The notes under the pieces: model-generated
Databases searched by the model: none
The model's input: only the letters and a program-made list of their open reading frames with translations
Told to the model about the DNA's origin: nothing
Position numbers and translations under genes: made by a program
NCBI GenBank assembly: GCA_019119365.1
Contig: DWXD01000035.1
Location: forward strand, 9,271 to 73,270
Source: Candidatus Gemmiger stercoripullorum
GTDB taxonomy: Bacteria; Bacillota; Clostridia; Oscillospirales; Ruminococcaceae
Direction: 5' to 3'
DNA: 64,000 nucleotides
Part shown: positions 1 to 64,000 of the stretch, piece by piece
How positions within the stretch are numbered: the first letter of the stretch is position 1
Layout of the letters: each line of letters begins with the position of its first letter

Positions 1-3000
1 CAGCACGCTGCCGTTGGGGTTGTAGCGCTGGTCCATCGTCGGCACGCAATCGGGGCCGACATACTGCGTCGCAATTTGACCGTTTTCGATCAGCTTGCGC
101 AGCAGGGCGTCGTTGCAGACAAAGCGGCCTTCGCCATGGCTGATGGCGATCAGGTGCTCGTCATTGACATCGCACTCCGAAAGCCACGGGCTCTTGTTGG
201 AAGCAACGCGCGTGCGCACCAGCATGCTCTGGTGGCGGTGCACGGTGTTGAAGGTCAGCGTCGGGTCGTCGGCCGTGATCGGGCGGATCTCGCCGTAGGG
301 GACAAGCCCCAGCTTGATCAGCGCCTGGAACCCGTTGCAGATGCCCAGCGCCAGGCCGTCGCGCTCGTTCAGCAGGCGGTTGACCGCGTCGGCCACAGCC
401 GGGGCGCGGAAGAACGCCGTGATGAACTTGGCCGAACCGTCCGGCTCGTCGCCGCCGGAGAAACCGCCCGGCAGCATCAGGATCTGCGCGGCGTCCAGCT
501 CGCGCACCAGCGCTTCACAGCTCTCGGCCACGTCGGCGGGGGTCAGGTTTTTCAGCACCAGCACATACGGGTCGCCTCCGGCGCGGCGGAACGCGCGCGC
601 GGTGTCGTATTCGCAGTTGGTGCCCGGGAACACCGGGATGATGACGCGCGGCGTCGCCAGGCGCACGGCGGGGGCGACGCGCTGGAAGGCGTTGCAGCTG
701 TATTCCAGCGCCTGCACCGGCTGCCCGGCGCGGCGGTAGGGGAATACCGGTTCGAGCTTGGCTTCCCAGATCTCCTGCAGCGGGGCCAGGTCCAGGTCCT
801 CGCCGCCTGCCACCAGCGTATAGTCGACCGTCGTGGTGCCCAAAAACTCACCGGCGCTCGCCTCCAGCAGCTCAAGGATCACCGCGCCGTAGCACGGCTT
901 GAGCAGGCTGTCGGGGTCAATGTTGCCGTTGAGGTGCAGGCCCAGGCGGTTGCCCAGGCACATTTTGAACAGCGCTTCGGCCACGCCGCCGAAACCGGGC
1001 GTGGCGGCGGCCAGGACCTTGCCTTCTTCAATCATCTGCTCGACGATCTTATAAATCGAGAGCAGGCTGCCGATCTCGGGCAGGCCGTCCTTATACTGCG
1101 GCTTGAGGATGACCACCGCGCTGCCGGATTTCTTGAACTCGGGGCTCAGCACACGGCGCGTGTTGCCCACGGCGGTGGCAAAGCTGACCAGCGTGGGCGG
1201 CACGTCCAGCCCTTCAAAGCTGCCGGACATGCTGTCCTTGCCGCCGATGGAGGCGATGCCCAGCCCCATCTGCGCGTCCAGCGCGCCGAGCAGCGCCGCC
1301 ATCGGCTTGCCCCAGCGCTCCGGCTGTTCGCCCATGTGCTCAAAATATTCCTGGAAGGTCAGGTACATGTCCTCGTGGCGGAACCCGGCGCAAACCAGTT
1401 TGGTCACGCTCTCCACCACCGCCAGGAAAGCGCCGCGGTAGGGGTCCGCCTCGGTCAGGTAGGGGTTGAAGCCCCAGGCCATGCCGCTGCAGGTCGTCGT
1501 CTCGCCGTCCACCGGCAGTTTGGCGGCCATCGCCATGGCGGGGGTCAGCTGGTATTTGCCGCCGTAGGGCATCAGCACGGTCGCTGCGCCGATCGTCGAA
1601 TCGAACCGCTCGCCCAGGCCTTTCTTGCAGCAGACGTTGAGGTCGCCGACCATCGCCTGCATCTTTTCGCCAAAGGTGTTGCCGGGCCAGGCCGGGGTCC
1701 AGCTGTGTCCGGCTTCAATGTGCACGCTGGCGTGGCGTTCCGCGCCGTTGGAGCTCAGGAACTCGCGCGAAAGATCAACGATGGCAGCGCCGTTCCACAG
1801 CTCGACCATGCGCTTTTCTTCCGTGACGGTGGCGACGATGGTCGCTTCGAGGTTCTCCTCGTTGGCTAGGGCGATGAAGGGCGCGGCGTCCTCGGGCGCT
1901 ACGGCCACGGCCATGCGTTCCTGGCTTTCGCTGATGGCCAGCTCGGTGCCGTCCAGACCCTCGTACTTTTTGGTCACTTTGTTCAAATCAATGCACAGCC
2001 CGTCGGCCAGTTCGCCGATGGCGACCGACACGCCGCCCGCGCCGAAGTCGTTGCAGCGCTTGATCATGCGGCAGGCGTCCTCGCGCCGGAACAGGCGCTG
2101 CAGCTTGCGCTCGATGGGGGCGTTGCCTTTCTGCACTTCGGCGCCGCAGGTTTCGAGGCTCGACAGCTTGTGCGCCTTGCTCGAACCCGTTGCGCCGCCG
2201 ATACCGTCGCGGCCGGTGCGGCCGCCCAGCAGGATGATCACGTCGCCGGGGGCCGGTTCCTCGCGGCGCACATGGCTCGCGAGCGTCGCGCCCACCACCG
2301 CGCCGATCTCCATGCGCTTGGCGACATAGCCGGGGTGGTAGAGCTCATCCACCTGCCCGGTTGCCAGGCCGATCTGGTTGCCGTAACTCGAATACCCCCG
2401 TGCGGCGGTTGTCACCAGCTTGCGCTGCGGCAGTTTGCCGGACATCGTTTCCTGCACGGGCACCAGCGGGTCGCCCGCGCCGGTCACGCGCATGGCCTGG
2501 TAAACATAGCTGCGGCCCGAAAGCGGGTCGCGGATCGCGCCGCCGATGCAGGTGGCCGCGCCGCCGAACGGCTCGATCTCGGTCGGGTGGTTGTGGGTCT
2601 CGTTCTTGAACAGGAACAGCCAGTCCTGCTCCTCGCCGTCCACGTCGCATTTGATCTTGACCGTGCAGGCGTTGATCTCCTCGCTCTCGTCAAGGTTCTT
2701 GAGGATGCCGCGCTGCTTGAGAGCTTTGGCCCCGATGGTGGCGGCGTCCATCAGCGTGCGCTTTTTGGCGTCGCGGCCGGTCTCTTTGCGCAGGGCCATG
2801 TAGCGGTCAAACGCCGCCTGCACGATGGCGTCGTCGATCTTCACATCGTCCAGGATCGTGCCGAACGTCGTGTGGCGGCAGTGGTCGCTCCAGTAGGTGT
2901 CGATGACCTTGATCTCGGTGATGGTCGGGTCGCGGTGCTCGCTGCGGAAATATTCCTGGCAGAACAGGATGTCGGCATGGTCCATGGCCAGCCCCTGCTC

Positions 3001-3540
3001 CTGGCGGAACTGCTCGAGCGCGGCTTCGTCCTTGTCAATAAAGCCGGTCAGCGTCTCGACGGCGCTGGGGATGGCGAACTCCATCTTCAGCGTCTCGCGC
3101 TCGGCAAGGCTCGCCTCGCGCGCTTCGACCGGGTTGATGACGTATTTCTTGATCGCGGCGAGGTCCGCCTCGCTCAAATCGCCTTCCAGCAGGTAGACGC
3201 GCGCGCTGCGTACGTCGGGGCGTTCGCCCTGGCTCAGCAGCTGGATGCACTGGCTGGCCGAATCGGCGCGCTGGTCAAACTGGCCGGGCAGATACTCGAC
3301 CGCAAAGACCGTGCCCGCCGCGGGCAGCTCGTCATACGTCACATCGACCGGCGGCTCGCTGAACACGGTGGGAATGGCCTTTTCAAACAGCTCGCGGTCA
3401 ATGCCCTCCACGTCGTAGCGGTTGAGCAGGCGCAGGCTTTTAAGCCCCTGGATGCCCAGCAGTTCGGTCAGTTCGTGGTACAGCCCCTGCGCTTCGCCGT
3501 CGAAACCGGGCTTCTTCTCCACATAGATGCGGTATACCAT
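1..3540 (-). CDS. purL: Phosphoribosylformylglycinamidine synthase, large single-chain type (3' end outside window)
   Basis: Not in the ORF track because there is no stop in the window. Manual reading: ATG at 3540 gives MVYRIYVEKKPGFD; contains DTYWSDHCRH, NETHNHPTEIEPFGGAATCIGG, GGRTGRDGIGGATGSSK and glutaminase-domain FPGTNCEYD; at position 1 it reads ...YNPNGSVL, still in frame. Last gene of the pur cluster. Confidence 0.95.
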   Translation of the reverse strand, partial: MVYRIYVEKKPGFDGEAQGLYHELTELLGIQGLKSLRLLNRYDVEGIDRELFEKAIPTVFSEPPVDVTYDELPAAGTVFAVEYLPGQFDQRADSASQCIQLLSQGERPDVRSARVYLLEGDLSEADLAAIKKYVINPVEAREASLAERETLKMEFAIPSAVETLTGFIDKDEAALEQFRQEQGLAMDHADILFCQEYFRSEHRDPTITEIKVIDTYWSDHCRHTTFGTILDDVKIDDAIVQAAFDRYMALRKETGRDAKKRTLMDAATIGAKALKQRGILKNLDESEEINACTVKIKCDVDGEEQDWLFLFKNETHNHPTEIEPFGGAATCIGGAIRDPLSGRSYVYQAMRVTGAGDPLVPVQETMSGKLPQRKLVTTAARGYSSYGNQIGLATGQVDELYHPGYVAKRMEIGAVVGATLASHVRREEPAPGDVIILLGGRTGRDGIGGATGSSKAHKLSSLETCGAEVQKGNAPIERKLQRLFRREDACRMIKRCNDFGAGGVSVAIGELADGLCIDLNKVTKKYEGLDGTELAISESQERMAVAVAPEDAAPFIALANEENLEATIVATVTEEKRMVELWNGAAIVDLSREFLSSNGAERHASVHIEAGHSWTPAWPGNTFGEKMQAMVGDLNVCCKKGLGERFDSTIGAATVLMPYGGKYQLTPAMAMAAKLPVDGETTTCSGMAWGFNPYLTEADPYRGAFLAVVESVTKLVCAGFRHEDMYLTFQEYFEHMGEQPERWGKPMAALLGALDAQMGLGIASIGGKDSMSGSFEGLDVPPTLVSFATAVGNTRRVLSPEFKKSGSAVVILKPQYKDGLPEIGSLLSIYKIVEQMIEEGKVLAAATPGFGGVAEALFKMCLGNRLGLHLNGNIDPDSLLKPCYGAVILELLEASAGEFLGTTTVDYTLVAGGEDLDLAPLQEIWEAKLEPVFPYRRAGQPVQALEYSCNAFQRVAPAVRLATPRVIIPVFPGTNCEYDTARAFRRAGGDPYVLVLKNLTPADVAESCEALVRELDAAQILMLPGGFSGGDEPDGSAKFITAFFRAPAVADAVNRLLNERDGLALGICNGFQALIKLGLVPYGEIRPITADDPTLTFNTVHRHQSMLVRTRVASNKSPWLSECDVNDEHLIAISHGEGRFVCNDALLRKLIENGQIATQYVGPDCVPTMDQRYNPNGSVL

Positions 3541-3552
3541 TCGGGGACCTCC

Positions 3553-4845
3553 TTAGTTTTCGGAAAGGGCGGCCAGCGCGCGGCGGCCGATGTCGCTGCG
3601 CATGTGCGCGCCTTCAAAATGGATGCGCCGCGCGGCCGCATAGGCTTTGTCCAGCGCCTGCGGCAGCGTATCGCCGGTGGCGGTCACGCCCAGCACACGG
3701 CCGCCCGCCGTCACGAGCTTGCCGTCCTTGACGGCGGTCCCGGCGTGGTAGACCGTCACCTCGGGCGCGTCGGGCAGCTGGCCTTCGGTCAGGCCGGTGA
3801 TCTCCTTGCCCTTCTCATAGGCGACCGGATACCCGCCGGAAGCCAGCACCACGCAGGCCGCCGCGCCGTCGCGGAATTTGACCTCGGTTTTGTCCAGCGT
3901 GCCGTTGGTCGTGGCCTGCATGATGGTCAGCAGGTCGCTTTCCAGCAGCGGCAGCACGACCTGCGCCTCGGGGTCGCCAAAACGGCAGTTGTACTCGATG
4001 ACCTTCGGCCCGTCGGGGGTGATCATCAGCCCGAAATACAGGCAGCCCTTGAACGGGCAGCCCTCGGCGGCCATGGCGGCCACGGTGGGCTTGAAAATCT
4101 TCTCCATGCACACAGCGGCTACGTCCGGGGTATAGTAGGGGTTCGGGGCCACGGTGCCCATGCCGCCGGTGTTGAGCCCCTCGTCGCCGTCCAAGGCGCG
4201 CTTGTGGTCCATGCTGGAGACCATCGGCACGACGGTTTTGCCGTCGCAGAAGGACAGCACGCTGACTTCGGGCCCGGTCAAAAATTCTTCCACGACCACA
4301 CGGTTGCCCGAAGCGCCGAACTTTTTGTCCAGCATGATCTCCTTAACGCCCGCCTCGGCCTCGGCTTCGTCCTGGCAGATCAGCACGCCCTTGCCCAGCG
4401 CCAGGCCGTCGGCCTTGACGACGACCGGGTACTGCCCGCGCGCGCGGATGTAGTCCATCGCGGCCGCCGCGTCGTCGAACGTTTCGTAGGCGGCGGTCGG
4501 GATGCCGTATTTTTTCATCAGATCCTTGCTGAACACCTTGCTGGCCTCGATGCGGGCGGCCGCGGCGGTGGGACCGAAAGAGGGGATGCCGACCCGCGCC
4601 AGCTCGTCTACCATGCCCAGCGCCAGCGGGTCGTCCTGTGCCACAACGGCATAGTCAAAACCTTCCTCTTTGGCATAAGCGACCATGGCGGGCACGTCGG
4701 TGGCCGGGATGGCTTTGCACACGGCGTCATAGCCGATGCCGCCGTTGCCCGGGGCGCAGTACAGCTGCGGGTGCAGCGGGCTCTTTTGCAGCGCGCGGAG
4801 GATCGCGTGTTCACGCCCCCCGCCGCCAACAACGAGAATCTTCAT
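3553..4845 (-). CDS. purD: Phosphoribosylamine-glycine ligase
   Basis: MKILVVGGGGREHA, APGNGG, KADGLALGKGV, EYNCRFGDPE, GGRVLGV motifs. Confidence 0.97.
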   Translation of the reverse strand: MKILVVGGGGREHAILRALQKSPLHPQLYCAPGNGGIGYDAVCKAIPATDVPAMVAYAKEEGFDYAVVAQDDPLALGMVDELARVGIPSFGPTAAAARIEASKVFSKDLMKKYGIPTAAYETFDDAAAAMDYIRARGQYPVVVKADGLALGKGVLICQDEAEAEAGVKEIMLDKKFGASGNRVVVEEFLTGPEVSVLSFCDGKTVVPMVSSMDHKRALDGDEGLNTGGMGTVAPNPYYTPDVAAVCMEKIFKPTVAAMAAEGCPFKGCLYFGLMITPDGPKVIEYNCRFGDPEAQVVLPLLESDLLTIMQATTNGTLDKTEVKFRDGAAACVVLASGGYPVAYEKGKEITGLTEGQLPDAPEVTVYHAGTAVKDGKLVTAGGRVLGVTATGDTLPQALDKAYAAARRIHFEGAHMRSDIGRRALAALSEN

Positions 4846-4919
4846 AAGCGTACTCCTTTGAACAGCAGCGGCCCGCAGCGAAAAAACGCTGCAGGCGCGT
4901 GTGATTTTTCAGATATACC

Positions 4920-6101
4920 TCAATGGTGGAACAGGCGGATGCCGCAGAACGCCATCGCGATGCCGTACTTGTTGCAGGTGTCAATGACCTGCTGGTCGCG
5001 GATGGAGCCGCCCGGCTGCACAATGGCGGTCACGCCGCTGCGGCGCGCGCGCTCGATGTTGTCGCCAAACGGGAAGAACGCATCGCTGCCCAGCGCCACG
5101 CCGGTCACCTTGCCCAGCCAGGCGGCCTTTTCCTCGGCCGTCAGCGGTACGGGCTGCTCGGTGAAGGTCTCGGCCCAGACATCGTCGCCAATGACATCCT
5201 CCGGCGTGTCGCCGATGTACACGTCGATGGCGTTGTCGCGGTTGGGTTTGGTCACATCATCGCGGAAGGGCAGGTCCAGCACTTTGGGCATGTGGCGCAG
5301 CTGCCAGTTGTCGGCCTTCTGGCCCGCCAGGCGGGTGCAGTGGATGCGGCTCTGCTGCCCGGCGCCCACGCCGATTGTCTGGCCGCCCTGCACATAGCAC
5401 ACGCTGTTGGACTGCGTGTACTTGAGCACGATCAGGCTCATGACCAGGTCGCGCTTCTGCTCTTCGGTCAGGGTCTTGTTTTCGGTCACGATGTTTGCAA
5501 GCATCGTGTCGGCCGTGATGGCCAGGTCCTGGCGGCCCTGCTCAAACGTGACGCCGTACACCGTGCGGCGCTCGAGCGGGGCGGGGGTGTACGCCGGGTC
5601 AATGGCGACGATGTTGTAGTTGCCCTTCTTTTTGCTCTTGAGCACTTCCAGCGCGTCATCGTCATAGCCGGGGGCGATGATGCCGTCGCTGACTTCGTGC
5701 TGGATGAGCCGGGCGGTGGCCAGGTCACACACGTCGGACAGCGCGATCCAGTCGCCGAAGCTCGACATACGGTCGGCCCCGCGCGCGCGGGCATAGGCGC
5801 AGGCAAGGGGAGAGAGCTCCGTCTCCGGGGCAATGTGGTACATGCGGCGCAGCGTCGCGTCCAGCGGCAGGCCCACGGCCGCCCCGGCAGGGGAGACGTG
5901 CTTGAAGCTGGCGGCGGCAGGCAGGCCCAGCGCGCCCTTCAGGTCCTTGACGAGCTGGTAGCTGTTGAAGGCGTCGAGAAAGTTGATGTACCCCGGCTTG
6001 CCGTTGAGGATCGTCACCGGCAGCTCGCTGCCGTCCGCCATAAAGATGCGGGCCGGTTTCTGGTTGGGGTTGGTGCCGTATTTCAGCTGAAATTCGTTCA
6101 T
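4920..6101 (-). CDS. purH: AICAR transformylase (short PurH lacking the N-terminal MGS-like IMP cyclohydrolase domain)
   Basis: Starts at LKYGTNPNQ (the LRYGENPHQ motif opening the transformylase domain); SFKHVSPAGAA, KYTQSNSV, GAGQQSRIHC, SDAFFPF, QPGGSIRD; only 393 aa. Confidence 0.92.
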   Translation of the reverse strand: MNEFQLKYGTNPNQKPARIFMADGSELPVTILNGKPGYINFLDAFNSYQLVKDLKGALGLPAAASFKHVSPAGAAVGLPLDATLRRMYHIAPETELSPLACAYARARGADRMSSFGDWIALSDVCDLATARLIQHEVSDGIIAPGYDDDALEVLKSKKKGNYNIVAIDPAYTPAPLERRTVYGVTFEQGRQDLAITADTMLANIVTENKTLTEEQKRDLVMSLIVLKYTQSNSVCYVQGGQTIGVGAGQQSRIHCTRLAGQKADNWQLRHMPKVLDLPFRDDVTKPNRDNAIDVYIGDTPEDVIGDDVWAETFTEQPVPLTAEEKAAWLGKVTGVALGSDAFFPFGDNIERARRSGVTAIVQPGGSIRDQQVIDTCNKYGIAMAFCGIRLFHH

Positions 6102-6103
6102 GG

Positions 6104-6841
6104 TTAGCCCTCCACCTTGTCGTATTTGTTGAGGATGACATCCTCATAATCGCCGGTGCCCAGCTCAATGCAGCGCACGAACAGGCTGACCTTGTTGTCG
6201 GCGTTCAGCGCCGCCCACAGCTTGCCGGCATACTCGCCCGGGTCGCTTTCATCGACCGCCACGCGGACCGGTTCGCCCGCAAAGCTCGGGATCGGGTCGC
6301 CGTTTTTCTGGTAGGTCGTCAGCAGGTGGCCTTCCCCGGCGACCGGCTGCGGATAATCGAAGGTCTGGCGCTGGACGCTGTCGTCGTTGCCTTCGCAGCT
6401 TTTCAGGATGCTCAGCTTGTAGCCGCCCAGGCGCATGTCCACAACGCCGGAAATGCGCGGGGTAAAATTCGGCGCGTCGTCCTCGAACGTGCGGGTCGCC
6501 AGCGCGGCCTCAAAGCTGTAGCCGGGGAACAGACCGTCCCGGATGAAATCATAGATCGTATCGGTCTGGTCGCCGTTGGTCACGATGGTGGTATCGCCCA
6601 GGGTCAGCACCGGGTTGTAGATGATCAGGTGCGGGTCCTGCATTTTGGCCGGGTCGGCGGCGACCGTGCGGATGCCGCCGCGCTCGGGCAGCGCCTCGAA
6701 CACGCGGTTGCGGCTGTTGGCGCTGCGGCCCATGATCCAGTAGCCGATCATCACATGCGCGCCGTCCGGCGCCAGGCCGATGCAGATGCCGCGGCCGGGA
6801 TATTCGTTGCCGGAAAGATACTTGTACAGATTCTTTTTCAT
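6104..6841 (-). CDS. Stand-alone IMP cyclohydrolase-like protein (PurO-like family)
   Basis: YPGRGI, YWIMGRSANSRNRVF, IIYNP, IVTNGDQTD, FEDDAPNFTPRISG motifs; lies between purN and the truncated purH. Confidence 0.85.
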   Translation of the reverse strand: MKKNLYKYLSGNEYPGRGICIGLAPDGAHVMIGYWIMGRSANSRNRVFEALPERGGIRTVAADPAKMQDPHLIIYNPVLTLGDTTIVTNGDQTDTIYDFIRDGLFPGYSFEAALATRTFEDDAPNFTPRISGVVDMRLGGYKLSILKSCEGNDDSVQRQTFDYPQPVAGEGHLLTTYQKNGDPIPSFAGEPVRVAVDESDPGEYAGKLWAALNADNKVSLFVRCIELGTGDYEDVILNKYDKVEG

Positions 6842-6844
6842 CGC

Positions 6845-7438
6845 TTACACCTCGTCATTGCACACCATGGCGATGGCCTTGGGCAGCAGTTTCCATTCTG
6901 CCTCGACCATCACGCGCTTCTGCAGCGTTTCGGGGGTGTCGCCGGGCCGGATGTCGACCGCTTTCTGCAAAAGGATCGGCCCGCCGTCGCACTCCTCGTT
7001 GACAAAATGTACGGTGGCGCCGGTCACTTTTACGCCGCGCGCCAGCGCCGCCTCATGCACCCGCAGCCCATAGAACCCCGGCCCGCAGAAGCTGGGGATC
7101 AAACTCGGGTGGACGTTCAAAATACGGTTCGGATACGCGGCGATCACGCTCGGCCCCAGCACGCTCAAAAACCCGGCCAGCACGACCAGATCAATGTTGT
7201 GCCCGGCCAGCACGTCCAGCAGCGCGGCGTCAAACGCTTCGCTGTCCGCATAGTCCCTGCGCGCCACCACGGCGGTGGGCACGCCGAACTGTTCGGCCCG
7301 GGTCAGGGCGTACACGCCCGGCTTGCTGGCCACCACCAGGGCTACCTGCCCGTTCGGGTTTTCGCCCCGGCGTTCGCTTTCCAAAATGGCCTGCAGGTTG
7401 GTCCCGCCGCCGGACACCAGCACTGCGATGCGCTTCAT
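6845..7438 (-). CDS. purN: Phosphoribosylglycinamide formyltransferase
   Basis: VSGGGTNLQA, LAGF, NVHPSLIP, GATVHFV..D.GPI. Confidence 0.97.
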   Translation of the reverse strand: MKRIAVLVSGGGTNLQAILESERRGENPNGQVALVVASKPGVYALTRAEQFGVPTAVVARRDYADSEAFDAALLDVLAGHNIDLVVLAGFLSVLGPSVIAAYPNRILNVHPSLIPSFCGPGFYGLRVHEAALARGVKVTGATVHFVNEECDGGPILLQKAVDIRPGDTPETLQKRVMVEAEWKLLPKAIAMVCNDEV

Positions 7439-8475
7439 ACCAGCTCCACCCCTTCGCCCTCGGCGATCACGCCCAGGCGGTACGCTTCCTGGCCGTTCGC
7501 CTGCAGGATGTCGATGGCTTTGCCGGCGTCTGCGGCCGCCACGGTCAGCACCATGCCCACGCCCATGTTGAAGGTGTTGAACATGTCGTGCTCGGAAATA
7601 CCGCCCGCTTCGGCAATCAGGCCGAACAGCGCCGGGGTGCGCACATCGGCCTTGGCGATGCGCGCGCAGCAGCCGTCCTTCAGGCTGCGGGGGATGTTCT
7701 CGTAAAAGCCGCCGCCCGTGATATGGGAGACGCCCTTAACGGTCACTTCCTGCATCACGGCCAGCACCGGCTTGACATAGATGCGCGTCGGGGTCAGCAG
7801 CGCTTCGCCCAGCGTGCAACCCAGTTCGTCATACTGCTTGTCCAGGACTTCGGGGTGCTCGTCCAGGCCGAACACTTTGCGCACGAGCGAAAAACCGTTC
7901 GAGTGCACGCCGGTCGAGGGCAGCGCGATCAGCACGTCGCCGGGCTGCATCGTGGAGTTGTCCAGGATCTTGCTCTTGTCGACAACGCCGACCGTGAACC
8001 CGGCCAGGTCGTAGTCGTCCTCCGGCATCACGCCGGGGTGCTCGGCCGTCTCGCCGCCCACAAGGGAGCAGCCCGCCTGCACACAGCCTTCGGCCACGCC
8101 CTTGACGATCTCGGCGATCTTTTCCGGCACGTTCTTGCCGCAGGCGATGTAGTCGAGAAAGACGAGCGGCTTGGCGCCCGCGCAGATCACGTCGTTGACG
8201 CACATCGCCACACAGTCGATGCCGATGGTGTCGTGTTTGTTCATGTACTGCGCCACACGCAGCTTGGTGCCGACGCCGTCGGTGCCGGAGATCAGCACCG
8301 GATGTTCGATGCCGGTGCAGTCCAGCTCAAACAGGCCGCCGAAACCGCCCAGCCCGCCGATGCAGTTCTCGGTCATTGTGCGCGCGACATACTGTTTCAT
8401 CAAACGGACGGCTTCATACCCGGCCGTAATGTCAACGCCGGCCGCGGCGTAGCTTTCGGAATAGCTCTTTTCCAT
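7435..8475 (-). CDS. purM: AIR synthase (phosphoribosylformylglycinamidine cyclo-ligase)
   Basis: YAAAGVDI, GTDGVGTK, GGETAEHPG, GVHSNGFSL, HITGGG, TFNMGVG; ATGA overlap with purN. Confidence 0.97.
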   Translation of the reverse strand: MEKSYSESYAAAGVDITAGYEAVRLMKQYVARTMTENCIGGLGGFGGLFELDCTGIEHPVLISGTDGVGTKLRVAQYMNKHDTIGIDCVAMCVNDVICAGAKPLVFLDYIACGKNVPEKIAEIVKGVAEGCVQAGCSLVGGETAEHPGVMPEDDYDLAGFTVGVVDKSKILDNSTMQPGDVLIALPSTGVHSNGFSLVRKVFGLDEHPEVLDKQYDELGCTLGEALLTPTRIYVKPVLAVMQEVTVKGVSHITGGGFYENIPRSLKDGCCARIAKADVRTPALFGLIAEAGGISEHDMFNTFNMGVGMVLTVAAADAGKAIDILQANGQEAYRLGVIAEGEGVELV

Positions 8476-8492
8476 GTGTCGTCCACTCCTTC

Positions 8493-9965
8493 TTACAGCT
8501 TTTTGTTGGTGTTGGACTGGCTCAGCGGCCGGTCAAAGATATAATCCATCGTCTCGGTGGGCGGGGCGACCGGATACTGCCCGGTAAAGCAGCCCACGCA
8601 GTACTGGCACTGGCTGTGCGGGGCCAGCTGCTGCACATGCTCGACGCTCAGGTACCCCAGCGTGTCCGAGCCGATGAGCTTGTTGATCTCCTCTACCGTA
8701 TGTCCGGTGGCGATCAGCAGCTTCTGGTCGGGGATGTCGGTGCCGAAATAGCACGGGTGGGTGAACGGCGGGGCCGAAATGCGGTAGTGCACCTCTTTGG
8801 CGCCCGCTTCGCGCAGCAGTTTGATCGTGCGGGCGCTGGTCGTGCCGCGCACGATGGAATCGTCCACCAGCACGACCCGCTTGCCCGCCACCGTCGAAGC
8901 GATGGCGTTGAGCTTGATGCGCACGCTGCTTTCGCGCTGTGCCTGGCTGCCCTGGATGAAGGTGCGGCCGACATACTTGTTTTTGATAAAGCCGACGCCG
9001 TAGGGGATGCCGCTCTCCTGCGCAAAGCCGAGCGCGGCGTCCAGCCCGGAATCCGGTGCGCCGATGACCACATCGGCCTCCACCGGGTGCTCCTGCGCCA
9101 GGAACCGCCCGGCCTGCAGCCGGGCCTCATGCACGCAGGTTCCCTCGATGACCGAGTCCGGCCGCGCAAAGTAGATGTACTCAAACACACACAGCGTGTG
9201 CGGCGCGGTGTTGCAGTGGGTGCGGATGCTGCGCATGCCGCTGCGGTCTACGACCACGATCTCGCCGGGCTCCACATCGCGCAGCATTGTGGCGCCGACA
9301 GCGTCCAGCGCGCAGGATTCCGACGCAAAGACGAACCCGGCCCCGTCCGGCAGCTCGCCGACGCACAGCGGGCGGAACCCGTGCGGGTCGCGCGCGGCAA
9401 TCAGCTTGGTGTGGGTCATGATGACCAGGCTGTATGCGCCTTCGATCTGCTCCATCGTGCGGCACACGGCCGTCTCGATATCGGGCGAGACCAGGCGGTT
9501 CTGGGTTAAAAGATAACCGATCACCTCGGTGTCCGACGTTCCGTGGAAGATCGAACCGCTCATCTCCAGCTTGTGGCGCAGCCGCGGGGCGTTGGTCAGG
9601 TTGCCGTTGTGGCACAATGCCATCGCGCCCTTGCAGTGGTGCAGGATCATCGGCTGGGCGTTCGACCGCGTGCGGCGGCCCGAAGTTGCGTAGCGCACAT
9701 GGCCGGTCGCCATCTTGGCGCCTTTGGGCAGGTCCTCCAGCACGCGCTTGGTGAACACCTCGCTCACCAGCCCCAGGTCCCGGTGGCCGGACAGCACGCC
9801 GTCCACGTTCAGCGCCATGCCGCAGCTCTCCTGGCCGCGGTGCTGCAGGGCGTACAGCGCGCTGTACACCGCGCTGATCATGTCGGTCTGCCCGGTGGAA
9901 TCATAGATGCCAAAGACGCCGCACTCCTCGTGCAGGCCGCAGGCATCCGGACAAAATTCGCTCAT
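8493..9965 (-). CDS. purF: Amidophosphoribosyltransferase
   Basis: Propeptide then HEECGVFG (catalytic Cys), LQHRGQES, GHVRYAT, VLVDDSIVRGTT PRPP loop, C-terminal Fe-S Cys cluster. Confidence 0.97.
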   Translation of the reverse strand: MSEFCPDACGLHEECGVFGIYDSTGQTDMISAVYSALYALQHRGQESCGMALNVDGVLSGHRDLGLVSEVFTKRVLEDLPKGAKMATGHVRYATSGRRTRSNAQPMILHHCKGAMALCHNGNLTNAPRLRHKLEMSGSIFHGTSDTEVIGYLLTQNRLVSPDIETAVCRTMEQIEGAYSLVIMTHTKLIAARDPHGFRPLCVGELPDGAGFVFASESCALDAVGATMLRDVEPGEIVVVDRSGMRSIRTHCNTAPHTLCVFEYIYFARPDSVIEGTCVHEARLQAGRFLAQEHPVEADVVIGAPDSGLDAALGFAQESGIPYGVGFIKNKYVGRTFIQGSQAQRESSVRIKLNAIASTVAGKRVVLVDDSIVRGTTSARTIKLLREAGAKEVHYRISAPPFTHPCYFGTDIPDQKLLIATGHTVEEINKLIGSDTLGYLSVEHVQQLAPHSQCQYCVGCFTGQYPVAPPTETMDYIFDRPLSQSNTNKKL

Positions 9966-10019
9966 TCTAACAAAACTCTCCGTTCTATGCGTACAACATG
10001 ACAGGGCAGGAAAGACGCA

Positions 10020-10739
10020 TCAGCCCAGCAGGCGCTTCATCACTTCCTGATAAGCGTCGGCCTCGCCGCCCATGTCGCGGCGGAACAGGTCCTTGTCCAG
10101 GTGCGCGCCGGTGGTGGCGTCCCAGAAACGGCAGGTGTCGGGGCTGATCTCGTCGGCCAGGATGATGGTGCCGTCGGCCAGGCGGCCAAACTCGAGCTTG
10201 AAGTCGATCAGGCGGATGTTGGCGTCGAGCAGGATCTTCTTGAGCACTTCGTTGACCTTGAAGGCATACTTGGTGATGGTGTCGATCTCTTCCTGGGTGG
10301 CCAGGTCGAGCGCCAGGGCGTAGTAGTGGTTGATGAACGGGTCATGCAGGTCGTCGTTCTTATAGCTGAACTCCAAAATCGGGGTCTTGAACGCGGTGCC
10401 CTCCGGCACGCCCATGCGCAGCGTGAAGTGACCGGCCGCCACATTGCGGATGATGACTTCGAGCGGCACGATCTCGACCTTCTTGACGAGGGTGTCGCGG
10501 TCGTTGAGTTCCTTGACATAGTGGGTGGGGATGCCCTCTTTTTCCAGCTTCTGCATCAGGGCGTTGGACAGCTTGTTGTTGACGATGCCCTTGTCGCGGA
10601 TGGTGCCCTTCTTCTCGCCGTCGCCGGCGGTGGCGTCGTCCTTATAGTGGACCATCACGATCTCGGGGTCGGTGGTCGCGAACACCTGCTTGGCCTTGCC
10701 TTCATACATCTGGTCCAGCACTTTGATCTCGTTTTCCAT
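10020..10739 (-). CDS. purC: SAICAR synthase
   Basis: YEGKAKQV, IPLEV-like IVPLEVIIRN, LIDFKLEFG, ADEISPDTCRFWD; start moved to ATG 10739 (RBS AAGGAGAG). Confidence 0.97.
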   Translation of the reverse strand: MENEIKVLDQMYEGKAKQVFATTDPEIVMVHYKDDATAGDGEKKGTIRDKGIVNNKLSNALMQKLEKEGIPTHYVKELNDRDTLVKKVEIVPLEVIIRNVAAGHFTLRMGVPEGTAFKTPILEFSYKNDDLHDPFINHYYALALDLATQEEIDTITKYAFKVNEVLKKILLDANIRLIDFKLEFGRLADGTIILADEISPDTCRFWDATTGAHLDKDLFRRDMGGEADAYQEVMKRLLG

Positions 10740-10802
10740 GATAAAACTCTCCTTTTGTTTTGTCTGCCCCAGGGGGCTTTGTTTGGCGTTTTCTACTTTG
10801 AT

Positions 10803-10831
10803 ATTGTACCCTGTTTGCGGGGGTGACGCAA
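10803..10831 (-). promoter_or_regulatory. Putative sigma-A promoter for purC, internal to the pur cluster
   Basis: Minus strand TTGCGT-17 nt-TACAAT in the purE-purC spacer. Confidence 0.55.
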
Positions 10832-10855
10832 GTTCTGCGGGCAGGAAAATTTTCG

Positions 10856-11362
10856 TTACAGCGCGGCGGCCTCGGCAGAAATGGCGGCGTCCTTCTTGGC
10901 GATGGCGGCGGCGGTATCGGCGCGGAAAGCGTCGAGCTTGGCCGCCAGGGCCTCGTCGTCCACAGCCAGGATGGACACGGCCAGGTACGCCGCGTTTTTC
11001 GCGCCGTTGAGCGCGACCGTCGCCACCGGGAAGCCGGAAGGCATCTGCACGGTGGCCAGCAGGGCGTCCAGGCCGTCCAGCGCGCCGCCTTTCATCGGGA
11101 TGCCCACGACCGGCAGCGTGGTGTTGGCCGCAAACGCCCCGGCCAGGTGGGCGGCCATGCCGGCCGCGCACAGGATCACGCCGTAGCCATTGGCGCGGGC
11201 GTTTTTAGCAAACGCGGCGGCGGCCTCCGGCGTGCGGTGGGCCGAAAGGATGCGCGCCTCATACGGCACGCCGAACTCCTTCAGCACGCTGCACGCGCCT
11301 TTCACGACCGGCCAGTCGCTGTCCGAACCCATGATGACGGCTACTTTTTTCTGTTCCTGCAT
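10856..11362 (-). CDS. purE: AIR carboxylase / N5-CAIR mutase
   Basis: [39 protein letters not shown]; start MQEQKK at 11362 after RBS AGGAGG. Confidence 0.97.
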
Positions 11363-11401
11363 ACTGCAAACCTCCTGTTTGACCGCGGGGAGAAGGCTCC
11401 C

Positions 11402-11437
11402 CAAATAAAACAGCGCAGCGTATACTTACACTGCGCT
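11402..11437 (-). terminator. Intrinsic terminator (attenuator) in the purE leader
   Basis: Minus strand AGCGCAG-12 nt loop-CTGCGCT followed by GTTTTATTT, about 40 nt upstream of the purE start. Confidence 0.65.
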
Positions 11438-11570
11438 TGCTGCGGATAAAGATATACGGCTGCCCAGCCCCCGGCGTACACGGGTGCACTGCGGTTCATG
11501 CTGGTTCCAAAAACGCGGCATCGTGCGCCCTCCCGTCTCAAAATGAAAGAGTTGGACATCCTGTAAATTT

Positions 11571-11599
11571 AGTGTAAAGCCCCGCCGCCAAAAAAGCAA
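11571..11599 (-). promoter_or_regulatory. Putative sigma-A promoter of purE
   Basis: Minus strand TTGCTT-17 nt-TACACT; implies a leader of about 200 nt. Confidence 0.55.
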
Positions 11600-11706
11600 G
11601 CGGGCAAACCGCTTTTCGGATATGTTGCCAGCCGTGTGGGTTTTGCCGCGTGTTTTTTGTCGAATTTGATGGACCGCGAATTTGAAAGTATGACTATTTT
11701 CTTTCC

Positions 11707-11735
11707 TTGCCGCCTGTTCAAAACCGTGCTATACT
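11707..11735 (+). promoter_or_regulatory. Putative sigma-A promoter of the acetyltransferase gene (divergent from purE)
   Basis: TTGCCG-17 nt-TATACT. Confidence 0.5.
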
Positions 11736-11770
11736 GACAATAAATTAGGAAAATCCGCAAAGGGGGCTTT

Positions 11771-12313
11771 GTGATGACGATTTTGTCCAAATTTTCCCAT
11801 GTGCTGGTGCTGGGCCGCGGCGGCTTCGGGGCTGAGCTCGGCGAAATGCTTGAAGACTGCGGCTGGGGCAAGCCGGTCTTTCTGGACGATAACGCCGCCG
11901 ATTGTGCCGGGGCGCTGCGCGATTATGTCGACCCGGCGCTGCGCCGCCAGTGCCCGGCCGCGTTTGTGGCCCTGGGCAATAACGCGCTGCGCCTGCAGCT
12001 GATCCAGAAACTGACGGCGACCGGTTACAAGCTGCCGGTGTTCATCCATCCCGCGGCCGAAGTCAGCCGCTCGGCTGCCCTGGGCGCGGGCAGCATGGTG
12101 CTGCCGTTTGCCTTCATCGGCGCCAATGTGCGCGCCGGGGCAGGCTGCCTGCTCAACGCCGGGGCCATCGTCGACCATGACGCCGTGCTCGGAGCCGCCG
12201 TACATGTGGCCCCCGGCGGGATCGTCAAAGCCGGGGCAAGGGTGGAGCAGGCCGCCAAAGTTGAATCCGGCCAGATCGTCCAAAGCCCGTGGCGGGAAAG
12301 AAAGGCTTTGTGA
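11771..12313 (+). CDS. NeuD/PglD-family sugar O/N-acetyltransferase (hexapeptide repeat)
   Basis: N-terminal LGRGGFG Rossmann-like motif, ALGNNALR, IHPAAEVS, GAIVDHD.V....HVAPG left-handed beta-helix repeats. Confidence 0.85.
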   Translation: MMTILSKFSHVLVLGRGGFGAELGEMLEDCGWGKPVFLDDNAADCAGALRDYVDPALRRQCPAAFVALGNNALRLQLIQKLTATGYKLPVFIHPAAEVSRSAALGAGSMVLPFAFIGANVRAGAGCLLNAGAIVDHDAVLGAAVHVAPGGIVKAGARVEQAAKVESGQIVQSPWRERKAL

Positions 12314-12481
12314 GAGGTTGCACCTATTCCCTAATGAATCATTAACGTTATGCTGCCTGCAAATCCACCTTGACATTTGTTGTTTCATTACTTTGGGTGC
12401 GCAAAAATAGCAAGTCCTTTTGTGAGAATGCCTCTGTAAAGGGGAAGAAAGCGACTTGCATAGAAGAAAAGAGGGATTTAC

Positions 12482-13522
12482 ATGGATAAAAATTTGATTG
12501 AACCCAAACCGATTGTTGATGAAAAAGAACTTAAACAGTTAAGCGCTATGACGCGGAAGTACGAGAAATTGATTGAGCCGGGGCTTGCAGCGAAAATTAC
12601 TTCAAATATCGGAAATGCACTCCCGGAACCCATTAAGCAGCTCGGTGGAGCTTTGGGCAGAACCATTACTGAGCAGGAACTTTATGAGCAGATTATGAGA
12701 GCTGCGACGCAAGGGTTTCAAGAGCTTCAAATGCGTGCGGCACGACTGTCAATTAGCGAAGAGGAGATATTAAAAAGAGCAAATCAACTTATACCTTTAG
12801 GAATGACAGATATCAAAGAACTTTGTTTTGCGCGTTGTTATGACCTGTCGAAGTTGGTTACTGCCTACAAAACGAGGGATATTGTAACTGCTTTTGCAGA
12901 GGGTGGAACCACTGGCGCCGCTGGCTTTTGGGGACTTCCATTCAACATTGTGTTGAGTACATTTCTATATTTTCGCGCAGTACAATCCATTGCAATGTTT
13001 TATGGCTACGATGTTAAAAATGACGAAGCCGAGTTGGTGATAGCCAACGAGGTTTTTACTAATGCATTAAACCCTGTATCGGATTTTGAGGGCGGCCAAG
13101 CAACAAACATCATTAGCAAATTTATGGTTATGGGTCAAGCTGCCGTGATCAAGCAAGCGGCAAAAAAAGGATGGAGCTCTATGATTTCCCGCGGTGGAAT
13201 ACCTTTGCTGCTAGCCCAAATGCGCGCATTAGCACACAAGTCAGCCAAAAAAGCGTTAGAAAAAGCAGGGCAGAAGGGACTTGAAAACTGTTTGTTCCGT
13301 GAATCGCTTGAGCAGGTGGGCCGAAAATTAACACTCAAAACAATTGGCAAAGCTGTACCTGTTGCATCGGCTCTTATTAGTGCAACACTTGATACTGCAC
13401 AGATGAATCAGGTCCTCAACTATGCCGATACGTTCTATCAGAAGCGTTTTATTTCCGAAAAGGAGTTCCGAATCAAACAAATCTTAAATGGAGAGCCATA
13501 TGTGGAAGGGCAACTTATATAG
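12482..13522 (+). CDS. EcsC-family protein on an AT-rich insert
   Basis: AFAEGGTTGAAGFWGLP, FRAVQSIAMFYGYD, IGKAVPVASALISA resemble EcsC-family motifs; AT-rich codons unlike the flanks; RBS GAGGG. Confidence 0.7.
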   Translation: MDKNLIEPKPIVDEKELKQLSAMTRKYEKLIEPGLAAKITSNIGNALPEPIKQLGGALGRTITEQELYEQIMRAATQGFQELQMRAARLSISEEEILKRANQLIPLGMTDIKELCFARCYDLSKLVTAYKTRDIVTAFAEGGTTGAAGFWGLPFNIVLSTFLYFRAVQSIAMFYGYDVKNDEAELVIANEVFTNALNPVSDFEGGQATNIISKFMVMGQAAVIKQAAKKGWSSMISRGGIPLLLAQMRALAHKSAKKALEKAGQKGLENCLFRESLEQVGRKLTLKTIGKAVPVASALISATLDTAQMNQVLNYADTFYQKRFISEKEFRIKQILNGEPYVEGQLI

Positions 13523-13610
13523 TTGCAAAAATGCATTATGCCTACTCTTTGGTCTGTACGAGATGATCTTCCCGCGCTTGTTCGTGGAGGCTGTTAGCAC
13601 TTCTGTTACA

Positions 13611-13645
13611 TCCCGCACCGCGCCCTTTGCGGTGCGGGAATTTTT
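13611..13645 (+). terminator. Intrinsic terminator after the EcsC-family gene
   Basis: TCCCGCACCGC-7 nt-GCGGTGCGGGA then ATTTTT. Confidence 0.75.
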
Positions 13646-13681
13646 ATGCCATGCCTGCGGGCAGCGCTTTGAGCGCGCCGC

Positions 13682-13728
13682 TACCTTGTGATACAATATA
13701 GCCAAAGGAACCTTGCATAACAAAGTAG
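13682..13728 (+). promoter_or_regulatory. Extended -10 promoter with two candidate PadR-type operators
   Basis: TGaTACAAT at 13689-13697; TACCTTG-N5-CAATATA (13682-13700) and AACCTTG-N5-CAAAGTAG (13709-13728). Confidence 0.45.
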
Positions 13729-13775
13729 TTGAAACGGCTCGGCCCGCAAGGCCGGGAAAGGAGGGAAATACCGCA

Positions 13776-14111
13776 ATGTTTGACCGCAGCCAGCTGCGCA
13801 AAGGCACGCTGGAAGGCTGCATTTTGCAGATCATCGCCCGCGCGCCCAGCTACGGCTACGCCATTGCGGCCACATTGCGGGAAAGCGGCTTTGCCGACAT
13901 CACCGAAGGCACGCTCTACCCGCTGCTGCTGCGGCTGGAGCGCAAAGGTCTGGTCGCGGCGTCCTACCGCGCTTCGCCGGCCGGGCCCAGCCGCAAGTAT
14001 TACACCCTGACCCCGGCCGGGCAGCAGACGCTGGCCGATTTTACCGCTGCCTGGCGCGAGACCGCCGCCGCTGTGCAGAACGTTCTGAACAGCGGCCATA
14101 AGGAGGAATGA
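13776..14111 (+). CDS. PadR-family transcriptional regulator
   Basis: SQLRKGTLEGCIL, YGY, EGTLYPLLLRLE, GPSRKYY.LT; ATG 13776 after RBS GGAGG. Confidence 0.93.
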   Translation: MFDRSQLRKGTLEGCILQIIARAPSYGYAIAATLRESGFADITEGTLYPLLLRLERKGLVAASYRASPAGPSRKYYTLTPAGQQTLADFTAAWRETAAAVQNVLNSGHKEE

Positions 14112-14114
14112 GCG

Positions 14115-14813
14115 ATGCGCCCGAGCGAATACGCACAACTGAAAAGGGAAAATGACCGCCGCGAAGGCGCGCTGCCGCTGGCCGACCGGGAAGAGATCGG
14201 CCGCGCGATGGCTTCGATCCGGCGCGCGAGCTGGAACCTCTACGAATTGGAGCGCCTGCGCAAAGACCTGATCGATATGGCGCTGCGCGCAGCGCTGGAA
14301 CACAAAACGCTGGCCGAAAGCCTGGGCCCCGGCCGCCAGGAAATTTATGACGACATGGCCCGTGAGATCGACCCCGGCAGCTTTGCCGACTGGCTCTGCG
14401 GTCTGGCGCGGCCGTATACGCTGTGGTATGCCGTACTTCTGCTTGTCAATATGGTGCTGGGGACCGGCCGGGCAGCGGCTGTGTTTTTGGTTCTGATGCT
14501 GCCGCTTTTCTTTGTCCTTTATCTGTCAAATTGCCTGCAGCGCCGTATCTGGGTCAGCCGGTGGGCGCGTGCCCGTCGAAGTCTCGTCATCGAGGTCATG
14601 CTGTTTGCGGTGGCGGTCGTTGTGTTCACGGCGGGCATCTGGCTTTTATCCCGGCGCCTGCCGCGTGTAGCGGGCTATGCGGCGGCCGTTGCGCTGGTGC
14701 TGGTCTGGGCGGTCAGCAGCCTGCTGTGCCGCGCCCGCTATAACCGCGCCGCCGCCCGCCGTCCCTGGCGCAGCGCCGAAGACGCGGCAGGGGAGGACCA
14801 CGGCGAGCCATAA
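14115..14813 (+). CDS. Membrane protein, PadR partner (DUF1129/DUF1048-like)
   Basis: Soluble helical N-terminus (ERLRKDLIDMALRA) plus about 4 hydrophobic segments; 3 nt after the padR stop; RBS AGGAGG. Confidence 0.65.
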   Translation: MRPSEYAQLKRENDRREGALPLADREEIGRAMASIRRASWNLYELERLRKDLIDMALRAALEHKTLAESLGPGRQEIYDDMAREIDPGSFADWLCGLARPYTLWYAVLLLVNMVLGTGRAAAVFLVLMLPLFFVLYLSNCLQRRIWVSRWARARRSLVIEVMLFAVAVVVFTAGIWLLSRRLPRVAGYAAAVALVLVWAVSSLLCRARYNRAAARRPWRSAEDAAGEDHGEP

Positions 14814-14822
14814 AGCATAAAG

Positions 14823-14860
14823 CGCCCCGCCCGGGTCTTGCACAGGACCCGGGCGGGGCG
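14823..14860. terminator. GC-rich hairpin between convergent genes (probable bidirectional terminator)
   Basis: CGCCCCGCCCGGGTC...GACCCGGGCGGGGCG inverted repeat. Confidence 0.7.
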
Positions 14861-14939
14861 TTCGCACATATTTGTTGTTTTCCTTCCGTTTCGGCTCCCG
14901 GCCCGGCCGCTTCGCACAAAGCGCCGGGCCGTTTTTGGC

Positions 14940-16010
14940 TTACAGCCGCGCCAGAATCGCGTCCCCCATGGCCGCACAGCCGACGGGGGTGCACCCTTCC
15001 TGCATGATATCCGCCGTGCGCAGCCCGGCGTCCAGCACGCCGGAGACCGCCGCCTCAATGGCGTCCGCCTCGGCGGGCATGTCAAAGCTGTAGCGCAGCA
15101 TCATGGCCGCCGACAGGATGCAGGCAATCGGGTTGACCTTGTCCTGCCCGGCAATGTCCGGCGCGGAGCCGTGGATCGGCTCATACAGCCCGCGCGGCCC
15201 GGCCCCGAGGCTCGAGGACGGCACCATGCCGATGGAGCCCGTGATCTCGCTGGCTTCGTCCGAAAGGATATCGCCGAACATGTTCTCGGTCACGATGACG
15301 TCGAACTGGCTCGGGTCCTTGCAGATCTGCATGGCGGCGTTGTCCACAAACATCTCGCCGAACTCAACTTCCGGGTACTCCTGCGCCAGCTTTTCCAGCA
15401 CGCGCCGCCACAGGCGGCTGGTGTCCAGCACGTTCGCCTTGTCCACACAGGTCAGCTTTTTGCGGCGCTTCATCGCGGTCTCAAAGCCGATGCGCCCGAT
15501 GCGCTCGATCTCATGCTCCGAATAGGGCATCACATCCACGGCTTTGAGCTCGCCGTCCTGGTGGAAGGTCTTGTGCTCGCCGAAATAGACGCCGCCGATC
15601 AGCTCGCGCACCACGATAAAGTCGATGCCGCGGTCCACGATCTCTTTTTTCAGCGGGCTGGCGTCGGCCAGCTGCGGCCAGATCTTCGCCGGGCGGCTGT
15701 TGGCGTACAGCCCCATCCCGGCGCGCAGGCGCAAAAGGCCCTTTTCGGGGCGTTTGTCGCCGGGCACGCCCTCCCACTTGGGGCCGCCGACCGCGCCTAG
15801 CAGCACGCTGTCGGCCGCCAGGCACTTGTCCAGCTCCGCCTGCGGCAGCGGGTCGCCGAACCGGTCGATGGCCTCGCCGCCCATATAGGCGCGGGTGTAG
15901 GTGAAGGTATGGCCGTATTTGGCGGCAATGGCGTCCAGCACGCGCACGGCCTGGGTCACGATCTCGGGGCTCGCACAATCCCCGTAGATCAGCGCAATGT
16001 TTTTCTCCAT
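14940..16010 (-). CDS. leuB: 3-isopropylmalate dehydrogenase
   Basis: LLGAVGGPKW, PEKGLLRLR, VRELIGGVYFG, NMFGDILSDEAS, YEPIHGSAPDIAG. Confidence 0.97.
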   Translation of the reverse strand: MEKNIALIYGDCASPEIVTQAVRVLDAIAAKYGHTFTYTRAYMGGEAIDRFGDPLPQAELDKCLAADSVLLGAVGGPKWEGVPGDKRPEKGLLRLRAGMGLYANSRPAKIWPQLADASPLKKEIVDRGIDFIVVRELIGGVYFGEHKTFHQDGELKAVDVMPYSEHEIERIGRIGFETAMKRRKKLTCVDKANVLDTSRLWRRVLEKLAQEYPEVEFGEMFVDNAAMQICKDPSQFDVIVTENMFGDILSDEASEITGSIGMVPSSSLGAGPRGLYEPIHGSAPDIAGQDKVNPIACILSAAMMLRYSFDMPAEADAIEAAVSGVLDAGLRTADIMQEGCTPVGCAAMGDAILARL

Positions 16011-16027
16011 GGTCTTTCCTTCCTGGC

Positions 16028-16513
16028 TTATTCCTGCCGCAGGCTGTTCATCAGCCCGCCTGCGGTGATGATCTTCTGGATGAACGGCGGGAACGGCGCG
16101 GCCTCAAAAGTCTGGCCGGTCGTCTCGTCGGCGATAAGGCCGGTGTCAAAGTCGACCTTCACCACGTCGCCTTCGCGGATGGCTTCGCTTGCCGCCGGGC
16201 ATTCCAGGATCGGCAGGCCGATGTTGATGGCGTTGCGGTAAAAGATGCGCGCAAAGCTTTTGGCGATCACGCAGCTCACGCCCGCCGTTTTGATGGCCAG
16301 CGGCGCATGCTCGCGGGAAGACCCGCAGCCGAAGTTCTCGCCCCCCACCATGATGTCGCCCGGCTGCACGCGGGTGATAAAGGTCTTGTCGATGTCCTCC
16401 ATGCAGTGCGCGGCCAGCTCCTTCGCGTTCTGGGTGTTCAGGTAGCGCGCCGGGATGATGACGTCGGTGTCGATGTTGTCGCCGTATTTGAAAACAGTGC
16501 CTTGTGCGTTCAT
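16028..16513 (-). CDS. leuD: 3-isopropylmalate dehydratase small subunit
   Basis: [43 protein letters not shown] 16513 with RBS GGAGG. Confidence 0.96.
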
Positions 16514-16515
16514 GT

Positions 16516-17775
16516 TCAAACCTCCCTCGGGTCGGTGATGTACCCGGTCAGCGCGCTGGCCGCGGCGGTGGCGGGGCTGGCGAGATACACTTCGGAATCC
16601 ACATGGCCCATCCGGCCGACAAAGTTGCGGTTGGTCGTGGATACGCAGCGCTCGCCTTCGGCCAGGATGCCCATATACCCGCCCAGGCAGGGCCCGCAGG
16701 TCGGGGTCGAGACGATGCAGCCCGCGTCAATGAAGGCGGTCGTGTAGCCGCGCAGGATGCACTCTTTATACACGGCCATCGTGGCCGGGATAATGATACC
16801 GCGCACGCCCTTGGCAATGTGTTTGCCCTTGAGGATGTTGTAGGCGGCTTCCATATCTTCCAGGCGGCCGTTGGTGCACGAACCGATCACAACCTGATCG
16901 ATCTTGATGTCCTTGCCCTCTTTGGCCGGGTGGGTGTTCTCCGGCAGGTGCGGGTAGGAGACGGTCGGCTCCAGCTTGTCCAGGTCAATGACCACCGTGC
17001 GCTCGTATTCGGCGTCGGCATCGGCCTCATACTTGACCCAGGGGCGCTGGCTGCGGCCTTTCAGGTACGCTTCGCAGGTCTCGTCCACCGGGAAGATGCC
17101 GTTCTTGGCCCCGGCCTCGATCGCCATATTGCAGATGCACAGCCGGTCGTCCATCGAAAGGCTCTTAACGCCCTCGCCGACAAACTCAAGGCTCTTGTAC
17201 AGCGCGCCCGAAACGCCGATCTGCCCGATCAGGTGCAGGATCACGTCCTTGCCCGCGACGGGGGCTTTCAGCGCGCCCTTCAGTTCGACCTTGATGGCGG
17301 CGGGCACCTTGAACCAGGCCATGCCGGTCGCCATGCCTGCGGCCATATCGGTGGAGCCCACGCCGGTCGAGAACGCGCCCACCGCGCCGTAGGTGCAGGT
17401 GTGGCTGTCCGCGCCGATGATGCAGTCACCCGCGGTCACGATGCCCTTCTCGGGCAGCAGCGCGTGCTCCACACCCATCGTGCCGACATCGTAAAAGTTG
17501 AGGATGTCATATTTGTTGGCAAACTCCCGGCACTGCTTGCTCTGCTGGGCGCTCTTGATGTCCTTGTTGGGCACAAAGTGGTCAAGCACGATGTTGACCC
17601 GCGTTTTGTCGAACACCGAATTGAACCCGGCCTTCTCGAATTCATTGATGGCGACCGGCGTTGTGATGTCGTTGCCGAGCACGATGTCGAGACTGGCGTT
17701 GATAAGCTGCCCGGCTTTGACCGAAGCCTCCCCGCAGTGGGCGGCCAGGATCTTCTGCGTCATGGTCATTCCCAT
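16516..17775 (-). CDS. leuC: 3-isopropylmalate dehydratase large subunit
   Basis: [36 protein letters not shown]. Confidence 0.96.
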
Positions 17776-17789
17776 GGTCGTTCCCTCCG

Positions 17790-19457
17790 TTACTTGTTGT
17801 TGATGGCGCTCACCAGGGCGCGGATACCGGCCACGATGATGTCGGTGTGGGTGCCGCAGCCCCAGGTTTCCTCGCCGCTGGCCCACTTGAGCCCCACATA
17901 GCTGCAGGCGCGGCTGTTGGTGTCGGAATCCAGCGCGTGTTCGCTGTAATGCACGAGCGTGAAGTGCAGCCCGGTCTGCTGTTCGATGGCGGTCGCCACC
18001 GCGTCCAGGCGGCCGTTGCCGGTGGCCGTGCAGACTTTCTCGCCGCCGGCGGTGCGCAGCGTGACTTCGGCCGTGATCGTGCTGTCGGGGTTCTGCTTGA
18101 AGTGCGCCTCGGTCACATTGAGCGGGTCGGCATGGTTGAGATACGCGCGCTCGAACACATACAGAACTTCCTTGACGCTGAGCTCCTTGTGCTCGTGGTC
18201 GCTGACATCCTTGACCCGGTAGCCCAGATCCTCGCGCATGCGCGGCGGCGGGTTGTAGCCGTAGTTCTGCTGCAGCAAAAAGCCGATGCCGCCCTTGCCG
18301 CTCTGGCTGTTGATGCGGATGACGTCGGCGTCATAGGTGCGGCCGATGTCGTGCGGGTCGATGGGGATATACGGGCAGGTCCATTCGTGCAGGTTGTGCT
18401 CTTTGCGGTAGTTCATGCCCTTGGCAATGGCGTCCTGGTGGCTGCCGGAGAACGCCGCAAACACCAGGCTGCCCGCATACGGCGTGCGCTCGTACACATG
18501 CATGCGGGTCACGCGCTCGTAGGTTTCGCAGATGCCGGGCATGTCGGAAAAGTCGAGCTTCGGGTCGACGCCGTGGCTGTACATGTTCATCGCCAGCGTT
18601 ACGGCGTCCACGTTGCCGGTGCGCTCGCCGTTGCCGAACAGGCAGCATTCAATGCGCTGGGCCCCGGCCAGAACGGCCAGCTCGGCGTCCGCAACGCCGC
18701 AGCCGCGGTCGTTGTGCGGGTGGCTCGAAAGAATGACGCTGTCGCGGTATTTGAGATGCTTGGAGCACCACTCGATCTGGTTGGCGTACACATGCGGCAT
18801 GCTCATCTCCACCGTGACCGGCAGGTTGATGATCATCGGGCGGTCCGGCGTCGGCTGCATCACGTCCAGCACGGCGTTGCACACTTCCACGGCGTACGCC
18901 GGCTCGGTGCCGGTAAAGCTCTCGGGGCTGTACTCAAACAGGAAGTTGCCCTCGTATTCCTCGCTCAGCTGTTTGACCAGTTTGGCGCCGTCCACGGCGA
19001 TCTGCTTGATCTCCTCCTTGGATTTTTTGAACACCTGCTCGCGCTGGGCCACGCTGGTCGAGTTGTAAAAGTGGATGATGGCCCGCGGCGCGCCCTTGAC
19101 CGCCTCGAACGTGCGGCGGATGATGTGGTCGCGGCACTGGGTCAGCACCTGCACGGTCACATCCTCCGGGATGCGGTTCTCGTCGATCAGCTTGCGCAAA
19201 AACGTGTACTCGGTCTCGCTCGCGGCCGGGAAACCGACCTCGATCTCCTTAAAGCCGATCTTGAGCAGCATGTCATAAAATTCGAGCTTTTCGTCCAGGT
19301 CCATCGGCACGATCAGGCTCTGGTTGCCGTCGCGCAGGTCCACGCTGCACCAGATCGGCGCTTTTTCAATGTGGTCTTTCTGCGGCCATTCATACACATG
19401 GCCGGGCTCGACCGGCGGGGGATAGTAGCCTACATGATACTTGCTTGCGTCCATCAT
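17790..19457 (-). CDS. leuA: 2-isopropylmalate synthase (yeast/actinobacterial-like clade)
   Basis: [59 protein letters not shown]. Confidence 0.96.
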
Positions 19458-19519
19458 TGTGTGTGCCCTCCTTACATTCTGGCCGCGCGTGGGCGGCGTT
19501 GCGCCTTTTTGGGAAAAAG

Positions 19520-19833
19520 GCCAATAAAAAACCGTCCCTCAAAGGCTGTTGCCTTTGAGAGACGGGAAATGATCTGTCATCGTACCCGCGGTACCACTCT
19601 CGTTGCCGCCAAAGCGGCCTCTTAGTACGATCAGCTGTTTTGAAGCAAAACGGCGAATCGCGCCTGCATGATAACGGTCAGGTTCCGTCTGCGCCTAACG
19701 CCTGTGCGCTCAGCGCAGCTGCTCGGGGGCCAGTGACACAAGACCCTTCCGCACCGCCTTGCACCAACCGGCGGCTCTCTACAGCTGGAAATGGGACTGC
19801 TTTTTCCCCGTCACTGCATTTGAAATGATAACG
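19520..19833 (-). promoter_or_regulatory. Leucine T-box riboswitch leader of leuA-C-D-B
   Basis: Minus strand: Stem I with AGAGAG bulge and GGTTGGTGCAA loop; T-box GAGAGTGGTACCGCG (TGGTACC at 19596-19590); terminator CCGTCTCTCAAAGGC-AACA-GCCTTTGAGGGACGG-TTTTTT (19565-19526). Confidence 0.92.
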
Positions 19834-19839
19834 TAACCC

Positions 19840-19868
19840 AGTGTAGCAGGTTTGCGCCCCGCTGTCAA
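19840..19868 (-). promoter_or_regulatory. Sigma-A promoter of the leu T-box leader
   Basis: Minus strand TTGACA-17 nt-TACACT. Confidence 0.75.
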
Positions 19869-19949
19869 GCAAATGCGGGGCGGCTCGCCGTGACTTTGTG
19901 CACAAAATACAACCAGCCGAACAAAAAATTGGCGACTATGCCGAAAAAA

Positions 19950-21320
19950 TCATTCGGCGGGGGCGGGCTCCTCGGGGGCGGGCGGCGTTGTGCGCGGCGT
20001 TATGCCCAGCGGGTCGGGCACGGAACCGTTCGCAACGGCGTCCAGCACAGCCGGTACGCCGGGGAAGAACTTGCGGATGCCGGTATCCTTGCAGTGCAGC
20101 CCGTCAAAAAAGTCCAGCTCTTCAATGCCCTCGATGCAGCTGGGGTCGTAGCTGCCGTACAGCGGCACGCCGTGTTCGGCGCAGTACTGGCGCACCCAGT
20201 TTTCCACCTGGAAAAAGCCGCGGTGCAGGTCGGTCTCGGTGAGTAAGTAATCGTACAGATACGGGTGCCAGGGGGACAGCACCAGGATCACCGTTGTGCC
20301 CTGTTCGTGCGCATAGTCGATAAACGCCTCGAACGCGGCCATGGCTGTCTCGCCCATGGCGTCAAAGCCTTCCATGTGCACGCTGTTGAAGGTGGTGCAG
20401 GCCGCCGCCGCCAAAGCCAGGATCTGGTCCTGCGTCTGGTCGCGGAAGGTCGTTTCGTACAAAACGCTGCCGTCCGAGCGCTTGATGTTGGTCGGCTGTG
20501 CATACGGGTCGCCCTGCACGGGGTTGAAGTCGATGGCGTTGCCCTCGTCGTCGGTGACGACGTCCTGACCGCGGTTTTTGACGAAATAGTCCACGTTGCC
20601 CTGGAAGTAGGCCGGTTCGGCCAGCGCTTTCCACAGCTCGACCTGGTCTGGCTCCTCATAGTCGGTCGGCACGCCGAGCACCTTGGTCAAGAATTCGTTG
20701 TACAGGTCGGCGTCGGCGCGCTCGTCATAGGCCATCGGGTCGTCGTAAAAGACCCAGGGGTCCACGCTCCACACAAGCACGTCCGGCACCTTTCCGTAGG
20801 TGACCATCTTGTAATAGCTCGTCATGTTGTCGCGCACATCGGCGCCGGTCACGCCCATGTTGAAAAAGCTGTCCGTGCCGATCACTTCGCGGCTGAACTG
20901 CAAAACGCGGCTGGAGCCTACGCCGATGACCTGCGGCGTTTCGGGCACATCCTGGGCGTAGAGCTGCACGACCTCGCGCTCATCCATCGAATCGAAGTTG
21001 GTCACATCGTAGCCCTGCAGCATCAAATCGACGATACGCCGCGGCGCAAGCTCGCCCTGGAACAGGCCGCTGCGGTCGACCGTATAGCTGAACCAGACCA
21101 TGAACACAAGGACCGGAACGCACAGCGCCAGCTTGAACAGCGTTTTGGCGCCAAAGTACAGCCGCCGCACAAAGCCGAGCCAGAAGCGCCCCCACAAACT
21201 GTGGCGGCGTTTGCGGCGCGCCGGGCGCCGGGCGGGGGCGGCGCCCGGCCGCGGCGGCGCGGCGACAGCGCCGCGGTGTATGGGCTGCGTGGTGCGGGGG
21301 ACAGGGGGGCGGCTTGCCAT
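19950..21320 (-). CDS. Membrane-anchored SGNH-like protein (DltD/AlgJ-like partner of the MBOAT)
   Basis: Basic Pro/Arg N-terminus, one TM helix, GSSR (catalytic Ser block) and C-terminal FFDGLH (DxxH-like); directly downstream of the MBOAT gene. Confidence 0.7.
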   Translation of the reverse strand: MASRPPVPRTTQPIHRGAVAAPPRPGAAPARRPARRKRRHSLWGRFWLGFVRRLYFGAKTLFKLALCVPVLVFMVWFSYTVDRSGLFQGELAPRRIVDLMLQGYDVTNFDSMDEREVVQLYAQDVPETPQVIGVGSSRVLQFSREVIGTDSFFNMGVTGADVRDNMTSYYKMVTYGKVPDVLVWSVDPWVFYDDPMAYDERADADLYNEFLTKVLGVPTDYEEPDQVELWKALAEPAYFQGNVDYFVKNRGQDVVTDDEGNAIDFNPVQGDPYAQPTNIKRSDGSVLYETTFRDQTQDQILALAAAACTTFNSVHMEGFDAMGETAMAAFEAFIDYAHEQGTTVILVLSPWHPYLYDYLLTETDLHRGFFQVENWVRQYCAEHGVPLYGSYDPSCIEGIEELDFFDGLHCKDTGIRKFFPGVPAVLDAVANGSVPDPLGITPRTTPPAPEEPAPAE

Positions 21321-21344
21321 ACGCGGGCTCCTTTCACAAAATCA

Positions 21345-22796
21345 TCAGAACTGCTGGTAGATAAAAGCGCTCTGCCCGAACACGCCGAAGAACAAAATTG
21401 CGGCCCCGGCGGCGTAGTACAGCGTCCAGCGCAGCACAAAGTTCTGCCGCCGGACCCAGCGGGCGATGTTGCGGCCGCCGCTTTCGGCGGCGAACACGAT
21501 CGCCGCCGCACAGGTCAGCACGACCGGCAGCCGCCCGTCGATGCCGCTGTCGTGCAGCAGCGCCGGCACGCCGGCCAGCCCGTTTTGCCAGCCCCGGGCC
21601 AGCCCGGTGTAAACGGCAAGCGGGTCTGCGTTGTACAAGGCGCAGGCAAAGCAGGCCATGGCCGCGGCAAACAGCAAAAAGGTGATGCAGCGCTGCAGGA
21701 AATTCTGCAGCCATTGCGCGCGGTACAGCGGGTTGAAGCGCCACAGCCGCCTGCGCAGCGGCAGCGTCGCGCGCCCGGCGGCCGAGATCAGGCCGCAGAT
21801 CAGGCCCCACAGCAGGTAGCGCCAGTCCGCGCCGTGCCACAGCCCCGAGACAACGAACACAATGACGACGTTGAGCAGGCAGCGCGCCATGCCGCAGCGG
21901 CTGCCGCCCAGCGGAATGTAGATGTAATCGCGGAACCAGCCGGTCATGCTGATATGCCACCGCGCCCACAGGGCGCTGAAGTTGGTGGCGGCGAACGGGT
22001 CGTTGAAGTTTTCGATCAGGTCATACCCCAGGATACGCGCCACGCCCAGGGCGATGTCACAGCAGCCGGAGAAATCCATGTACAGCTGCACGGCGAACAA
22101 AAGGCTGGCCACCGCAAGGTGCGGGCCGCCCATGGTTTCCGGCGCGGCAAAGACAAGGCTGACATACTGGGCCAGGTTGTCGGCAATGACCATCTTTTTC
22201 ATGTAGCCCCACAGGATGCGGAACAGCCCGCCCGCGCAGCGGCTGTAGCTGAACCGCCGCGGGTTCTGGATCTGCGGGCGCAGGTGGGGGTAGCGCTCAA
22301 TGGGGCCGGTGATCATCGTCGGGAAAAAGCTGACGAACATGGCATAGTGCAGAAGATTCGGTTCCACGCGGCAGCGCTTGCGGAACACGTCGATCGTGTA
22401 GCTCAGCGCCGCGAACGTGAAATAGCTCAGCCCCAGCGGCGTGAGCAGGTCAAGGTGCGCCATGCGCGCGCCGGTCAGCCCGGTCACGGCGTCGGCCAGC
22501 AGGTTCCAGTATTTGTAGTACAGCAAAATGCCGACCCCGCCCGCCAGCGCCAGCAGCAGAAACAGCACCCGCACGGCTTTTACACGGCATTTGCCGATGA
22601 CGAGCCCGCACAGCCATGTAACCAGCGTAGCGCCCGCCAGCACAGCGGCCAGCGGGCGGTTTTCCGGTGCATAACAGTAAAAAGCGTAGTTGGCGGCCAG
22701 GAGAAAATACGGCCGCACAACGCGCGGCAGCAGATAGTTCAAAAGAGCCGCCGCCGCAAAAAAGCCCAGATACGCCAGGGAAAACAGGTCGTTCAT
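21345..22796 (-). CDS. MBOAT-family O-acyltransferase (AlgI/DltB-like)
   Basis: PLGLSYFTF, SFFPTMITGPIER, YMDFSGC.D.A, ENFNDPF, W.RWHISM..WFRDYIYIPLGG, SGLWHGA (catalytic His). Confidence 0.93.
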   Translation of the reverse strand: MNDLFSLAYLGFFAAAALLNYLLPRVVRPYFLLAANYAFYCYAPENRPLAAVLAGATLVTWLCGLVIGKCRVKAVRVLFLLLALAGGVGILLYYKYWNLLADAVTGLTGARMAHLDLLTPLGLSYFTFAALSYTIDVFRKRCRVEPNLLHYAMFVSFFPTMITGPIERYPHLRPQIQNPRRFSYSRCAGGLFRILWGYMKKMVIADNLAQYVSLVFAAPETMGGPHLAVASLLFAVQLYMDFSGCCDIALGVARILGYDLIENFNDPFAATNFSALWARWHISMTGWFRDYIYIPLGGSRCGMARCLLNVVIVFVVSGLWHGADWRYLLWGLICGLISAAGRATLPLRRRLWRFNPLYRAQWLQNFLQRCITFLLFAAAMACFACALYNADPLAVYTGLARGWQNGLAGVPALLHDSGIDGRLPVVLTCAAAIVFAAESGGRNIARWVRRQNFVLRWTLYYAAGAAILFFGVFGQSAFIYQQF

Positions 22797-22836
22797 CGCA
22801 AAAACCTCACACCGCAAATTCCCGCAAACAGGTGGT

Positions 22837-23214
22837 TCAGCGCTCCCTGCGCCCGGTTTGGGCCAGCGCCTGTTCCAGCTCCCGCACGCGCTTTTCCAGG
22901 ATCGCCGTGGCCTGGGTCAGCCGCCGCGATTTTTCCGCCAGCTGGCACAGCGCAATGCTTAAGGACAGCAGCACCAGCAGCACAAAGCAGAACATCAGCA
23001 TGAAAACCAGGTTGACCGGCATCTCGACGCCCAGGATATCCCGCATGACGTACACAACATACGGGCAGACGGCAAACACCGTCAGCGCCAGCGAAAGCCC
23101 CAGCCACAAAAGGCTGTACTTGACCGTCATCTTGCCGCGTTTGAGCAGCACAAAGATGATGATGAGCAGCACCAGCGCGCCCAGGATCATGAAAGCCTGA
23201 AATTTTAAGCTCAT
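22837..23214 (-). CDS. DUF2304-family small membrane protein
   Basis: Three TM helices, YSLLW motif, C-terminal coiled coil LTQATAILE; overlaps the GT2 stop (ATGA). Confidence 0.85.
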   Translation of the reverse strand: MSLKFQAFMILGALVLLIIIFVLLKRGKMTVKYSLLWLGLSLALTVFAVCPYVVYVMRDILGVEMPVNLVFMLMFCFVLLVLLSLSIALCQLAEKSRRLTQATAILEKRVRELEQALAQTGRRER

Positions 23215-23951
23215 GAGGAACTCCTTTTGCGGCGGGCATGCGCCGCCGGTTTGATCGAAAGCCGGTCAATGACCAGCGAAAGCGAGACTTTGACCATGTA
23301 ATACACGCTCTTGACCGCGTTGATGCTGGACACGCCGCCGTGGCGCTCCTGCATGACGACCGCGGCTTCGCCCACACGGAACCCGGCCAGGCAGGCGGCC
23401 AGGATCGCCTCCGGTTCGGGGTAGTCCGCCGCGTAATGCTTGGCAAAATAGGCGGTCATGCGGGCGTTGGTGGCGCGGAAGCCGCTGGTCACGTCCTTCA
23501 CGCGCTTGCCGCAGAGCAAAAAGATCATCGCGCTCAAAACATGAATGCCGACGCGGCGCATGAAGCTGGTCTGGAAGCCTTCCTTTGTGATGAACCGGCT
23601 GCCGATGCACATGTCGAGCCTGCCTTCGGCCACCGGCCTGACGATGTTTTCCAGGTACGCCGGGTCGTGCTGGCCGTCGCCGTCCATCTGTACGGTAATG
23701 TCATACCCGTTCGCGTGCGAATAGACATACCCGCACTGGATGCCGCCGCCGATGCCCAGGTTGACCGGCAGATCGAGATACGGATATCTGTGGGCTTTCA
23801 GCAGCTCCACGCTGCGGTCGGTCGAACAGTCGTTGATGACAAGGAAATCCACCTGCGGGCAGGTGCGGCGCAGCCGCTCCACCGCTTCCACGATGTTGGC
23901 TTCTTCGTTATAGCAGGGGATCAGCACAAGAATTTTTGTAGTGTCGTTCAA
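23211..23951 (-). CDS. GT2 glycosyltransferase (DPM1-like, polyprenol-phosphate sugar synthase type)
   Basis: IPCYNEE, INDCSTD, NLGIGG, QMDGDGQH, GSRF, DVTSGFRA; TTG start. Confidence 0.9.
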   Translation of the reverse strand: MNDTTKILVLIPCYNEEANIVEAVERLRRTCPQVDFLVINDCSTDRSVELLKAHRYPYLDLPVNLGIGGGIQCGYVYSHANGYDITVQMDGDGQHDPAYLENIVRPVAEGRLDMCIGSRFITKEGFQTSFMRRVGIHVLSAMIFLLCGKRVKDVTSGFRATNARMTAYFAKHYAADYPEPEAILAACLAGFRVGEAAVVMQERHGGVSSINAVKSVYYMVKVSLSLVIDRLSIKPAAHARRKRSSS

Positions 23952-23996
23952 AACAGCACCTCGTTTTTGCGCGCACGGCGCGGGGTCCGGGCGGTC

Positions 23997-25223
23997 TCAG
24001 ACCGTCCCGTTCAAAATAAACGTCTCCAGCCTGCGCAGGATCTGCGCCCGCCGGTAATGCGTTTCGTAATAGGTCTTGATGCGCGCGCCCATTTCGGCGC
24101 GCGCGCCGGGGGACAGCGCGCACAGCGCCGCCAGGTTTTCGGCCAGCGCCCCGGCGTCGCAGGCCGGGCTCGCCAGCCCGCCCGCTTCGGCCACCGCGTC
24201 GTGCCCGGCGCCGTCCATGCTGGCCAGCACCGGTTTCCCGGCCGCCATGTAGCTTGCGACCTTGCCGGGTACGGTCAGCCCCAGGTCGGGCGAATCGGAC
24301 AGCGAGACGATCAGCGCGTCGGCCAGCGTCGTAAAGCGCGGGATGTCTTTGGCCGGGACGCTGCCGTAAAACGTCACATACCCCCCGGCGTCCTCCTCGC
24401 GCACGAACTGCGCCAGCGCCGCGCGGCTCATGCCGTCGCCCACAAGCAGCAGGTGCAGGTCGGCGCCTGTTTTCCGGCGGGCCTGGCCCACTGCGCGGAT
24501 GACCGTCTCAAGGCTCTGCGCCGGGGTGAGCGTGCCGGTAAACACCAGGTTGAACCGCCCGCCGAACCGCTGTTGCAGCGCTTCGTCCGGGCAGGGGACG
24601 GCGTAGAAATCCTCGCAGTACTGCGGGATGACCGCTACCTTGTCCGCCGGTTTGCCGGTGCGCGCGCGCAGCCGCTGCGCCAGCGGTTCGCTCATCGCGA
24701 TCAAGCGGTCGCAGCGTTTGTACAGCCAGTCGCTCACCCCCTGCGCCATGGCGCGCAGCGCCCCGTTTTTGACCGGCAGCACGCTGTAGAGGTTTTCCGG
24801 CCACAGGTCGAGCACATAGTTTGTAAAAGGGACGCCGTGCTTTTTCGCGTAACGGATCGCGGGCCAGCACATCAGAACGGGGCTCGTATTAAAGCAGAAC
24901 ACCGCGTCGTACCCACCCGGCAGGCGGCGCAGCGCCGCGGCCGCGTACAGCGGCCAGCTGACATAGTTGAGGAAGATGTTCACGCTCGTGTTGCCCTTGC
25001 GCGGCCATTCTCTGGCGCGGAACACCTGGGCCGTGCGGTAATGCTCCTCAAACGGGCCGTGCGGGCCGTAGCCGTCGAACCATTCGCCTTTGGGATAGTT
25101 GGGCAGGCCGCACAAAACGTCGACCTCCAGTCCGTCGGCCAGGAACCCTTCCACAATATCGTTGATGCGGAAGTTCTCCGGCCAGAAATGCTGGGTCACG
25201 ACCAACACCCGCTTGTTTGCCAT
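23997..25223 (-). CDS. GT4 WbuB-like glycosyltransferase (probable L-FucNAc transferase)
   Basis: VVTQHFWPENFRIND, LPNYPKG, DLWPE, FTG, VPGKVASYMAAGKP; adjacent to fnlC. Confidence 0.85.
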   Translation of the reverse strand: MANKRVLVVTQHFWPENFRINDIVEGFLADGLEVDVLCGLPNYPKGEWFDGYGPHGPFEEHYRTAQVFRAREWPRKGNTSVNIFLNYVSWPLYAAAALRRLPGGYDAVFCFNTSPVLMCWPAIRYAKKHGVPFTNYVLDLWPENLYSVLPVKNGALRAMAQGVSDWLYKRCDRLIAMSEPLAQRLRARTGKPADKVAVIPQYCEDFYAVPCPDEALQQRFGGRFNLVFTGTLTPAQSLETVIRAVGQARRKTGADLHLLLVGDGMSRAALAQFVREEDAGGYVTFYGSVPAKDIPRFTTLADALIVSLSDSPDLGLTVPGKVASYMAAGKPVLASMDGAGHDAVAEAGGLASPACDAGALAENLAALCALSPGARAEMGARIKTYYETHYRRAQILRRLETFILNGTV

Positions 25224-25245
25224 GCAAAACGTCCTTTCGCCTGTT

Positions 25246-26385
25246 TTACTGCTTGCGCCAGACCATCTTGTTCACAACGCCGGTGTAGCTCTGGATGATC
25301 TTGACCACCTTGTTAGAGACATCCTCGGTATAATAGGGCACCGGGATGCCGTCGTCGCCGTTTTCACGCATGGCGACCGCCGTCGCGACCGCCTGCTCGA
25401 CCCCGCCTTCGGAGATGCCGGCCAGCACAAAGCAGGCTTTGTCCAGCGCCTCCGGGCGCTCGGTCGAAGTGCGGATGCACACGGCCGGGAACGGGTGGCC
25501 GACGCTCAGGAAAAAGCTCGATTCTTCCGGCAGCGTGCCCGAATCGCTCACAACGCAGAACGCGTTCATCTGCAGGTGGTTATAGTCATGAAAGCCCAGC
25601 GGTTCGTGCAGGCGCACGCGCGGGTCAAGCGCAAAGCCCATCGCCTCCAGCCGCTTGCGGCTGCGCGGGTGGCAGGAGTAGAGGATCGGCATATCGTAGG
25701 TTTCGGCCAGGTGGTTGATCGAGGTGAACAGGTCGACGAAGTTCTTCTCGGTGTCGATGTTCTCCTCGCGGTGGGCCGAAAGCAGCATGTACTTCTGCGC
25801 CTCGAGCCCAAGGCGCTCCAGCACGTCGCTCGCCTCGATCTTGGCAAGGTTCGCGTGCAGCACTTCGGCCATCGGGCTGCCGGTCACAAACGTGCGCTCT
25901 TTGGCGGTGCCCTCGGCGTTCAGGTACCGGCGCGCATGCTCGGAATAGCACAGGTTCACATCGGCGATATGGTCGACGATGCGGCGGTTGGTCTCTTCGG
26001 GCAGGCATTCGTCAAAGCAGCGGTTGCCGGCCTCCATATGGAAGATCGGGATGTGCAGCCGCTTGGCCCCGATGGCCGAAAGGCAGCTGTTGGTGTCGCC
26101 CAGGATCAGCAGCGCATCGGGCTTCTGCTCCACCATCAGCGCATACGATTTGGCAATGATGTTGCCGATTGTCTCGCCCAGGTCTTTGCCGACGGCGTCC
26201 AGATAAAAATCCGGCGCGCGCAGCCCCAGGTCCTCAAAGAAGATCTGGTTGAGCGTATAATCATAGTTCTGCCCGGTATGAACGAGGATCTGGTCAAAAT
26301 ACTTGTCGCATTTTTTGATCACGGCGGACAGGCGGATGATCTCCGGCCGCGTGCCGATGATGGTCATCAGTTTCAGCTTCTTCAT
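25246..26385 (-). CDS. fnlC: UDP-2-acetamido-2,6-dideoxy-L-talose 2-epimerase (FnlC/Cap5G/WbjD)
   Basis: GTRPEIIRL, HTGQNYD, LGDTNS, HMEAGNR, HREENID, SDSGT. Confidence 0.88.
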   Translation of the reverse strand: MKKLKLMTIIGTRPEIIRLSAVIKKCDKYFDQILVHTGQNYDYTLNQIFFEDLGLRAPDFYLDAVGKDLGETIGNIIAKSYALMVEQKPDALLILGDTNSCLSAIGAKRLHIPIFHMEAGNRCFDECLPEETNRRIVDHIADVNLCYSEHARRYLNAEGTAKERTFVTGSPMAEVLHANLAKIEASDVLERLGLEAQKYMLLSAHREENIDTEKNFVDLFTSINHLAETYDMPILYSCHPRSRKRLEAMGFALDPRVRLHEPLGFHDYNHLQMNAFCVVSDSGTLPEESSFFLSVGHPFPAVCIRTSTERPEALDKACFVLAGISEGGVEQAVATAVAMRENGDDGIPVPYYTEDVSNKVVKIIQSYTGVVNKMVWRKQ

Positions 26386-26418
26386 GGGCTTACCTTTCTT
26401 TGGCTCATAGGCCCGGCG

Positions 26419-26865
26419 TCAAATAATGGGGAAATCGAGCGCGGAACGCGCGGGACGGGCCGGGTCGAGATAGACGTGGATGCGGCGGTTTTCCGGCACT
26501 TTGGGCGGCGCCCACAACAGGCGGCTGCGGCCGGTATACTCTTTGCCGTCAAAGTGGTATTGATAATGCAGGATGTAAGGGTGCGCGCCGTCGATACCGT
26601 TTGATAACCCAAAGCTGATTTTTGCGGTGCTGCGGGCGATCTCAGTCACCTGGGCGGGCACCGAAACGCCGTTTTCAACAAGCGTTTCATCCTTGTGCAG
26701 CCGGGCCCAGGCGATCAGGATCACAGCCAGGGCAATGGCCAGCAGCACCGGGGCCAGCGGCAGGGGACTGGGCGAAAACCACCACAGTGCGCCCAGCACG
26801 AACAAAATGCCGCCGACCCAGCCCAGGGCGCTGCACAGGAAAACGGCCGCCAGTTTGCGCATCAT
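26419..26865 (-). CDS. Small membrane protein (DUF3592-like) between fnlB and fnlC
   Basis: Two TM helices then NG..V.A.V, HPYILHYQY.F.GKEY, VYLDPARP pattern; RBS GAAGGGG. Confidence 0.6.
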   Translation of the reverse strand: MMRKLAAVFLCSALGWVGGILFVLGALWWFSPSPLPLAPVLLAIALAVILIAWARLHKDETLVENGVSVPAQVTEIARSTAKISFGLSNGIDGAHPYILHYQYHFDGKEYTGRSRLLWAPPKVPENRRIHVYLDPARPARSALDFPII

Positions 26866-26892
26866 AAATACCCCTTCTTTTTGCAAAAACTT

Positions 26893-28077
26893 TTACACCG
26901 GCAGCGCGAAGGTGTCCGGGTGTTCGGGGTCAAACGCTTCGTTGGCCCACATCACCGTCACCATCTCACCCGCGCCCACGTTTTCAATGTTGTGGGTGTA
27001 GCCGCAGGGGATATCCACGACCTGCAGGCGCTCGCCGCTGACATGATACTCAATGACTTTGTCCGAGTCGATGCGCCGGAAGCGGATGACGCCCTCGCCC
27101 TTGACGACCAGGAACTTTTCGTTTTTGGTGTGGTGCCAGTGGTTGCCCTTGACGATGCCGGGGCGGGAGATGTTCACGCTGACCTGCCCGCGCTCCGGGC
27201 TGCGCAAAAACTCGGTAAAGCTGCCGCGCGCGTCGCAGTGCATGGCAAGGTCATAGGCAAAGTCTTCCTCGGGCAGATAGGAAAGATAAGTGGAATAGAG
27301 CTTCTTTTCAAAGCTGTCCGCGGCCAGGTCGGGCACGGCCAGCGTCGGCAACCCGTCCGAACCCAGCGCTTCGGCGGCCGCGCCGCCGCGCGCTTTGGCA
27401 AAGCTCTTGAGCGTTTCGGCCAGCTGCCCCAGCGTCACGGTATGCACGGGATGGATGCGGCAGATGCCCTGCGCGTCCCGCACGGCCTCGCCGTGTTCAA
27501 GCGCGTTCAGAATACAGGCGACGACATCGTCAATGTAGACGAGCGGCAGCGAAAAATCCGGGTCGCGCACCTGGATCGGCAGCCCGCGCGCGATGTTGTG
27601 GCAGAAGGTGGCGACCACACTGTTGTAGTTGGGGCGGCACCACTTGCCAAACACCCCTTCCATGCGGAAAACATACACCGGCGCGCCGGTGCGCTCGCCG
27701 TGGGCCAGGATGGCCTGCTCGGCCAGGCGCTTCGACTTGCCGTAATCGTTTTCCAGTGCGGCCTGCACGCTGGAAGTCACCAGCACCGGGCAGGCGTTAC
27801 CGGCCTGTTCAAGCAGGCTGAGCATCGTGTCGGTCAGGCCGGCGTTGCCGCTGTAAAACTCGCTCGCCTCTTTGGGCCGGTTGATGCCTGCCAGATGGAT
27901 GACGAACGCCGCTTTGCGGCAGTATTCAGCCAGCGTTTCGGCCGTGTCGTCCTTTTCAAACAGCAGCAGGTCGCTGTAGCCGCGCGTGCGCAGCGTGGCA
28001 ACCAGGTTTTTGCCCACGAACCCGCCTGCGCCGGTGATCAGCACCGGGCGGCTGGTATCAAATTCAGCAGTTGCCAT
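26893..28077 (-). CDS. fnlB: FnlB/Cap5F/WbjC SDR reductase with C-terminal cupin epimerase domain
   Basis: ITGAGGFVGKNL, HLAGINRP, YGKSK, FGKWCRPNYNSVVATFC, RGSFTEF, KGNHWHHTKNEKF. Confidence 0.92.
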   Translation of the reverse strand: MATAEFDTSRPVLITGAGGFVGKNLVATLRTRGYSDLLLFEKDDTAETLAEYCRKAAFVIHLAGINRPKEASEFYSGNAGLTDTMLSLLEQAGNACPVLVTSSVQAALENDYGKSKRLAEQAILAHGERTGAPVYVFRMEGVFGKWCRPNYNSVVATFCHNIARGLPIQVRDPDFSLPLVYIDDVVACILNALEHGEAVRDAQGICRIHPVHTVTLGQLAETLKSFAKARGGAAAEALGSDGLPTLAVPDLAADSFEKKLYSTYLSYLPEEDFAYDLAMHCDARGSFTEFLRSPERGQVSVNISRPGIVKGNHWHHTKNEKFLVVKGEGVIRFRRIDSDKVIEYHVSGERLQVVDIPCGYTHNIENVGAGEMVTVMWANEAFDPEHPDTFALPV

Positions 28078-29116
28078 CCTTCGCCAGCTCCTCTTTGATA
28101 TAATCGGTCGTCTTGATCTTGGCGATGGTCTCTTCCACATTCAGGCGGCGGGTGTTGTGGCTCGTATAATCTTCGTCCGCCTGGGTGTGGACCTGGCCCT
28201 TGATGAAGTATTTGTCATAGTTCAAGTCGCGGTTATCGGCCGAAACGCGGAAATACCCGCCCATGTCTTCGCTGCGGGTGCGTTCCTCCTTAGTCATCAG
28301 CGTCTCGTACAGCTTTTCGCCGTGGCGGGTGCCGATGATGCGGGTGCCGGTATCGCCAAACAGCGTCTGCACGGCTTTGGCCAGGTCGCCGATCGTCGAA
28401 GCGTCGGACTTCTGGATGAACAGATCGCCGGGGCGGGCGTGTTCAAACGCGAACATGACAAGGTCCACCGCTTCGTCCAGGTTCATCAAAAAGCGGGTCA
28501 TGTTGGGGTCGGTGATCGTGATCGGGTTGCCCGCGCGGATCTGCTCCACAAACAGCGGGATGACCGAACCGCGGCTGCACATGACGTTGCCGTACCGCGT
28601 GCAGCAGATCACCGGCCCGCCGCGCTGCGCGGACACGCGCGCGTTGGCCGTGATGACATGCTCCATCATCGCCTTGGAAATGCCCATCGCATTGATGGGG
28701 TAGGCGGCTTTGTCGGTGGACAGGCAGACCACGCGCTCCACGTTGGCCTCCATCGCCGCATGCAGCATGTTGTCGGTGCCCTCAATGTTGGTGCGCACCG
28801 CTTCCATCGGGAAGAACTCGCAGGACGGCACCTGCTTGAGCGCCGCGGCGTGGAAGATATAGTTGACCCCCGGCATCACATCGCGCAGGCTTTGGATGTT
28901 GCGCACGTCGCCAATGTAGAACTTGACCTTTTCGTAATGCTCGGGGTAGCGGGCCTGCAGCTCGTGGCGCATGTCGTCCTGCTTTTTTTCATCGCGGGAG
29001 AAGATGCGGATCTCCCCGATATCGGTCGTCAGAAAATGCTTGAGAACGGTATGTCCGAAACTGCCGGTGCCCCCGGTGATCAGCAGGGTCTTTCCCTTGA
29101 AAATCGAATCTGCCAT
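28064..29116 (-). CDS. fnlA: UDP-GlcNAc 4,6-dehydratase/5-epimerase (FnlA/Cap5E/WbjB)
   Basis: ITGGTGSFG, FSRDEKKQ, HAAALKQVPSCEFFP, STDKAAYPINAMG.SK, TRYGNVMCSRGSVIP, GTRHGEKLYE. Confidence 0.92.
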   Translation of the reverse strand: MADSIFKGKTLLITGGTGSFGHTVLKHFLTTDIGEIRIFSRDEKKQDDMRHELQARYPEHYEKVKFYIGDVRNIQSLRDVMPGVNYIFHAAALKQVPSCEFFPMEAVRTNIEGTDNMLHAAMEANVERVVCLSTDKAAYPINAMGISKAMMEHVITANARVSAQRGGPVICCTRYGNVMCSRGSVIPLFVEQIRAGNPITITDPNMTRFLMNLDEAVDLVMFAFEHARPGDLFIQKSDASTIGDLAKAVQTLFGDTGTRIIGTRHGEKLYETLMTKEERTRSEDMGGYFRVSADNRDLNYDKYFIKGQVHTQADEDYTSHNTRRLNVEETIAKIKTTDYIKEELAKDGNC

Positions 29117-29234
29117 AGCGGCCTCCCTCGTGCGTTGCGGGCTGAACCCCGCTATCGTTATGCCAAACGGCATAAATCGCCTTTATAATCTTCATAATTC
29201 TAACATAAAACCCCGGGATTGAAAAGGCCCCCGC

Positions 29235-29263
29235 TTGGAAAATGCTTCTTTTTGTGCTACAAT
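29235..29263 (+). promoter_or_regulatory. Putative sigma-A promoter of pepT
   Basis: TTGGAA-17 nt-TACAAT with TG at the extended -10 position. Confidence 0.55.
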
Positions 29264-29306
29264 GCAGACAGTCAACTTTTGAAAAAAGCAAAGGAGAATC
29301 TGCTTT

Positions 29307-30533
29307 ATGCGTGCATACGAACGTTTTCTTCGTTATGTCAAGGTCTATACGACCTCGGACCCCGACAGCGCCGCCCACCCCACCACCGCGCGCCAGCTTG
29401 ACCTGGGCCGCATGCTGGCGGAGGAGCTGAAAGCGCTTGGCCTGCAGGACGCCCGCCTGGACGAACACGGCTATGTCTACGCCACGCTGCCTGCCGCGCC
29501 CGGCTATGAAAAAGCGCCGGGGCTCGGCTTCATCGCCCATATGGACACTTCGCCCGACGCTTCGGGCGAGAATGTTTCCCCGCAGCTGCACGAAAACTAT
29601 GACGGCGGCGACGTGACGCTGCCTGCCACCGGCGCGGTCATGAAGGTGGCGGATTTCCCGTTCCTGGCCGAAATGAAGGGCCAGACCCTCATCACGGCGG
29701 ACGGCTCCACGCTGCTCGGCGCGGATGATAAGGCCGGCGTGGCCGAGATCATGACGATGGCCGAGCGCCTGATTGCCGAAAAGCGCCCCCACGGCAAGAT
29801 CTGCATCGCCTTCACCCCCGACGAAGAGGTCGGCCAGGGCGCGGACCTGTTTGACGTGCCGGGCTTTGGCGCGGCCTACGCCTATACCGTGGACGGCGAC
29901 GACGTCGGCGAGATCAGCTACGAGAACTTCAACGCCGCCGCAGTCAATGTCACGGTCAACGGCTTCTCGGTCCACCCGGGCAGCGCCAAAAACGCCATGC
30001 GCAACGCCCTCAACATCGGCATCGAATTCCACACCGCGCTGCCTGCGTTTGAGCGTCCCGAGCATACGGACGGCCGCGAGGGCTTCTTCCACCTCTGCGA
30101 CATGCGGGGCGATGTGACCAAAGCGGAGCTGGAATACATCGTGCGCGACCATGACGCCGTCCGTTTTGCCGTGCGCAAAGCCCAGCTGCAGAAAATCGCG
30201 CAGGACCTCAACGAAAAGTACGGCGCCGGGACCATCGAACTTTCGATCCGCGACAGCTACTATAACATGCTTGAAAAGATCGAACCGCACTTCCATCTTG
30301 TCGAGAACGCGCGCGCGGCCATCCGCGCGGCCGGCCTGACGCCGCAGGAAACGCCCGTGCGCGGCGGCACCGACGGCGCGACGCTGTCCTACCACGGCCT
30401 GCCCTGCCCGAATCTCGGCACCGGCGGGCGCAACTTCCACGGCCCGTTTGAATGCATCACCGTTGAAAAGATGGACCAGAGCGTCGAAGTGCTGCTGCAT
30501 CTGGCGGACCTGTACAAAGACCGCGCAGAATAA
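29307..30533 (+). CDS. pepT: Peptidase T (M20B tripeptidase)
   Basis: IAHMDTS, LGADDKAG, FTPDEEVG, GFSVHPGSAK, RGGTDG, FHGPFE. Confidence 0.96.
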   Translation: MRAYERFLRYVKVYTTSDPDSAAHPTTARQLDLGRMLAEELKALGLQDARLDEHGYVYATLPAAPGYEKAPGLGFIAHMDTSPDASGENVSPQLHENYDGGDVTLPATGAVMKVADFPFLAEMKGQTLITADGSTLLGADDKAGVAEIMTMAERLIAEKRPHGKICIAFTPDEEVGQGADLFDVPGFGAAYAYTVDGDDVGEISYENFNAAAVNVTVNGFSVHPGSAKNAMRNALNIGIEFHTALPAFERPEHTDGREGFFHLCDMRGDVTKAELEYIVRDHDAVRFAVRKAQLQKIAQDLNEKYGAGTIELSIRDSYYNMLEKIEPHFHLVENARAAIRAAGLTPQETPVRGGTDGATLSYHGLPCPNLGTGGRNFHGPFECITVEKMDQSVEVLLHLADLYKDRAE

Positions 30534-30557
30534 ACGGAAAAGCCTCCGGCCCAGCCC

Positions 30558-30586
30558 TTGACAAACCCGTACCGGTGGGGTATAAT
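30558..30586 (+). promoter_or_regulatory. Consensus sigma-A promoter of tRNA-Gly
   Basis: Exact TTGACA-17 nt-TATAAT, 13 nt before the tRNA. Confidence 0.9.
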
Positions 30587-30599
30587 ACATCTCACCGAT

Positions 30600-30675
30600 G
30601 CGGGATTAGCTCATCCGGTAGAGTGACTGCTTCCCAAGCAGTAGGTGGCGAGTTCGAGACTCGTATCCCGCTCCA
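30600..30675 (+). tRNA. tRNA-Gly (anticodon CCC)
   Basis: 76-nt cloverleaf: GCGGGAT/ATCCCGC acceptor stem, ACTGC-TTCCCAA-GCAGT anticodon arm, GTTCGA T-loop, U73, encoded CCA. Confidence 0.97.
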
Positions 30676-30683
30676 AAATGTAA

Positions 30684-30721
30684 GCCCGAACTCACAGGTT
30701 TTGTGCGTTCGGGCGTTTTTT
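30684..30721 (+). terminator. Intrinsic terminator after tRNA-Gly
   Basis: GCCCGAAC.CACA-GGTTT-TGTG.GTTCGGGC followed by GTTTTTT. Confidence 0.8.
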
Positions 30722-30744
30722 GTACAGCGGCAGGGAGGTCCCTT

Positions 30745-31077
30745 ATGTCCTTTTCGATCCCCATTTATCACTGGTTCCACAACGGCAACCCCTATTCGGG
30801 GGCCGAGGGCGGCATGCGGTTCATCATCACACCCGGCAAACGCCCCGACCCGGCGGATGAAACCGGCAAGAAAAAAGTGGAATACCTCACCGCCACTGTC
30901 TGGCCCGGGCCGTGGAGCCTGGAGCACACAGCGGACGAAAAAAAGCAGCAGGCCGATTTTGACGGCGGTCAGGCCGGGTTGGACGCCGCTGTTGCCTGGC
31001 TGAAAGAGCGCTACGCGGCCGAGCCGGAGCGCTGGGAGAATATCCCTTCGATCCTGGACTGCGAGCCGGACAAATAA
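30745..31077 (+). CDS. Hypothetical protein (110 aa)
   Basis: RBS GGGAGG, ATG 30745; NPYSG..GGMRF, ATVWPGPWSLE; host-like codon usage. Confidence 0.75.
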   Translation: MSFSIPIYHWFHNGNPYSGAEGGMRFIITPGKRPDPADETGKKKVEYLTATVWPGPWSLEHTADEKKQQADFDGGQAGLDAAVAWLKERYAAEPERWENIPSILDCEPDK

Positions 31078-31101
31078 CGCCCGCCGCAACAATCACTGCT
31101 T

Positions 31102-31989
31102 TTGTGCAGAGAGGGGGAGAGCCCTTTGCCGCCGTATACTTACGCGCCGACGGTAGACTTTTTCATCGAGGCGCTCACCCGGGAGACCGGTTATGAGATG
31201 AGCAGCTTCCACACCCACCGCAAGTTTGAGATCTATTATGAGGTGGAGGGAACCCGCCGCTATTTTATCGAGGATTCCGCCTATATCGTCAATGCGGGCA
31301 ACGTGGTTTTGATTGGTGAAAACCAGCTCCACAAGACCGGCGCGGTGGGGGACGGGTCCTCCAGCCGCATCGTCTGCAATTTCAGCGCCGAATATCTTAG
31401 GGAGATCACCCAGGCCTTCCCGGGCGTTGACTTTTTCTCCTTCCTCAGCGAAGAGCGCAACCACCTGCTCAACAGCATCACGGTCAGGCAGCAGAACGAC
31501 ATTTATACCATGCTGCAGCGCATGATCGACATCCGCGACGACGACCCCGCCGGACCGCCGCTGCGCAAGATGATGCTGGCCACGCTGCTTCTGCAGCTCA
31601 AAAAACTGTGCGAAGCGCAGCAGGCCCTTGGCGGGGCGGGCGGCCGCGTGACCAACCGCATCGTCGACGAGGTGCAGAGCTATATCTCGCAGCACTATGC
31701 CGAAAGACTGACTTTGACCGACATTGCGAACCAGTTTTACATCAGCCCGTACTACCTCAGCCGCCTGTTCAAAAAGACGACCAACCTCAGCCTGGTCGAA
31801 TACATCAACGGCGTGCGGGTGAAGGCGGCGCAAAGCCTGATCGAGCGCACGAACGACAGCGTCGAGACGGTGGCCGGGCGCGCCGGGTTCATGACCGGCG
31901 CGCATTTCCGCCGTGTCTTTAAAGAGGCGACCGGCTTTTCGCCGCAGCAGTACCGCCAGTTTTTCCGGCGCATCAACAAAGAAGGCTGA
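31102..31989 (+). CDS. AraC-family transcriptional regulator
   Basis: N-terminal cupin (FHTHRKFEIYY..EG), C-terminal double HTH (LTDIANQFYISPYYLSRLFKK; VAGRAGF...HFRRVFK..TG.SP..YR). True start may be TTG 31126. Confidence 0.93.
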   Translation: MCREGESPLPPYTYAPTVDFFIEALTRETGYEMSSFHTHRKFEIYYEVEGTRRYFIEDSAYIVNAGNVVLIGENQLHKTGAVGDGSSSRIVCNFSAEYLREITQAFPGVDFFSFLSEERNHLLNSITVRQQNDIYTMLQRMIDIRDDDPAGPPLRKMMLATLLLQLKKLCEAQQALGGAGGRVTNRIVDEVQSYISQHYAERLTLTDIANQFYISPYYLSRLFKKTTNLSLVEYINGVRVKAAQSLIERTNDSVETVAGRAGFMTGAHFRRVFKEATGFSPQQYRQFFRRINKEG

Positions 31990-32010
31990 CGCAAGCGTGC
32001 GGCCGTGTAT

Positions 32011-32055
32011 AAAAGCGCTGCCCTGCATCCGTTGGGATGGCAGGGCAGCGCTTTT
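32011..32055. terminator. Bidirectional intrinsic terminator between the AraC gene and tdk
   Basis: AAAAGCGCTGCCCTGC...GCAGGGCAGCGCTTTT. Confidence 0.85.
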
Positions 32056-32080
32056 GTCTGTACAGATCGATTGGGACGGA

Positions 32081-32698
32081 TCAATCGGGCCTTTTTTCCT
32101 TTTGGCGGGCCAGAAAAGCGCGGTATTCGCGGTACCAGCACTGGGGGCAGAGGCTTTCATACTCGACGGCGTCCACCGTGTCGATTGCGACCTGCGCGCC
32201 CTCGAACACAAACTGTCCGTTGACCTTGCGCCCGTTGCACATCGCCTTGCGGCCGCAGGCGCAGATGGTCTTCATCTCTTCGATCGAGTGTGCCAGCTCC
32301 AGCAGCCTTGTGGACCCCGGGAACCCGCGCATCATAAAGTCGGCCCGCAGCCCGTAGCAGATCACCGGGATACCCAGATCGACCGTGACCAAAAACAGCT
32401 GCTCGGCCTGGGCGGGGGTGAAAAACTGGCTTTCGTCGCACAGCACGCAGGCGGGGCGGCCGTTGGCCTCAATGTCGGCTTCGATCAGGGCGAAGATGTC
32501 GGTCTCCGGCCTGACAAGGTGATCCACTTTACAGCTGACGCCCAGGCGGGAAACAATGGCGTCCCCGCCCTTGGTGTCGATGCTGGCTTTTAAGATCACC
32601 ACCCGCATGCCGCGTTCCTTATAATTGAAAGCCACCTGCAGCAGCGCGGTCGTTTTGCCGCTGTTCATGGCGCCGTAGCGAAAATACAGTTTGGCCAT
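32081..32698 (-). CDS. tdk: Thymidine kinase
   Basis: YGAMNSGKTT, DESQF, YGLRADF, C.CGRKA, YESLC..C. Confidence 0.96.
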   Translation of the reverse strand: MAKLYFRYGAMNSGKTTALLQVAFNYKERGMRVVILKASIDTKGGDAIVSRLGVSCKVDHLVRPETDIFALIEADIEANGRPACVLCDESQFFTPAQAEQLFLVTVDLGIPVICYGLRADFMMRGFPGSTRLLELAHSIEEMKTICACGRKAMCNGRKVNGQFVFEGAQVAIDTVDAVEYESLCPQCWYREYRAFLARQKEKRPD

Positions 32699-32734
32699 CG
32701 CCGTTCTCCATTCTTGCCGTTCGTCTGCCCGTGT

Positions 32735-33397
32735 TTACAGTTCCGGGCCGTTTTGTTCGCTGCGCTCCCGCAGGCGGTAGCCAAGGCTCATCAGGCTGTC
32801 GCCCAGGTGCACGTTTTCCACCGTGACGTCCGGGTATTTGACCGAAAGATCATAATGGCTGAAGTTCCAAAAGCCCTGAATGCCCAGCCTTACCAGCTCG
32901 TCCGATACTTCAATGGCGCTCTGGCGCGGTACGCACAAAACGGCCACGACCGGCTTGTGCACCGCACAGAAAGCCTCCAGCTCGTCCAGCGCGTGGATCT
33001 TGACCCCGGCCATCTCCTGCCCGATCAGCGCAGGGTTGATGTCAAACACAGCCAGCAGGCGGTAGCCGTTTGTGTTGCGGGAGATAAAGCTGGACACGGC
33101 GGTGCCCAGCCGCCCGGCGCCGATCAGGATGGTGGGCAGCAGGTTGCCGCTGCCGAACAGCAGCTTGCTGATCTCGGCCAGCAGCACGTCCACCTTGTAG
33201 CCGATGCCCTGCTGGCCAAAACCGCCGAAACAGTTGAAATCCTGGCGGACCTGGCTGGCCGTTGTGCCCATCATGCGGGCCAGCTCGCTGGAGGAGATCT
33301 TGTCGCGCCCGTCCGCCGCCAGGTTGTTTAAGTAACGGTAGTATTTGGGCAGCCGTTTGATGACCGGCAGGGAGACCTTGCTGGTTTGTGCGGGCAT
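32735..33397 (-). CDS. rex: Redox-sensing transcriptional repressor Rex
   Basis: VIKRLPKYYRYL, ISSSEL, QVRQDF..FGGFG..G.GY, IGAGRLG.A. Confidence 0.95.
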   Translation of the reverse strand: MPAQTSKVSLPVIKRLPKYYRYLNNLAADGRDKISSSELARMMGTTASQVRQDFNCFGGFGQQGIGYKVDVLLAEISKLLFGSGNLLPTILIGAGRLGTAVSSFISRNTNGYRLLAVFDINPALIGQEMAGVKIHALDELEAFCAVHKPVVAVLCVPRQSAIEVSDELVRLGIQGFWNFSHYDLSVKYPDVTVENVHLGDSLMSLGYRLRERSEQNGPEL

Positions 33398-33466
33398 ATA
33401 TTTCCCTCCCTTTGGCGCCGGGGCGCAGCAGCCCCGGCGGAAACCTGTAAAAGCAACATTGTAAAA

Positions 33467-33495
33467 AGTATACTGGATTTCCACAGGATTGTCAA
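33467..33495 (-). promoter_or_regulatory. Sigma-A promoter of rex-tdk
   Basis: Minus strand TTGACA-17 nt-TATACT. Confidence 0.75.
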
Positions 33496-33525
33496 TTTTT
33501 TATCACCCGACCCCGGCAGCCGGCA

Positions 33526-33556
33526 AAATGCCGCCCAAATGCCGCCCAAATGTCGC
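33526..33556 (+). repeat. 11-bp tandem repeat (about 2.8 copies)
   Basis: AAATGCCGCCC AAATGCCGCCC AAATGTCGC. Confidence 0.7.
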
Positions 33557-33644
33557 AAAGAAAACGCGGAAGGGCGAAATAATCGGCCCGGCGGCGGGCA
33601 TACTGTTTTTGCCGGACCGCCGGCAGAAAAGGGGAGGGAACGCA

Positions 33645-34379
33645 TTGAAACAGGAAAAGAAAGCGCAGGAGCAAAACAGCGCGCTGACCCCGCAGGAGAG
33701 CGCCGCCGAACTGCGCCTGAAACATGATCTGATCGAGACCGAGGGCATCCTGGCCGCCACGCGCGGCCGCCATGCCATCCACTGCCTGACCGTGATCGGC
33801 ACCATCGAAGGCCACACGCTGGCGCCGGACAACCAGAAAACGACCAAGTATGAACACGTCATCCCGCAGCTGGTGGATATCGAGGAGGACCCCGAGATCG
33901 AAGGGCTGCTCGTCATCCTCAACACGGTGGGCGGCGATGTGGAAGCCGGGCTCGCGCTGGCCGAGCTGATCGCGGGTGTCAGCAAGCCGAGCGCCACCCT
34001 TGTACTGGGCGGCGGCCATTCCATCGGCATCCCGCTGGCCGTGTCGGCGCGGCGCAGCTTTGTTGTGCCGACGGCGACGATGACGGTGCACCCAGTGCGC
34101 CACTCCGGCATGGTGCTGGGCGTGCCGCAGACGCTGCGCTATTTTGAACAGATGCAGGAACGCATCGTCGGCTTTGTGGCCAGCCATTCTTCCATAACGG
34201 CCAAACGCTTTACCCAGCTCATGCACAACACCGGCGAGCTTGTGATGGATATGGGCACCGTCCTGAACGGCCAGCAGGCGGTAGAGGAGGGGCTGATCGA
34301 CGCGCTGGGCGGCCTTGGCGACGCGCTGCAGTATCTCTACCGGGAGATCGAAAACGGGGGCGGCGGGCCGCGGCGTTAA
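33645..34379 (+). CDS. tepA: TepA, ClpP-like protein
   Basis: [49 protein letters not shown] start after GGGAGG; tepA-ftsK order as in other Firmicutes. Confidence 0.9.
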
Positions 34380-34395
34380 AATCTCGCCAAAAGGT

Positions 34396-34424
34396 TTTAC
34401 AAGCCGGGCATTTCGTGTTAGAAT
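34396..34424 (+). promoter_or_regulatory. Putative sigma-A promoter of ftsK
   Basis: TTTACA-17 nt-TAGAAT. Confidence 0.6.
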
Positions 34425-34512
34425 AAACACTGCAATGCTATAAGGGGCAGCTTGCCCTATTTCCCATAAAAGGTCACAGCCCCGGTGCGGGGCTACATAG
34501 AGGAGTCAACAG

Positions 34513-37500
34513 ATGGCAAAATCCAAACAGGGGACCGGGAAGACGGCCAAACGTGCGTCCGCTTCCCGTTCATCCGGCGGCAAAAGCCGCGCATCGCAAA
34601 ACCGCAGCGGGGCCCGGGCATCCGGCAGCGCCAGCCGCAAAACATCGTCCGGCCGCGCGCAGCGGCGGGCCCAGGCAAGCAACCTTGGCAGCAGTGTGGC
34701 GCTGGCCGGGGTGGGGCTGCTCGTCATCGCGCTCGTGCTCGTGCGCGGGGAGGGCGGCTGGCTCATGCTGCGCAACGTTCTGTTCGGCATTTTCGGCATC
34801 GTGACCTATCTGGTCGGTCCGTTCCTTTTATATCTCGCGTATCTGGTGGCGTCCGGCTACCGGGTCAGCATTTTTGTGGCCAAAATGACGCTGCTGACGC
34901 TGATGGCCGCCAGCGTGCCGGTCGTGTTTTCCCGCTTTGCGGTGCATGAATCCACCGCATGGGATATCATCAAGATGCTGTACAGCTGGGGGCAGACCCG
35001 CTTTTGGGCGGGCGGCGTGTTCGGCGGCATCGGCGCGGTGCTGCTGGCGCTGTGCGGCCGCCCCGGCGCCAACATCATCATGCTGCTGCTGTTTGCGATG
35101 GGGCTGATGGTCTTTTTTGCGCTAACCCCGGCCGATGTTGTGCAGTTCCTGCGCACGGGCGCGGACCGCTGGCAGACCGCCCAGCGCGAGCGCGAGGCGG
35201 AACGCACCGCCTACGATACGCAGCTGTTCGGCCAGCAGCCGGAGGAGGAACCCATCGAAAACCTGACCGGCTCGCTGCCGGAACCGCCGCGCCCGGCCCG
35301 CCACCCGGCTTTTGACGTGGCACCTTATCTGGAAGAGGAAGAAAAAGGCCGCGGCGCATCCCGTGTACCGGCGCAGCACCCCCCCGCGCAGGCGGCCCCG
35401 GCTGTGCCCGCCGCGCACCGTTCGGACTTTGACGTTGACCTCGGTCCCGACGCCTCGACCCGCGCGCTGGAAAACGCCGTGCACAACGACCCGCTCGAGC
35501 GCATCGAGATCGGCCCCGGCGGCACGTTCGGCCTTGACCCGCTGGCCCAGCTGAGCCGCAAGAAAAAAGCGGCCGCCCAACCGGCCCCGGCCCCGGTACC
35601 GGCGGAGAATACCGGAGACTTTGAGCTGCGCCTGGAGCCCGAACCGGAGACCGAGCCCGAAGTGGAGGATGCGGCGGACGAACTGGACGCCCTGATCGGC
35701 CGCGCAATGAGCAATGTCCCGGCCCAGGCCCCGCTGACCCCGGCGCAGGAGGTCTCTTCGGAGATTCGGCTCGACTACCCGCTGCCGGAGGAAGATCCGT
35801 TTACCACCACGCTTGAGCCGGTGCCGCAGCAAGAACCGCCCGCCCCGCAGCCGGCGCCGATCCCCACGCTGGGCGGCAGCTTTGACGAAGAGGACGGGTT
35901 TGACGAATTTGACGAGGATGAGGAGGACGCCGCGGCCGCTGCCTGGAAAGCCGGGGTGCCGGTGTCCGACCTTTTGACCGGCCGTTACCAGCCGCAGGCT
36001 GCACCGGCCGCGCCCGCCAGCCCGGCGGCCGCGCCGGTTGCGGGCCGCCTGCGCGTCAGCACGTCGGTGGGCAATTCGGCCAGCGCGCCGGTGTCCAGCC
36101 CGCCCGCCGCCGCGAAAGCGACGCCGGAAGCGCAGGCGCTGGCGGCGGCCAGCCGTGAACCGGCTGCGCCGTACTGCTATCCTTCGCTCAACCTTTTCAA
36201 TGCCAACCGCCCGGAGGACGAGGCCGGGGCGGTGCGCGAAATGAAACACAACGCCGATGTCCTTGTAAACACGCTGGACAGCTTCGGCGTCAAAACCAAG
36301 ATCCTGGATATCTGCCGCGGTCCTTCGGTCACGCGGTATGAGCTGCAGCCGCAGGCGGGCATCAAGGTCAGCCGCATCACCAGCCTGGCCGACGATATCG
36401 CCCTCAACCTCGCCACGGCGGGCGTGCGCATCGAAGCGCCGATCCCCGGCAAACCTGCTGTCGGCATCGAGGTGCCCAACAAGATCCGTGCCACCGTCAA
36501 CATCCGCAGCGTGTTCGAGGCCCAGAGCTACATCAACATGCGCAGCCCGCTCACCATGGCGCTGGGCAAGGATATTGCCGGGCAGGCCCAGGTGGCCGAT
36601 TTGTGCAAGATGCCGCACCTGCTCATCGCCGGTTCCACCGGCAGCGGTAAATCGGTGTGCGTCAACTCCATCATCATCAGCTTCCTGTTCCGCTCGGGCC
36701 CGGAGGTCGTCAAACTCATCCTCATCGACCCCAAGGTCGTCGAACTGGCGGAGTACAACGGCATCCCGCACCTGCTCATGCCGGTCGTGACCGAGCCGCG
36801 CAAAGCGGCCGGGGCGCTGGGGGCTTCGGTGGCTGAAATGGAGCGCCGCTACAAGCTGTTTGCCGAGAACAACGTCCGCGACATCAAGAGTTACAACAAA
36901 CTCGCCAAGCAGAACCCGGTGCTCGAACATCTGCCCTATATCGCCATCGTGATCGACGAGCTGGCCGATCTGATGATGGTCGCGGGCAAAGAGGTGGAGG
37001 ACTATATCTGCCGCATCGCCCAAAAGGCCCGCGCGGCCGGTATCCACTTGATCGTCGCCACCCAGCGCCCGAGCGTGGACGTCATCACGGGCCTGATCAA
37101 AGCCAACATCCCCAGCCGCATCGCGTTCGCGGTTTCCAGCCAGATCGACTCGCGCACCATCCTGGACTCCGGCGGCGCCGAAAAGCTGCTTGGCAACGGC
37201 GACATGCTGTTCTTGCCGGTGGGCGCGGCCAAGCCGGTGCGCGTGCAGGGCACCTATGTCACTGACGAAGAGATCAGCGCCGTGCTCAACTTTATCAAGT
37301 CGACGAGCAGCGAGCAGTATGACGAAGAGATGATCGCCGAAATGGAGCGCCGCGCGGTGGCCGAAAAGGGCAGCAAGGGCGATGCCGACGAAAGCGACAA
37401 CACCCGCGACCCGATGTTCGAGCAGGCGGTCGAGTGCGTGATCGAAGCGGGGCAGGCGTCCACCAGTCTTCTGCAGCGCCGCTGCAAGCTCGGGTACGCG

Positions 37501-37638
37501 CGCGCGGCCCGCATCATGGACCAGATGGAGCAGGAGGGCGTTATCGGCCCCTACGAGGGCGCCAAACCCCGCAGCGTGCTTGTGACCAAGGCGCAGTGGC
37601 AGGAGCGCAAGCTCAGCGCCGGATATGACGAAGCGTAA
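34513..37638 (+). CDS. ftsK: DNA translocase FtsK/SpoIIIE
   Basis: N-terminal TM helices, long low-complexity linker, GPSVTRYE, HLLIAGSTGSGKS, IDELADLM, ATQRPSVDVITG, gamma domain SLLQRR..LGYARAARIMDQME. Confidence 0.96.
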   Translation: MAKSKQGTGKTAKRASASRSSGGKSRASQNRSGARASGSASRKTSSGRAQRRAQASNLGSSVALAGVGLLVIALVLVRGEGGWLMLRNVLFGIFGIVTYLVGPFLLYLAYLVASGYRVSIFVAKMTLLTLMAASVPVVFSRFAVHESTAWDIIKMLYSWGQTRFWAGGVFGGIGAVLLALCGRPGANIIMLLLFAMGLMVFFALTPADVVQFLRTGADRWQTAQREREAERTAYDTQLFGQQPEEEPIENLTGSLPEPPRPARHPAFDVAPYLEEEEKGRGASRVPAQHPPAQAAPAVPAAHRSDFDVDLGPDASTRALENAVHNDPLERIEIGPGGTFGLDPLAQLSRKKKAAAQPAPAPVPAENTGDFELRLEPEPETEPEVEDAADELDALIGRAMSNVPAQAPLTPAQEVSSEIRLDYPLPEEDPFTTTLEPVPQQEPPAPQPAPIPTLGGSFDEEDGFDEFDEDEEDAAAAAWKAGVPVSDLLTGRYQPQAAPAAPASPAAAPVAGRLRVSTSVGNSASAPVSSPPAAAKATPEAQALAAASREPAAPYCYPSLNLFNANRPEDEAGAVREMKHNADVLVNTLDSFGVKTKILDICRGPSVTRYELQPQAGIKVSRITSLADDIALNLATAGVRIEAPIPGKPAVGIEVPNKIRATVNIRSVFEAQSYINMRSPLTMALGKDIAGQAQVADLCKMPHLLIAGSTGSGKSVCVNSIIISFLFRSGPEVVKLILIDPKVVELAEYNGIPHLLMPVVTEPRKAAGALGASVAEMERRYKLFAENNVRDIKSYNKLAKQNPVLEHLPYIAIVIDELADLMMVAGKEVEDYICRIAQKARAAGIHLIVATQRPSVDVITGLIKANIPSRIAFAVSSQIDSRTILDSGGAEKLLGNGDMLFLPVGAAKPVRVQGTYVTDEEISAVLNFIKSTSSEQYDEEMIAEMERRAVAEKGSKGDADESDNTRDPMFEQAVECVIEAGQASTSLLQRRCKLGYARAARIMDQMEQEGVIGPYEGAKPRSVLVTKAQWQERKLSAGYDEA

Positions 37639-38644
37639 GCGCGCGCCGCGCCGCCCCACAGCGGCCGGGCTCATCGTCTGCGTTGTGTGCGCGGTGCTGC
37701 TGGCCGCGGCCGCCTATCTCATCGAGGCGCGCGGCGGCCTCGGCGGTCTGCCCACCTGGGCCCAGCTGCACGAATGGCTCGGTGTGCCGGTGGACGGCCC
37801 CAGCGCCGAAATGCTTGCGCAGGGCGATGCGGCCGTCACATTTTTCGACGTCGGCCAGGGCGACAGCGTCCTGGTCAGCTGCGAAGGCGAGCATTGCCTG
37901 ATTGACGCTGGTACGCCGGATTCGGCCGATTCGCTCGCCGCCGCGCTGCGTGCGGCCGGGGTGCGGCAGCTCGACTATGTCGTCATGACCCACCCCCACG
38001 CCGACCACATCGGCGGCATGGACACCGTGCTGCAGAACTTTTTGGTGGATACGCTGATCCTGCCGGATCTTTCGGATGCCGACGCGGAAAATGGCCAGCT
38101 CGGGCAGGTGCTCGGCCAGGCCGAACGGGCCGGGGTCGAGACGGTCACGGCGCAGACCGGTCAGACGTATGCACTCGGCAGCGGCACGCTGACCGTGCTG
38201 CTGGCCGGGCTGCCCGGTGCGGAGCCGGAGGACGTCAACGACACTTCGCTCTGTCTGCGCTTTTCGCTCGGGGACTTTGCTTTTCTGGATACCGGCGACG
38301 CCGAGACGGCGGAGGAAGAAGCCCTGGCGGCGCACTGCGGCGCGGGTGTGCGCTGCACGCTGTTCAAGGCCGGGCACCACGGTTCCTCCACCTCCAACAG
38401 CGAAACCCTGCTTGCGCTGGCCCGGCCGCAGGCCGCAGTCGTCAGCTGCGGGCTGGACAACGATTACGGCCACCCGCACGCCGAAGTGCTTGACCGCTTT
38501 GCCGAAAACGGCATCCAAGTTTTCCGCACCGACGAGCAGGGGACGCTGACCTTCGCCGCCCAGGCGGACGGAAGCTGGCGGCTGCTGGAAAAAGCCGGGG
38601 CCGAAAGCGAAGAAGAAAGCGAAGAACAGCGCCCCGCCGCCTGA
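37625..38644 (+). CDS. ComEC/Rec2-related metallo-beta-lactamase-fold membrane-anchored hydrolase
   Basis: FDVGQGDS, LIDAG, THPHADHIGG, NDTS, TGDAE, KAGHHGSSTS, YGHPH, RTDEQG. Confidence 0.88.
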   Translation: MTKRKRAPRRPTAAGLIVCVVCAVLLAAAAYLIEARGGLGGLPTWAQLHEWLGVPVDGPSAEMLAQGDAAVTFFDVGQGDSVLVSCEGEHCLIDAGTPDSADSLAAALRAAGVRQLDYVVMTHPHADHIGGMDTVLQNFLVDTLILPDLSDADAENGQLGQVLGQAERAGVETVTAQTGQTYALGSGTLTVLLAGLPGAEPEDVNDTSLCLRFSLGDFAFLDTGDAETAEEEALAAHCGAGVRCTLFKAGHHGSSTSNSETLLALARPQAAVVSCGLDNDYGHPHAEVLDRFAENGIQVFRTDEQGTLTFAAQADGSWRLLEKAGAESEEESEEQRPAA

Positions 38645-38691
38645 CCGGCATGACCAAGATTGTACAAGTTCAAGGAAGGAATGTGATCCCG

Positions 38692-39564
38692 ATGGCGACC
38701 ATCTCGCAACTGTTTGCGCAAAAGCGCTGCGTCTTTTCGATCGAGTGTTTCCCGCCCAAGCAGACAACCAAATTCCCCGCCATGCAGCAGACGCTGCGCC
38801 AGATGAAGGACCTGCACCCCGGCTTTATCAGCGTTACTTACGGTGCGGGCGGCAGCGGGGGCGGCGTGTCCACCGTCGAGGTGGCCTCCTTCCTCAAAAA
38901 CGAGCTGCAGGTCGAACCGCTCGCCCACATCCTGTGCATGGGCAGCGATAAGGTGAAAGCGGCCGCCCTGCTCGATGAGCTCGAGGCCGCCGGGGTCACC
39001 AGTGTGCTGACGCTGCGCGGCGACCGCACGCCGCTGCGCCCCGAAAGCCCGGACTTTGTCCATGCGTGCGATCTGGCGGCGTTTGTCCGCGCGCAGAAAC
39101 CTTCGTTTGGCATCCACGCCGCCTGCTACCCGGAAGGCCACCCCGAAGCGCCGAGTCTTGCGCAGGATGTTGAAAACCTGCGCTGCAAGCAGCAGGCCGG
39201 GGCCACGCATCTGCTCACGCAGCTGTTTTTTGACAACGGCAAATTTTACCGCTTTCTCAACCTTGCGCGCCGCGCGGGCATCACGCTCCCGGTTTCGGCC
39301 GGCGTCATGCCCATCGTGCGCCGCAGCCAGATCGAGCGCACCGTCGCGCTGTCCAGCGCGAGCCTGCCGTCGGATTTCACCCGCATGATCGCCCGCTGGC
39401 AGGACGACCCCGAATCGCTGCGCCGCGCGGGCATCGAATATGCCGTCTCCCAGCTGCGCGATCTGATCGAAGGAGGCGCGGACGGCGTGCACCTCTATGC
39501 CATGAACGACGCCGGGGTGGCGGCCGATGTCTATGCGGGCATCCGCGACCTGCTGGAGCCGTAA
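38692..39564 (+). CDS. metF: 5,10-methylenetetrahydrofolate reductase
   Basis: SIECFPPK, FISVTYGAGGS, LRGD, ACYPEGHPE, TQLFFDN, GVHLYAMN; alternative start 38650. Confidence 0.93.
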   Translation: MATISQLFAQKRCVFSIECFPPKQTTKFPAMQQTLRQMKDLHPGFISVTYGAGGSGGGVSTVEVASFLKNELQVEPLAHILCMGSDKVKAAALLDELEAAGVTSVLTLRGDRTPLRPESPDFVHACDLAAFVRAQKPSFGIHAACYPEGHPEAPSLAQDVENLRCKQQAGATHLLTQLFFDNGKFYRFLNLARRAGITLPVSAGVMPIVRRSQIERTVALSSASLPSDFTRMIARWQDDPESLRRAGIEYAVSQLRDLIEGGADGVHLYAMNDAGVAADVYAGIRDLLEP

Positions 39565-39567
39565 GCC

Positions 39568-40224
39568 ATGGAGATCGCATATCGCCCCGCAGACCGCCGC
39601 CTGGTGCTGCGGTATCTCGGCGCGGCGGGCTGGGCGCCGGACGCCGCCACCGCCGTGCTGCTCGACAAAGCCGAAGCGCTGGTGCGGCAGGCGGCCACGC
39701 CGCGCGGCATCTGGCGGCCGCTGCCGCTGGCTGCGCTCGATCTGCAAGCGGCGGGCGGCGACCTTGCCCGCCACCTGCAGGGCTGCCGGAGCCTCGTTTA
39801 CATGGCGGCGACGCTCGGCACCGGGGTGGATGCGCTGCTGCGCCGCCTGGAAGTGACCGATATTGCGCTGTGCGCGGCGGCCGATGCGACGGCGTCCGCT
39901 GCCATTGAGCCGGTCTGCGACGCCGTAGAGGCGGACGCCCGCGCCCGGGTGCAGGCGCAGGGAAATTTTATGACCGGGCGCTATTCGCCGGGGTACGGCG
40001 ATTGTCCGCTTGATTTGCAGGCGGAGCTGTGCCGCGCGCTTGACACGCCGCGCGGCATCGGCCTGACCGTCACGCCGCAAAAGCTGCTGGTCCCGCGCAA
40101 AAGCGTGACCGCCATCCTCGGCGTTGCCGACCATCCCGTTGCCGGGGCCCGCGCTGGCTGCGCCCACTGCCTGCTGCGCGAAACCTGCGCTTACCGAAAG
40201 AGGGGAACGACCTGTGCGAATTGA
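39568..40224 (+). CDS. Stand-alone B12-dependent methionine synthase activation-domain protein
   Basis: MAATLG.GVD, GRYSPGYGD.PL, L.P.KSVTAILG, C-terminal C..C....C. Confidence 0.85.
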   Translation: MEIAYRPADRRLVLRYLGAAGWAPDAATAVLLDKAEALVRQAATPRGIWRPLPLAALDLQAAGGDLARHLQGCRSLVYMAATLGTGVDALLRRLEVTDIALCAAADATASAAIEPVCDAVEADARARVQAQGNFMTGRYSPGYGDCPLDLQAELCRALDTPRGIGLTVTPQKLLVPRKSVTAILGVADHPVAGARAGCAHCLLRETCAYRKRGTTCAN

Positions 40225-42622
40225 AGAACTGTTTGACCGCCGCCGCTTTATCATCCTGGACGGCGGCATGGGCACCCAGCTGCAGCAGTGCGGTTTGCAG
40301 CCCGGCCAACTGCCGGAGCTGGCCGCGTTCACGATGCCGCGCACGCTCGAGGCCATCCACCGCGATTATGCCGCGGCGGGGGCGGATGTTCTGCTGGCCA
40401 ACACCTTTGGCATCAACGAAAAAAAGCTCGAAGGCAGCGGCTATCGTGTGGAGCAGGCCGTGGCGGCCTCGGTCGCCTGCGCGCGCCGCGCCGCGGCGCC
40501 GTCCGGCGCGCTGGTCGCGCTGGACATCGGCCCCCTGGGCGAGCTGCTGCAGCCGGCCGGTTCGCTCTCTTTTGCCGAGGCCTGCCGCCGGTTTTCCGTG
40601 GTCGTGCGCGCCGGGGCGGCGGCCGGGGCGGACCTCATCGTGATCGAGACGATGACCGACCTCTACGAGCTCAAGGCCGCCCTGCTGGCCGCCAAAGAAA
40701 ACAGCAGCCTGCCGGTGCTGGCTTCCATGAGCTTTGAAAGCCGCGGCCGCACCTTCACCGGCTGCACCGTCGAAAGTTTTGGCATCACGGCGGCGGGTCT
40801 CGGCGCGGCAGCCGTGGGCATCAACTGCTCGCTCGGCCCGGCCGAGATCCTGCCGTTCGCAAAGCGTCTGTGCCGGGTGGTCCCGGCCGGGGTGCCGGTG
40901 TTTGTCAAGCCCAACGCGGGCCTGCCCAACCCGGACGGCAGCTATGACCTGGATGCGGAAGGCTTCGCCGCGGCCATGCAGGCGTATGCGGCTTCGGGCG
41001 TTTCCATCGTCGGCGGCTGCTGCGGCACCACGCCCGGCTATATCCGCCGCCTGAAAGAAACTTTCGCCCCGCTGGTCCCGGCGCAGAAAATCCCTGTGCG
41101 CGCCAGCCGCCTGTGCTCGCCGGTGCGCTGTGTCGAAGTCGGCGGCGTTACGGTCGTCGGCGAACGCATCAACCCCACCGGCAAAAAGCGGCTGCAGCAG
41201 GCCCTGCGGGAAGGGGACAGCGCCTATGCCTGCGCCCAGGCGGTGGCCCAGGCCGAAGCGGGGGCCGAACTGCTCGATGTCAACGCCGGGCTGCCCGGTA
41301 TCGATGAAGCCGCCACGCTGGAGCGTCTGGTCCAGCAGATCCAGGCCGTCACCGACCTGCCGCTGCAGCTGGATTCCACCGACCCGGCCGCGCTCGAACG
41401 CGCGCTGCGTGTTTATAACGGCAAGCCGGTCGTCAACTCAGTCAACGGCGAGCAGAAATCGCTCGATACGATTTTGCCGCTGTGCAAAAAGTACGGCGCG
41501 GCCGTCGTCGGCCTCACGCTGGACGAACACGGCATCCCGCCGACGGCCGAGGGACGCCTGGCCATTGCGCGGCGCATCGCCGCCGCAGCCGACGCCGCCG
41601 GTATCCCGCGGGAGGACGTTTACATCGACTGCCTGACGCTGACCGTTTCGGCCGAGCAGGACGCTGCGGCCGAAACGCTGCGCGCGCTGGCGCTGTGCAA
41701 GCGCGAACTGGGCGTGCGCACGGTGCTGGGCGTGTCCAACATCAGTTTCGGGCTGCCTTGCCGCGGCTATATGAACACGGCTTTCCTCACGCTGGCCATG
41801 CAGGCCGGGCTCGATCTGGCGATCATGAACCCCAACACACCCGAGATGATGGCCGCCGTGCGCGCCTACCGTGTGCTGACCGGGCAGGATGCGCGCTGCG
41901 CCGCCTATGTCGAAGCCTATGCGGGCCAGCAGCTGCAGACGGTGGCCGTTGCGTCCGCCGCACAGGGGCAGCCCGCTGCCCCGGCACAGGGCGGGGACGC
42001 GCTGGCCGAAGCGATCCGCCGCGGTCTCAAAGCCGAGGCAGGGGCGGCCGCGGCCGAGGCGCTCAAGACCCGCGCGCCGCTTGACCTTGTCAACGGCTCG
42101 CTGATCCCGGCGCTCGACGCAGTGGGGGACGGCTTTGAAAAAGGCACGCTGTTCCTACCGCAGCTTTTGCAGGCGGCTGCCGCGGCGCAGGCTGCGTTCG
42201 AGGCGGTCAAAAATGCGATTGCGGCCACCGCGCAGGGCGATGCGCCCGCGCGCGGGCGCATCGTGCTCGCCACAGTCAAGGGCGATATCCACGACATCGG
42301 CAAGAACATCGTGCGCGTCATCCTCGAAAATTACGGGTATGACGTCACCGACCTTGGCCGCGATGTTGCGCCCGAAACCGTCGTTGAAGCGGTACGCCGC
42401 ACCGGCGCGCCGCTTGTCGGCCTCTCGGCGCTGATGACGACGACGGTGCCCAGCATGGAGGCCACGATCGCCGCGCTGCGCGCCGCCGGTCTGCCCTGCC
42501 GGATCATGGTCGGCGGCGCGGTGCTGACGCCCTCCTACGCCGAAAAGATCGGCGCAGACTTTTACGCCAAAGACGCCAAAGCCAGCGCCGACATTGCCAA
42601 ACAGGTGTTTGCGGAACGGTAA
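40214..42622 (+). CDS. metH: B12-dependent methionine synthase (Hcy-binding + pterin-binding + cobalamin-binding domains, no activation domain)
   Basis: LDGGMGT, GINCSLGP, KPNAGLP, GGCCGTT, GERINPTGKK, GVSNISFGLP, VKGDIHDIGKNIV, SALMTTT, MVGGA; GTG start 40214. Confidence 0.9.
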   Translation: MRIEELFDRRRFIILDGGMGTQLQQCGLQPGQLPELAAFTMPRTLEAIHRDYAAAGADVLLANTFGINEKKLEGSGYRVEQAVAASVACARRAAAPSGALVALDIGPLGELLQPAGSLSFAEACRRFSVVVRAGAAAGADLIVIETMTDLYELKAALLAAKENSSLPVLASMSFESRGRTFTGCTVESFGITAAGLGAAAVGINCSLGPAEILPFAKRLCRVVPAGVPVFVKPNAGLPNPDGSYDLDAEGFAAAMQAYAASGVSIVGGCCGTTPGYIRRLKETFAPLVPAQKIPVRASRLCSPVRCVEVGGVTVVGERINPTGKKRLQQALREGDSAYACAQAVAQAEAGAELLDVNAGLPGIDEAATLERLVQQIQAVTDLPLQLDSTDPAALERALRVYNGKPVVNSVNGEQKSLDTILPLCKKYGAAVVGLTLDEHGIPPTAEGRLAIARRIAAAADAAGIPREDVYIDCLTLTVSAEQDAAAETLRALALCKRELGVRTVLGVSNISFGLPCRGYMNTAFLTLAMQAGLDLAIMNPNTPEMMAAVRAYRVLTGQDARCAAYVEAYAGQQLQTVAVASAAQGQPAAPAQGGDALAEAIRRGLKAEAGAAAAEALKTRAPLDLVNGSLIPALDAVGDGFEKGTLFLPQLLQAAAAAQAAFEAVKNAIAATAQGDAPARGRIVLATVKGDIHDIGKNIVRVILENYGYDVTDLGRDVAPETVVEAVRRTGAPLVGLSALMTTTVPSMEATIAALRAAGLPCRIMVGGAVLTPSYAEKIGADFYAKDAKASADIAKQVFAER

Positions 42623-42643
42623 AAATATCTTTGGATACCAAAC

Positions 42644-42699
42644 AAAAACGGGACCCTGCAGGTTTTGCACCTGCAGGTTTTGCAGGGCCCCGTTTTTTT
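42644..42699. terminator. Bidirectional terminator between metH and recR, containing a 15-bp tandem duplication
   Basis: AAAAACGGGACCCTGCA...TGCAGGGCCCCGTTTTTTT; CCTGCAGGTTTTGCA repeated at 42655-42669 and 42670-42684. Confidence 0.75.
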
Positions 42700-42703
42700 G
42701 GGG

Positions 42704-43300
42704 TTACAGTTCGCCGCGGCCTTCCATGGCGCGGTAGAGCGTCGTTTCGTCGGCAAATTCCAGGCTGCTGCCCACCGGCAGGCCATAAGCCAGGCGGGTC
42801 ACGCGCACGCCCAGCGGCTTGATGAGCTTGGCCAGATACATTGCCGTGGCTTCGCCCTCGACGGTCGGGCTGGTGGCCATGATGACCTCCTTGACCGCAT
42901 CGTTTAGGCGGGCCAGCAGCTCCTTGACGCAGAGCTGGTCGGCGCCGATGCCGTCCATCGGCGAGATCAGGCCGTGCAGCACATGGTACAGGCCGTTGTA
43001 TTCATGCGTGCGCTCAATGGCCTTGATGTCGCGCGGGGATTCCACCACGCAGATGATGGAGCGGTCCCGCTTGGGGGAGGAGCAGATCGGGCATACTTCG
43101 CCGGCCGTATAATCCTGGCACAGCCGGCAGCGGTGCAGCCCGGTCTTGGCCGCCTCGATGGCCTTGGCCAGCTGCATGGCCTGCTCGTTGGACATCGACA
43201 TCACTTCATACGCCATGCGGGTCGCGCCCTTGCGGCCAATGCCGGGGAAGCGCGCAAACTGGTCGATCAGATTTTCCAGCGGTTCCGGGGTCTGCTGCAT
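42704..43300 (-). CDS. recR: Recombination mediator RecR
   Basis: PGIGRK.A.R, C..C....C..C zinc finger, ICVVE, YHVLHGLISP, TVEGEATA, GLPVG..LEFAD. Confidence 0.97.
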   Translation of the reverse strand: MQQTPEPLENLIDQFARFPGIGRKGATRMAYEVMSMSNEQAMQLAKAIEAAKTGLHRCRLCQDYTAGEVCPICSSPKRDRSIICVVESPRDIKAIERTHEYNGLYHVLHGLISPMDGIGADQLCVKELLARLNDAVKEVIMATSPTVEGEATAMYLAKLIKPLGVRVTRLAYGLPVGSSLEFADETTLYRAMEGRGEL

Positions 43301-43311
43301 GGTGTGCCCCC

Positions 43312-43653
43312 TCAGCCCAGGCCGGGGATGTTCATGCCGCCGGTCATCTTGGACATTTCTTCTTCCGAATCCTTATCCACCGCGGTGCAGGCGCTGTTGA
43401 CGGCCGCGGCGATCAGGTCTTCCAGCATCTCGATATCGTCGGGGTCGACAGCCTCCGGCTTGATCTTGACGGCCGTCACCTCGTGCTTGCCGGTCATCGT
43501 CACACTGACCAGCTCGCCGCTGGCGGTGCCGGTGTATTCGCGCGCTTCAAGCTCGGCCTGTTTGGCGCGGATATCGTCCTGCATCTTCTGGACCTGGCGC
43601 ATCATCGCCTGCGGGTCGGGGCGGCCGTAGCCTTTGGGAAGTCTTGCTTTCAT
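43312..43653 (-). CDS. ybaB: YbaB/EbfC nucleoid-associated protein
   Basis: MMRQVQKMQ, GTASGELV.V...G, DDIEMLEDLI.AAVN; between dnaX and recR. Confidence 0.93.
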   Translation of the reverse strand: MKARLPKGYGRPDPQAMMRQVQKMQDDIRAKQAELEAREYTGTASGELVSVTMTGKHEVTAVKIKPEAVDPDDIEMLEDLIAAAVNSACTAVDKDSEEEMSKMTGGMNIPGLG

Positions 43654-43711
43654 GCGGTTTTCTCCTTTTTGAATGACATGTTTTGTATAGGGGCGGATAC
43701 AGGGCGCGGCG

Positions 43712-45385
43712 TCACTTTTCTTCGATCTGGACTTCCACGCCCAGGTCCTGCATCTGTTTGAGCGTCTCGTCCACCGAGACGGCGGGGGAGTCCGGCTGCT
43801 CCTGTCTGGGGGCCTCATACGGGCCGATGAAGCAGTTCAGGTGTGTGACCTGGTAGATGGTCTCCTTGATCTGTTTGGAGACGTCCTTGTTTTTTTTGAT
43901 ATAGTCGCGGAATGCGTCGCTGCACTCAAACAGAACGCGGCGGCCGTCGTAATAAGCGCGGGTGCCCTGCAAAAAAGAGTAGAGCATCGCATCGCTCTCC
44001 GCAATGACTTCGAGCACGGCCGACCACTGCGGGAACGGCTGCGGCGGCCCGGCCGGGGCGCTCGGCTTGGGCCGGGCGGCTTTCTGCGGCGCAGGGGCCG
44101 GGGCGGGGGAGGGCTGTTCGGGCAGCGGCGGAAGCTCCGGTTCAAAAACCGGCGGCTCGCCCACGACCGGCGGCGGTGTGCCTGCCTCCTGTACGGGCGG
44201 GATCGTGACCGGGCCCGGTGCGGCCGCCGTGGCCACAAACGGCGTGGGACCGGCGGCAAACGGCTGGGCCGCCGGGGCGGCGGCCTGCACGACTGTGGCG
44301 GGCGCGGCTTCCGGCTGCGTCAGCGAGAAAACGGCCAGCTCCAGCTCAATGCGCTGATCGGTGCCGCGGGCCATCTTCTCCAGCGCCGCGCCAAAAGCGT
44401 TGATCGCGCGCACGGCCTGCCGCTGGGGGAAATCTTTGCGCGCCTGGTAGGCGGCTTCCTCTTCGGGCGAGGTGCCGGTCAGCAGTTCGTTGCCGCCGGG
44501 CAGGGCGCACAGCATCAGGTTGCGGTAATGCGCGGCCAGCTCCATGCACAGCCGCCGCATGTCCACCGACTGCTGCCGCAGCCGCGCGATCTCTTCCAGG
44601 GCTTTGACCGAATCGCCTGCGGCGATCGCATCGCTGATCTCAAACAGATACTGCCGGTCGGTCACGCCCGCCATGCGGCGCACCAGCGCTTCGTCCACAG
44701 TGTTGGAAACACCGGCGCAGGTGTCCAGGATCGAGAGCGCGTCGCGCATTGCGCCGTCGGCCAAGCGTCCGATCAGCTCGGCCGCCGCGGGGTCAAGCTC
44801 GATCTTTTCCTCCCCGGCCACATATTCGAGCCGCCCGGCAATGTCTTTGGCCGTGATGCGTGCAAAGTCGTACCGCTGGCAGCGCGAAAGAATGGTGGCG
44901 GGGACCTTTTGCACCTCAGTGGTCGCCAGGATGAAGATGACGTGCTCGGGCGGTTCCTCCATCGTTTTGAGCAGCGCGTTGAAGGCCGACGTGCTCAGCA
45001 TGTGCACCTCGTCGATGATATACACCTTGTAGCGGCACATGGCGGGCAGGTAGGCGGTCTCGTCGCGCAGGTCGCGGATATCGTCGACGCTGTTGTTGGA
45101 AGCGGCGTCGATCTCCGAAACATCCAGCACGGTGCCTTCGTCAATGCCCTTGCACACCGCGCACTCGCCGCAGGGGTCCGGGCTTGTGGTATCCAGACAG
45201 TTGACCGCCTTGGCAAAGATCTTTGCGCAGGAGGTCTTGCCGGTGCCGCGCGTGCCGGTGAACAGATAAGCGTGGCCGATGCGCCCGGCGGCGATCTGGT
45301 TCTGCAGCGCCGTCACAATGGGCTGCTGGCCCACCACATCGGCAAAGCGGCGCGGCCGCCATTTGCGGTATAGCGCACGATACAA
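43712..45385 (-). CDS. dnaX: DNA polymerase III subunit gamma/tau
   Basis: LYRKWRP..F..VVGQ, GTRGTGKTS, EIDAASN, IIDEVHML, TILSRCQR; TTG start 45385. Confidence 0.96.
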   Translation of the reverse strand: MYRALYRKWRPRRFADVVGQQPIVTALQNQIAAGRIGHAYLFTGTRGTGKTSCAKIFAKAVNCLDTTSPDPCGECAVCKGIDEGTVLDVSEIDAASNNSVDDIRDLRDETAYLPAMCRYKVYIIDEVHMLSTSAFNALLKTMEEPPEHVIFILATTEVQKVPATILSRCQRYDFARITAKDIAGRLEYVAGEEKIELDPAAAELIGRLADGAMRDALSILDTCAGVSNTVDEALVRRMAGVTDRQYLFEISDAIAAGDSVKALEEIARLRQQSVDMRRLCMELAAHYRNLMLCALPGGNELLTGTSPEEEAAYQARKDFPQRQAVRAINAFGAALEKMARGTDQRIELELAVFSLTQPEAAPATVVQAAAPAAQPFAAGPTPFVATAAAPGPVTIPPVQEAGTPPPVVGEPPVFEPELPPLPEQPSPAPAPAPQKAARPKPSAPAGPPQPFPQWSAVLEVIAESDAMLYSFLQGTRAYYDGRRVLFECSDAFRDYIKKNKDVSKQIKETIYQVTHLNCFIGPYEAPRQEQPDSPAVSVDETLKQMQDLGVEVQIEEK

Positions 45386-45424
45386 GGGGAAACACCCGCC
45401 TTTCTGTTCTGTCTGCAGCGTAGC

Positions 45425-45609
45425 AAAAAGGACAGGGCCGCGCGGGTGTGCCCCGCGGTTGTGCTGTTCTGCATACGGATGCAGGCTTGCCGCGGCGCCG
45501 GGACGCCTGCGCTTAATGCTGCTCGGTTCCCCGCCTGACATGGTTCACGCGGGTCCCGCGCACGGGGCCCACATCCGTATGCAGAACAGCGCAAAGTGCC
45601 CTGTCCGCT
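45425..45609 (-). ncRNA. ffs: Signal recognition particle RNA
   Basis: Minus strand GAACCATGTCAGG-CGG-GGAA-CCG-AGCAGCATTAAG (helix 8 domain); perfect 19-bp basal stem (45463-45481 with 45572-45590); upstream of dnaX as in B. subtilis. Ends inferred from the promoter and U-tract. Confidence 0.93.
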
Positions 45610-45615
45610 TTTAGT

Positions 45616-45644
45616 ATTATACAATACTCCGCCTGCAATTGCAA
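45616..45644 (-). promoter_or_regulatory. Sigma-A promoter of SRP RNA
   Basis: Minus strand TTGCAA-17 nt-TATAAT. Confidence 0.75.
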
Positions 45645-45691
45645 GGGAAAAACTTTGCGCCGCGCAGTCGGGCCGGCAGCGGCATTTTGTC

Positions 45692-45720
45692 TTGCAAAAC
45701 GTCACATTGGATAGTATAAT
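45692..45720 (+). promoter_or_regulatory. Sigma-A promoter of the yicC-remA-gmk-priA cluster
   Basis: TTGCAA-17 nt-TATAAT. Confidence 0.75.
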
Positions 45721-45770
45721 AAATTGGATACCCTTCAGGAATTCATCGCAACAGTGTGAGGGAATAATCT

Positions 45771-46649
45771 ATGGTATTGAGTATGACAGGTTACGGCCGC
45801 GCCCAGCAGGTGCTTGGCGGCCGCGAGATCACGGTGGAGCTGCGCAGCGTCAACGCCCGCTACTTTGAATATTCGTCCCGCCTGCCGCGTACCTGCGCCT
45901 TTTTAGAAGACCCGCTCAAGCGCTTGACGGCGGAGAAAGTCCACCGCGGCAAGGTCGAACTGGCCCTGACCATCCAGAACGTGACCGCGTCGGACGCCGT
46001 TGTGCAGGCTGACTATGCGCTGGCCGAAAGCTACCGCCGGGCGCTGGCCGCGCTGGCGCAGCGGCTGGATGTCAAGGACGACGTCACGGTCATGGCGCTG
46101 GCGCGTTTCCCCGATGTGCTTACCCAGACGGCCGCCCCGGCAGACCCGGACGCCCTGTGGGCCGATGTTTCGGCCGTGGCGGGCCAGGCGCTGGAAGCGT
46201 TCGTCGGTATGCGCGCGGCGGAAGGCGCGAAGCTCAAGGCCGATGTCGAAAGCCGCCTTGCGGTGGTCGAAGACCTTGTCGGGCAGATCGAACAGGGCAG
46301 CGCCGGGCGCGTGCAGGCATACACCGAACGCCTTTACGCCCGCCTGCAGGAACTGCTGGCCGACCGCAGCATCGACGAGGCCCGCATCCTGACCGAAGCC
46401 GCCCTGTTTGCCGACAAGACCGCCATTGACGAAGAGACTGTGCGCCTGCACAGCCATGTGGCGCAGTTCCGCGAAATTTTACAGCTGGAAGAACCCATCG
46501 GCCGCAAGCTCGATTTCCTCACCCAGGAGCTCAACCGCGAAGCCAACACGATCGGCTCCAAATGCCAGGACGCGGCCCTGACCCGCCTGGTGGTCACGCT
46601 CAAGAGCGAGATCGAAAAGATCCGCGAGCAGATCCAGAACATTGAGTGA
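45771..46649 (+). CDS. yicC: YicC/YloC-family endoribonuclease
   Basis: SMTGYGR, ELRSVN.RY, EE..RL.SH, GRKLDFL.QELNREANTIGSK, EKIREQIQNIE. Confidence 0.95.
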   Translation: MVLSMTGYGRAQQVLGGREITVELRSVNARYFEYSSRLPRTCAFLEDPLKRLTAEKVHRGKVELALTIQNVTASDAVVQADYALAESYRRALAALAQRLDVKDDVTVMALARFPDVLTQTAAPADPDALWADVSAVAGQALEAFVGMRAAEGAKLKADVESRLAVVEDLVGQIEQGSAGRVQAYTERLYARLQELLADRSIDEARILTEAALFADKTAIDEETVRLHSHVAQFREILQLEEPIGRKLDFLTQELNREANTIGSKCQDAALTRLVVTLKSEIEKIREQIQNIE

Positions 46650-46658
46650 GGCGGCGGT

Positions 46659-46916
46659 ATGAAACTGATCAACATTGGCTTTGGCAACCTGGTCAACGCC
46701 GACCGCCTTGTAGCGGCCGTCAGCCCGGAATCGGCGCCCATCAAGCGCATCGTGCAGGAGGCCAAGGAGCGCGGCGCCGCCATTGACGCCACCTACGGCC
46801 GCCGCACCCAGGCGGTGCTCATCATGGATTCGGACCATGTGGTGCTTTCGGCTTTCCCGCCGGAAAAGCTGCTGGCCCGTGCCGAGGACGGCAAAGACCC
46901 CGCCCATGGGCAGTGA
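46659..46916 (+). CDS. remA: RemA/DUF370-family regulator
   Basis: [28 protein letters not shown]. Confidence 0.93.
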
Positions 46917-46965
46917 TTTTTGATAAAAGAAGTATCAGACGAAATTTTGGGGGATAGTACATACC

Positions 46966-47538
46966 ATGAAAGGTGAAAAATACCTGTTTGTTGTTTCCGG
47001 CCCTTCGGGCACCGGCAAGGATACGGTCGTCAGCAAGCTGCTGGGCGACCATAAGGAAATCAAAAAAACCGTTTCGGCCACGACCCGCGCGATGCGCGAG
47101 GGCGAGGTGGACGGCGTCAGCTACCATTTTCTGACAAAAGATCAGTTCAAACAGTCGCTCGAAGCGGACGGCATCGTTGAATACACCTGCTACTGCGACA
47201 ACTATTACGGCACGCTGCGCTCGGAGATCGAGCGCCGCATGCAGGCCAAACAGCCGGTGATCCTGGTCATCGAGGTTGAAGGCGCGACCAACATCAAAAA
47301 GCTGTATCCCGGTTCCACCACCATCTTTGTGCTGCCGCCCAATATGGAGGAACTCGAACGCCGCCTGCGCCTGCGCGGCAGCGAGGATGAGGAGACGATC
47401 CAGAAGCGCCTGCGCCGCGCCGAGACCGAGATCGCGCGTTCGGCCAATTATGATGAGCATGTCATCAACGATGTGGTCGAGGACTGTGCCGACCGCATCT
47501 TTACCATCATCCAGAACCGTCTGGCCAAGCCGGAATGA
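46966..47538 (+). CDS. gmk: Guanylate kinase
   Basis: SGPSGTGKDT, SATTR..R.GE.DG..Y.F, NYYGT, IFVLPP. Confidence 0.96.
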   Translation: MKGEKYLFVVSGPSGTGKDTVVSKLLGDHKEIKKTVSATTRAMREGEVDGVSYHFLTKDQFKQSLEADGIVEYTCYCDNYYGTLRSEIERRMQAKQPVILVIEVEGATNIKKLYPGSTTIFVLPPNMEELERRLRLRGSEDEETIQKRLRRAETEIARSANYDEHVINDVVEDCADRIFTIIQNRLAKPE

Positions 47539-47559
47539 CCGAGGGGAGGGCGCCGTTTC

Positions 47560-49821
47560 TTGCCCATGATCGCCAGGGTGGCGGTGAACGACGCCACCAT
47601 CCACTTTGATAAGCTTTACTCCTACCGCGTGCCGCCAGAGCTGGAAGCGCAGCTGTGGCCGGGCGGGATCGTGCTGGTGCCGTTTGGCCGCGGCGACGCC
47701 CCGCGCATGGCCGTTGTGCTCGAGACAGGCAGCGAGGACGAACCTTCTCCCAAGCTCAAAAGCGTGCTGGCGGCCGCGCCGGAGGACGCCCGCCTGACGC
47801 CCGATTTGCTCGAGCTCGTCCGTTTTTTGAAGGACCGCTATTTCTGCACCTGGTATGAGGCGGTCAAGGCGGTCATCCCTTACGGCGCGCAGTACCGCCC
47901 CGGCGTCAAGGACGGCAGGCCGGTTGTGCAGAGCCGCCTGACCCGCCCGGTCGAGCAGGTCTACGAGCTGGCGGCCCCCCTGCCGGAAAAACCGAAACCC
48001 GGCCCGCGCCAGAAAATGGCGGCCGACCTGCTGCAGGCGGCCGGGACCCTGACCCGCCGCGAGCTGGAAGAGCAGGGCGTTGCCAAAACGACGCTGGACG
48101 CCTTGTGCAAAAAAGGCGTTCTGCGCGTCAGCGAGCGGTACAAATCGCTCGATTTGTTCGCTTCGATCCCGTTCGACCCGCAGCCGGTGGAGCTTTCCGC
48201 CGAGCAGCAGGCCGCCTATGACCAGCTGGCCGCGGACCTTGCGGCCGGCAGCCCGCGCGCGGCGCTGCTTTACGGCGTCACGGGCAGCGGCAAAACGTCG
48301 GTGTTTGTCAAGCTGATCGAGCGCACGCTGGAACTGGGCCGCCGCGCCCTTGTGCTTGTGCCGGAGATCGGCCTGACGCCGCAGATGATCCGCCGCCTCA
48401 AGTCGATGTTCGGCAGCCGCCTGGCCGTGCAGCATTCGGCCCTCAACAACACCGAGCGCCTTTTGCAGTGGCGGATGATCCAGCGCGGTGACGCCGATAT
48501 CGTCGTCGGCACCCGCAGCGCGGTCTTTGCGCCGCTGCAAAACATCGGGCTCATCATCCTGGATGAAGAACAGGAGCACACCTACCAGAGCGAATCTGCG
48601 CCGCGCTATTCGGCGCACGAGGTCGCCCGCAAGCGCGCCGCGGCCGAAAACGCGCTGCTCGTCTTCGCTTCGGCCACGCCGCGCACCGAAACGACCTTTG
48701 CCGCCCAGAGCGGGCGTATTCGAATGGTGACGCTCAAAAACCGTTACGGCGGCCGCCCGCTGCCCGGCGTCGAGTTTGCCGACATGCGCGCCGAACTCGC
48801 CTCCGGCAACCCGCGCGAGGTCAGCGCCCGCCTGGCCGAGGAGCTGGCCGAAAACCTGCGCCGCGGAGAGCAGAGCATTTTGCTGCTCAACCGCCGCGGC
48901 TACAACACGGTCGCGATGTGCACCGACTGCGGCGAGGTTCTCAAGTGCCCCAACTGCAGCGTGCCGCTCGTCTACCACAAAAACCGCGCGGCGCTTTTGT
49001 GCCACCACTGCGGCCATACGGTGCACCCCGCGCCCGCGCTGTGCCCGGCGTGCGGCGGCAAGCTCGCGTACAGCGGCTTCGGCACTCAGCGCGTGGAGGA
49101 GGAATTGCAGCAGCTGCTGCCCACAGCGCGCATCCTGCGCATGGACCAGGATTCCACCACCCAGAAAAACGCGCACGAACAGATGCTGGCCCGCTTTGCC
49201 AGGCAGGAGTATGACATCCTGCTTGGCACACAGATGGTCGCCAAAGGGCTGGACTTTGAAAAAGTCACGCTCGTCGGCGTTCTTGGCATCGATTCGATGC
49301 TGTTCGGGCAGGGATTCCGCGCGTATGAGAGCGTGTTCAGCCTCATCACCCAGGTCGTCGGCCGCGGCGGCCGCGCCGACCTGCCCGGCCGCGCGCTGAT
49401 CCAGACCGCCGTGCCCGGCCACCCGGTGCTGCAGCTGGCCGCCAGGCAGGATTACGCCGCCTTTTATAAAGAGGAAATCGCGTTCCGCAAACTCTGCCTT
49501 TATCCGCCGTACTGCTCCTTCTGCGTCGTCGGGTTTATCGGCGCGCAGGACGGCGCGGTGTTTACGGCCGCGCACCGCTTCGGCCAGCTGCTCGCGCAGC
49601 AGGCGGCCGCACACCCGGGCCTGCCGCTGCGCATCCTGGGCCCTGCGCCGATGAACATTGCGATGCTCGGCGGAAAATACCGCTACAAGCTCACCCTGAA
49701 ATGCCGCAACGACGCGAAATTCCGTGCGCTGATGCGCGCGGCGCTCGACGCCTACGCCGCCGAAAAGCTGCCTGCCAAAGCCACGGTGACGCTGGATTTC
49801 AATTCGGACGGCGATATTTGA
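47560..49821 (+). CDS. priA: Primosomal protein N'
   Basis: GVTGSGKT, LVPEIGLTPQ, DEEQE, SATP, LNRRGY, two Cys-pair zinc sites, GTQMVAKGLDF, TQVVGRGGR. Confidence 0.96.
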   Translation: MPMIARVAVNDATIHFDKLYSYRVPPELEAQLWPGGIVLVPFGRGDAPRMAVVLETGSEDEPSPKLKSVLAAAPEDARLTPDLLELVRFLKDRYFCTWYEAVKAVIPYGAQYRPGVKDGRPVVQSRLTRPVEQVYELAAPLPEKPKPGPRQKMAADLLQAAGTLTRRELEEQGVAKTTLDALCKKGVLRVSERYKSLDLFASIPFDPQPVELSAEQQAAYDQLAADLAAGSPRAALLYGVTGSGKTSVFVKLIERTLELGRRALVLVPEIGLTPQMIRRLKSMFGSRLAVQHSALNNTERLLQWRMIQRGDADIVVGTRSAVFAPLQNIGLIILDEEQEHTYQSESAPRYSAHEVARKRAAAENALLVFASATPRTETTFAAQSGRIRMVTLKNRYGGRPLPGVEFADMRAELASGNPREVSARLAEELAENLRRGEQSILLLNRRGYNTVAMCTDCGEVLKCPNCSVPLVYHKNRAALLCHHCGHTVHPAPALCPACGGKLAYSGFGTQRVEEELQQLLPTARILRMDQDSTTQKNAHEQMLARFARQEYDILLGTQMVAKGLDFEKVTLVGVLGIDSMLFGQGFRAYESVFSLITQVVGRGGRADLPGRALIQTAVPGHPVLQLAARQDYAAFYKEEIAFRKLCLYPPYCSFCVVGFIGAQDGAVFTAAHRFGQLLAQQAAAHPGLPLRILGPAPMNIAMLGGKYRYKLTLKCRNDAKFRALMRAALDAYAAEKLPAKATVTLDFNSDGDI

Positions 49822-49844
49822 ATCAATTACAGGAGGTTTTTCTT

Positions 49845-50363
49845 ATGGCTCTTCGCACCATTGTACAGGACGGCGACCCGATCCTGAAAAAAGTCTGCCG
49901 CCCCGTCGTCAAGTTTGACGACCGCCTCGGCACGCTGCTCGACGATATGCAGGAAACGCTGCTTGATGCCAACGGCCTCGGCCTTGCCGGGCCGCAGGTC
50001 GGCACGATGCGGCGGCTGTTCATCTGCCTGGATGACCGCGATATGCCCGAAGACGTCCCGGCCGGTTACGAGTATAAATTCATCGAATTCATCAACCCCG
50101 AGATCCTGGAGCGCAGCGAGGAGACGGTCGAACTGTATGAGGGCTGCCTCTCTTTCCCGGGGCATAACGGCGCGGTCACGCGCGCCAAGCATGTCAAGGT
50201 CAAGGCGCAGGACCGCCATGGCGAATGGTTCGAGATGGAAGCCGACGATATGCTCGCCCGCTGCATCCAGCACGAGAACGACCACCTCGACGGCGTTACG
50301 ATCATGGACCGCGCCACCCATTTCTATGAGGACGACTACCCCGAAGGGGAGGACGAAGAATAA
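49845..50363 (+). CDS. def: Peptide deformylase
   Basis: GLGLAGPQVG, EGCLS, QHENDHLDG; RBS AGGAGG. Confidence 0.96.
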   Translation: MALRTIVQDGDPILKKVCRPVVKFDDRLGTLLDDMQETLLDANGLGLAGPQVGTMRRLFICLDDRDMPEDVPAGYEYKFIEFINPEILERSEETVELYEGCLSFPGHNGAVTRAKHVKVKAQDRHGEWFEMEADDMLARCIQHENDHLDGVTIMDRATHFYEDDYPEGEDEE

Positions 50364-51283
50364 TGCGCATCCTGTTTATGGGGACGCCGGACCTTGCGGC
50401 CGAAAGCCTTGGCGCGCTGATCGCCGCCGGGCATGAGATCGTCGGCGTGTTCACCCGCGCCGATAAGCCGGTCGGCCGCAAACAGGTGCTGACCGCCCCG
50501 CCGGTCAAGCAGCTGGCGGGGCAGCACGGCATCCCGGTCTGGCAGCCTGCGACGCTGCGGGACGGCGAAGCGGAAAAAGTGTTCCGCGCCTTGCAGCCGG
50601 ACCTCGTCGTCGTGGTTGCCTATGGCCGTATTCTGCCGCCGGAGCTTTTGCACATCGCGCCGCTGGGCTGCATCAACCTGCATGTCTCGCTGCTGCCCAA
50701 ATACCGCGGCTCGGCCCCGATCCAGTGGGCCGTGCTCAACGGCGACAAAGAGACCGGCGTGACCATCATGCAGCTGGACGAAGGCTGCGACACCGGCGAT
50801 ATCCTTCTGGTCGAACCGGTCGCCATCGGCCCGGAAACGACAAGCGGCGAACTGTTCGACGAGGTCAGCGCCATCGGCGCAAAGACGCTCGTGCGCGCGG
50901 TCGAGCTGCTCGGCGCCGGGCAGCTGCGCCCGCGCCCGCAGGACAGCGCCCTGGCCACCCAGGCCCCGCCGCTGACCAAGGAAATGGCGCGCTTCACATT
51001 TGCCGAACCGGCGGCCCACCTGCACAACTGGGTGCGCGGCATGAACCCCTGGCCGGTCGCCTTCTTTGAGCAGGACGGCAAAAAGATCAAGGTGCTCGCA
51101 AGCCGCACGGCCGAAAACCCGGACCACGCCGCCCCCGGGACCATCCTGTCTCTCAAGCCGCTGACCGTGGCCTGCGCCGAAGGCGCACTGCAGCTGCTGA
51201 CCGTCACGCCGGAAGGCGGCCGCCCGATGGAGGGCACCGCCTGGGCGGCCGGCCGCCGCCTGCATGCGGGGGACAGCTTGTGA
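50363..51283 (+). CDS. fmt: Methionyl-tRNA formyltransferase
   Basis: FMGTPD, VVAYGRIL, NLH.SLLP.YRG.APIQ, GVTIM..D.G.DTG. Confidence 0.96.
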   Translation: MRILFMGTPDLAAESLGALIAAGHEIVGVFTRADKPVGRKQVLTAPPVKQLAGQHGIPVWQPATLRDGEAEKVFRALQPDLVVVVAYGRILPPELLHIAPLGCINLHVSLLPKYRGSAPIQWAVLNGDKETGVTIMQLDEGCDTGDILLVEPVAIGPETTSGELFDEVSAIGAKTLVRAVELLGAGQLRPRPQDSALATQAPPLTKEMARFTFAEPAAHLHNWVRGMNPWPVAFFEQDGKKIKVLASRTAENPDHAAPGTILSLKPLTVACAEGALQLLTVTPEGGRPMEGTAWAAGRRLHAGDSL

Positions 51284-52599
51284 CCGCGCGCTATCTCGCT
51301 GTGCGGGCGCTGCTCCACCAGGAACAGGCCGGATACGCCAACCTTGTGCTGGACGCCGAACTGCGCCGCTGCGCCCCGCCGCTGCCCGCGCGGGAGGCGG
51401 CGTTTGCCGCCCGCATCTTCTATACGGTACTGGAGCGCCAGCATCTGCTTGACTGGATGCTTGGCCGCTACCTCAAAAAGCCGGTCGCGAAACTGGACGC
51501 GCCGGTACGCGCGATCCTGCGCGCCGGGCTGGCGCAGGCCTGCTTTATGGCGGTGCCGCTGCCGGCCGCCGTCAACGAATCGGTCAAGCTGACCCGCGCG
51601 TATGGCAAATCAAGCGCTTCCGGCATGGTCAACGCCGTGCTGCGCCGCGCCGCGGCGCTGAAACCGCAGGCCGCTGATTTTAAGGACCTGCCGGGGCGGC
51701 TGGAGATTTATTACAGCCTTTCCACCCCGGTGGCCGCATTGCTGGCCGGGCAGTACGGGGCGGAGGCGCAGGATATCGCGGCGGCGTTTTACGCCCCGCA
51801 GCCTACCTGGATACGCGTCAACACACTCAAAACAACCGACGCCGCCCTCGCCGAAGCGCTGAGAGGGGAGGGCTGCGAAGTCTCTCCCGGCCCCTGGCCC
51901 CACTGCCTGCGGGTGGGCTTCCCGGCGTCCCCGGCCGCCACCGAAGCCTTTGCGCGCGGCGAGTACCATGTGCAGGGCCTGCCCAGCCAGCTGGCCGCCG
52001 AATGTATCGGCGCGCAGCCGGGCATGCGCGTGCTGGACCTGTGCGCTGCGCCGGGCGGCAAAAGCCTGACCATGGCCGAAGCCATGCGGGACGAGGGCGA
52101 ACTCCTGGCAGGGGAGGCGGTCCCCGCCCGCCTGCCGCTGCTGGAGCAGGCGTTCGCGCGGTGCGGTGTGCGCTGTGCGCGCGCGTTCGGCGGCGATGCC
52201 TCCCGATCGGACCCGGCCCTGGCGGCCCGCCCGTTTGACCGCGTGCTGTGCGATGTGCCGTGCTCCGGCCTCGGCGTGATCGGTAAAAAGCCGGACATCC
52301 GCTATAAGGACCTGGCCGGGCTGGACGATTTGACGGCGCTGCAGGCCGCGATATTGCAAAACGGCGCTTCGTATCTTGCCCCGGGCACCAGGCTCGTCTA
52401 TTCGACCTGCACGATCAACCGCGGTGAAAACGAGGCGGTCGTGCGCGCTTTCCTGGAAAAAGAACCGAACTTTGTTCTTGAAAAACCGGAAATGAGCCTG
52501 CCCGGCGCGCAGGACACCGGTTTCGGCACGCTGTTCCTGCCGCACCGGACCGGTACCGATGGCTTCTTTGTGGCGGTGCTTGCCAAAACCAAAGGCTGA
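51280..52599 (+). CDS. rsmB: 16S rRNA m5C967 methyltransferase RsmB (Sun)
   Basis: NusB-like N-terminus, DLCAAPGGKS, DVPCSGLG, YSTCT. Confidence 0.94.
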   Translation: MTARYLAVRALLHQEQAGYANLVLDAELRRCAPPLPAREAAFAARIFYTVLERQHLLDWMLGRYLKKPVAKLDAPVRAILRAGLAQACFMAVPLPAAVNESVKLTRAYGKSSASGMVNAVLRRAAALKPQAADFKDLPGRLEIYYSLSTPVAALLAGQYGAEAQDIAAAFYAPQPTWIRVNTLKTTDAALAEALRGEGCEVSPGPWPHCLRVGFPASPAATEAFARGEYHVQGLPSQLAAECIGAQPGMRVLDLCAAPGGKSLTMAEAMRDEGELLAGEAVPARLPLLEQAFARCGVRCARAFGGDASRSDPALAARPFDRVLCDVPCSGLGVIGKKPDIRYKDLAGLDDLTALQAAILQNGASYLAPGTRLVYSTCTINRGENEAVVRAFLEKEPNFVLEKPEMSLPGAQDTGFGTLFLPHRTGTDGFFVAVLAKTKG

Positions 52600-52684
52600 A
52601 TTTCGAAAAATTTACATGTTTTCTTTACCAAATTGCAACCCACAGGCTGGATTTTTGTGGTATAGTAAAGAGAGGTGATTTTGG

Positions 52685-53746
52685 ATGGACCCCGTATGCC
52701 TGACAGACCTGACCCTGCCGGAACTGACAGAATACCTGGCACAGCTGGGTCAACCGGCTTTCCGTGCCAAACAGATCTTCAAGTGGGTCCACCAGAAGCT
52801 CATCACCGATCTGGACGCAATGACCGACCAGCCCAAAGCGCTCCTGCAGCAGCTGCATGAACGCTGCACGCTGGCGGCGCCTGCGATCCGCCGCCGCCAG
52901 CAGTCCAAGGACGGCACCGTCAAGTATCTGCTTGAGATGGCGGACGGCAACTGCATTGAAACGGTGCTCATGCGCTACCACTACGGCAACACCGTGTGCG
53001 TGTCCACCCAGGTGGGCTGCGCGATGGGCTGCCGGTTCTGCGCTTCGACCCAGGCGGGCCGCGTGCGCGACTTGACCCCCGGCGAGATCGCCGCCGAAAT
53101 CTATACCGCCCAGCGTGACACCGGCGAGCGCGTCTCCCATATCGTGCTCATGGGCATTGGGGAACCGCTGCACAACTTTGACAATGTGCTCAAGTTCCTC
53201 ACGCTGATCTCCTGCCCGGAAGGCGTCAACATCGGCATGCGCAACATCAGCCTGTCCACCTGCGGCCTTGTGCCCAAAATCGACGAGCTGGCCAGCCACA
53301 AACTGCAGCTGACGCTGTCCATCTCGCTGCACGCGCCGGACAATGCCGTGCGCAGCAGCATGATGCCGGTCAACGATGCATACCCGCTTGAAAAGCTGAT
53401 CCCTGCCTGCCGCCGGTACCAGAAGATCACCGGGCGGCGCATCAGTTTTGAATACTCGATGGTCCGCGGCGTCAACGACTCCCCGGCCATGGCGCGCAAG
53501 CTTGCGGATTTGATCCGCGGTATGGGCGCGCACGTCAATCTCATCCCGATCAACCCGGTGGACGGCAGCCCGTATTCCGCCACCGACGAGGAGAATATCC
53601 GCCGGTTCCGCCAGATGCTTGAAGACCTCGGCGTCAACGCCACTGTGCGCCGCCGTCTCGGCGCGGATATCAGCGCGGCCTGCGGGCAGCTGCGGCGCGA
53701 GGATGCCGCGGCCGCCCGGGAAGAAAAGGAAAGGAAAGATCCATGA
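52685..53746 (+). CDS. rlmN: Dual-specificity RNA methyltransferase RlmN (radical SAM)
   Basis: CVSTQVGCAMGCRFC, MGIGEP, ISLHA, NLIP.NP, ISAACGQL. Confidence 0.96.
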   Translation: MDPVCLTDLTLPELTEYLAQLGQPAFRAKQIFKWVHQKLITDLDAMTDQPKALLQQLHERCTLAAPAIRRRQQSKDGTVKYLLEMADGNCIETVLMRYHYGNTVCVSTQVGCAMGCRFCASTQAGRVRDLTPGEIAAEIYTAQRDTGERVSHIVLMGIGEPLHNFDNVLKFLTLISCPEGVNIGMRNISLSTCGLVPKIDELASHKLQLTLSISLHAPDNAVRSSMMPVNDAYPLEKLIPACRRYQKITGRRISFEYSMVRGVNDSPAMARKLADLIRGMGAHVNLIPINPVDGSPYSATDEENIRRFRQMLEDLGVNATVRRRLGADISAACGQLRREDAAAAREEKERKDP

Positions 53747-54504
53747 AGATCGCAGGTCAAACCGACATCGGAAGCTGCCGGCAGGAAAACCAGGACAATT
53801 TCTGTGCCCGGCAGCTGACGGACGGCTCCGGCTGGGGGGTCGTGTGCGACGGTATGGGCGGGGTCAAGGGCGGCCGTGTGGCTTCCTCCATCGCCACCGC
53901 CAGCCTGATGCAGTATTTTGACCGCCAGCTGCGCACCCTGCGCCATGGCGAGGAAAAGCAGTTCATCCTGCACGGGTTCGACATCACCAACCGCGCCGTG
54001 TACGAGAAAGCGACCTCTGACCCCGAAATGCTCGGCATGGGCACAACCGGCGTCTGTGCGTATGTATTCGGCAATATGGCCCACGTCGTCCATGCGGGCG
54101 ATTCCCGCGCCTATCTCTGGCGGGGCGGCGAAATGACCCAGCTCACGCGGGACCATTCTATGGTCCAGCAGCTGGTGGACAGCGGCCAGATCACGCGGGA
54201 ACAGGCAGCCATGCACCCGCAGAAAAACCTTATCACCCGCGCGCTGGGGGTCTCGTCCTTCATCGTGCCGGAATATAACCGCTGTGAAGTGAAGGCGGGC
54301 GATATCCTGCTGCTGTGCACCGACGGGCTGACCAATATGGTCCCCGACGCCGAGATCGCCCTGATCCTGCAGGAGACCGCATTTTTTGACGCACCCCGCA
54401 TCCTGATCGACCGCGCGCTGCGCGGCGGCGGGCAGGACAACATCACCGTGCTGCTGTTGGGCGTGGAAAGTACCGATCAAACAAGGGAGGACGCAAATGG
54501 ATAA
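53743..54504 (+). CDS. prpC: PP2C-family Ser/Thr phosphatase (Stp/PrpC)
   Basis: TDIG..R..NQD, VCDGMGG, GMGTT, HAGDSRAY, LCTDGLT, GG.DNIT. Confidence 0.92.
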   Translation: MKIAGQTDIGSCRQENQDNFCARQLTDGSGWGVVCDGMGGVKGGRVASSIATASLMQYFDRQLRTLRHGEEKQFILHGFDITNRAVYEKATSDPEMLGMGTTGVCAYVFGNMAHVVHAGDSRAYLWRGGEMTQLTRDHSMVQQLVDSGQITREQAAMHPQKNLITRALGVSSFIVPEYNRCEVKAGDILLLCTDGLTNMVPDAEIALILQETAFFDAPRILIDRALRGGGQDNITVLLLGVESTDQTREDANG

Positions 54505-56419
54505 CCTGATTGGCAAAAAGCTGGACGGCCGCTATCTGATCGAAAGCCTGATCGGCGTGGGCGGCATGGCCAACGTGTATAAAGGCCGCGATGTGCGCAC
54601 CAACAACGCCATTGCGGTCAAGGTGCTCAAGGAAGAATTCCTGGGCAACGAGGAGCTGGTACGCCGCTTCAAGAATGAGTCCAAGGCCATCTCGATCCTC
54701 GACCATCCCAATATCGTCAAGGTCTACGACGTCTCCGTTACCGACCAGCTGCAATATATCGTGATGGAGTATATCGACGGCATCACGCTGAAAGAATACC
54801 TCAAGCAGCGCGGCGGCGCGCTGACCTGGAAAGAGGTCGTGCATTTCGCCACGCAGGTGCTCGGCGCGCTGGACCACGCCCATTCCAAGGGGATCGTCCA
54901 CCGCGACGTCAAGCCGCAGAACATCATGCTGCAGGCCGACGGTTCCATCAAGATGATGGATTTCGGCATCGCCCGCTTCTCCCGCGCGCAGAGCCAGACT
55001 GTCAGCGACAAGGCCATCGGCTCGGTGCATTATATCAGCCCCGAGCAGGCCAAGGGCGACCGCACCGATGCGCGCACCGACATCTACTCGGTCGGCGTCA
55101 TGCTGTACGAAATGCTGTCCGGCAGCCTGCCGTTTGACGGCAGCGGCACGGTGTCCATCGCCATCATGCAGATCTCCGAAAAGCCGAAGCCGCTGGCCCA
55201 GGTGGCGCCGAACGTGCCGGAAGGCCTGCGCCAGATCACCGAGAAGGCGATGGAGAAGGACCCGGCCGACCGCTACCAGAGCGCGGCCGAAATGCTCGAA
55301 GCCATCCAGGCGTTCAAGCAGAACCCCAGCATCCGCTTTGAGTATGAGTATAATACCCAGGATTCTCCCAGCAAGACCATCAACAAGGTTGTCACCAGCA
55401 GCCACAGCGCCACCAAGAGCGGGATCAGCACCCAGCAGGCACGGCGCACCGGCACCATCCCGCCCGTGGGGAAAGGCAAAGGCGTGAAAAAGTCAGCGGC
55501 CCGCCGCGGCGCGGCGGTCAAGGAGCGGCGCTTCTCCGTGCTGCCCATCTTCTTTGGTATGGCGGTGGCCTTTGTCATCGGTGCGGCCATCCTTGTGTAC
55601 CTGATCTTTACCAATTCCAGCAACCCGCTGTTCTCCAACCGCGCCAACGTCCAGCTCATCGACTTTGTCGGCCAGACCGAGGATGAATTCCGCGCTTCCG
55701 ATTATTTCGCCCAGCTCACGCCGGACATCGTCTATGAGTATAACTCAATGTACCCGGAAGGGACCATCTTCCAGCAGACGCCGGCCGCAGGGCGTACCGT
55801 CAAGGAGCGTCAGAAGATCACGCTCAAGGTCAGCCGCGGCACCGAGATTATCAGCCTGCCCGATGTGGCCGGTTATGACCGCGATACCGCCAAGCAGACG
55901 CTGGTTGATCTGGGCGTCTCCGTGTCGACCCGGCGCGAGACAAACGACAGCGTAGCCGAAAACACGGTCATCCGCACCGAACCGGCGGCGGGCAGCCAGG
56001 TCGAAGGCGGCTCCACCGTCACGATGTATGTGGCCAAGCCCACCCGCACGACCACGGCCTATGTGCCCTCGGTCCAGGGGCTTGACGAGGCCTCCGCCCG
56101 CAGCTCGGTCAACGCGGCCAACCTGGTCCCGGCCGTGCGTGAGGTCAGCAGCAGTCTGCCGGAAGGCACCGTCATCAGCCAGAGCCCGTCTGCCGGCGAG
56201 CAGGTCTCGCTGTACAGCGTGGTCGTGCTGCAGGTCTCGAGCGGCGTGCCTTCGGCCACCCCGGCCCCGACCCCGGTCCCGCAGGTCAACGGCGACCCCA
56301 ATACAGTGCTTAAAGAATGGTGGGAGGACCTCGGCAACGGCAACAGCGAGCGCCGCTGGAAGACCGGCGACGGCAACGTTTACGGCGAGCAGAGCGGCTT
56401 CTTGTACCACGAGGGATGA
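54497..56419 (+). CDS. prkC: PASTA-domain Ser/Thr kinase (PknB/PrkC)
   Basis: GVGGMANVY, AVK, HRDVKPQN, DFGIAR, YISPEQ, TM helix, about 3 PASTA-like repeats. Confidence 0.94.
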   Translation: MDNLIGKKLDGRYLIESLIGVGGMANVYKGRDVRTNNAIAVKVLKEEFLGNEELVRRFKNESKAISILDHPNIVKVYDVSVTDQLQYIVMEYIDGITLKEYLKQRGGALTWKEVVHFATQVLGALDHAHSKGIVHRDVKPQNIMLQADGSIKMMDFGIARFSRAQSQTVSDKAIGSVHYISPEQAKGDRTDARTDIYSVGVMLYEMLSGSLPFDGSGTVSIAIMQISEKPKPLAQVAPNVPEGLRQITEKAMEKDPADRYQSAAEMLEAIQAFKQNPSIRFEYEYNTQDSPSKTINKVVTSSHSATKSGISTQQARRTGTIPPVGKGKGVKKSAARRGAAVKERRFSVLPIFFGMAVAFVIGAAILVYLIFTNSSNPLFSNRANVQLIDFVGQTEDEFRASDYFAQLTPDIVYEYNSMYPEGTIFQQTPAAGRTVKERQKITLKVSRGTEIISLPDVAGYDRDTAKQTLVDLGVSVSTRRETNDSVAENTVIRTEPAAGSQVEGGSTVTMYVAKPTRTTTAYVPSVQGLDEASARSSVNAANLVPAVREVSSSLPEGTVISQSPSAGEQVSLYSVVVLQVSSGVPSATPAPTPVPQVNGDPNTVLKEWWEDLGNGNSERRWKTGDGNVYGEQSGFLYHEG

Positions 56420-57279
56420 TGGCGTATATCACAAAGGGCATCGGCGGCTTTTATTATGTGCGCACGGACAGCGGCGTTGTCGAATGCCGTGCCCGCGGGA
56501 TCTTCCGCAAACGCGGCGTCACGCCGGTGGCGGGGGATAACGTGCGCCTTTCGGCGGACGGCACGACCATCGACGAGATCCTGCCGCGCAAAAATGTCTT
56601 TATCCGTCCGCCAGTCGCCAACCTGGACGTGCTGTTCATTGTGGCCAGCACCACCCAGCCGGTGCCCAGCACCCGCATTTTGGACGAACTGACGGCTGCC
56701 GCTGTGTATAAAGACGTGCAGCCGGTGCTCGTCATCACCAAGGCGGACCTGGCGGCCGCCGATCAGCTGGTCGCCTGCTACGCCCAAAGCATGATCCCGA
56801 TCGTGCTGCTGCACTACGATACCGGCGAGGGCCTGGATACGCTGCGCGGCTACATCCGCGGGCATTTGTGCGCGTTTTGCGGCAATTCCGGCGTCGGCAA
56901 ATCGACGCTGCTCAATGCGCTGGACCCCGCCCTGCACCGCGAGACCGGCGGCATCAGCCAGAAGCTCGGTCGCGGCCGCCACACCACCCGTGAAGTCGAG
57001 ATCTTTGAGAGCTGCGGCGGCCGCATTGCGGATACCCCCGGCTTTGCCAGCCTCGAGGCGCAGAAGCTCGCCCGCATCCCCAAGGAAGACCTGCAGCACG
57101 CTTTTCCGGAGTTCGGGCCCTATTTCGGCCGCTGCCGTTTTACCGGCTGCTCGCACCGCAGCGAGACCGGCTGCGCGGTGCGCGCTGCTTTGGCCGAAGG
57201 GAAGATCGCGCCCAGCCGCTATGAAAGTTACCTTGCCATGTATGAGGAAGCCAGCCAACGAAAGGAGTGGGAGCGGTGA
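56416..57279 (+). CDS. rsgA: Ribosome small subunit-dependent GTPase RsgA
   Basis: ITKAD, GNSGVGKSTL, GRHTT, DTPG, C.F..C.H..E.GC; ATG 56416 overlaps the kinase stop. Confidence 0.95.
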   Translation: MMAYITKGIGGFYYVRTDSGVVECRARGIFRKRGVTPVAGDNVRLSADGTTIDEILPRKNVFIRPPVANLDVLFIVASTTQPVPSTRILDELTAAAVYKDVQPVLVITKADLAAADQLVACYAQSMIPIVLLHYDTGEGLDTLRGYIRGHLCAFCGNSGVGKSTLLNALDPALHRETGGISQKLGRGRHTTREVEIFESCGGRIADTPGFASLEAQKLARIPKEDLQHAFPEFGPYFGRCRFTGCSHRSETGCAVRAALAEGKIAPSRYESYLAMYEEASQRKEWER

Positions 57280-57935
57280 CGCCGCTGCAGCAGGCCGCGC
57301 CCGTCCGGGCCGTCGTTCTCTCGGCGGTGCCGGTCAGCGCTTCCATGGCCGCGTATCTGGAACCGGGCGCGTTCATCGTTGCCTGTGACGCAGGCTACCG
57401 CAACGCCGAAACGCTCGGCGTTGTGCCGGACCTGATTGTGGGCGATTTCGATTCCGCGCCCCAGCCCCCCGTGCGGCACGAGCACACCATCGTGCTGCCC
57501 CATGTCAAGGATGATACCGACACCCACTTTGCCGCCCGCTGGCTGTGGCAGCACGGCTGCCGGGAAGTGACCTTCCTCGGCGCGCTGGGCGGCCAACGTT
57601 TTGAACATACGGTCGCCAACCTGCATACGGCGCTGTTTTTGGCCAAAAACGGCGTGCAGGTTCTGCTGGCGGACGAGCGCAGCGAGCTGCGCATCCTCTG
57701 CCCGGGGCAGCCGATGACGCTGGAACGAAAAGGCTGGACCTATCTTTCGCTGTTTCCGCTCGACGGTCCGTTGACCGGCGTCGAAGAGCAGGGGGTGTTT
57801 TACCCGCTGCAGGACGCTGTGCTCACGCCCGATTATCCGCTCGGCGTCAGCAACGAGTTCACGGCCCCGCAGGCTGTGCTCTCCTGCCGCGCCGGTCATG
57901 GGCTGGTCGTCTTGTCCCGCGCAGACACGCTCTAG
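57276..57935 (+). CDS. thiN: Thiamine pyrophosphokinase
   Basis: CDAG, GDFDS, KDDTDT, ALGG.R..H...N, GVSNEF; GTG start overlaps the rsgA stop. Confidence 0.93.
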   Translation: MTPLQQAAPVRAVVLSAVPVSASMAAYLEPGAFIVACDAGYRNAETLGVVPDLIVGDFDSAPQPPVRHEHTIVLPHVKDDTDTHFAARWLWQHGCREVTFLGALGGQRFEHTVANLHTALFLAKNGVQVLLADERSELRILCPGQPMTLERKGWTYLSLFPLDGPLTGVEEQGVFYPLQDAVLTPDYPLGVSNEFTAPQAVLSCRAGHGLVVLSRADTL

Positions 57936-57941
57936 CCGCGG

Positions 57942-57969
57942 AACCGCATACCGCCCGCCTGCATAGTAT
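57942..57969 (+). promoter_or_regulatory. Candidate mother-cell (sigma-K/sigma-E-like) promoter of spoVM
   Basis: aACc-16 nt-CATAgtaT, resembling the B. subtilis sigma-K pattern mACm-N16-CATAnnnT. Confidence 0.4.
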
Positions 57970-58037
57970 GGCACGGTAAGGTTTCCCGGCCGCACGCTTC
58001 AGGGCGTGCCCGGCCCCGCTGAAAGGGAGGTGCCGTT

Positions 58038-58106
58038 ATGCGGATCGTCATCGTCAAATGTCCGCCCGCGCTGCGCTGGCTGCTGCGGGCCGTCTTTAAA
58101 GTCTGA
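58038..58106 (+). CDS. spoVM: Stage V sporulation protein SpoVM (22 aa; below the ORF-track cutoff)
   Basis: RBS AAAGGGAGG 7 nt before ATG; MRIVIVKCPPALRWLLRAVFKV*, with Lys7 and Pro9 as in B. subtilis SpoVM (MKFYTIKLP...); follows thiN as in B. subtilis; has its own terminator. Confidence 0.85.
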   Translation: MRIVIVKCPPALRWLLRAVFKV

Positions 58107-58113
58107 AAAACTG

Positions 58114-58158
58114 CGCCGCCCGGCACGACTTTCCTCGTGCCGGGCGGCGTTTTATTTT
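58114..58158 (+). terminator. Intrinsic terminator after spoVM
   Basis: CGCCGCCCGGCACGA-CTTTCC-TCGTGCCGGGCGGCG then TTTTATTTT (15-bp stem). Confidence 0.88.
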
Positions 58159-58179
58159 GTCCTGCCTTCGCATATAGAT
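58150..58179 (+). promoter_or_regulatory. Candidate sigma-E promoter of sipL-spoIVA
   Basis: ttTTATT-14 nt-CATATAGAT, resembling the sigma-E pattern (-35 ..ATAtt, 14 nt, CATAca.T). Confidence 0.45.
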
Positions 58180-58227
58180 GCAGCGAAAGCCGGCAACGGC
58201 CTGTACATTGCAAAAGGGAGGACTTGC

Positions 58228-59778
58228 ATGATGGAACTGAAGGTGCTCAACAACACCCTGACCGCCTACAGCGGCCGGTGGGAGACGAGGCTGGAGCTGC
58301 CGGTGGAGGCGGAGATCTTGATCCCCGATTACCTTCCCGCCGTGTTCAAGATCGTCAAATGCCGCCTGGAACCGGTCGTTTTGCACAACGACCTGACCGG
58401 CGCCCGCTGGCAGGGCGACGGCTACCTGCGCTGTACGGTGTTTTACCAGTCGGACGAGGCCGGGGCGCGGCTGTGGCGCACCGAACAGAAGGTGCGCTTT
58501 GAAAAGACGGCCGAGCTCCCCGCCGGCCGCTATGCGCCCGGTCCCGCGGCGCTGGGCGGGGAGACCGAATACTGCAACTGCCGCGCCGTCAGCGAGCGCC
58601 GCATCGACATCCGCGGCGCGTATACGCTGAGCGTGGCCGCGCTGGCGCTGGAAGAGCAGGAGCTGCCCGCCTCGCTGTCCGGCTGCGGGATCGAGCAGCG
58701 CCCGCTCACTTTGTGCGGCGTCACACCGGCTGCGGCGGCCGAAAAGCTCTATACGGCCCAAACCACCCTGCCGCTGCCCGGCGACGGCGAGGCCATTCTG
58801 GAAATCGGCGGCGTCTATGTGCCGCAGAGCGCTACCGTACAGACCGGCCAGGTCAGCGCCCAGGGCACGCTGCGGCTGGAAGCCGTCTGGCGCGCCGCCG
58901 GGGAGGAAGAATTCACCGTGCGGCAGAAGGAACTGACGGTGCAGCAGACAATGGAGGTGGAGAACGCCGCCGAAGGGGACACCTGCTGCTGTTGGGGCGA
59001 GGTGCTTTCGGCCACGCTGACCGCCCCGGAAACAGGCCGCGGCGATCCCGAGCTCACGGTCCAGTGGAAGCTGCATGCCGAGCTGTGGCGGCCTGTTCAC
59101 AGCGCGCTGGTGGCCGACGCGTATTCGACCGAGTGCGAGACCAGGCTGACGATGGCGCCCTGCCGCCTGCTGCAGACCAGCGCCGTCGTGGAGGAAACGG
59201 CGCTGGCTGCGGCGGAGGATGACCTGCCCGACCCGGATACGGAGGTGCGCGGCTGCTTTGTGACGCTGGGGCCGCCCCAGGCGGAAGCGGCGGAAGGCGC
59301 GCCGCAGCCTGCCGTGCGCCTGGGCGGGCGCGGCGTGGCCCATGTGCTGTGCGCCGACAGCCGCGGCGAGCTGACCTGTTATGACAAGCCGTTTTCCTGG
59401 CAGCTGCCCGAAACCTGGCCCGGCGTTCCGGAAACATTTGTGCCGCGCCTGTCCGCGGCGGCGGTGCGCGTCAATTCCAGCCGCAGCGGCGGCCGGCTGC
59501 GCGTGGAGGCGGAGATCGCCGTGCACGGTATGCTGCTGGCCGTGCAGAGCTGCGAGGCGGTCGGCGCTGTCGAACCGGGGGAAGCTTTTGACAAGGGCGC
59601 GGACGGCCCGGCGCTGTATCTCTATTACGCCGAAGCGGGCGAACGACTGTTCGACATAGCCAAGCGTTACCATGCCCGGGTGCGGGACCTGGCGGCGGCC
59701 AACCGGCTGGAAAGCGGACCGGAAGCCCCGCAGACGACGGCGGAGGCCGCCTGCCTGCTGGTCCCGGCCGCACGGTGA
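58228..59778 (+). CDS. sipL: SPOCS/DUF3794 + C-terminal LysM spore coat morphogenetic protein (SipL-like)
   Basis: 516 aa; PDY.P...KIVK N-terminal pattern, repeated beta-rich SPOCS-like segments, C-terminal LysM-like YYAEAGERLFDIAKRYH..V..LAAAN; RBS AAGGGAGG; directly upstream of spoIVA. Confidence 0.72.
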   Translation: MMELKVLNNTLTAYSGRWETRLELPVEAEILIPDYLPAVFKIVKCRLEPVVLHNDLTGARWQGDGYLRCTVFYQSDEAGARLWRTEQKVRFEKTAELPAGRYAPGPAALGGETEYCNCRAVSERRIDIRGAYTLSVAALALEEQELPASLSGCGIEQRPLTLCGVTPAAAAEKLYTAQTTLPLPGDGEAILEIGGVYVPQSATVQTGQVSAQGTLRLEAVWRAAGEEEFTVRQKELTVQQTMEVENAAEGDTCCCWGEVLSATLTAPETGRGDPELTVQWKLHAELWRPVHSALVADAYSTECETRLTMAPCRLLQTSAVVEETALAAAEDDLPDPDTEVRGCFVTLGPPQAEAAEGAPQPAVRLGGRGVAHVLCADSRGELTCYDKPFSWQLPETWPGVPETFVPRLSAAAVRVNSSRSGGRLRVEAEIAVHGMLLAVQSCEAVGAVEPGEAFDKGADGPALYLYYAEAGERLFDIAKRYHARVRDLAAANRLESGPEAPQTTAEAACLLVPAAR

Positions 59779-59794
59779 GAGAGGGGGAGAGAAC

Positions 59795-61267
59795 GTGACC
59801 CAGGAACAGATCTACAAAACCATCGCCCGGCGCACCGGCGGCGATATCTATATCGGCGTGGTGGGGCCGGTGCGCAGCGGCAAAAGCAGCTTTATCAAAC
59901 GCTTTGCCGAACAGATGCTGCTGCCGCACATTGCCAGCGAGGCCCAGCGCACCCGCGCGCAGGACGAACTGCCGCAGTCGGCCGCCGGGCGTACGATCAT
60001 GACGACCGAACCCAAATTTATCCCCGAGCAGGCGGTCGAGGTTGAGCTTTCGGGCGGCGGCAGCTTCCGCGCCCGCATCATCGACTGTGTCGGCTATATG
60101 GTGGACGGCGCGCTCGGGCATGAAGAGGACGGCGCGCCGCGCCTGGTCAAAAGCCCCTGGTTTGAAGAAGCCGTTCCGTTCGACCAGGCAGCCGAGACCG
60201 GGACACGCCGCGTCATCCGCGAGCACGCCACCATCGGGCTGGTCATGACGACTGACGGTTCCGTCGCAGACCTGCCGCGCCAGGCCTATGTTGAAGCGGA
60301 GCGGCGCATCATTGCCGAACTGGAGGAGATCGGCAAGCCGTATCTGATTTTGCTCAACTGCGTATCGCCCGAAAGCGAGGCGAGCCGCGCCCTGGCCGCC
60401 AGCCTGGAGGAAAGCTATGGCCGCCCGGTCGTGCCGCTCAACTGTCTGGAAGTCACGGCCGCGCAGATCGACGAGATCCTGCAGAAACTTCTGTATGAAT
60501 TCCCCGTGCGGGAGATGGCCGTGGCCATGCCGCCCTGGGTCACGATGCTTGAACCCGGCCACTGGCTGCAGAGCGCCATTTATGAAGCCCTGCTCGCTTT
60601 TGGCGCCCGGACGCACAAGATGGGCCAGGTGCGCGGCAACCTGCCGGCTGACTGTGAGTATATCACCGGCGCGGCGCTGACCGGCATGGACCTGGCCACC
60701 GGCAGCGTGCGGCTCAAGCTCACGCTGGCACAGGATCTCTTTTATAAGATACTCGGCGAACAGACCGGCCTTACGATCGTCGACGAGGCCAGCCTGCTGC
60801 CCTGCGTCGTGGAGCTGGCCAAAGCCAGGCGCGCCTACGAAAAGATCCGCGGCGCGCTCGAGCAGGTCGAAGCGGGCGGATATGGCATCGTGATGCCGGG
60901 GCTGGAAGAACTCAAACTGGAAGAACCGCAGATCGTGCGGCAGGGCGGGCAGTACGGCGTGCGGCTGTGCGCCAGCGCGCCGTCTTTGCACATCATGCGC
61001 GCGACCATCCACACCGAACTTTCGCCCACCGTCGGCAGCGAGGAACAGGGCGAGGAACTCATCCGTGACCTGCTCAAAGACTTTGAAGGCGACCCCGGCA
61101 AGCTGTGGGGGACGAACATCTTCGGCAAAAGTCTCAACGAGCTGGTCAACGAAGGGCTGCAGGCCAAGCTGCTGCACATGCCGCAGTCGGCGCGCAGCCG
61201 CCTGCAGACAACGCTCGAGCGCATCATCAACGAAGGCTGCGACGGCCTGATCTGCATTCTTTTGTGA
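59795..61267 (+). CDS. spoIVA: Stage IV sporulation protein A (coat basement-layer ATPase)
   Basis: IARRTGGDIYIGVVGPVRSGKSSFIK, QDELPQS..GRTIMTTEPKF, IDCVGY, C-terminal IINEGC.GLICIL; GTG start 59795. Confidence 0.97.
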   Translation: MTQEQIYKTIARRTGGDIYIGVVGPVRSGKSSFIKRFAEQMLLPHIASEAQRTRAQDELPQSAAGRTIMTTEPKFIPEQAVEVELSGGGSFRARIIDCVGYMVDGALGHEEDGAPRLVKSPWFEEAVPFDQAAETGTRRVIREHATIGLVMTTDGSVADLPRQAYVEAERRIIAELEEIGKPYLILLNCVSPESEASRALAASLEESYGRPVVPLNCLEVTAAQIDEILQKLLYEFPVREMAVAMPPWVTMLEPGHWLQSAIYEALLAFGARTHKMGQVRGNLPADCEYITGAALTGMDLATGSVRLKLTLAQDLFYKILGEQTGLTIVDEASLLPCVVELAKARRAYEKIRGALEQVEAGGYGIVMPGLEELKLEEPQIVRQGGQYGVRLCASAPSLHIMRATIHTELSPTVGSEEQGEELIRDLLKDFEGDPGKLWGTNIFGKSLNELVNEGLQAKLLHMPQSARSRLQTTLERIINEGCDGLICILL

Positions 61268-61287
61268 GGGAGAGGGGAGTGGAGCCG

Positions 61288-61518
61288 ATGCGTCTGCGCT
61301 GGCCCTGCGGGTCTTTACGGCGGGACGCGGCCGCCCGCCGGGCCCGCGCCGCGGCGGTCGAATCGCTGCGGCAGACCTACCGCGCGCTGCGCGCGAACGA
61401 CAGCGCTTTTCAGATGGCGCAGGACCGCCTGGCGGTCGAACAGCTGATCTATGAACGCGCGGCGCTGGAATGCCGCTGCCGCGCGCTGCTGCGTGAACTG
61501 CGGGGAGGGCGCGCATGA
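61288..61518 (+). CDS. yaaL: YaaL/DUF2508-family protein
   Basis: F.MAQD..AVEQLIYE..ALE.R...LLRE pattern; coupled to bofA by ATGA overlap. Confidence 0.7.
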   Translation: MRLRWPCGSLRRDAAARRARAAAVESLRQTYRALRANDSAFQMAQDRLAVEQLIYERAALECRCRALLRELRGGRA

Positions 61519-61766
61519 CGCCCGCCGCCTGGGCGGCCGCCGCTTTGTGCACGGTGGCGGTGGGGCGCGCGGCAGCGGCCGGGCGCCGCCCGCTGTCAGC
61601 GCTGTTCGGCAGCGCTTTGTGCGGGGCGGCGGGGCTTGCGGCGGTGGCGCTGCTTTCGCCGCTGACCGGCGTCAGCCTGCCGCTCAACCCGCTGACCGGG
61701 TTTGCCGCCGCCGTGCTGGGCCTGCCCGGTGTGGTCACGCTGCTTTTTCTGCAGGTCCTGCTTTGA
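61515..61766 (+). CDS. bofA: Pro-sigma-K processing inhibitor BofA family
   Basis: Small hydrophobic protein with G.SLPLNPLT...AAVLGLPGV..L, typical of the BofA C-terminus. Confidence 0.8.
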   Translation: MTPAAWAAAALCTVAVGRAAAAGRRPLSALFGSALCGAAGLAAVALLSPLTGVSLPLNPLTGFAAAVLGLPGVVTLLFLQVLL

Positions 61767-61776
61767 AACGGCCAAC

Positions 61777-61818
61777 AAAAAGCCCGGCGCAGGGGGTGTC
61801 CCTGTGCCGGGCTTTTTG
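61777..61818. terminator. Bidirectional terminator between bofA and rnpB
   Basis: AAAAAGCCCGGCGCAGGG-GGTGT-CCCTGTGCCGGGCTTTTT. Confidence 0.85.
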
Positions 61819-61832
61819 TATGGTGAAGAATA

Positions 61833-62209
61833 AACGACTGGACCGTAAGCCGGGTTCTGTATTAAACGACGATCTATCTTGACCTTGCGTTGCCGCAAGG
61901 CTCCGCCCGCGGGCCGCGGGGGTCCGCCGGCATGCCATCTCCGGGACGTGCGAGGCTTCCACATATGTCCCATACGGATGTTGCTTCTGACAGGGTTTAC
62001 ATAGCCGCAAAGTCGCCAGTGCGCTGGTGAGCTCTTACCTCGCCTTTCCATCCTTACCGCGCCAAAGCACGGCGGTTTCTTTCTGTTGCACTTTCCCTGG
62101 GGTCGCCCCCGGCTGCCGTTAGCAGTTGCCATGCCTCTGTGAAGCCCGGACTTTCCTCAGGCCGCGGCTGTCGCCAGCCGGCGGCCCGCCGCCGTATGTT
62201 CCACTCGTT
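61833..62209 (-). ncRNA. rnpB: RNase P RNA, bacterial type A
   Basis: Minus strand GAGGAAAGTCCGGGC, CAGGGAAAGTGCAACAGAAAG.AACCGCC, AAGG..GAAA, GGTAAGAGC, TAAACC, AGCAA, and 3' ACAGAACCCGGCTTA; 5'/3' P1 pairing. Confidence 0.97.
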
Positions 62210-62216
62210 CCTTACA

Positions 62217-62245
62217 TTTATACCATAACTATTAAATTTTGGCAA
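62217..62245 (-). promoter_or_regulatory. Sigma-A promoter of rnpB
   Basis: Minus strand TTGCCA-17 nt-TATAAA with TG extension. Confidence 0.65.
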
Positions 62246-62250
62246 GCGGT

Positions 62251-62279
62251 TTGCAAGCACTGGCGGTTTGTGCTATAAT
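62251..62279 (+). promoter_or_regulatory. Sigma-A promoter of the RluA-family gene (divergent from rnpB)
   Basis: TTGCAA-17 nt-TATAAT with TG extension. Confidence 0.75.
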
Positions 62280-62319
62280 GGCGAACGTATAAGTATGGGG
62301 AAAGGGGCGTTGTGCGGCT

Positions 62320-63285
62320 GTGGCAGCGCTGTGTTATACGGTGCCGCCCGCGGCGGACGGCGTCCGCCTGGGCGTGTTCCTGCGCGCGCAGGGGGTCAGC
62401 GCCTCCTGCATCAAGGCGGTCAAGCATCAGGGCGAAGGCTTTTTTGCCGACGGCCGCCCGCTGCACACCGACCAGCCGGTCCGCGCCGGGCAGCGCATCA
62501 CCTTTGCGCTGCCGCCGGAACCGCCCACCGCGGTGCAGCCGCAGCCGGTACCGTTTTCCCTGCTGTACGAAGATGAATTTACCGCCCTGGTGGATAAGCC
62601 AGCCGGGATCGCGGTGCACCCCACGCTGAACCACAGCGGCGGCACGCTGGCCAACGGCTGGCTGTACCACCTGCAGCAGCAGGGGCGGGCCGGGGTATTC
62701 CGGCCGGTCAACCGCATCGACAAAAACACCAGCGGCCTGGTGCTGCTGGCGCAGAACGCGTTTTCGGCCCCGGCGCTGGCGGCCAGCGCGGAGAAATGCT
62801 ACCTCGCGCTGGCGGAGGGCGTCATAAGCGCAGACCTCTGCGAGATCGACGCGCCCATCGCCCGCCGCGGCGATTCGATCATCGGCCGCTGTGTGCGGGC
62901 GGACGGCAAGCCCAGCCTGACCCGTGTGCGGGTGCTGGCGGCGGGCGGGGGGCACACCCTGCTGGCCTGCCGCCCGGTCACGGGCCGCACCCACCAGATC
63001 CGCGTACATCTTTCATCCCTGGGGCATCCGCTGGCCGGGGATACGCTTTACGGCGGCCACACCGGCTTGCTGGCGCGGCATGCGCTGCACTGCGCGGCCA
63101 TGCGGTTCAAAGACCCTGTCACCGCGCAGGTGCGGGCGTTTTACTGCCCGGAACCGGCCGATATGGCGTCGGCCCTCGCCGCCTGCGGCCTGCCGCGGGG
63201 CGAAGCGCTGCGCGCTTTGCTGGCGGACGAATGTCCGCGCTTTTCTCAATGCACGCGCCCGGCGCGGGAAGGAGAACACCTTTGA
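62320..63285 (+). CDS. RluA/RluD-family pseudouridine synthase
   Basis: VDKPAG..VHP, VNRIDKNTSGLVL, TGRTHQIRVH....GHPLAGD..YG, LHC. Confidence 0.94.
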   Translation: MAALCYTVPPAADGVRLGVFLRAQGVSASCIKAVKHQGEGFFADGRPLHTDQPVRAGQRITFALPPEPPTAVQPQPVPFSLLYEDEFTALVDKPAGIAVHPTLNHSGGTLANGWLYHLQQQGRAGVFRPVNRIDKNTSGLVLLAQNAFSAPALAASAEKCYLALAEGVISADLCEIDAPIARRGDSIIGRCVRADGKPSLTRVRVLAAGGGHTLLACRPVTGRTHQIRVHLSSLGHPLAGDTLYGGHTGLLARHALHCAAMRFKDPVTAQVRAFYCPEPADMASALAACGLPRGEALRALLADECPRFSQCTRPAREGEHL

Positions 63286-64000
63286 AAACATCCCAACTTG
63301 AAGATAAGACCCGGCGCAGGCAGCGCAAAGGCCCCGGCCGTTTTGCGCTCTGGCTGGATGACGTCCGCTGCCGCCGCACGGTCAGCGCCTGGAAGCGGCG
63401 CACCCGCAAACAGGCCCGCCGCCACCGCACGCGGGCGTATTTGCAGAACCTGCCCCATGCGGGCGTGATCGGCGACACGCTGTATCTGACCGGGTTCTGG
63501 GTCGAATACGGCCTTGTCTGTGCGGGCCGCGGCGTGGCCAAAACGCTGCAGGCGGTCGTCAACCAGGCGCTGCACCTTCTTGTGCTGGTGCTGCGCCCGT
63601 TTCTGCTGGGCATCATGACGCTCGCAGGGGACCTGAGCGAGCCGTTCCGCCGCATGCATTCCGGCGTGCGCCATATGGGGGAACTCTCGCAGGTGCTGGA
63701 GCAGGAGGACAGCCGGGACATCCGGCGCGAGAAATTCCGCTATTTCCGCCGCGGGGCCAAGCTGTATTTCCCGGTCGTACTCAACGCGCTGTCCTACCTT
63801 TTGCCGGTGGCGGCCGCCGTGGGGCTTTTCTGCCTTGTGCAGTCGCGCCTGAGCGTCAACTATGTGCTGGACGTCATGGTCAACGGTGAACCGGTCGGCA
63901 GCGTTTCGAGCGAACAGGTGTTTGAGAGCGCCCGAGACGACGTCCAGGGGCGTATCCAGACCGCGCAGAGCCTGCTGGGGGAAACCGATACGGAGGCTTT
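63282..64000 (+). CDS. Membrane-anchored protein, 5' part only (possibly the N-terminus of a cell-wall M23/LysM-type protein)
   Basis: Manual translation from TTG 63282 (RBS GGAAGGAG) stays open to the window end: basic N-terminus, hydrophobic helices, then YVLDVMVNGEPVGSVSSEQVF. Product identity is inferred; no catalytic domain lies in the window. Confidence 0.6.
   Translation, partial: MKTSQLEDKTRRRQRKGPGRFALWLDDVRCRRTVSAWKRRTRKQARRHRTRAYLQNLPHAGVIGDTLYLTGFWVEYGLVCAGRGVAKTLQAVVNQALHLLVLVLRPFLLGIMTLAGDLSEPFRRMHSGVRHMGELSQVLEQEDSRDIRREKFRYFRRGAKLYFPVVLNALSYLLPVAAAVGLFCLVQSRLSVNYVLDVMVNGEPVGSVSSEQVFESARDDVQGRIQTAQSLLGETDTEA

Follow-up and report, generated by a model that had tools for sequence, protein, structure and literature searches.

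A conserved leader reading frame that ends at an intrinsic terminator before purE suggests a ribosome-gated attenuator of purine synthesis in Gemmiger and its relatives

In the pyrE (rph-pyrE) attenuator of Escherichia coli and Salmonella, worked out in the 1980s, an upstream frame stops a few nucleotides short of an intrinsic terminator, and a ribosome that keeps pace with RNA polymerase (RNAP) prevents the hairpin from forming, with no RNA antiterminator involved. The upstream frame of this enterobacterial system is a real gene, rph, and its signal is UTP. The E. coli pyrBI operon has instead a dedicated leader open reading frame (ORF), pyrL, which runs into or through the terminator, and a U-rich pause tract that senses UTP. 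Tight coupling of transcription and translation across pyrL prevents the terminator (PMC5021804), and this coupling is set by nucleotide-sensitive polymerase pausing upstream of the terminator (PMC3641672). In the Salmonella mgtCBR leader, the ATP-sensing ORF mgtM encodes a peptide that is not conserved; conserved nucleotides within the ORF, not codons, carry the signal, and sensing is proposed to proceed via the coupling or uncoupling of transcription and leader translation (PMC3641672). The amino-acid attenuators trpL, hisL, leuL and pheL likewise place a translated leader ORF before an intrinsic terminator, to which they add runs of regulatory codons and a set of 1:2, 2:3 and 3:4 hairpins that exclude one another. 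A quite different device, the ZTP riboswitch (RF01750, pfl motif), joins a structured aptamer of conserved sequence to an intrinsic terminator before purE.

Here we analyse the leader of the purine operon of Candidatus Gemmiger stercoripullorum, in a stretch of 64,000 nt (the window; contig DWXD01000035.1, positions 9,271 to 73,270). Completeness of the genome is about 90%. By purE, the named species closest to it belong to Gemmiger (88-93% identity), a genus that NCBI taxonomy assigns to the family Oscillospiraceae. A scan with NCBIfam models gave a nine-gene operon in the order purE-C-F-M-N-purO-like-purH-purD-purL, in which purH is the AICAR formyltransferase part only and the large FGAM synthase gene (purL) extends past the window edge. 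purE starts at ATG 11362 on the minus strand and has its own Shine-Dalgarno (SD) sequence, AGGAGG, at 11376-11371. Since the gene upstream of purE, which encodes a NeuD-like acetyltransferase, runs divergently (plus strand, beginning at 11771), positions 11363-11770 form a divergent intergenic region. The features of the locus are as follows.

11571 to 11599, minus strand: leader promoter, with -35 element TTGCTT (11599-11594), 17-nt spacer and -10 element TACACT (11576-11571); from reading the sequence and from conservation.
11528 to 11534, minus strand: SD sequence GGGAGGG of the leader ORF, its GGAGG core 7 nt before the ATG; from reading the sequence and from conservation in the family.
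11426 to 11521, minus strand: leader ORF of 31 codons plus stop (MPRFWNQHEPQCTRVRRGLGSRISLSAASAV), ATG at 11521; from reading the sequence and from conservation of the frame in relatives.
11453 to 11488, minus strand: three matches to five of the six positions of the pause consensus (version with a purine at +1; see below), RNA 3' ends at 11478, 11462 and 11454; from matching to the consensus.
11402 to 11437, minus strand: intrinsic terminator, with 5' strand 11437-11427, loop 11426-11423, 3' strand 11422-11412 and tail GTTTTATTTG (11411-11402); from a terminator scan and folds.
11387 to 11402, minus strand: second hairpin, GGGGAG-CCUU-CUCCCC, lying after the terminator tail and ahead of the ribosome-binding site of purE; from reading the sequence and a fold.
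10856 to 11376, minus strand: purE, the first gene of the regulated operon, and its SD sequence; from reading the sequence and gene assignment.
1 to 10790, minus strand: remainder of the operon (purC, purF, purM, purN, PurO-like, purH, purD and the large FGAM synthase); from the NCBIfam scan.

An earlier prediction for this DNA (the original prediction) had placed a sigma-A promoter at 11571-11599 and a U-tailed terminator at 11402-11437, and both are there. The promoter, on the minus strand, scores under the threshold of a consensus promoter scan, though its sequence block, CTTGC(T/A)TTTTTG...GCTTTACACT, is kept in a genome of the same genus and in Gemmiger relatives; from this conserved block we infer a transcription start near 11564 and a leader of about 200 nt. 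The terminator has a stem of 11 bp (11437-11412) followed by GTTTTATTT, and its helix appears in both the minimum-free-energy and the centroid folds of the leader; terminator-like sites in the region number 4, versus 1.2 in shuffled sequences. Within the Gemmiger clade the AGCGCAG/CUGCGCU stem is invariant. Across genera, too, the terminator stems are unusually conserved in sequence (GCUGYRR...YYRCAGC), a feature that gating by a ribosome leaves in part unexplained. The GGGGAG/CTCCCC hairpin that had also been proposed near the ribosome-binding site does exist at 11402-11387, but it is missing from the closest relatives and therefore probably lies outside the conserved device.

The same prediction had suggested that the leader could be a new or variant ligand-sensing RNA, loosely recalling the ZTP aptamer. 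Rfam models found nothing at the gathering threshold in the purE leader and nothing relevant, ZTP included, at E<=10 (11300-11800), so that neither a ZTP variant nor any other Rfam family can be assigned; this agrees with the suggestion that the leader matches no known family. Membership in RF01750 takes a covariance-model match of at least 39 bits, and the window leader gives no match even at E<=10. Two true ZTP leaders at the purE locus show ACUGACGG...CCGACCGUCUGGGCA; the J1/2 segment (GACUGGCG-like) and the 3' CCGNCUGGGCA pseudoknot partner are both lacking from the window leader, which has only CUGGGCA, and this tail is not present in the leaders of the nearest relatives. The short sequences on which the prediction drew do all occur on the minus strand, GGGCGCAC at 11530-11523 and GTGCACCC at 11489-11482, together with UGGAACCA, CAUGAA, CUGGGCA and three CGCAG tracts; their occurrence does not exceed chance, and the pairings built on them are no better than in shuffles. 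The 216-nt leader as a whole folds no better than its dinucleotide shuffles (z -0.66). The proposed GGGCGCAC/GUGCACCC helix, in which the SD region would pair with sequence farther downstream, scores z +0.2 and is neither conserved in Gemmiger nor present in the consensus fold of the relatives, so we rejected it as a P1-like, SD-sequestering or aptamer stem. The CGCAG tracts, put forward as alternative partners of the terminator, were rejected as an antiterminator as well: upstream pairing with the 3' and 5' strands of the terminator in the window gave z -0.15 and -0.57, with no enrichment in the leaders of the family either.

In an RNAalifold consensus of the window leader with five Gemmiger or Subdoligranulum leaders, the terminator was the only consensus helix, and none other was conserved or covarying. 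The sequence between the SD and the terminator varies in length and cannot be aligned even within the genus, and word statistics on related leaders revealed no aptamer-like block of conserved unpaired nucleotides. Judged by this comparison, the purE leader is not a metabolite-binding riboswitch. What does stand of the proposal is its broader part, an undescribed regulatory leader before purine genes, here in the form of a conserved attenuator.

The conserved feature between promoter and terminator is a translatable frame. The leader ORF begins at ATG 11521, 6 nt after GGGAGGG (11534-11528), and its stop codon, TAA at 11428-11426, covers the last two bases of the 5' strand of the terminator and the first base of the loop. 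The frame enters the terminator loop in the same way in two Gemmiger species, and in one Gemmiger relative (Ca. G. excrementigallinarum) it extends across the entire terminator. This SD and 31-codon ORF had been missed in the original prediction.

To place the frame in its family, we assembled the sequences upstream of purE in 101 genera of Oscillospiraceae. GGAGG was the most over-represented 5-mer in related leaders (34 leaders versus 9.1 expected), and 70 of the 101 genera had the order promoter, SD and start, ORF, terminator, purE ribosome-binding site; the purE leaders that fall outside these layout criteria make up about 30% of the family. The frames of the 70 leaders span 19-65 codons (median 38), start with ATG (56), GTG (9) or TTG (5), and have their stop, in the median, 9 nt ahead of the terminator stem's first G-C pair (interquartile range -13 to -5). 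We then picked the start by SD strength alone, blind to the stop, and scored the first stop in each frame as reaching the terminator if it lay from -25 to +14 nt of the stem. As the sampled genera are related to one another, the ORF and pause counts and shuffle statistics given here overstate the number of independent events; with this in mind, frame 0 was open to the terminator in 57 of 83 genera, versus 10 and 20 of 83 for frames +1 and +2 (Fisher p 1.2e-8 against frame +2), and the median open lengths of frames 0, +1 and +2 were 105, 16 and 68 nt. Among named genomes (including Gemmiger formicilis, G. gallinarum, Subdoligranulum variabile, Faecalibacterium prausnitzii ATCC 27768, Lawsonibacter and Pseudoflavonifractor), frame 0 was open in 40 of 57, versus 3 and 14 for the other two frames. 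Across dozens of genera with 55-90% purE identity, then, the frame is kept together with its SD, its start and the placement of its stop with respect to the terminator, while the leader peptides are unrelated even between congeners. Such a pattern, read from sequence comparison, indicates that the open frame is under selection and that the peptide sequence is not conserved. A conserved translatable ORF that ends at the terminator argues for a mechanism mediated by a ribosome rather than by an aptamer.

For a negative control we took 80 regions upstream of purE, spread over about 50 other families of Clostridia, where frame 0 was open to the terminator in 10 of 49, versus 4 and 7 for the other frames, which is background. 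The layout is therefore not a general feature of purE in Clostridia; outside the family its place is taken by ZTP. A ZTP riboswitch was found in all 20 of the purE leaders submitted from other Clostridia families, and a true ZTP riboswitch lies before purE, instead of the leader-ORF device, in four genera of the same family; in both groups the riboswitches at the purE locus score 49-69 bits. The leader-ORF device and ZTP are thus alternatives at one locus. In the window's own genome, nothing matched ZTP above 22 bits (the best two matches, at 22 and 19.7 bits, lie elsewhere, inside apparently coding GC-rich sequence). The original prediction had noted the absence of a purine-riboswitch core, and RF00167 has indeed no match in the window, nor genome-wide at E<=0.01. 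No PurR was found in this genome either, which leaves the purE leader as the only recognisable purine control element. A search of the genome for a second unit with the SD-ORF-terminator layout returned purE and genuine small proteins (for example L31 and L32), and no other.

Does the frame carry its signal in codons? No amino acid dominates the leader peptides (S 10%, G 9%, L 8%), and glycine or other codon bias was rejected as a signal, as there is only the usual excess of G at first positions. UGC is frequent but spread over the three frames without preference (93, 67 and 82), with Cys at about 5% in every frame, which led us to reject a cysteine-sensing leader peptide and indicates that UGC is a signal at the level of RNA or DNA. 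Nor did we detect an RNA antiterminator, either by pairing in the 70 leaders or in the consensus fold of the relatives: duplex energies of the ORF body with the two terminator strands equalled those of dinucleotide shuffles (mean z 0.07 and -0.05 over the 70 leaders). The leader thus has neither the cluster of regulatory codons nor the mutually exclusive antiterminator and terminator hairpins of a classical amino-acid attenuator. Given that upstream sequence pairs with the terminator no better than shuffles do, the most economical working model is one in which the hairpin is blocked by the ribosome itself.

The sequence signal within the frame resembles a polymerase pause. Word statistics in related leaders flagged GUGYAC, UGCACC and UUUUGC, and once leaders were aligned on UGC, G made up 44% of the bases 8 nt upstream and 48% of those 7 nt upstream, versus a background of 24%. 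This gave the composite motif GG-N6-UGY plus a purine (next base A 48%, G 33%). The consensus elemental pause signal is g-11 G-10 t-3 g-2 Y-1 G+1, and RNAP of Clostridioides difficile prefers +1A and T-rich versions of it in vitro (PMC13174505; PMC12288461). GG-N6-UGY-R equals this consensus at every specified position and in spacing. The motif occurs 74 times in the 70 family leaders versus 14.3 +- 3.6 in dinucleotide shuffles (about fivefold) and 24 times in 41 further leaders versus 6.6 +- 2.7, counts to which the relatedness of the genera applies as above, and its enrichment is confined to the sense strand. Its density is 0.80 per 100 nt, versus 0.06 in ZTP-type purE leaders and 0.04 in other Clostridia upstream regions. 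Leaders have at most three copies, in variable frame and irregularly spaced; the median distance of a site is 82 nt from the start codon upstream of it, and 33 nt and 47 nt from the stop and the terminator stem that follow. In Faecalibacterium leaders CAGGGGCAU(C/G)GUGCAGC is nearly invariant and the next 35 nt vary freely; the pause-element site in this genus reads CAGGGGCAUCGUGC followed by A. The 5' strand of the terminator is itself a full pause match in 19 of the 70 leaders, versus 2.4 +- 1.5 in shuffles (maximum 7), and such strands have GG at the base of the stem (for example GGCCGUGGUGC followed by A). At these terminators the polymerase would pause after the 5' strand has been made and before the 3' strand. 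UGC in pause elements also has a bearing on annotation, as "Cys-rich leader peptides" here would be a by-product of it.

The leader in the window has no full match to the pause consensus, and its three matches to five of six positions, versus 1.9 in shuffles (p 0.31), are not beyond chance, although in Ca. Gemmiger avicola the position that corresponds to the 11454 site is a full match. The argument for pausing therefore rests on the family, not on the sequence of the window. The NusG-type pause motif TTNTTT was not enriched (z 1.4). The U-tract of pyrBI raised the question of whether purine-rich tracts serve as pause regions here; we rejected this, as the leader body is 48-53% purine and A-richness is limited to the 10 nt before the terminator stem. 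A +1 purine is common to pause sites in general, and the leader body is not rich in purines, so any specificity for purines would be conjecture.

Taken together, these observations suggest that the purE leader is probably an attenuator of the pyrE/pyrBI type, in which the ribosome acts as antiterminator. Transcription would start near 11564, and a ribosome would load on GGGAGGG/ATG (11534-11519) and translate the 31-codon frame, which ends within the intrinsic terminator (11437-11402). A ribosome close behind RNAP would cover or unwind the 5' strand of the terminator while the 3' strand and the U-tract are being made; with the hairpin blocked, the polymerase would read into purECFMN-purH-purD-purL. 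If the ribosome lagged or never loaded, the hairpin would form and transcription would stop. No RNA antiterminator would be needed, because the ribosome takes that part. We infer that the leader frame is translated and that the pauses let the ribosome catch up with the polymerase. More tentatively, since we consider it possible but doubtful, the signal of the attenuator may be pausing that is sensitive to purine NTPs: low purine NTPs would give longer pauses, tighter coupling and an active operon. Escape from the pause needs incoming ATP or GTP, so that low purine NTPs would favour read-through, which is the right sign of regulation. The full combination, a purine counterpart of pyrBI and pyrE with arrays of pauses awaiting ATP or GTP (one of them often within the 5' strand of the terminator), an ORF free of sequence constraint, neither aptamer nor alternative fold, and ZTP displaced, is likewise a speculative reading, possible but doubtful. 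Counting against a reading based on coupling, RNAP of Bacillus subtilis outruns its ribosomes.

The purE leader resembles pyrE in that the frame stops shortly before an intrinsic terminator (by a median of 9 nt in the leaders of the family) with no RNA antiterminator, and differs in having a dedicated short ORF, in serving a de novo purine operon and in belonging to Gram-positive Clostridia. With pyrBI it shares the dedicated ORF into or through the terminator, the read-through form being that of Ca. G. excrementigallinarum; in contrast to the U-rich tract of pyrBI, the purE leaders have GG-N6-UGY plus a purine and belong to the purine pathway. Like mgtM, it has a short leader ORF with a non-conserved peptide and, by our proposal, would sense purine NTPs via coupling and uncoupling. 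The mgtM leader, however, has alternative stem-loops and no obvious intrinsic terminator and is turned on by high ATP, whereas the purE leader has a plain terminator and no alternative fold and would be expected to turn on at low purine NTPs. ZTP occupies the same niche and also has an intrinsic terminator ahead of purE as its output module, but the conserved aptamer structure that it requires is absent from the window leader. From trpL, hisL, leuL and pheL the leader differs in having neither codon runs nor exclusive hairpins, the translated ORF followed by a terminator being what they have in common.

Other explanations of the same layout have to be weighed against purine-sensitive pausing. 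The same ribosome-gated terminator might sense translation itself, through ribosome supply, initiation capacity or elongation speed (as in amino-acid starvation). The evidence for the architecture serves this idea equally well, the weak pairing of the SD region with downstream sequence across the 70 leaders (mean z -0.83) could tune initiation, and a leader body that is not purine-rich agrees with it. We nevertheless consider it unlikely, given the lack of regulatory codons or amino-acid bias, an enrichment of the pause consensus that points to polymerase kinetics as the tuned side, and the oddity of a purine operon without purine input in a genome without PurR, purine riboswitch or ZTP; were this minority reading correct, purine synthesis would be tied to the capacity for protein synthesis and not to purine NTP pools. 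The GG-N6-UGC repeats or the conserved stem could instead be recognised in trans by an RNA-binding protein comparable to PyrR or TRAP, or by a small RNA, which would control formation of the hairpin and leave the ORF a secondary role. Up to three motif copies per leader and the unusual conservation of the stems, with AGCGCAG invariant in Gemmiger, would fit a binder, yet the motif coincides in positions and spacing with an independently defined polymerase pause consensus, its copies are irregularly spaced, no candidate protein was identified, and a binder leaves unexplained why the frame is kept open up to the terminator; we regard it as quite improbable.

A new or variant ligand riboswitch, responding to ZTP or another purine-pathway ligand through an aptamer made of GGGCGCAC/GUGCACCC and CUGGGCA, would suit the location before a purine operon, the terminator downstream and the presence of ZTP riboswitches at the same position in other genera, and, as no Rfam family matches, an RNA switch here would be a new one. 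It would have to do with no conserved or covarying helix beyond the terminator, with a proposed helix and pairings at the level of shuffles, with no conserved unpaired block as in aptamers, and with an SD-to-terminator stretch of variable length that cannot be aligned within the genus and whose CUGGGCA is absent in the nearest relatives; we find this extremely improbable, and the comparison of relatives in effect refutes it. Equally hard to credit is that there is no device at all, only a small gene or chance ORF and a leaky terminator that constitutively lowers expression. Such an account draws on the non-conserved peptide and on the window's own pause matches and helices, which are at chance level, but it is contradicted by a frame, SD, start and stop position that are kept across dozens of genera and absent in other Clostridia, and by the replacement of a known regulator, ZTP, at the same site. 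A probable pyrE/pyrBI-type attenuator remains our preferred reading of the leader.

The de novo synthesis of purines is costly and metabolically central, and a conserved transcription attenuator of this kind in the leader of its operon is apparently undescribed so far; in a literature search that was not exhaustive we met no report of purine operons controlled by a leader-ORF attenuator, and the race between ribosome and RNAP is documented for enterobacterial pyrimidine genes, with none found for purine genes or for Clostridia. If the proposal is true, many abundant commensals of the gut, namely Gemmiger, Subdoligranulum, Faecalibacterium, Lawsonibacter and their relatives, would control purine synthesis through a kinetic race of ribosome against RNAP, and at purE the device would have displaced ZTP in much of the gut Oscillospiraceae, Faecalibacterium prausnitzii among them. 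The locus would then offer a test case for the consensus elemental pause signal as a regulatory part, and another for the replacement of a riboswitch, ZTP, by a ribosome-based switch at a single locus. It would also imply functional coupling of transcription and translation in Clostridia, and would provide a test case for such coupling in Firmicutes-type bacteria.

A form of the purE leader with a shorter ORF was found in Lawsonibacter, Pseudoflavonifractor and other Oscillospiraceae (collected leaders L108, L111, L113, L116, L120, L123, L130, L131, L137 and L151), in which the leader ORF spans 20-25 codons, contains the conserved block ..GG-N6-UGCG-UCCAAA and runs towards a terminator of the form CAGGCUGUCUGUAC...CAGAUGGCCUG. 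Counted from the AAA of the block, the stop is always the fourth codon, and the three codons in between are variable. The predicted pause site is thus fixed ~16 nt before the stop codon.

Genuine small proteins aside, the layout of the purE leader, a short SD-led ORF ending at an intrinsic terminator upstream of a gene, recurs only once more within the window:

about 58038-58150, plus strand, short SD-led ORF MRIVIVKCPPALRWLLRAVFKV

This ORF ends ~10 nt 5′ of a strong terminator, beyond which lies a 516-aa gene. A scan of the genome returned a few further candidates for the layout on other contigs.

The divergent intergenic region upstream of purE holds further elements:

11695-11686, minus strand, conserved box AGTCATACTT, part of an element at 11661-11695
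11684-11677 and 11668-11661, minus strand, direct repeat CAAATTCG, 3′ of the box and followed by an A-run
11598-11614, minus strand, terminator-like hairpin with a T-run
11633-11652, plus strand, terminator-like hairpin with a T-run

The box and repeats are separated from the purE promoter by ~100 nt, on its upstream side; in some relatives the box is present on the opposite strand, as AAGTATGACT. Gemmiger, Subdoligranulum and other genera carry comparable boxes (AAAGTCATAC.., CCATCAAAAACGACAAAAAG) ahead of purE. Since the genome is without PurR, we consider that the element may be an operator for some transcription factor. One of the two hairpins overlaps the purE promoter at its -35 element.

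Elsewhere in the window, four Rfam matches are ordinary, and a 346-aa ORF had no match in an NCBIfam scan at E<=1e-5:

19555-19823, minus strand, T-box leader (99 bits)
30600-30672, plus strand, tRNA
45476-45574, minus strand, small SRP RNA
61831-62207, minus strand, RNase P class A
12482-13522, plus strand, 346-aa ORF

Profile matches also bear on the purine genes themselves:

4920-6101, minus strand, purH
6104-6841, minus strand, PurO-like gene preceding purH

The purH gene encodes the AICAR formyltransferase part only (NF005492, 663 bits), and the gene preceding it gives only a weak match to archaeal-type IMP cyclohydrolase PurO, scoring 48 bits against a cut-off of 150 bits. These matches suggest that this bacterium has a split PurH alongside a PurO-like cyclohydrolase.

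Follow-up and report, generated by a model that had tools for sequence, protein, structure and literature searches.

Why should genes for the basement layer of the spore coat lie side by side in Candidatus Gemmiger stercoripullorum, followed by yaaL and bofA, and does this arrangement tie coat initiation to the control of pro-sigma-K, as was originally predicted? The question was addressed for the 64,000-nucleotide stretch that contains the block (DWXD01000035.1:9271-73270), referred to here as the window. In 2013 Putnam reportedly described a coat basement layer of SpoIVA, SipL, and SpoVM in C. difficile. This is the closest known system (Touchette 2019, PMC6436350; Ribis 2017, PMC5607322), and the same three proteins are represented in Gemmiger. 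The C. difficile genes are dispersed (spoIVA, CD2629; sipL, CD3567; PMC3789822), whereas those of Gemmiger are contiguous and sipL and spoIVA appear to be cotranscribed. The partner of SpoIVA in Bacillus is SpoVID, not SipL. No description of the observed gene order was found in the literature that could be searched.

The five genes are adjacent and co-oriented (Table 1). All coordinates and spacings were rechecked and proved correct, including the claimed 16 nt between the sipL stop codon and the spoIVA start. The intergenic gaps from sipL through spoIVA and yaaL to bofA are 16, 20, and -4 nt, with an ATGA overlap at the yaaL/bofA junction.

Table 1. Features of the spoVM-bofA region, in window coordinates
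Feature	Position	Strand	Description
-10 motif upstream of spoVM, promoter-like	57961..57971	+	GCATAGTATGG, mother-cell (sigma-E/sigma-K) type
spoVM-like gene	58038..58106	+	22 aa, MRIVIVKCPPALRWLLRAVFKV
Intrinsic terminator 3' of spoVM	58113..58160	+	GC hairpin and T-run
sipL promoter-like region	58150..58181	+	TTTTATT (-35-like), 14-nt spacer, CATATAGAT within conserved CGCATATAGATGC
sipL-like gene	58228..59778	+	516 aa
spoIVA	59795..61267	+	490 aa, GTG start
yaaL-like gene (DUF2508-like)	61288..61518	+	76 aa
bofA	61515..61766	+	83 aa
Bidirectional intrinsic terminator, bofA (+)/rnpB (-)	about 61771..61824	.	From fold energy and sequence
RNase P RNA (rnpB)	61831-62207	-	Faces the terminator behind bofA

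Identity of SpoIVA, BofA, SipL, and YaaL

The assignments of SpoIVA and BofA are firm. SpoIVA scored 615.5 bits on TIGR02836 over residues 1 to 490 (equivalog cutoff, 459.9) and matched PF09547, PF20438, and PF20439 each over the full length. Its translation contains the Walker A motif GPVRSGKS (GVVGPVRSGKSS), and ATP-driven polymerization is predicted. BofA, the sole BofA match in the Gemmiger genome, scored 47.2 bits on PF07441 (cutoff, 26.1) across 73 of 75 model positions and 32.8 bits on the narrower TIGR02862, below the cutoff of 53.35.

The original prediction had assigned SPOCS and LysM domains to the 516-aa protein. The SPOCS assignment held, marginally, in a profile search (PF12673, SipL/SPOCS; 24.8 bits versus a cutoff of 23.6), and LysM fell below threshold (PF01476; 16 bits versus 20.9). 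A homologue from the genus scored 52.8 bits on SPOCS. Homologues from other families, to which Gemmiger SipL is only about 20 to 25% identical within its own order, scored 77 to 122 bits with two or three matched stretches, and those aligned over the C-terminal region were mostly above the LysM cutoff. An AlphaFold2 model (pLDDT 87.8, pTM 0.79) predicted three all-beta SPOCS-type repeats and, at residues 463 to 513 with lower confidence (pLDDT 64 to 85), a C-terminal LysM-like beta-alpha-alpha-beta unit. The architecture would be that of C. difficile SipL, with tandem SPOCS/DUF3794 repeats and, putatively, a C-terminal LysM domain, for which the score in Gemmiger is low. This chain of homology together with the confident structure model makes the SipL assignment firm.

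Orthologues and synteny support the identities of SpoVM and YaaL. The YaaL-like protein scored 13.3 bits (E = 0.1) on DUF2508 (PF10704), and its genus orthologues scored at most 19.9 bits, all below the cutoff of 22.5. The gene was always found directly 5' of bofA and overlapping it, as in B. subtilis, and this position is the one basis for calling it yaaL-like.

Sporulation capacity of Gemmiger

Two of the three regulators that the original prediction proposed to look for, spo0A and sigE, are present. They belong to a broad set (spo0A, spoIIGA-sigE, sigF, sigG, spoIIID, spoVT, SpoIIE, SpoIIIAA, and SpoVAD), most members of which scored below the NCBIfam equivalog cutoffs. The third, sigK, is truncated in this assembly, lacking the last ~19 codons where it abuts low-GC foreign DNA. 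In alignment with the B. subtilis protein, the sigK open reading frame (ORF) matches from residue 2 onward, and therefore a pro-sequence is likely.

One explanation of the locus is that it is a remnant or a set of repurposed genes, Gemmiger having lost the ability to sporulate and the genes being either kept for another purpose or decaying. Gemmiger and Subdoligranulum have been described as non-spore-forming, and Faecalibacterium, a close relative of Gemmiger, is non-spore-forming in its emended description. Loss of sporulation would also be consistent with the truncated sigK, the low regulator scores, an apparently split sigK in genomes G008 and G010, and the lack of both sipL and sigK in G007, a complete genome of the same genus. 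Crude searches of the genome, in an assembly that is 90% complete, found no small acid-soluble spore proteins and no convincing SpoIVFB, the only candidate being a 160-aa M50 ORF on contig C48 (26.4 bits versus 27.2). However, an interrupted sigK is the usual state in established spore formers with skin-type elements, and the incompleteness of the assembly also counts against this explanation.

Patterns of selection also argue against decay. The dN/dS ratios were 0.03 to 0.12 for spoIVA, 0.10 to 0.24 for sipL, 0.04 to 0.26 for bofA, and 0.08 to 0.40 for yaaL. All four genes are thus under purifying selection that resembles that on neighboring housekeeping genes, and the range for SpoIVA, SipL, and BofA (0.03 to 0.26) matches that of the neighbors RsgA and ThiN. 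None of 16 SipL homologues from the genus had an internal stop. With the broad regulator set also encoded, it seems improbable that the locus is a relic or serves some other purpose.

Gene order, transcription units, and the link to sigma-K

The order prkC-rsgA-thiN-spoVM-sipL-spoIVA-yaaL-bofA-rluD was complete in 10 of 11 other Gemmiger genomes, and the eleventh deviated only 5' of sipL. Beyond the genus, the survey covered one genome per species from a sample of families, in which short contigs may hide some adjacencies. In the GTDB order to which Gemmiger belongs, Oscillospirales, sipL was no more than 250 nt 5' of spoIVA in 33 of 69 non-Gemmiger loci and, counting four further loci at 0.4 to 2.3 kb, preceded spoIVA in 16 of the 28 sampled families. 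Upstream SpoVM-like ORFs were present in 13 loci, representing 8 families, and prkC-rsgA-thiN was often found upstream of these clusters as well. They resemble the Gemmiger locus in gene order and strand, in short sipL-spoIVA gaps, and in sigma-E-like motifs 5' of sipL; their SpoVM and SipL proteins match the family models far better than those of Gemmiger.

No sipL gene was directly 5' of spoIVA in the 30 genomes and 60 loci sampled from other orders of Clostridia, and a SipL profile search around spoIVA gave no match in those 60 loci. Each of the 30 genomes had one three-SPOCS ORF, mostly of 510 to 560 aa, at least 14 kb from spoIVA. The arrangement der-gpsA-spoIVA is common in these other orders. 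The proposed departure of spoIVA from this neighborhood was borne out, as der was 5' of spoIVA in none of 80 loci of the Gemmiger order versus 22 of 60 loci in the others.

In contrast, yaaL-bofA adjoined spoIVA in 12 of 12 Gemmiger loci (gaps of 1 to 25 nt, with overlapping yaaL and bofA reading frames) and in none of the 69 other loci of the order, 22 genomes of which had bofA elsewhere. The operon had been predicted to be lineage specific; this applies to the yaaL-bofA extension and not to the core of spoVM, sipL, and spoIVA. The spoVM-sipL-spoIVA arrangement is old and common to many families of the order, and the yaaL-bofA join behind spoIVA is a later event, restricted to Gemmiger. The B. 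subtilis orders are prkC-cpgA-rpe-thiN-spoVM and recR-yaaL-bofA. As in B. subtilis, Gemmiger spoVM follows thiN behind prkC and rsgA, and yaaL directly precedes bofA; unlike B. subtilis, sipL and spoIVA are inserted 3' of spoVM and yaaL-bofA is separated from recR, which is found some 15 kb off on the opposite strand (window positions 42704-43300). spoVM is at its ancestral place after prkC-rsgA-thiN, and it was sipL and spoIVA that moved to it.

The motif upstream of spoVM reads GCATAGTATGG or GCATACAATGG in all 11 aligned Gemmiger upstream regions, with variable flanks. The terminator that follows the gene has a stem of 16 pairs, 13 of them G-C, and then TTTTATTTTG (folding energy, -37.3 kcal/mol; z, -6.75); its T-run overlaps the -35 region of the putative sipL promoter. 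There, 12 of 12 Gemmiger genomes carry an identical octamer, CGCATATA, in a spacer that otherwise cannot be aligned, and the -10-like CATATA is likewise invariant in the genus. Other families have TCATATT-N13-CATATATAT or TAATATT...CATACATT at the same place, compared to which the Gemmiger -35 element is weak (TTATT rather than ATATT). A sigma-E promoter was defined by an ATA core in the -35 element, a -10 element CATAcAnT, the right spacing, and dependence on sigE; the -10 element of sipL does not discriminate sigma-E from sigma-K. The motif fits sigma-E as described in Saujet 2013 (PMC3789822). Sigma-E drives spoIVA, sipL, and spoVM in C. difficile (PMC3789822; PMC5607322), with which the promoter-like motifs in Gemmiger agree, and we infer that the sipL operon is read from a putative sigma-E-type promoter. 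The terminator behind bofA has a GC stem of 13 bp flanked by an A-run and a T-run (-44.9 kcal/mol; z, -8.45; none of 200 shuffles folded as well). As predicted, sipL-spoIVA-yaaL-bofA probably forms one unit between the conserved mother-cell-type motif and this single terminator, with spoVM as a separate unit.

The locus very probably comprises two mother-cell sporulation units, a monocistronic spoVM and a sipL-spoIVA-yaaL-bofA operon, in a gene order laid down in two layers by the merging of sigma-E-regulon genes. The first unit would be closed by its strong terminator, and the second would run from the promoter overlapping that terminator's T-run to the strong bidirectional terminator that it shares with rnpB. 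By analogy with B. subtilis and C. difficile, the SpoVM helix would insert into the convex outer forespore membrane; SpoIVA would bind SpoVM and polymerize with ATP hydrolysis into the coat basement layer; and SipL, binding SpoIVA through its C-terminal LysM domain, would drive encasement. BofA may keep the membrane protease SpoIVFB inactive until a signal from the forespore, delaying pro-sigma-K processing. Merging these genes into one transcript would give co-timed, proportionate expression. This reading of the gene order, the most likely one, builds on the same two organisms and implies no new mechanism.

It is quite improbable that the operon is instead a functional innovation coupling basement-layer assembly to the pro-sigma-K checkpoint, in which production of BofA from the mRNA for SpoIVA would make coat initiation govern how much of the SpoIVFB inhibitor there is, or where it lies. 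The tight join found throughout Gemmiger and missing from the 69 other loci is consistent with such coupling, as is purifying selection on all the genes. However, a join in a single genus is also what is expected from a neutral rearrangement that became fixed, and the genome yielded no clear SpoIVFB partner. BofA of B. subtilis inhibits the pro-sigma-K protease SpoIVFB, and bofA is already sigma-E dependent there; therefore, no new function has to be invoked for its incorporation into another sigma-E unit. SpoIVA and BofA are not known to be physically linked. The proposed tie of coat initiation to the control of pro-sigma-K was not upheld; merging within the sigma-E regulon would account for the layout equally well.

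The spoVM-like ORF and the meaning of the locus

The short ORF assigned to spoVM follows prkC-rsgA-thiN, and B. subtilis spoVM occupies the same thiN-flanking position; rpmB, the usual other neighbor of spoVM, is not adjacent. The ORF is preceded by a GGGAGG ribosome-binding site 7 nt 5' of its start and is retained in 10 of 11 other Gemmiger genomes. Among these genomes, differences numbered 664 at third codon positions versus 203 at first and 97 at second positions, and differing codon pairs were synonymous in 484 cases versus 246 nonsynonymous. The ORF is more than a chance occurrence, as the coding-type substitution pattern indicates. In the peptide, a KCP motif takes the place of the KLP or KSP of other SpoVM peptides. 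Relative to canonical SpoVM it is 4 residues short, and neither the usual K2 nor the KFL motif is present.

The window peptide matched no family model in Pfam (including PF08183) or NCBIfam (including NF033436, SpoVM_broad). A same-genus orthologue, MQIVVVKCPKALSWLLRAVFKVK, which is 82% identical to it, reached 26.6 bits (E = 4e-6) on NF033436, below the cutoff of 31, and its syntenic counterparts in other families scored 41.8 and 35.7 bits; B. subtilis SpoVM, as a control, scored 63 to 77 bits. Pro9, the sole universally conserved SpoVM residue (PMC5607322), is present. Although the unmatched, shortened window peptide might suggest an ORF that is present by chance or encodes an unrelated leader peptide, in which case the block would lack one of the three basement-layer partners, this is highly unlikely given the substitution pattern across the genus, the strong ribosome-binding site, the retained Pro9, the scores of the orthologue and syntenic peptides, and the position beside thiN.

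This is a real but ordinary sporulation locus, and nothing suggests a new mechanism. Selection for coproduction could have shaped both layers of the gene order: an ancestor of the Oscillospirales would have built a dedicated basement-layer cluster, kept since its partners must be made together, and Gemmiger would have added yaaL-bofA so that BofA is made in step with SpoIVA. We regard this as quite unlikely. Such an extension, if true, would represent a real regulatory or assembly coupling of coat initiation to late mother-cell gene expression.

Gene content and protein identities

The five genes were confirmed to lie together on one strand at the coordinates given by the original prediction. 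The window, with a G+C content of ∼65%, spans C6:9271-73270 in an assembly that totals 2.2 Mb in 70 contigs (estimated completeness, 90%). The NCBI taxonomy places Gemmiger in the Oscillospiraceae, class Clostridia, and every close relative matched by the 516-amino-acid protein was listed as Gemmiger, Subdoligranulum, or Candidatus Cibiobacter, Gemmiger gallinarum DSM 109015 among them. Besides the five genes of interest, only rsgA, thiN, and rluD were run against family models; names upstream of prkC are presumptive, taken from translations and from the known ylo region of B. subtilis. A good sigma-70-like promoter lies ahead of rluD (62250-62279).

Features of the coat gene region, in window positions
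Feature	Position	Strand	Basis or remark
recR	42704-43300	-	after dnaX and ybaB
dnaX-ybaB-recR	42704-45541	-	∼15 kb upstream of the coat genes
yicC-like	45771-46649	+	reading of translation
remA-like	46659-46916	+	reading of translation
priA	47560-49821	+	reading of translation
fmt	50363-51283	+	reading of translation
rsmB	51280-52599	+	reading of translation
rlmN	52685-53746	+	reading of translation
PP2C phosphatase	53743-54504	+	reading of translation
prkC	54497-56419	+	
rsgA	56419-57279	+	family-model scan
thiN (thiamine pyrophosphokinase)	57267-57935	+	family-model scan
spoVM-like, 22 codons	58038-58106	+	
sipL-like, 516 aa	58228-59778	+	family-model scan
spoIVA	59795-61267	+	family-model scan
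yaaL-like, 76 aa	61288-61518	+	
bofA	61515-61766	+	family-model scan
RNase P RNA, class A	61831-62207	-	218.9 bits; converges on bofA, common bidirectional terminator
rluD (RluD-type pseudouridine synthase)	62320-63285		family-model scan

The identity of SpoIVA is unambiguous by its family-model scores (TIGR02836, 615.5 bits versus a cutoff of 459.9), with three Pfam domains matched over their full length. BofA passed its Pfam model (47.2 versus 26.1 bits) and did not pass the narrower TIGR02862. On DUF2508, the 76-amino-acid protein scored 13.3 bits and its genus orthologues no more than 19.9, all below the cutoff of 22.5; its assignment as YaaL rests mainly on its location, which is invariant and overlaps the bofA start.

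The SPOCS and LysM domains expected of SipL were recovered in part. The 516-amino-acid protein narrowly passed the SipL/SPOCS model (24.8 versus 23.6 bits), and its LysM score (16 bits) stayed below the cutoff of 20.9. It has full-length homology to proteins of ∼500 to 540 amino acids encoded upstream of spoIVA in other families; these proteins score 77 to 122 bits on SPOCS, in two or three repeats, and the majority pass LysM. An AlphaFold2 model made with 17 Gemmiger homologues was confident overall (pLDDT, 87.8; pTM, 0.79); in it, three all-beta repeats come one after another and lead into a beta-alpha-alpha-beta unit (residues 463 to 513), which was modelled at lower confidence. This agrees with the published C. 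difficile SipL, in which three tandem DUF3794 domains (bioRxiv 10.64898/2026.09.03.749163) are accompanied by LysM. A Foldseek search of the model against the PDB returned no significant match (best E value, 0.01; TM-scores, ≤0.1).

The window's 22-amino-acid peptide matched no Pfam or NCBIfam family model. Despite this failure, it was accepted as a divergent SpoVM orthologue because of several features of the sequence taken together. The open reading frame is preceded by a GGGAGG ribosome-binding site, is kept in 10 of the 11 other Gemmiger genomes, and varies within the genus mostly at third codon positions (664, versus 203 and 97 at the other positions). The peptide has Pro9, reported as the only universally conserved SpoVM residue (Ribis et al., PMC5607322). 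On NF033436 (NCBIfam SpoVM_broad; cutoff, 31 bits), an orthologue from the genus with 82% identity to the window's peptide scored 26.6 bits (E value, 4e-6), and syntenic peptides from other families scored 41.8 and 35.7 bits. The Pfam SpoV model finds B. subtilis SpoVM yet misses both the window's peptide and canonical-looking peptides of other families, and is therefore narrow; NF033436 was the more informative model. Gemmiger SpoVM peptides have 22 or 23 amino acids with invariant Cys8 and Trp14 (KCPxAxxW), and those of other families have 22 to 27, mostly with K-S-P-K/R-F-L-x-G.

Probable transcription units and proposed regulation

A 16-bp G+C-rich hairpin with a T-run (−37.3 kcal/mol; z, −6.75) follows spoVM, which therefore appears to be a unit of its own. 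Among 12 Gemmiger genomes, the spacer between spoVM and sipL could be aligned nowhere but at a single invariant octamer, CGCATATA, which sits within CGCATATAGATGC (58169-58181), just behind the T-rich tail of the terminator. At the same place, two spoIVA loci from other families (L089 and L090) have TCATATT-N13-CATATATAT and a third (L088) has TAATATT...CATACATT, both of the textbook form for mother-cell promoters. Sigma-E and sigma-K promoters have a common −10 element and differ at −35 (ATA versus AC), and in C. difficile sigma-E promoters have been mapped ahead of both spoIVA and sipL (Saujet et al., PMC3789822). The Gemmiger −35 element ahead of sipL, TTATT, is weak, and the promoter-like motif is therefore called sigma-E-type as an unproven assignment. 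Another motif, GCATAGTATGG or GCATACAATGG, is conserved ahead of spoVM.

From sipL to bofA, the intergenic gaps are 16, 20, and −4 nt in the window and similarly small throughout the genus. Hairpins inside this block were of 5 to 6 bp only in a consensus scan, and the scan's total of 8 hits was not clearly above the expectation from shuffles (3.7 ± 2.1). The block ends at a bidirectional hairpin (−44.9 kcal/mol; z, −8.45). Cotranscription of sipL-spoIVA-yaaL-bofA is thus an inference well supported by sequence; one transcript would start ∼7 to 10 nt downstream of CATATAGAT (∼58185 to 58190) and end at ∼61815.

By analogy with B. subtilis and C. difficile, SpoVM would mark the forespore membrane and SpoIVA would polymerise on the membrane so marked. 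SipL binds SpoIVA via its LysM domain (PMC6436350) and BofA restrains SpoIVFB (bioRxiv 10.1101/2022.02.25.481979), and the Gemmiger proteins would be expected to act as their counterparts do in model organisms. All these genes are sigma-E-controlled in model organisms, so the gene order is most simply read as members of one regulon brought together on a single transcript. Having bofA behind sipL-spoIVA might also couple coat initiation functionally to the sigma-K checkpoint, as originally proposed, and this seems improbable beside the merging of a regulon.

Distribution and origin of the gene order

Of 201 genomes sampled within the order that includes Gemmiger (Oscillospirales), 184 had SpoIVA, and ∼6 kb on each side of spoIVA was taken from 80 order genomes (11 of Gemmiger, 6 from other genera within its family, and 63 spread over 27 additional families). 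In the class-level sample, SpoIVA was found in 113 of 140 genomes, and 60 loci were taken from ∼50 families of other orders. In the order genomes, flanking open reading frames were searched with profiles derived by iteration from the proteins of the window.

All 12 Gemmiger loci, including the window, have sipL on the same strand within 250 nt upstream of spoIVA, as do 33 of the 69 loci from the rest of the order, with 4 more at 0.4 to 2.3 kb. In the other Clostridia orders, sipL was upstream of spoIVA in none of the 60 loci and none of 30 genomes, and the SipL profile had no match within −5 to +3.5 kb of spoIVA in the 60 loci. This absence is not a failure of sensitivity, because Pfam SPOCS detected one three-repeat open reading frame, mostly of 510 to 560 amino acids, in each of the 30 genomes, invariably either on a different contig from spoIVA or 14 kb to 2 Mb away from it. 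A SpoVM-like open reading frame with a ribosome-binding site lies upstream of sipL in 11 of 12 Gemmiger loci and in 13 loci, from 8 families, in the rest of the order.

The arrangement had been predicted to be lineage specific. This holds for the yaaL-bofA extension, found within 6 kb of spoIVA in Gemmiger only (12/12 loci, versus 0/69 in the rest of the order), and not for the spoVM-sipL-spoIVA core, which is order-wide, with sipL upstream of spoIVA in 16 of 28 families, Gemmiger's own included. The prediction was right that the genes are dispersed in model organisms and that spoIVA has left der and gpsA: der is upstream of spoIVA in 0/12 Gemmiger loci and 0/69 loci from the rest of the order, versus 22/60 elsewhere. 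In the other orders, gpsA was within the fetched flanks at 16 of 60 loci; in the studied genome, der and gpsA are on contigs other than that of spoIVA.

The full order prkC-rsgA-thiN-spoVM-sipL-spoIVA-yaaL-bofA-rluD is present in 10 of the 11 other Gemmiger genomes, the remaining one (G009) differing upstream of sipL; G. gallinarum DSM 109015 (G016) has this gene order too. In six families beyond Gemmiger's own, the cluster comes after prkC-rsgA(-thiN). spoVM probably stayed in place, and sipL and spoIVA moved to it in an old, order-wide event. In another order, locus L110 of genome G286 has thiN (1068-1664) 3.3 kb upstream of spoIVA (4923-6467) on the same strand, with the SPOCS protein encoded on a different contig; G286 may have an intermediate gene order.

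bofA was single copy in 25 of 36 order genomes searched and, outside Gemmiger, was far from spoIVA or on another contig; in other orders, one likely BofA open reading frame was near spoIVA, 4.4 kb away on the opposite strand. Whereas bofA of B. subtilis is linked to recR, that of the order is not in the 25 loci examined. recR-yaaL-bofA was rejected as the ancestral state in the order, recR being within 1.5 kb of bofA in 0/25 loci, and no yaaL-bofA follows recR in the window.

In five genomes of other orders, spoIVA is in two pieces (model positions ∼1 to 403/410 and 397/408 to 492), 6 to 22 kb apart on one contig in G239 (C162) and G220 (C10) and on separate contigs in G241, G318, and G263. 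All five share nearly the same break point, which would fit an intervening element that interrupts the gene at a recurrent site.

Among the papers open to full-text search, no description of sipL-spoIVA linkage was found. The sporulation genes themselves are well known; their arrangement as an operon appears to be new.

Selection on the operon and sporulation capacity

Pairwise dN/dS values within the genus were 0.03 to 0.12 for SpoIVA, 0.10 to 0.24 for SipL, 0.04 to 0.26 for BofA, and 0.08 to 0.40 for YaaL, the same range as for the housekeeping neighbours RsgA (0.02 to 0.14) and ThiN (0.07 to 0.22). The operon genes are under purifying selection.

Among spo0A, sigE, and sigK, the first two are present and the third is truncated. 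Spo0A (240 versus 200 bits) was the sole sporulation regulator above its equivalog cutoff; for most others the best match was the right family but scored below these cutoffs, which fits a divergent lineage. SpoIIGA (Pfam, 125.7 bits) is encoded directly upstream of SigE, with SigG 3 kb beyond; these genes share a contig with the coat operon and lie ∼18 kb past the window's end (C6:90255-95800). SigF, SpoIIID, SpoVT, and SpoIIIAA are also encoded; SpoIIE and SpoVAD had tblastn matches only. The one candidate for SpoIVFB is weak, a 160-amino-acid M50 open reading frame just below the Pfam cutoff. No small acid-soluble spore proteins were found; the motif and tblastn searches for these and for SpoIVFB used remembered B. 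subtilis sequences and are too crude to show absence.

The sigK open reading frame (C21:1367-2035, minus strand) stops at ...GISRSYV, lacking ∼19 residues (SRLEKRAL...) of close relatives, and adjoins at least 1.37 kb of DNA of 34 to 42% G+C that reaches the contig end, in a genome of ∼65% G+C. This DNA could be a skin-type intervening element, or the site could be a dead gene or an assembly join. A search of the assembly for the missing 3′ end matched only sigE and sigG. In two other Gemmiger genomes, sigK matches cover query residues 1 to 116 (G008, C1:844583-844939) and 1 to 127 (G010, C54:182687-183076), an indication that these species have sigK split elsewhere along its length. A third (G007; 2.0 Mb, 100% complete) had no match to SipL or SigK and may represent a species that has lost some sporulation genes. 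Because of these differences, sporulation capacity may vary between Gemmiger species.

Gemmiger is regarded as non-sporulating. An intact coat initiation operon under selection, together with most regulators, favours the view that Gemmiger still forms spores or, failing that, still goes through the early and middle stages of the process. The original interpretation as a whole is partly supported. Nothing here alters the known workings of the coat basement layer, and no new mechanism is indicated. The SpoVM-SpoIVA-SipL interaction, established in C. difficile, is independently supported by conserved linkage in a large, mostly uncultured gut order, and the paired sipL and spoIVA sequences could be used for coevolution or interface analysis. 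Divergent SipL proteins barely pass family models, and a position directly upstream of spoIVA is a marker for them. The arrangement is useful as a marker in comparative genomics and hints at a remaining capacity of Gemmiger to sporulate, and persisting sporulation would bear on the transmission of these abundant gut bacteria.
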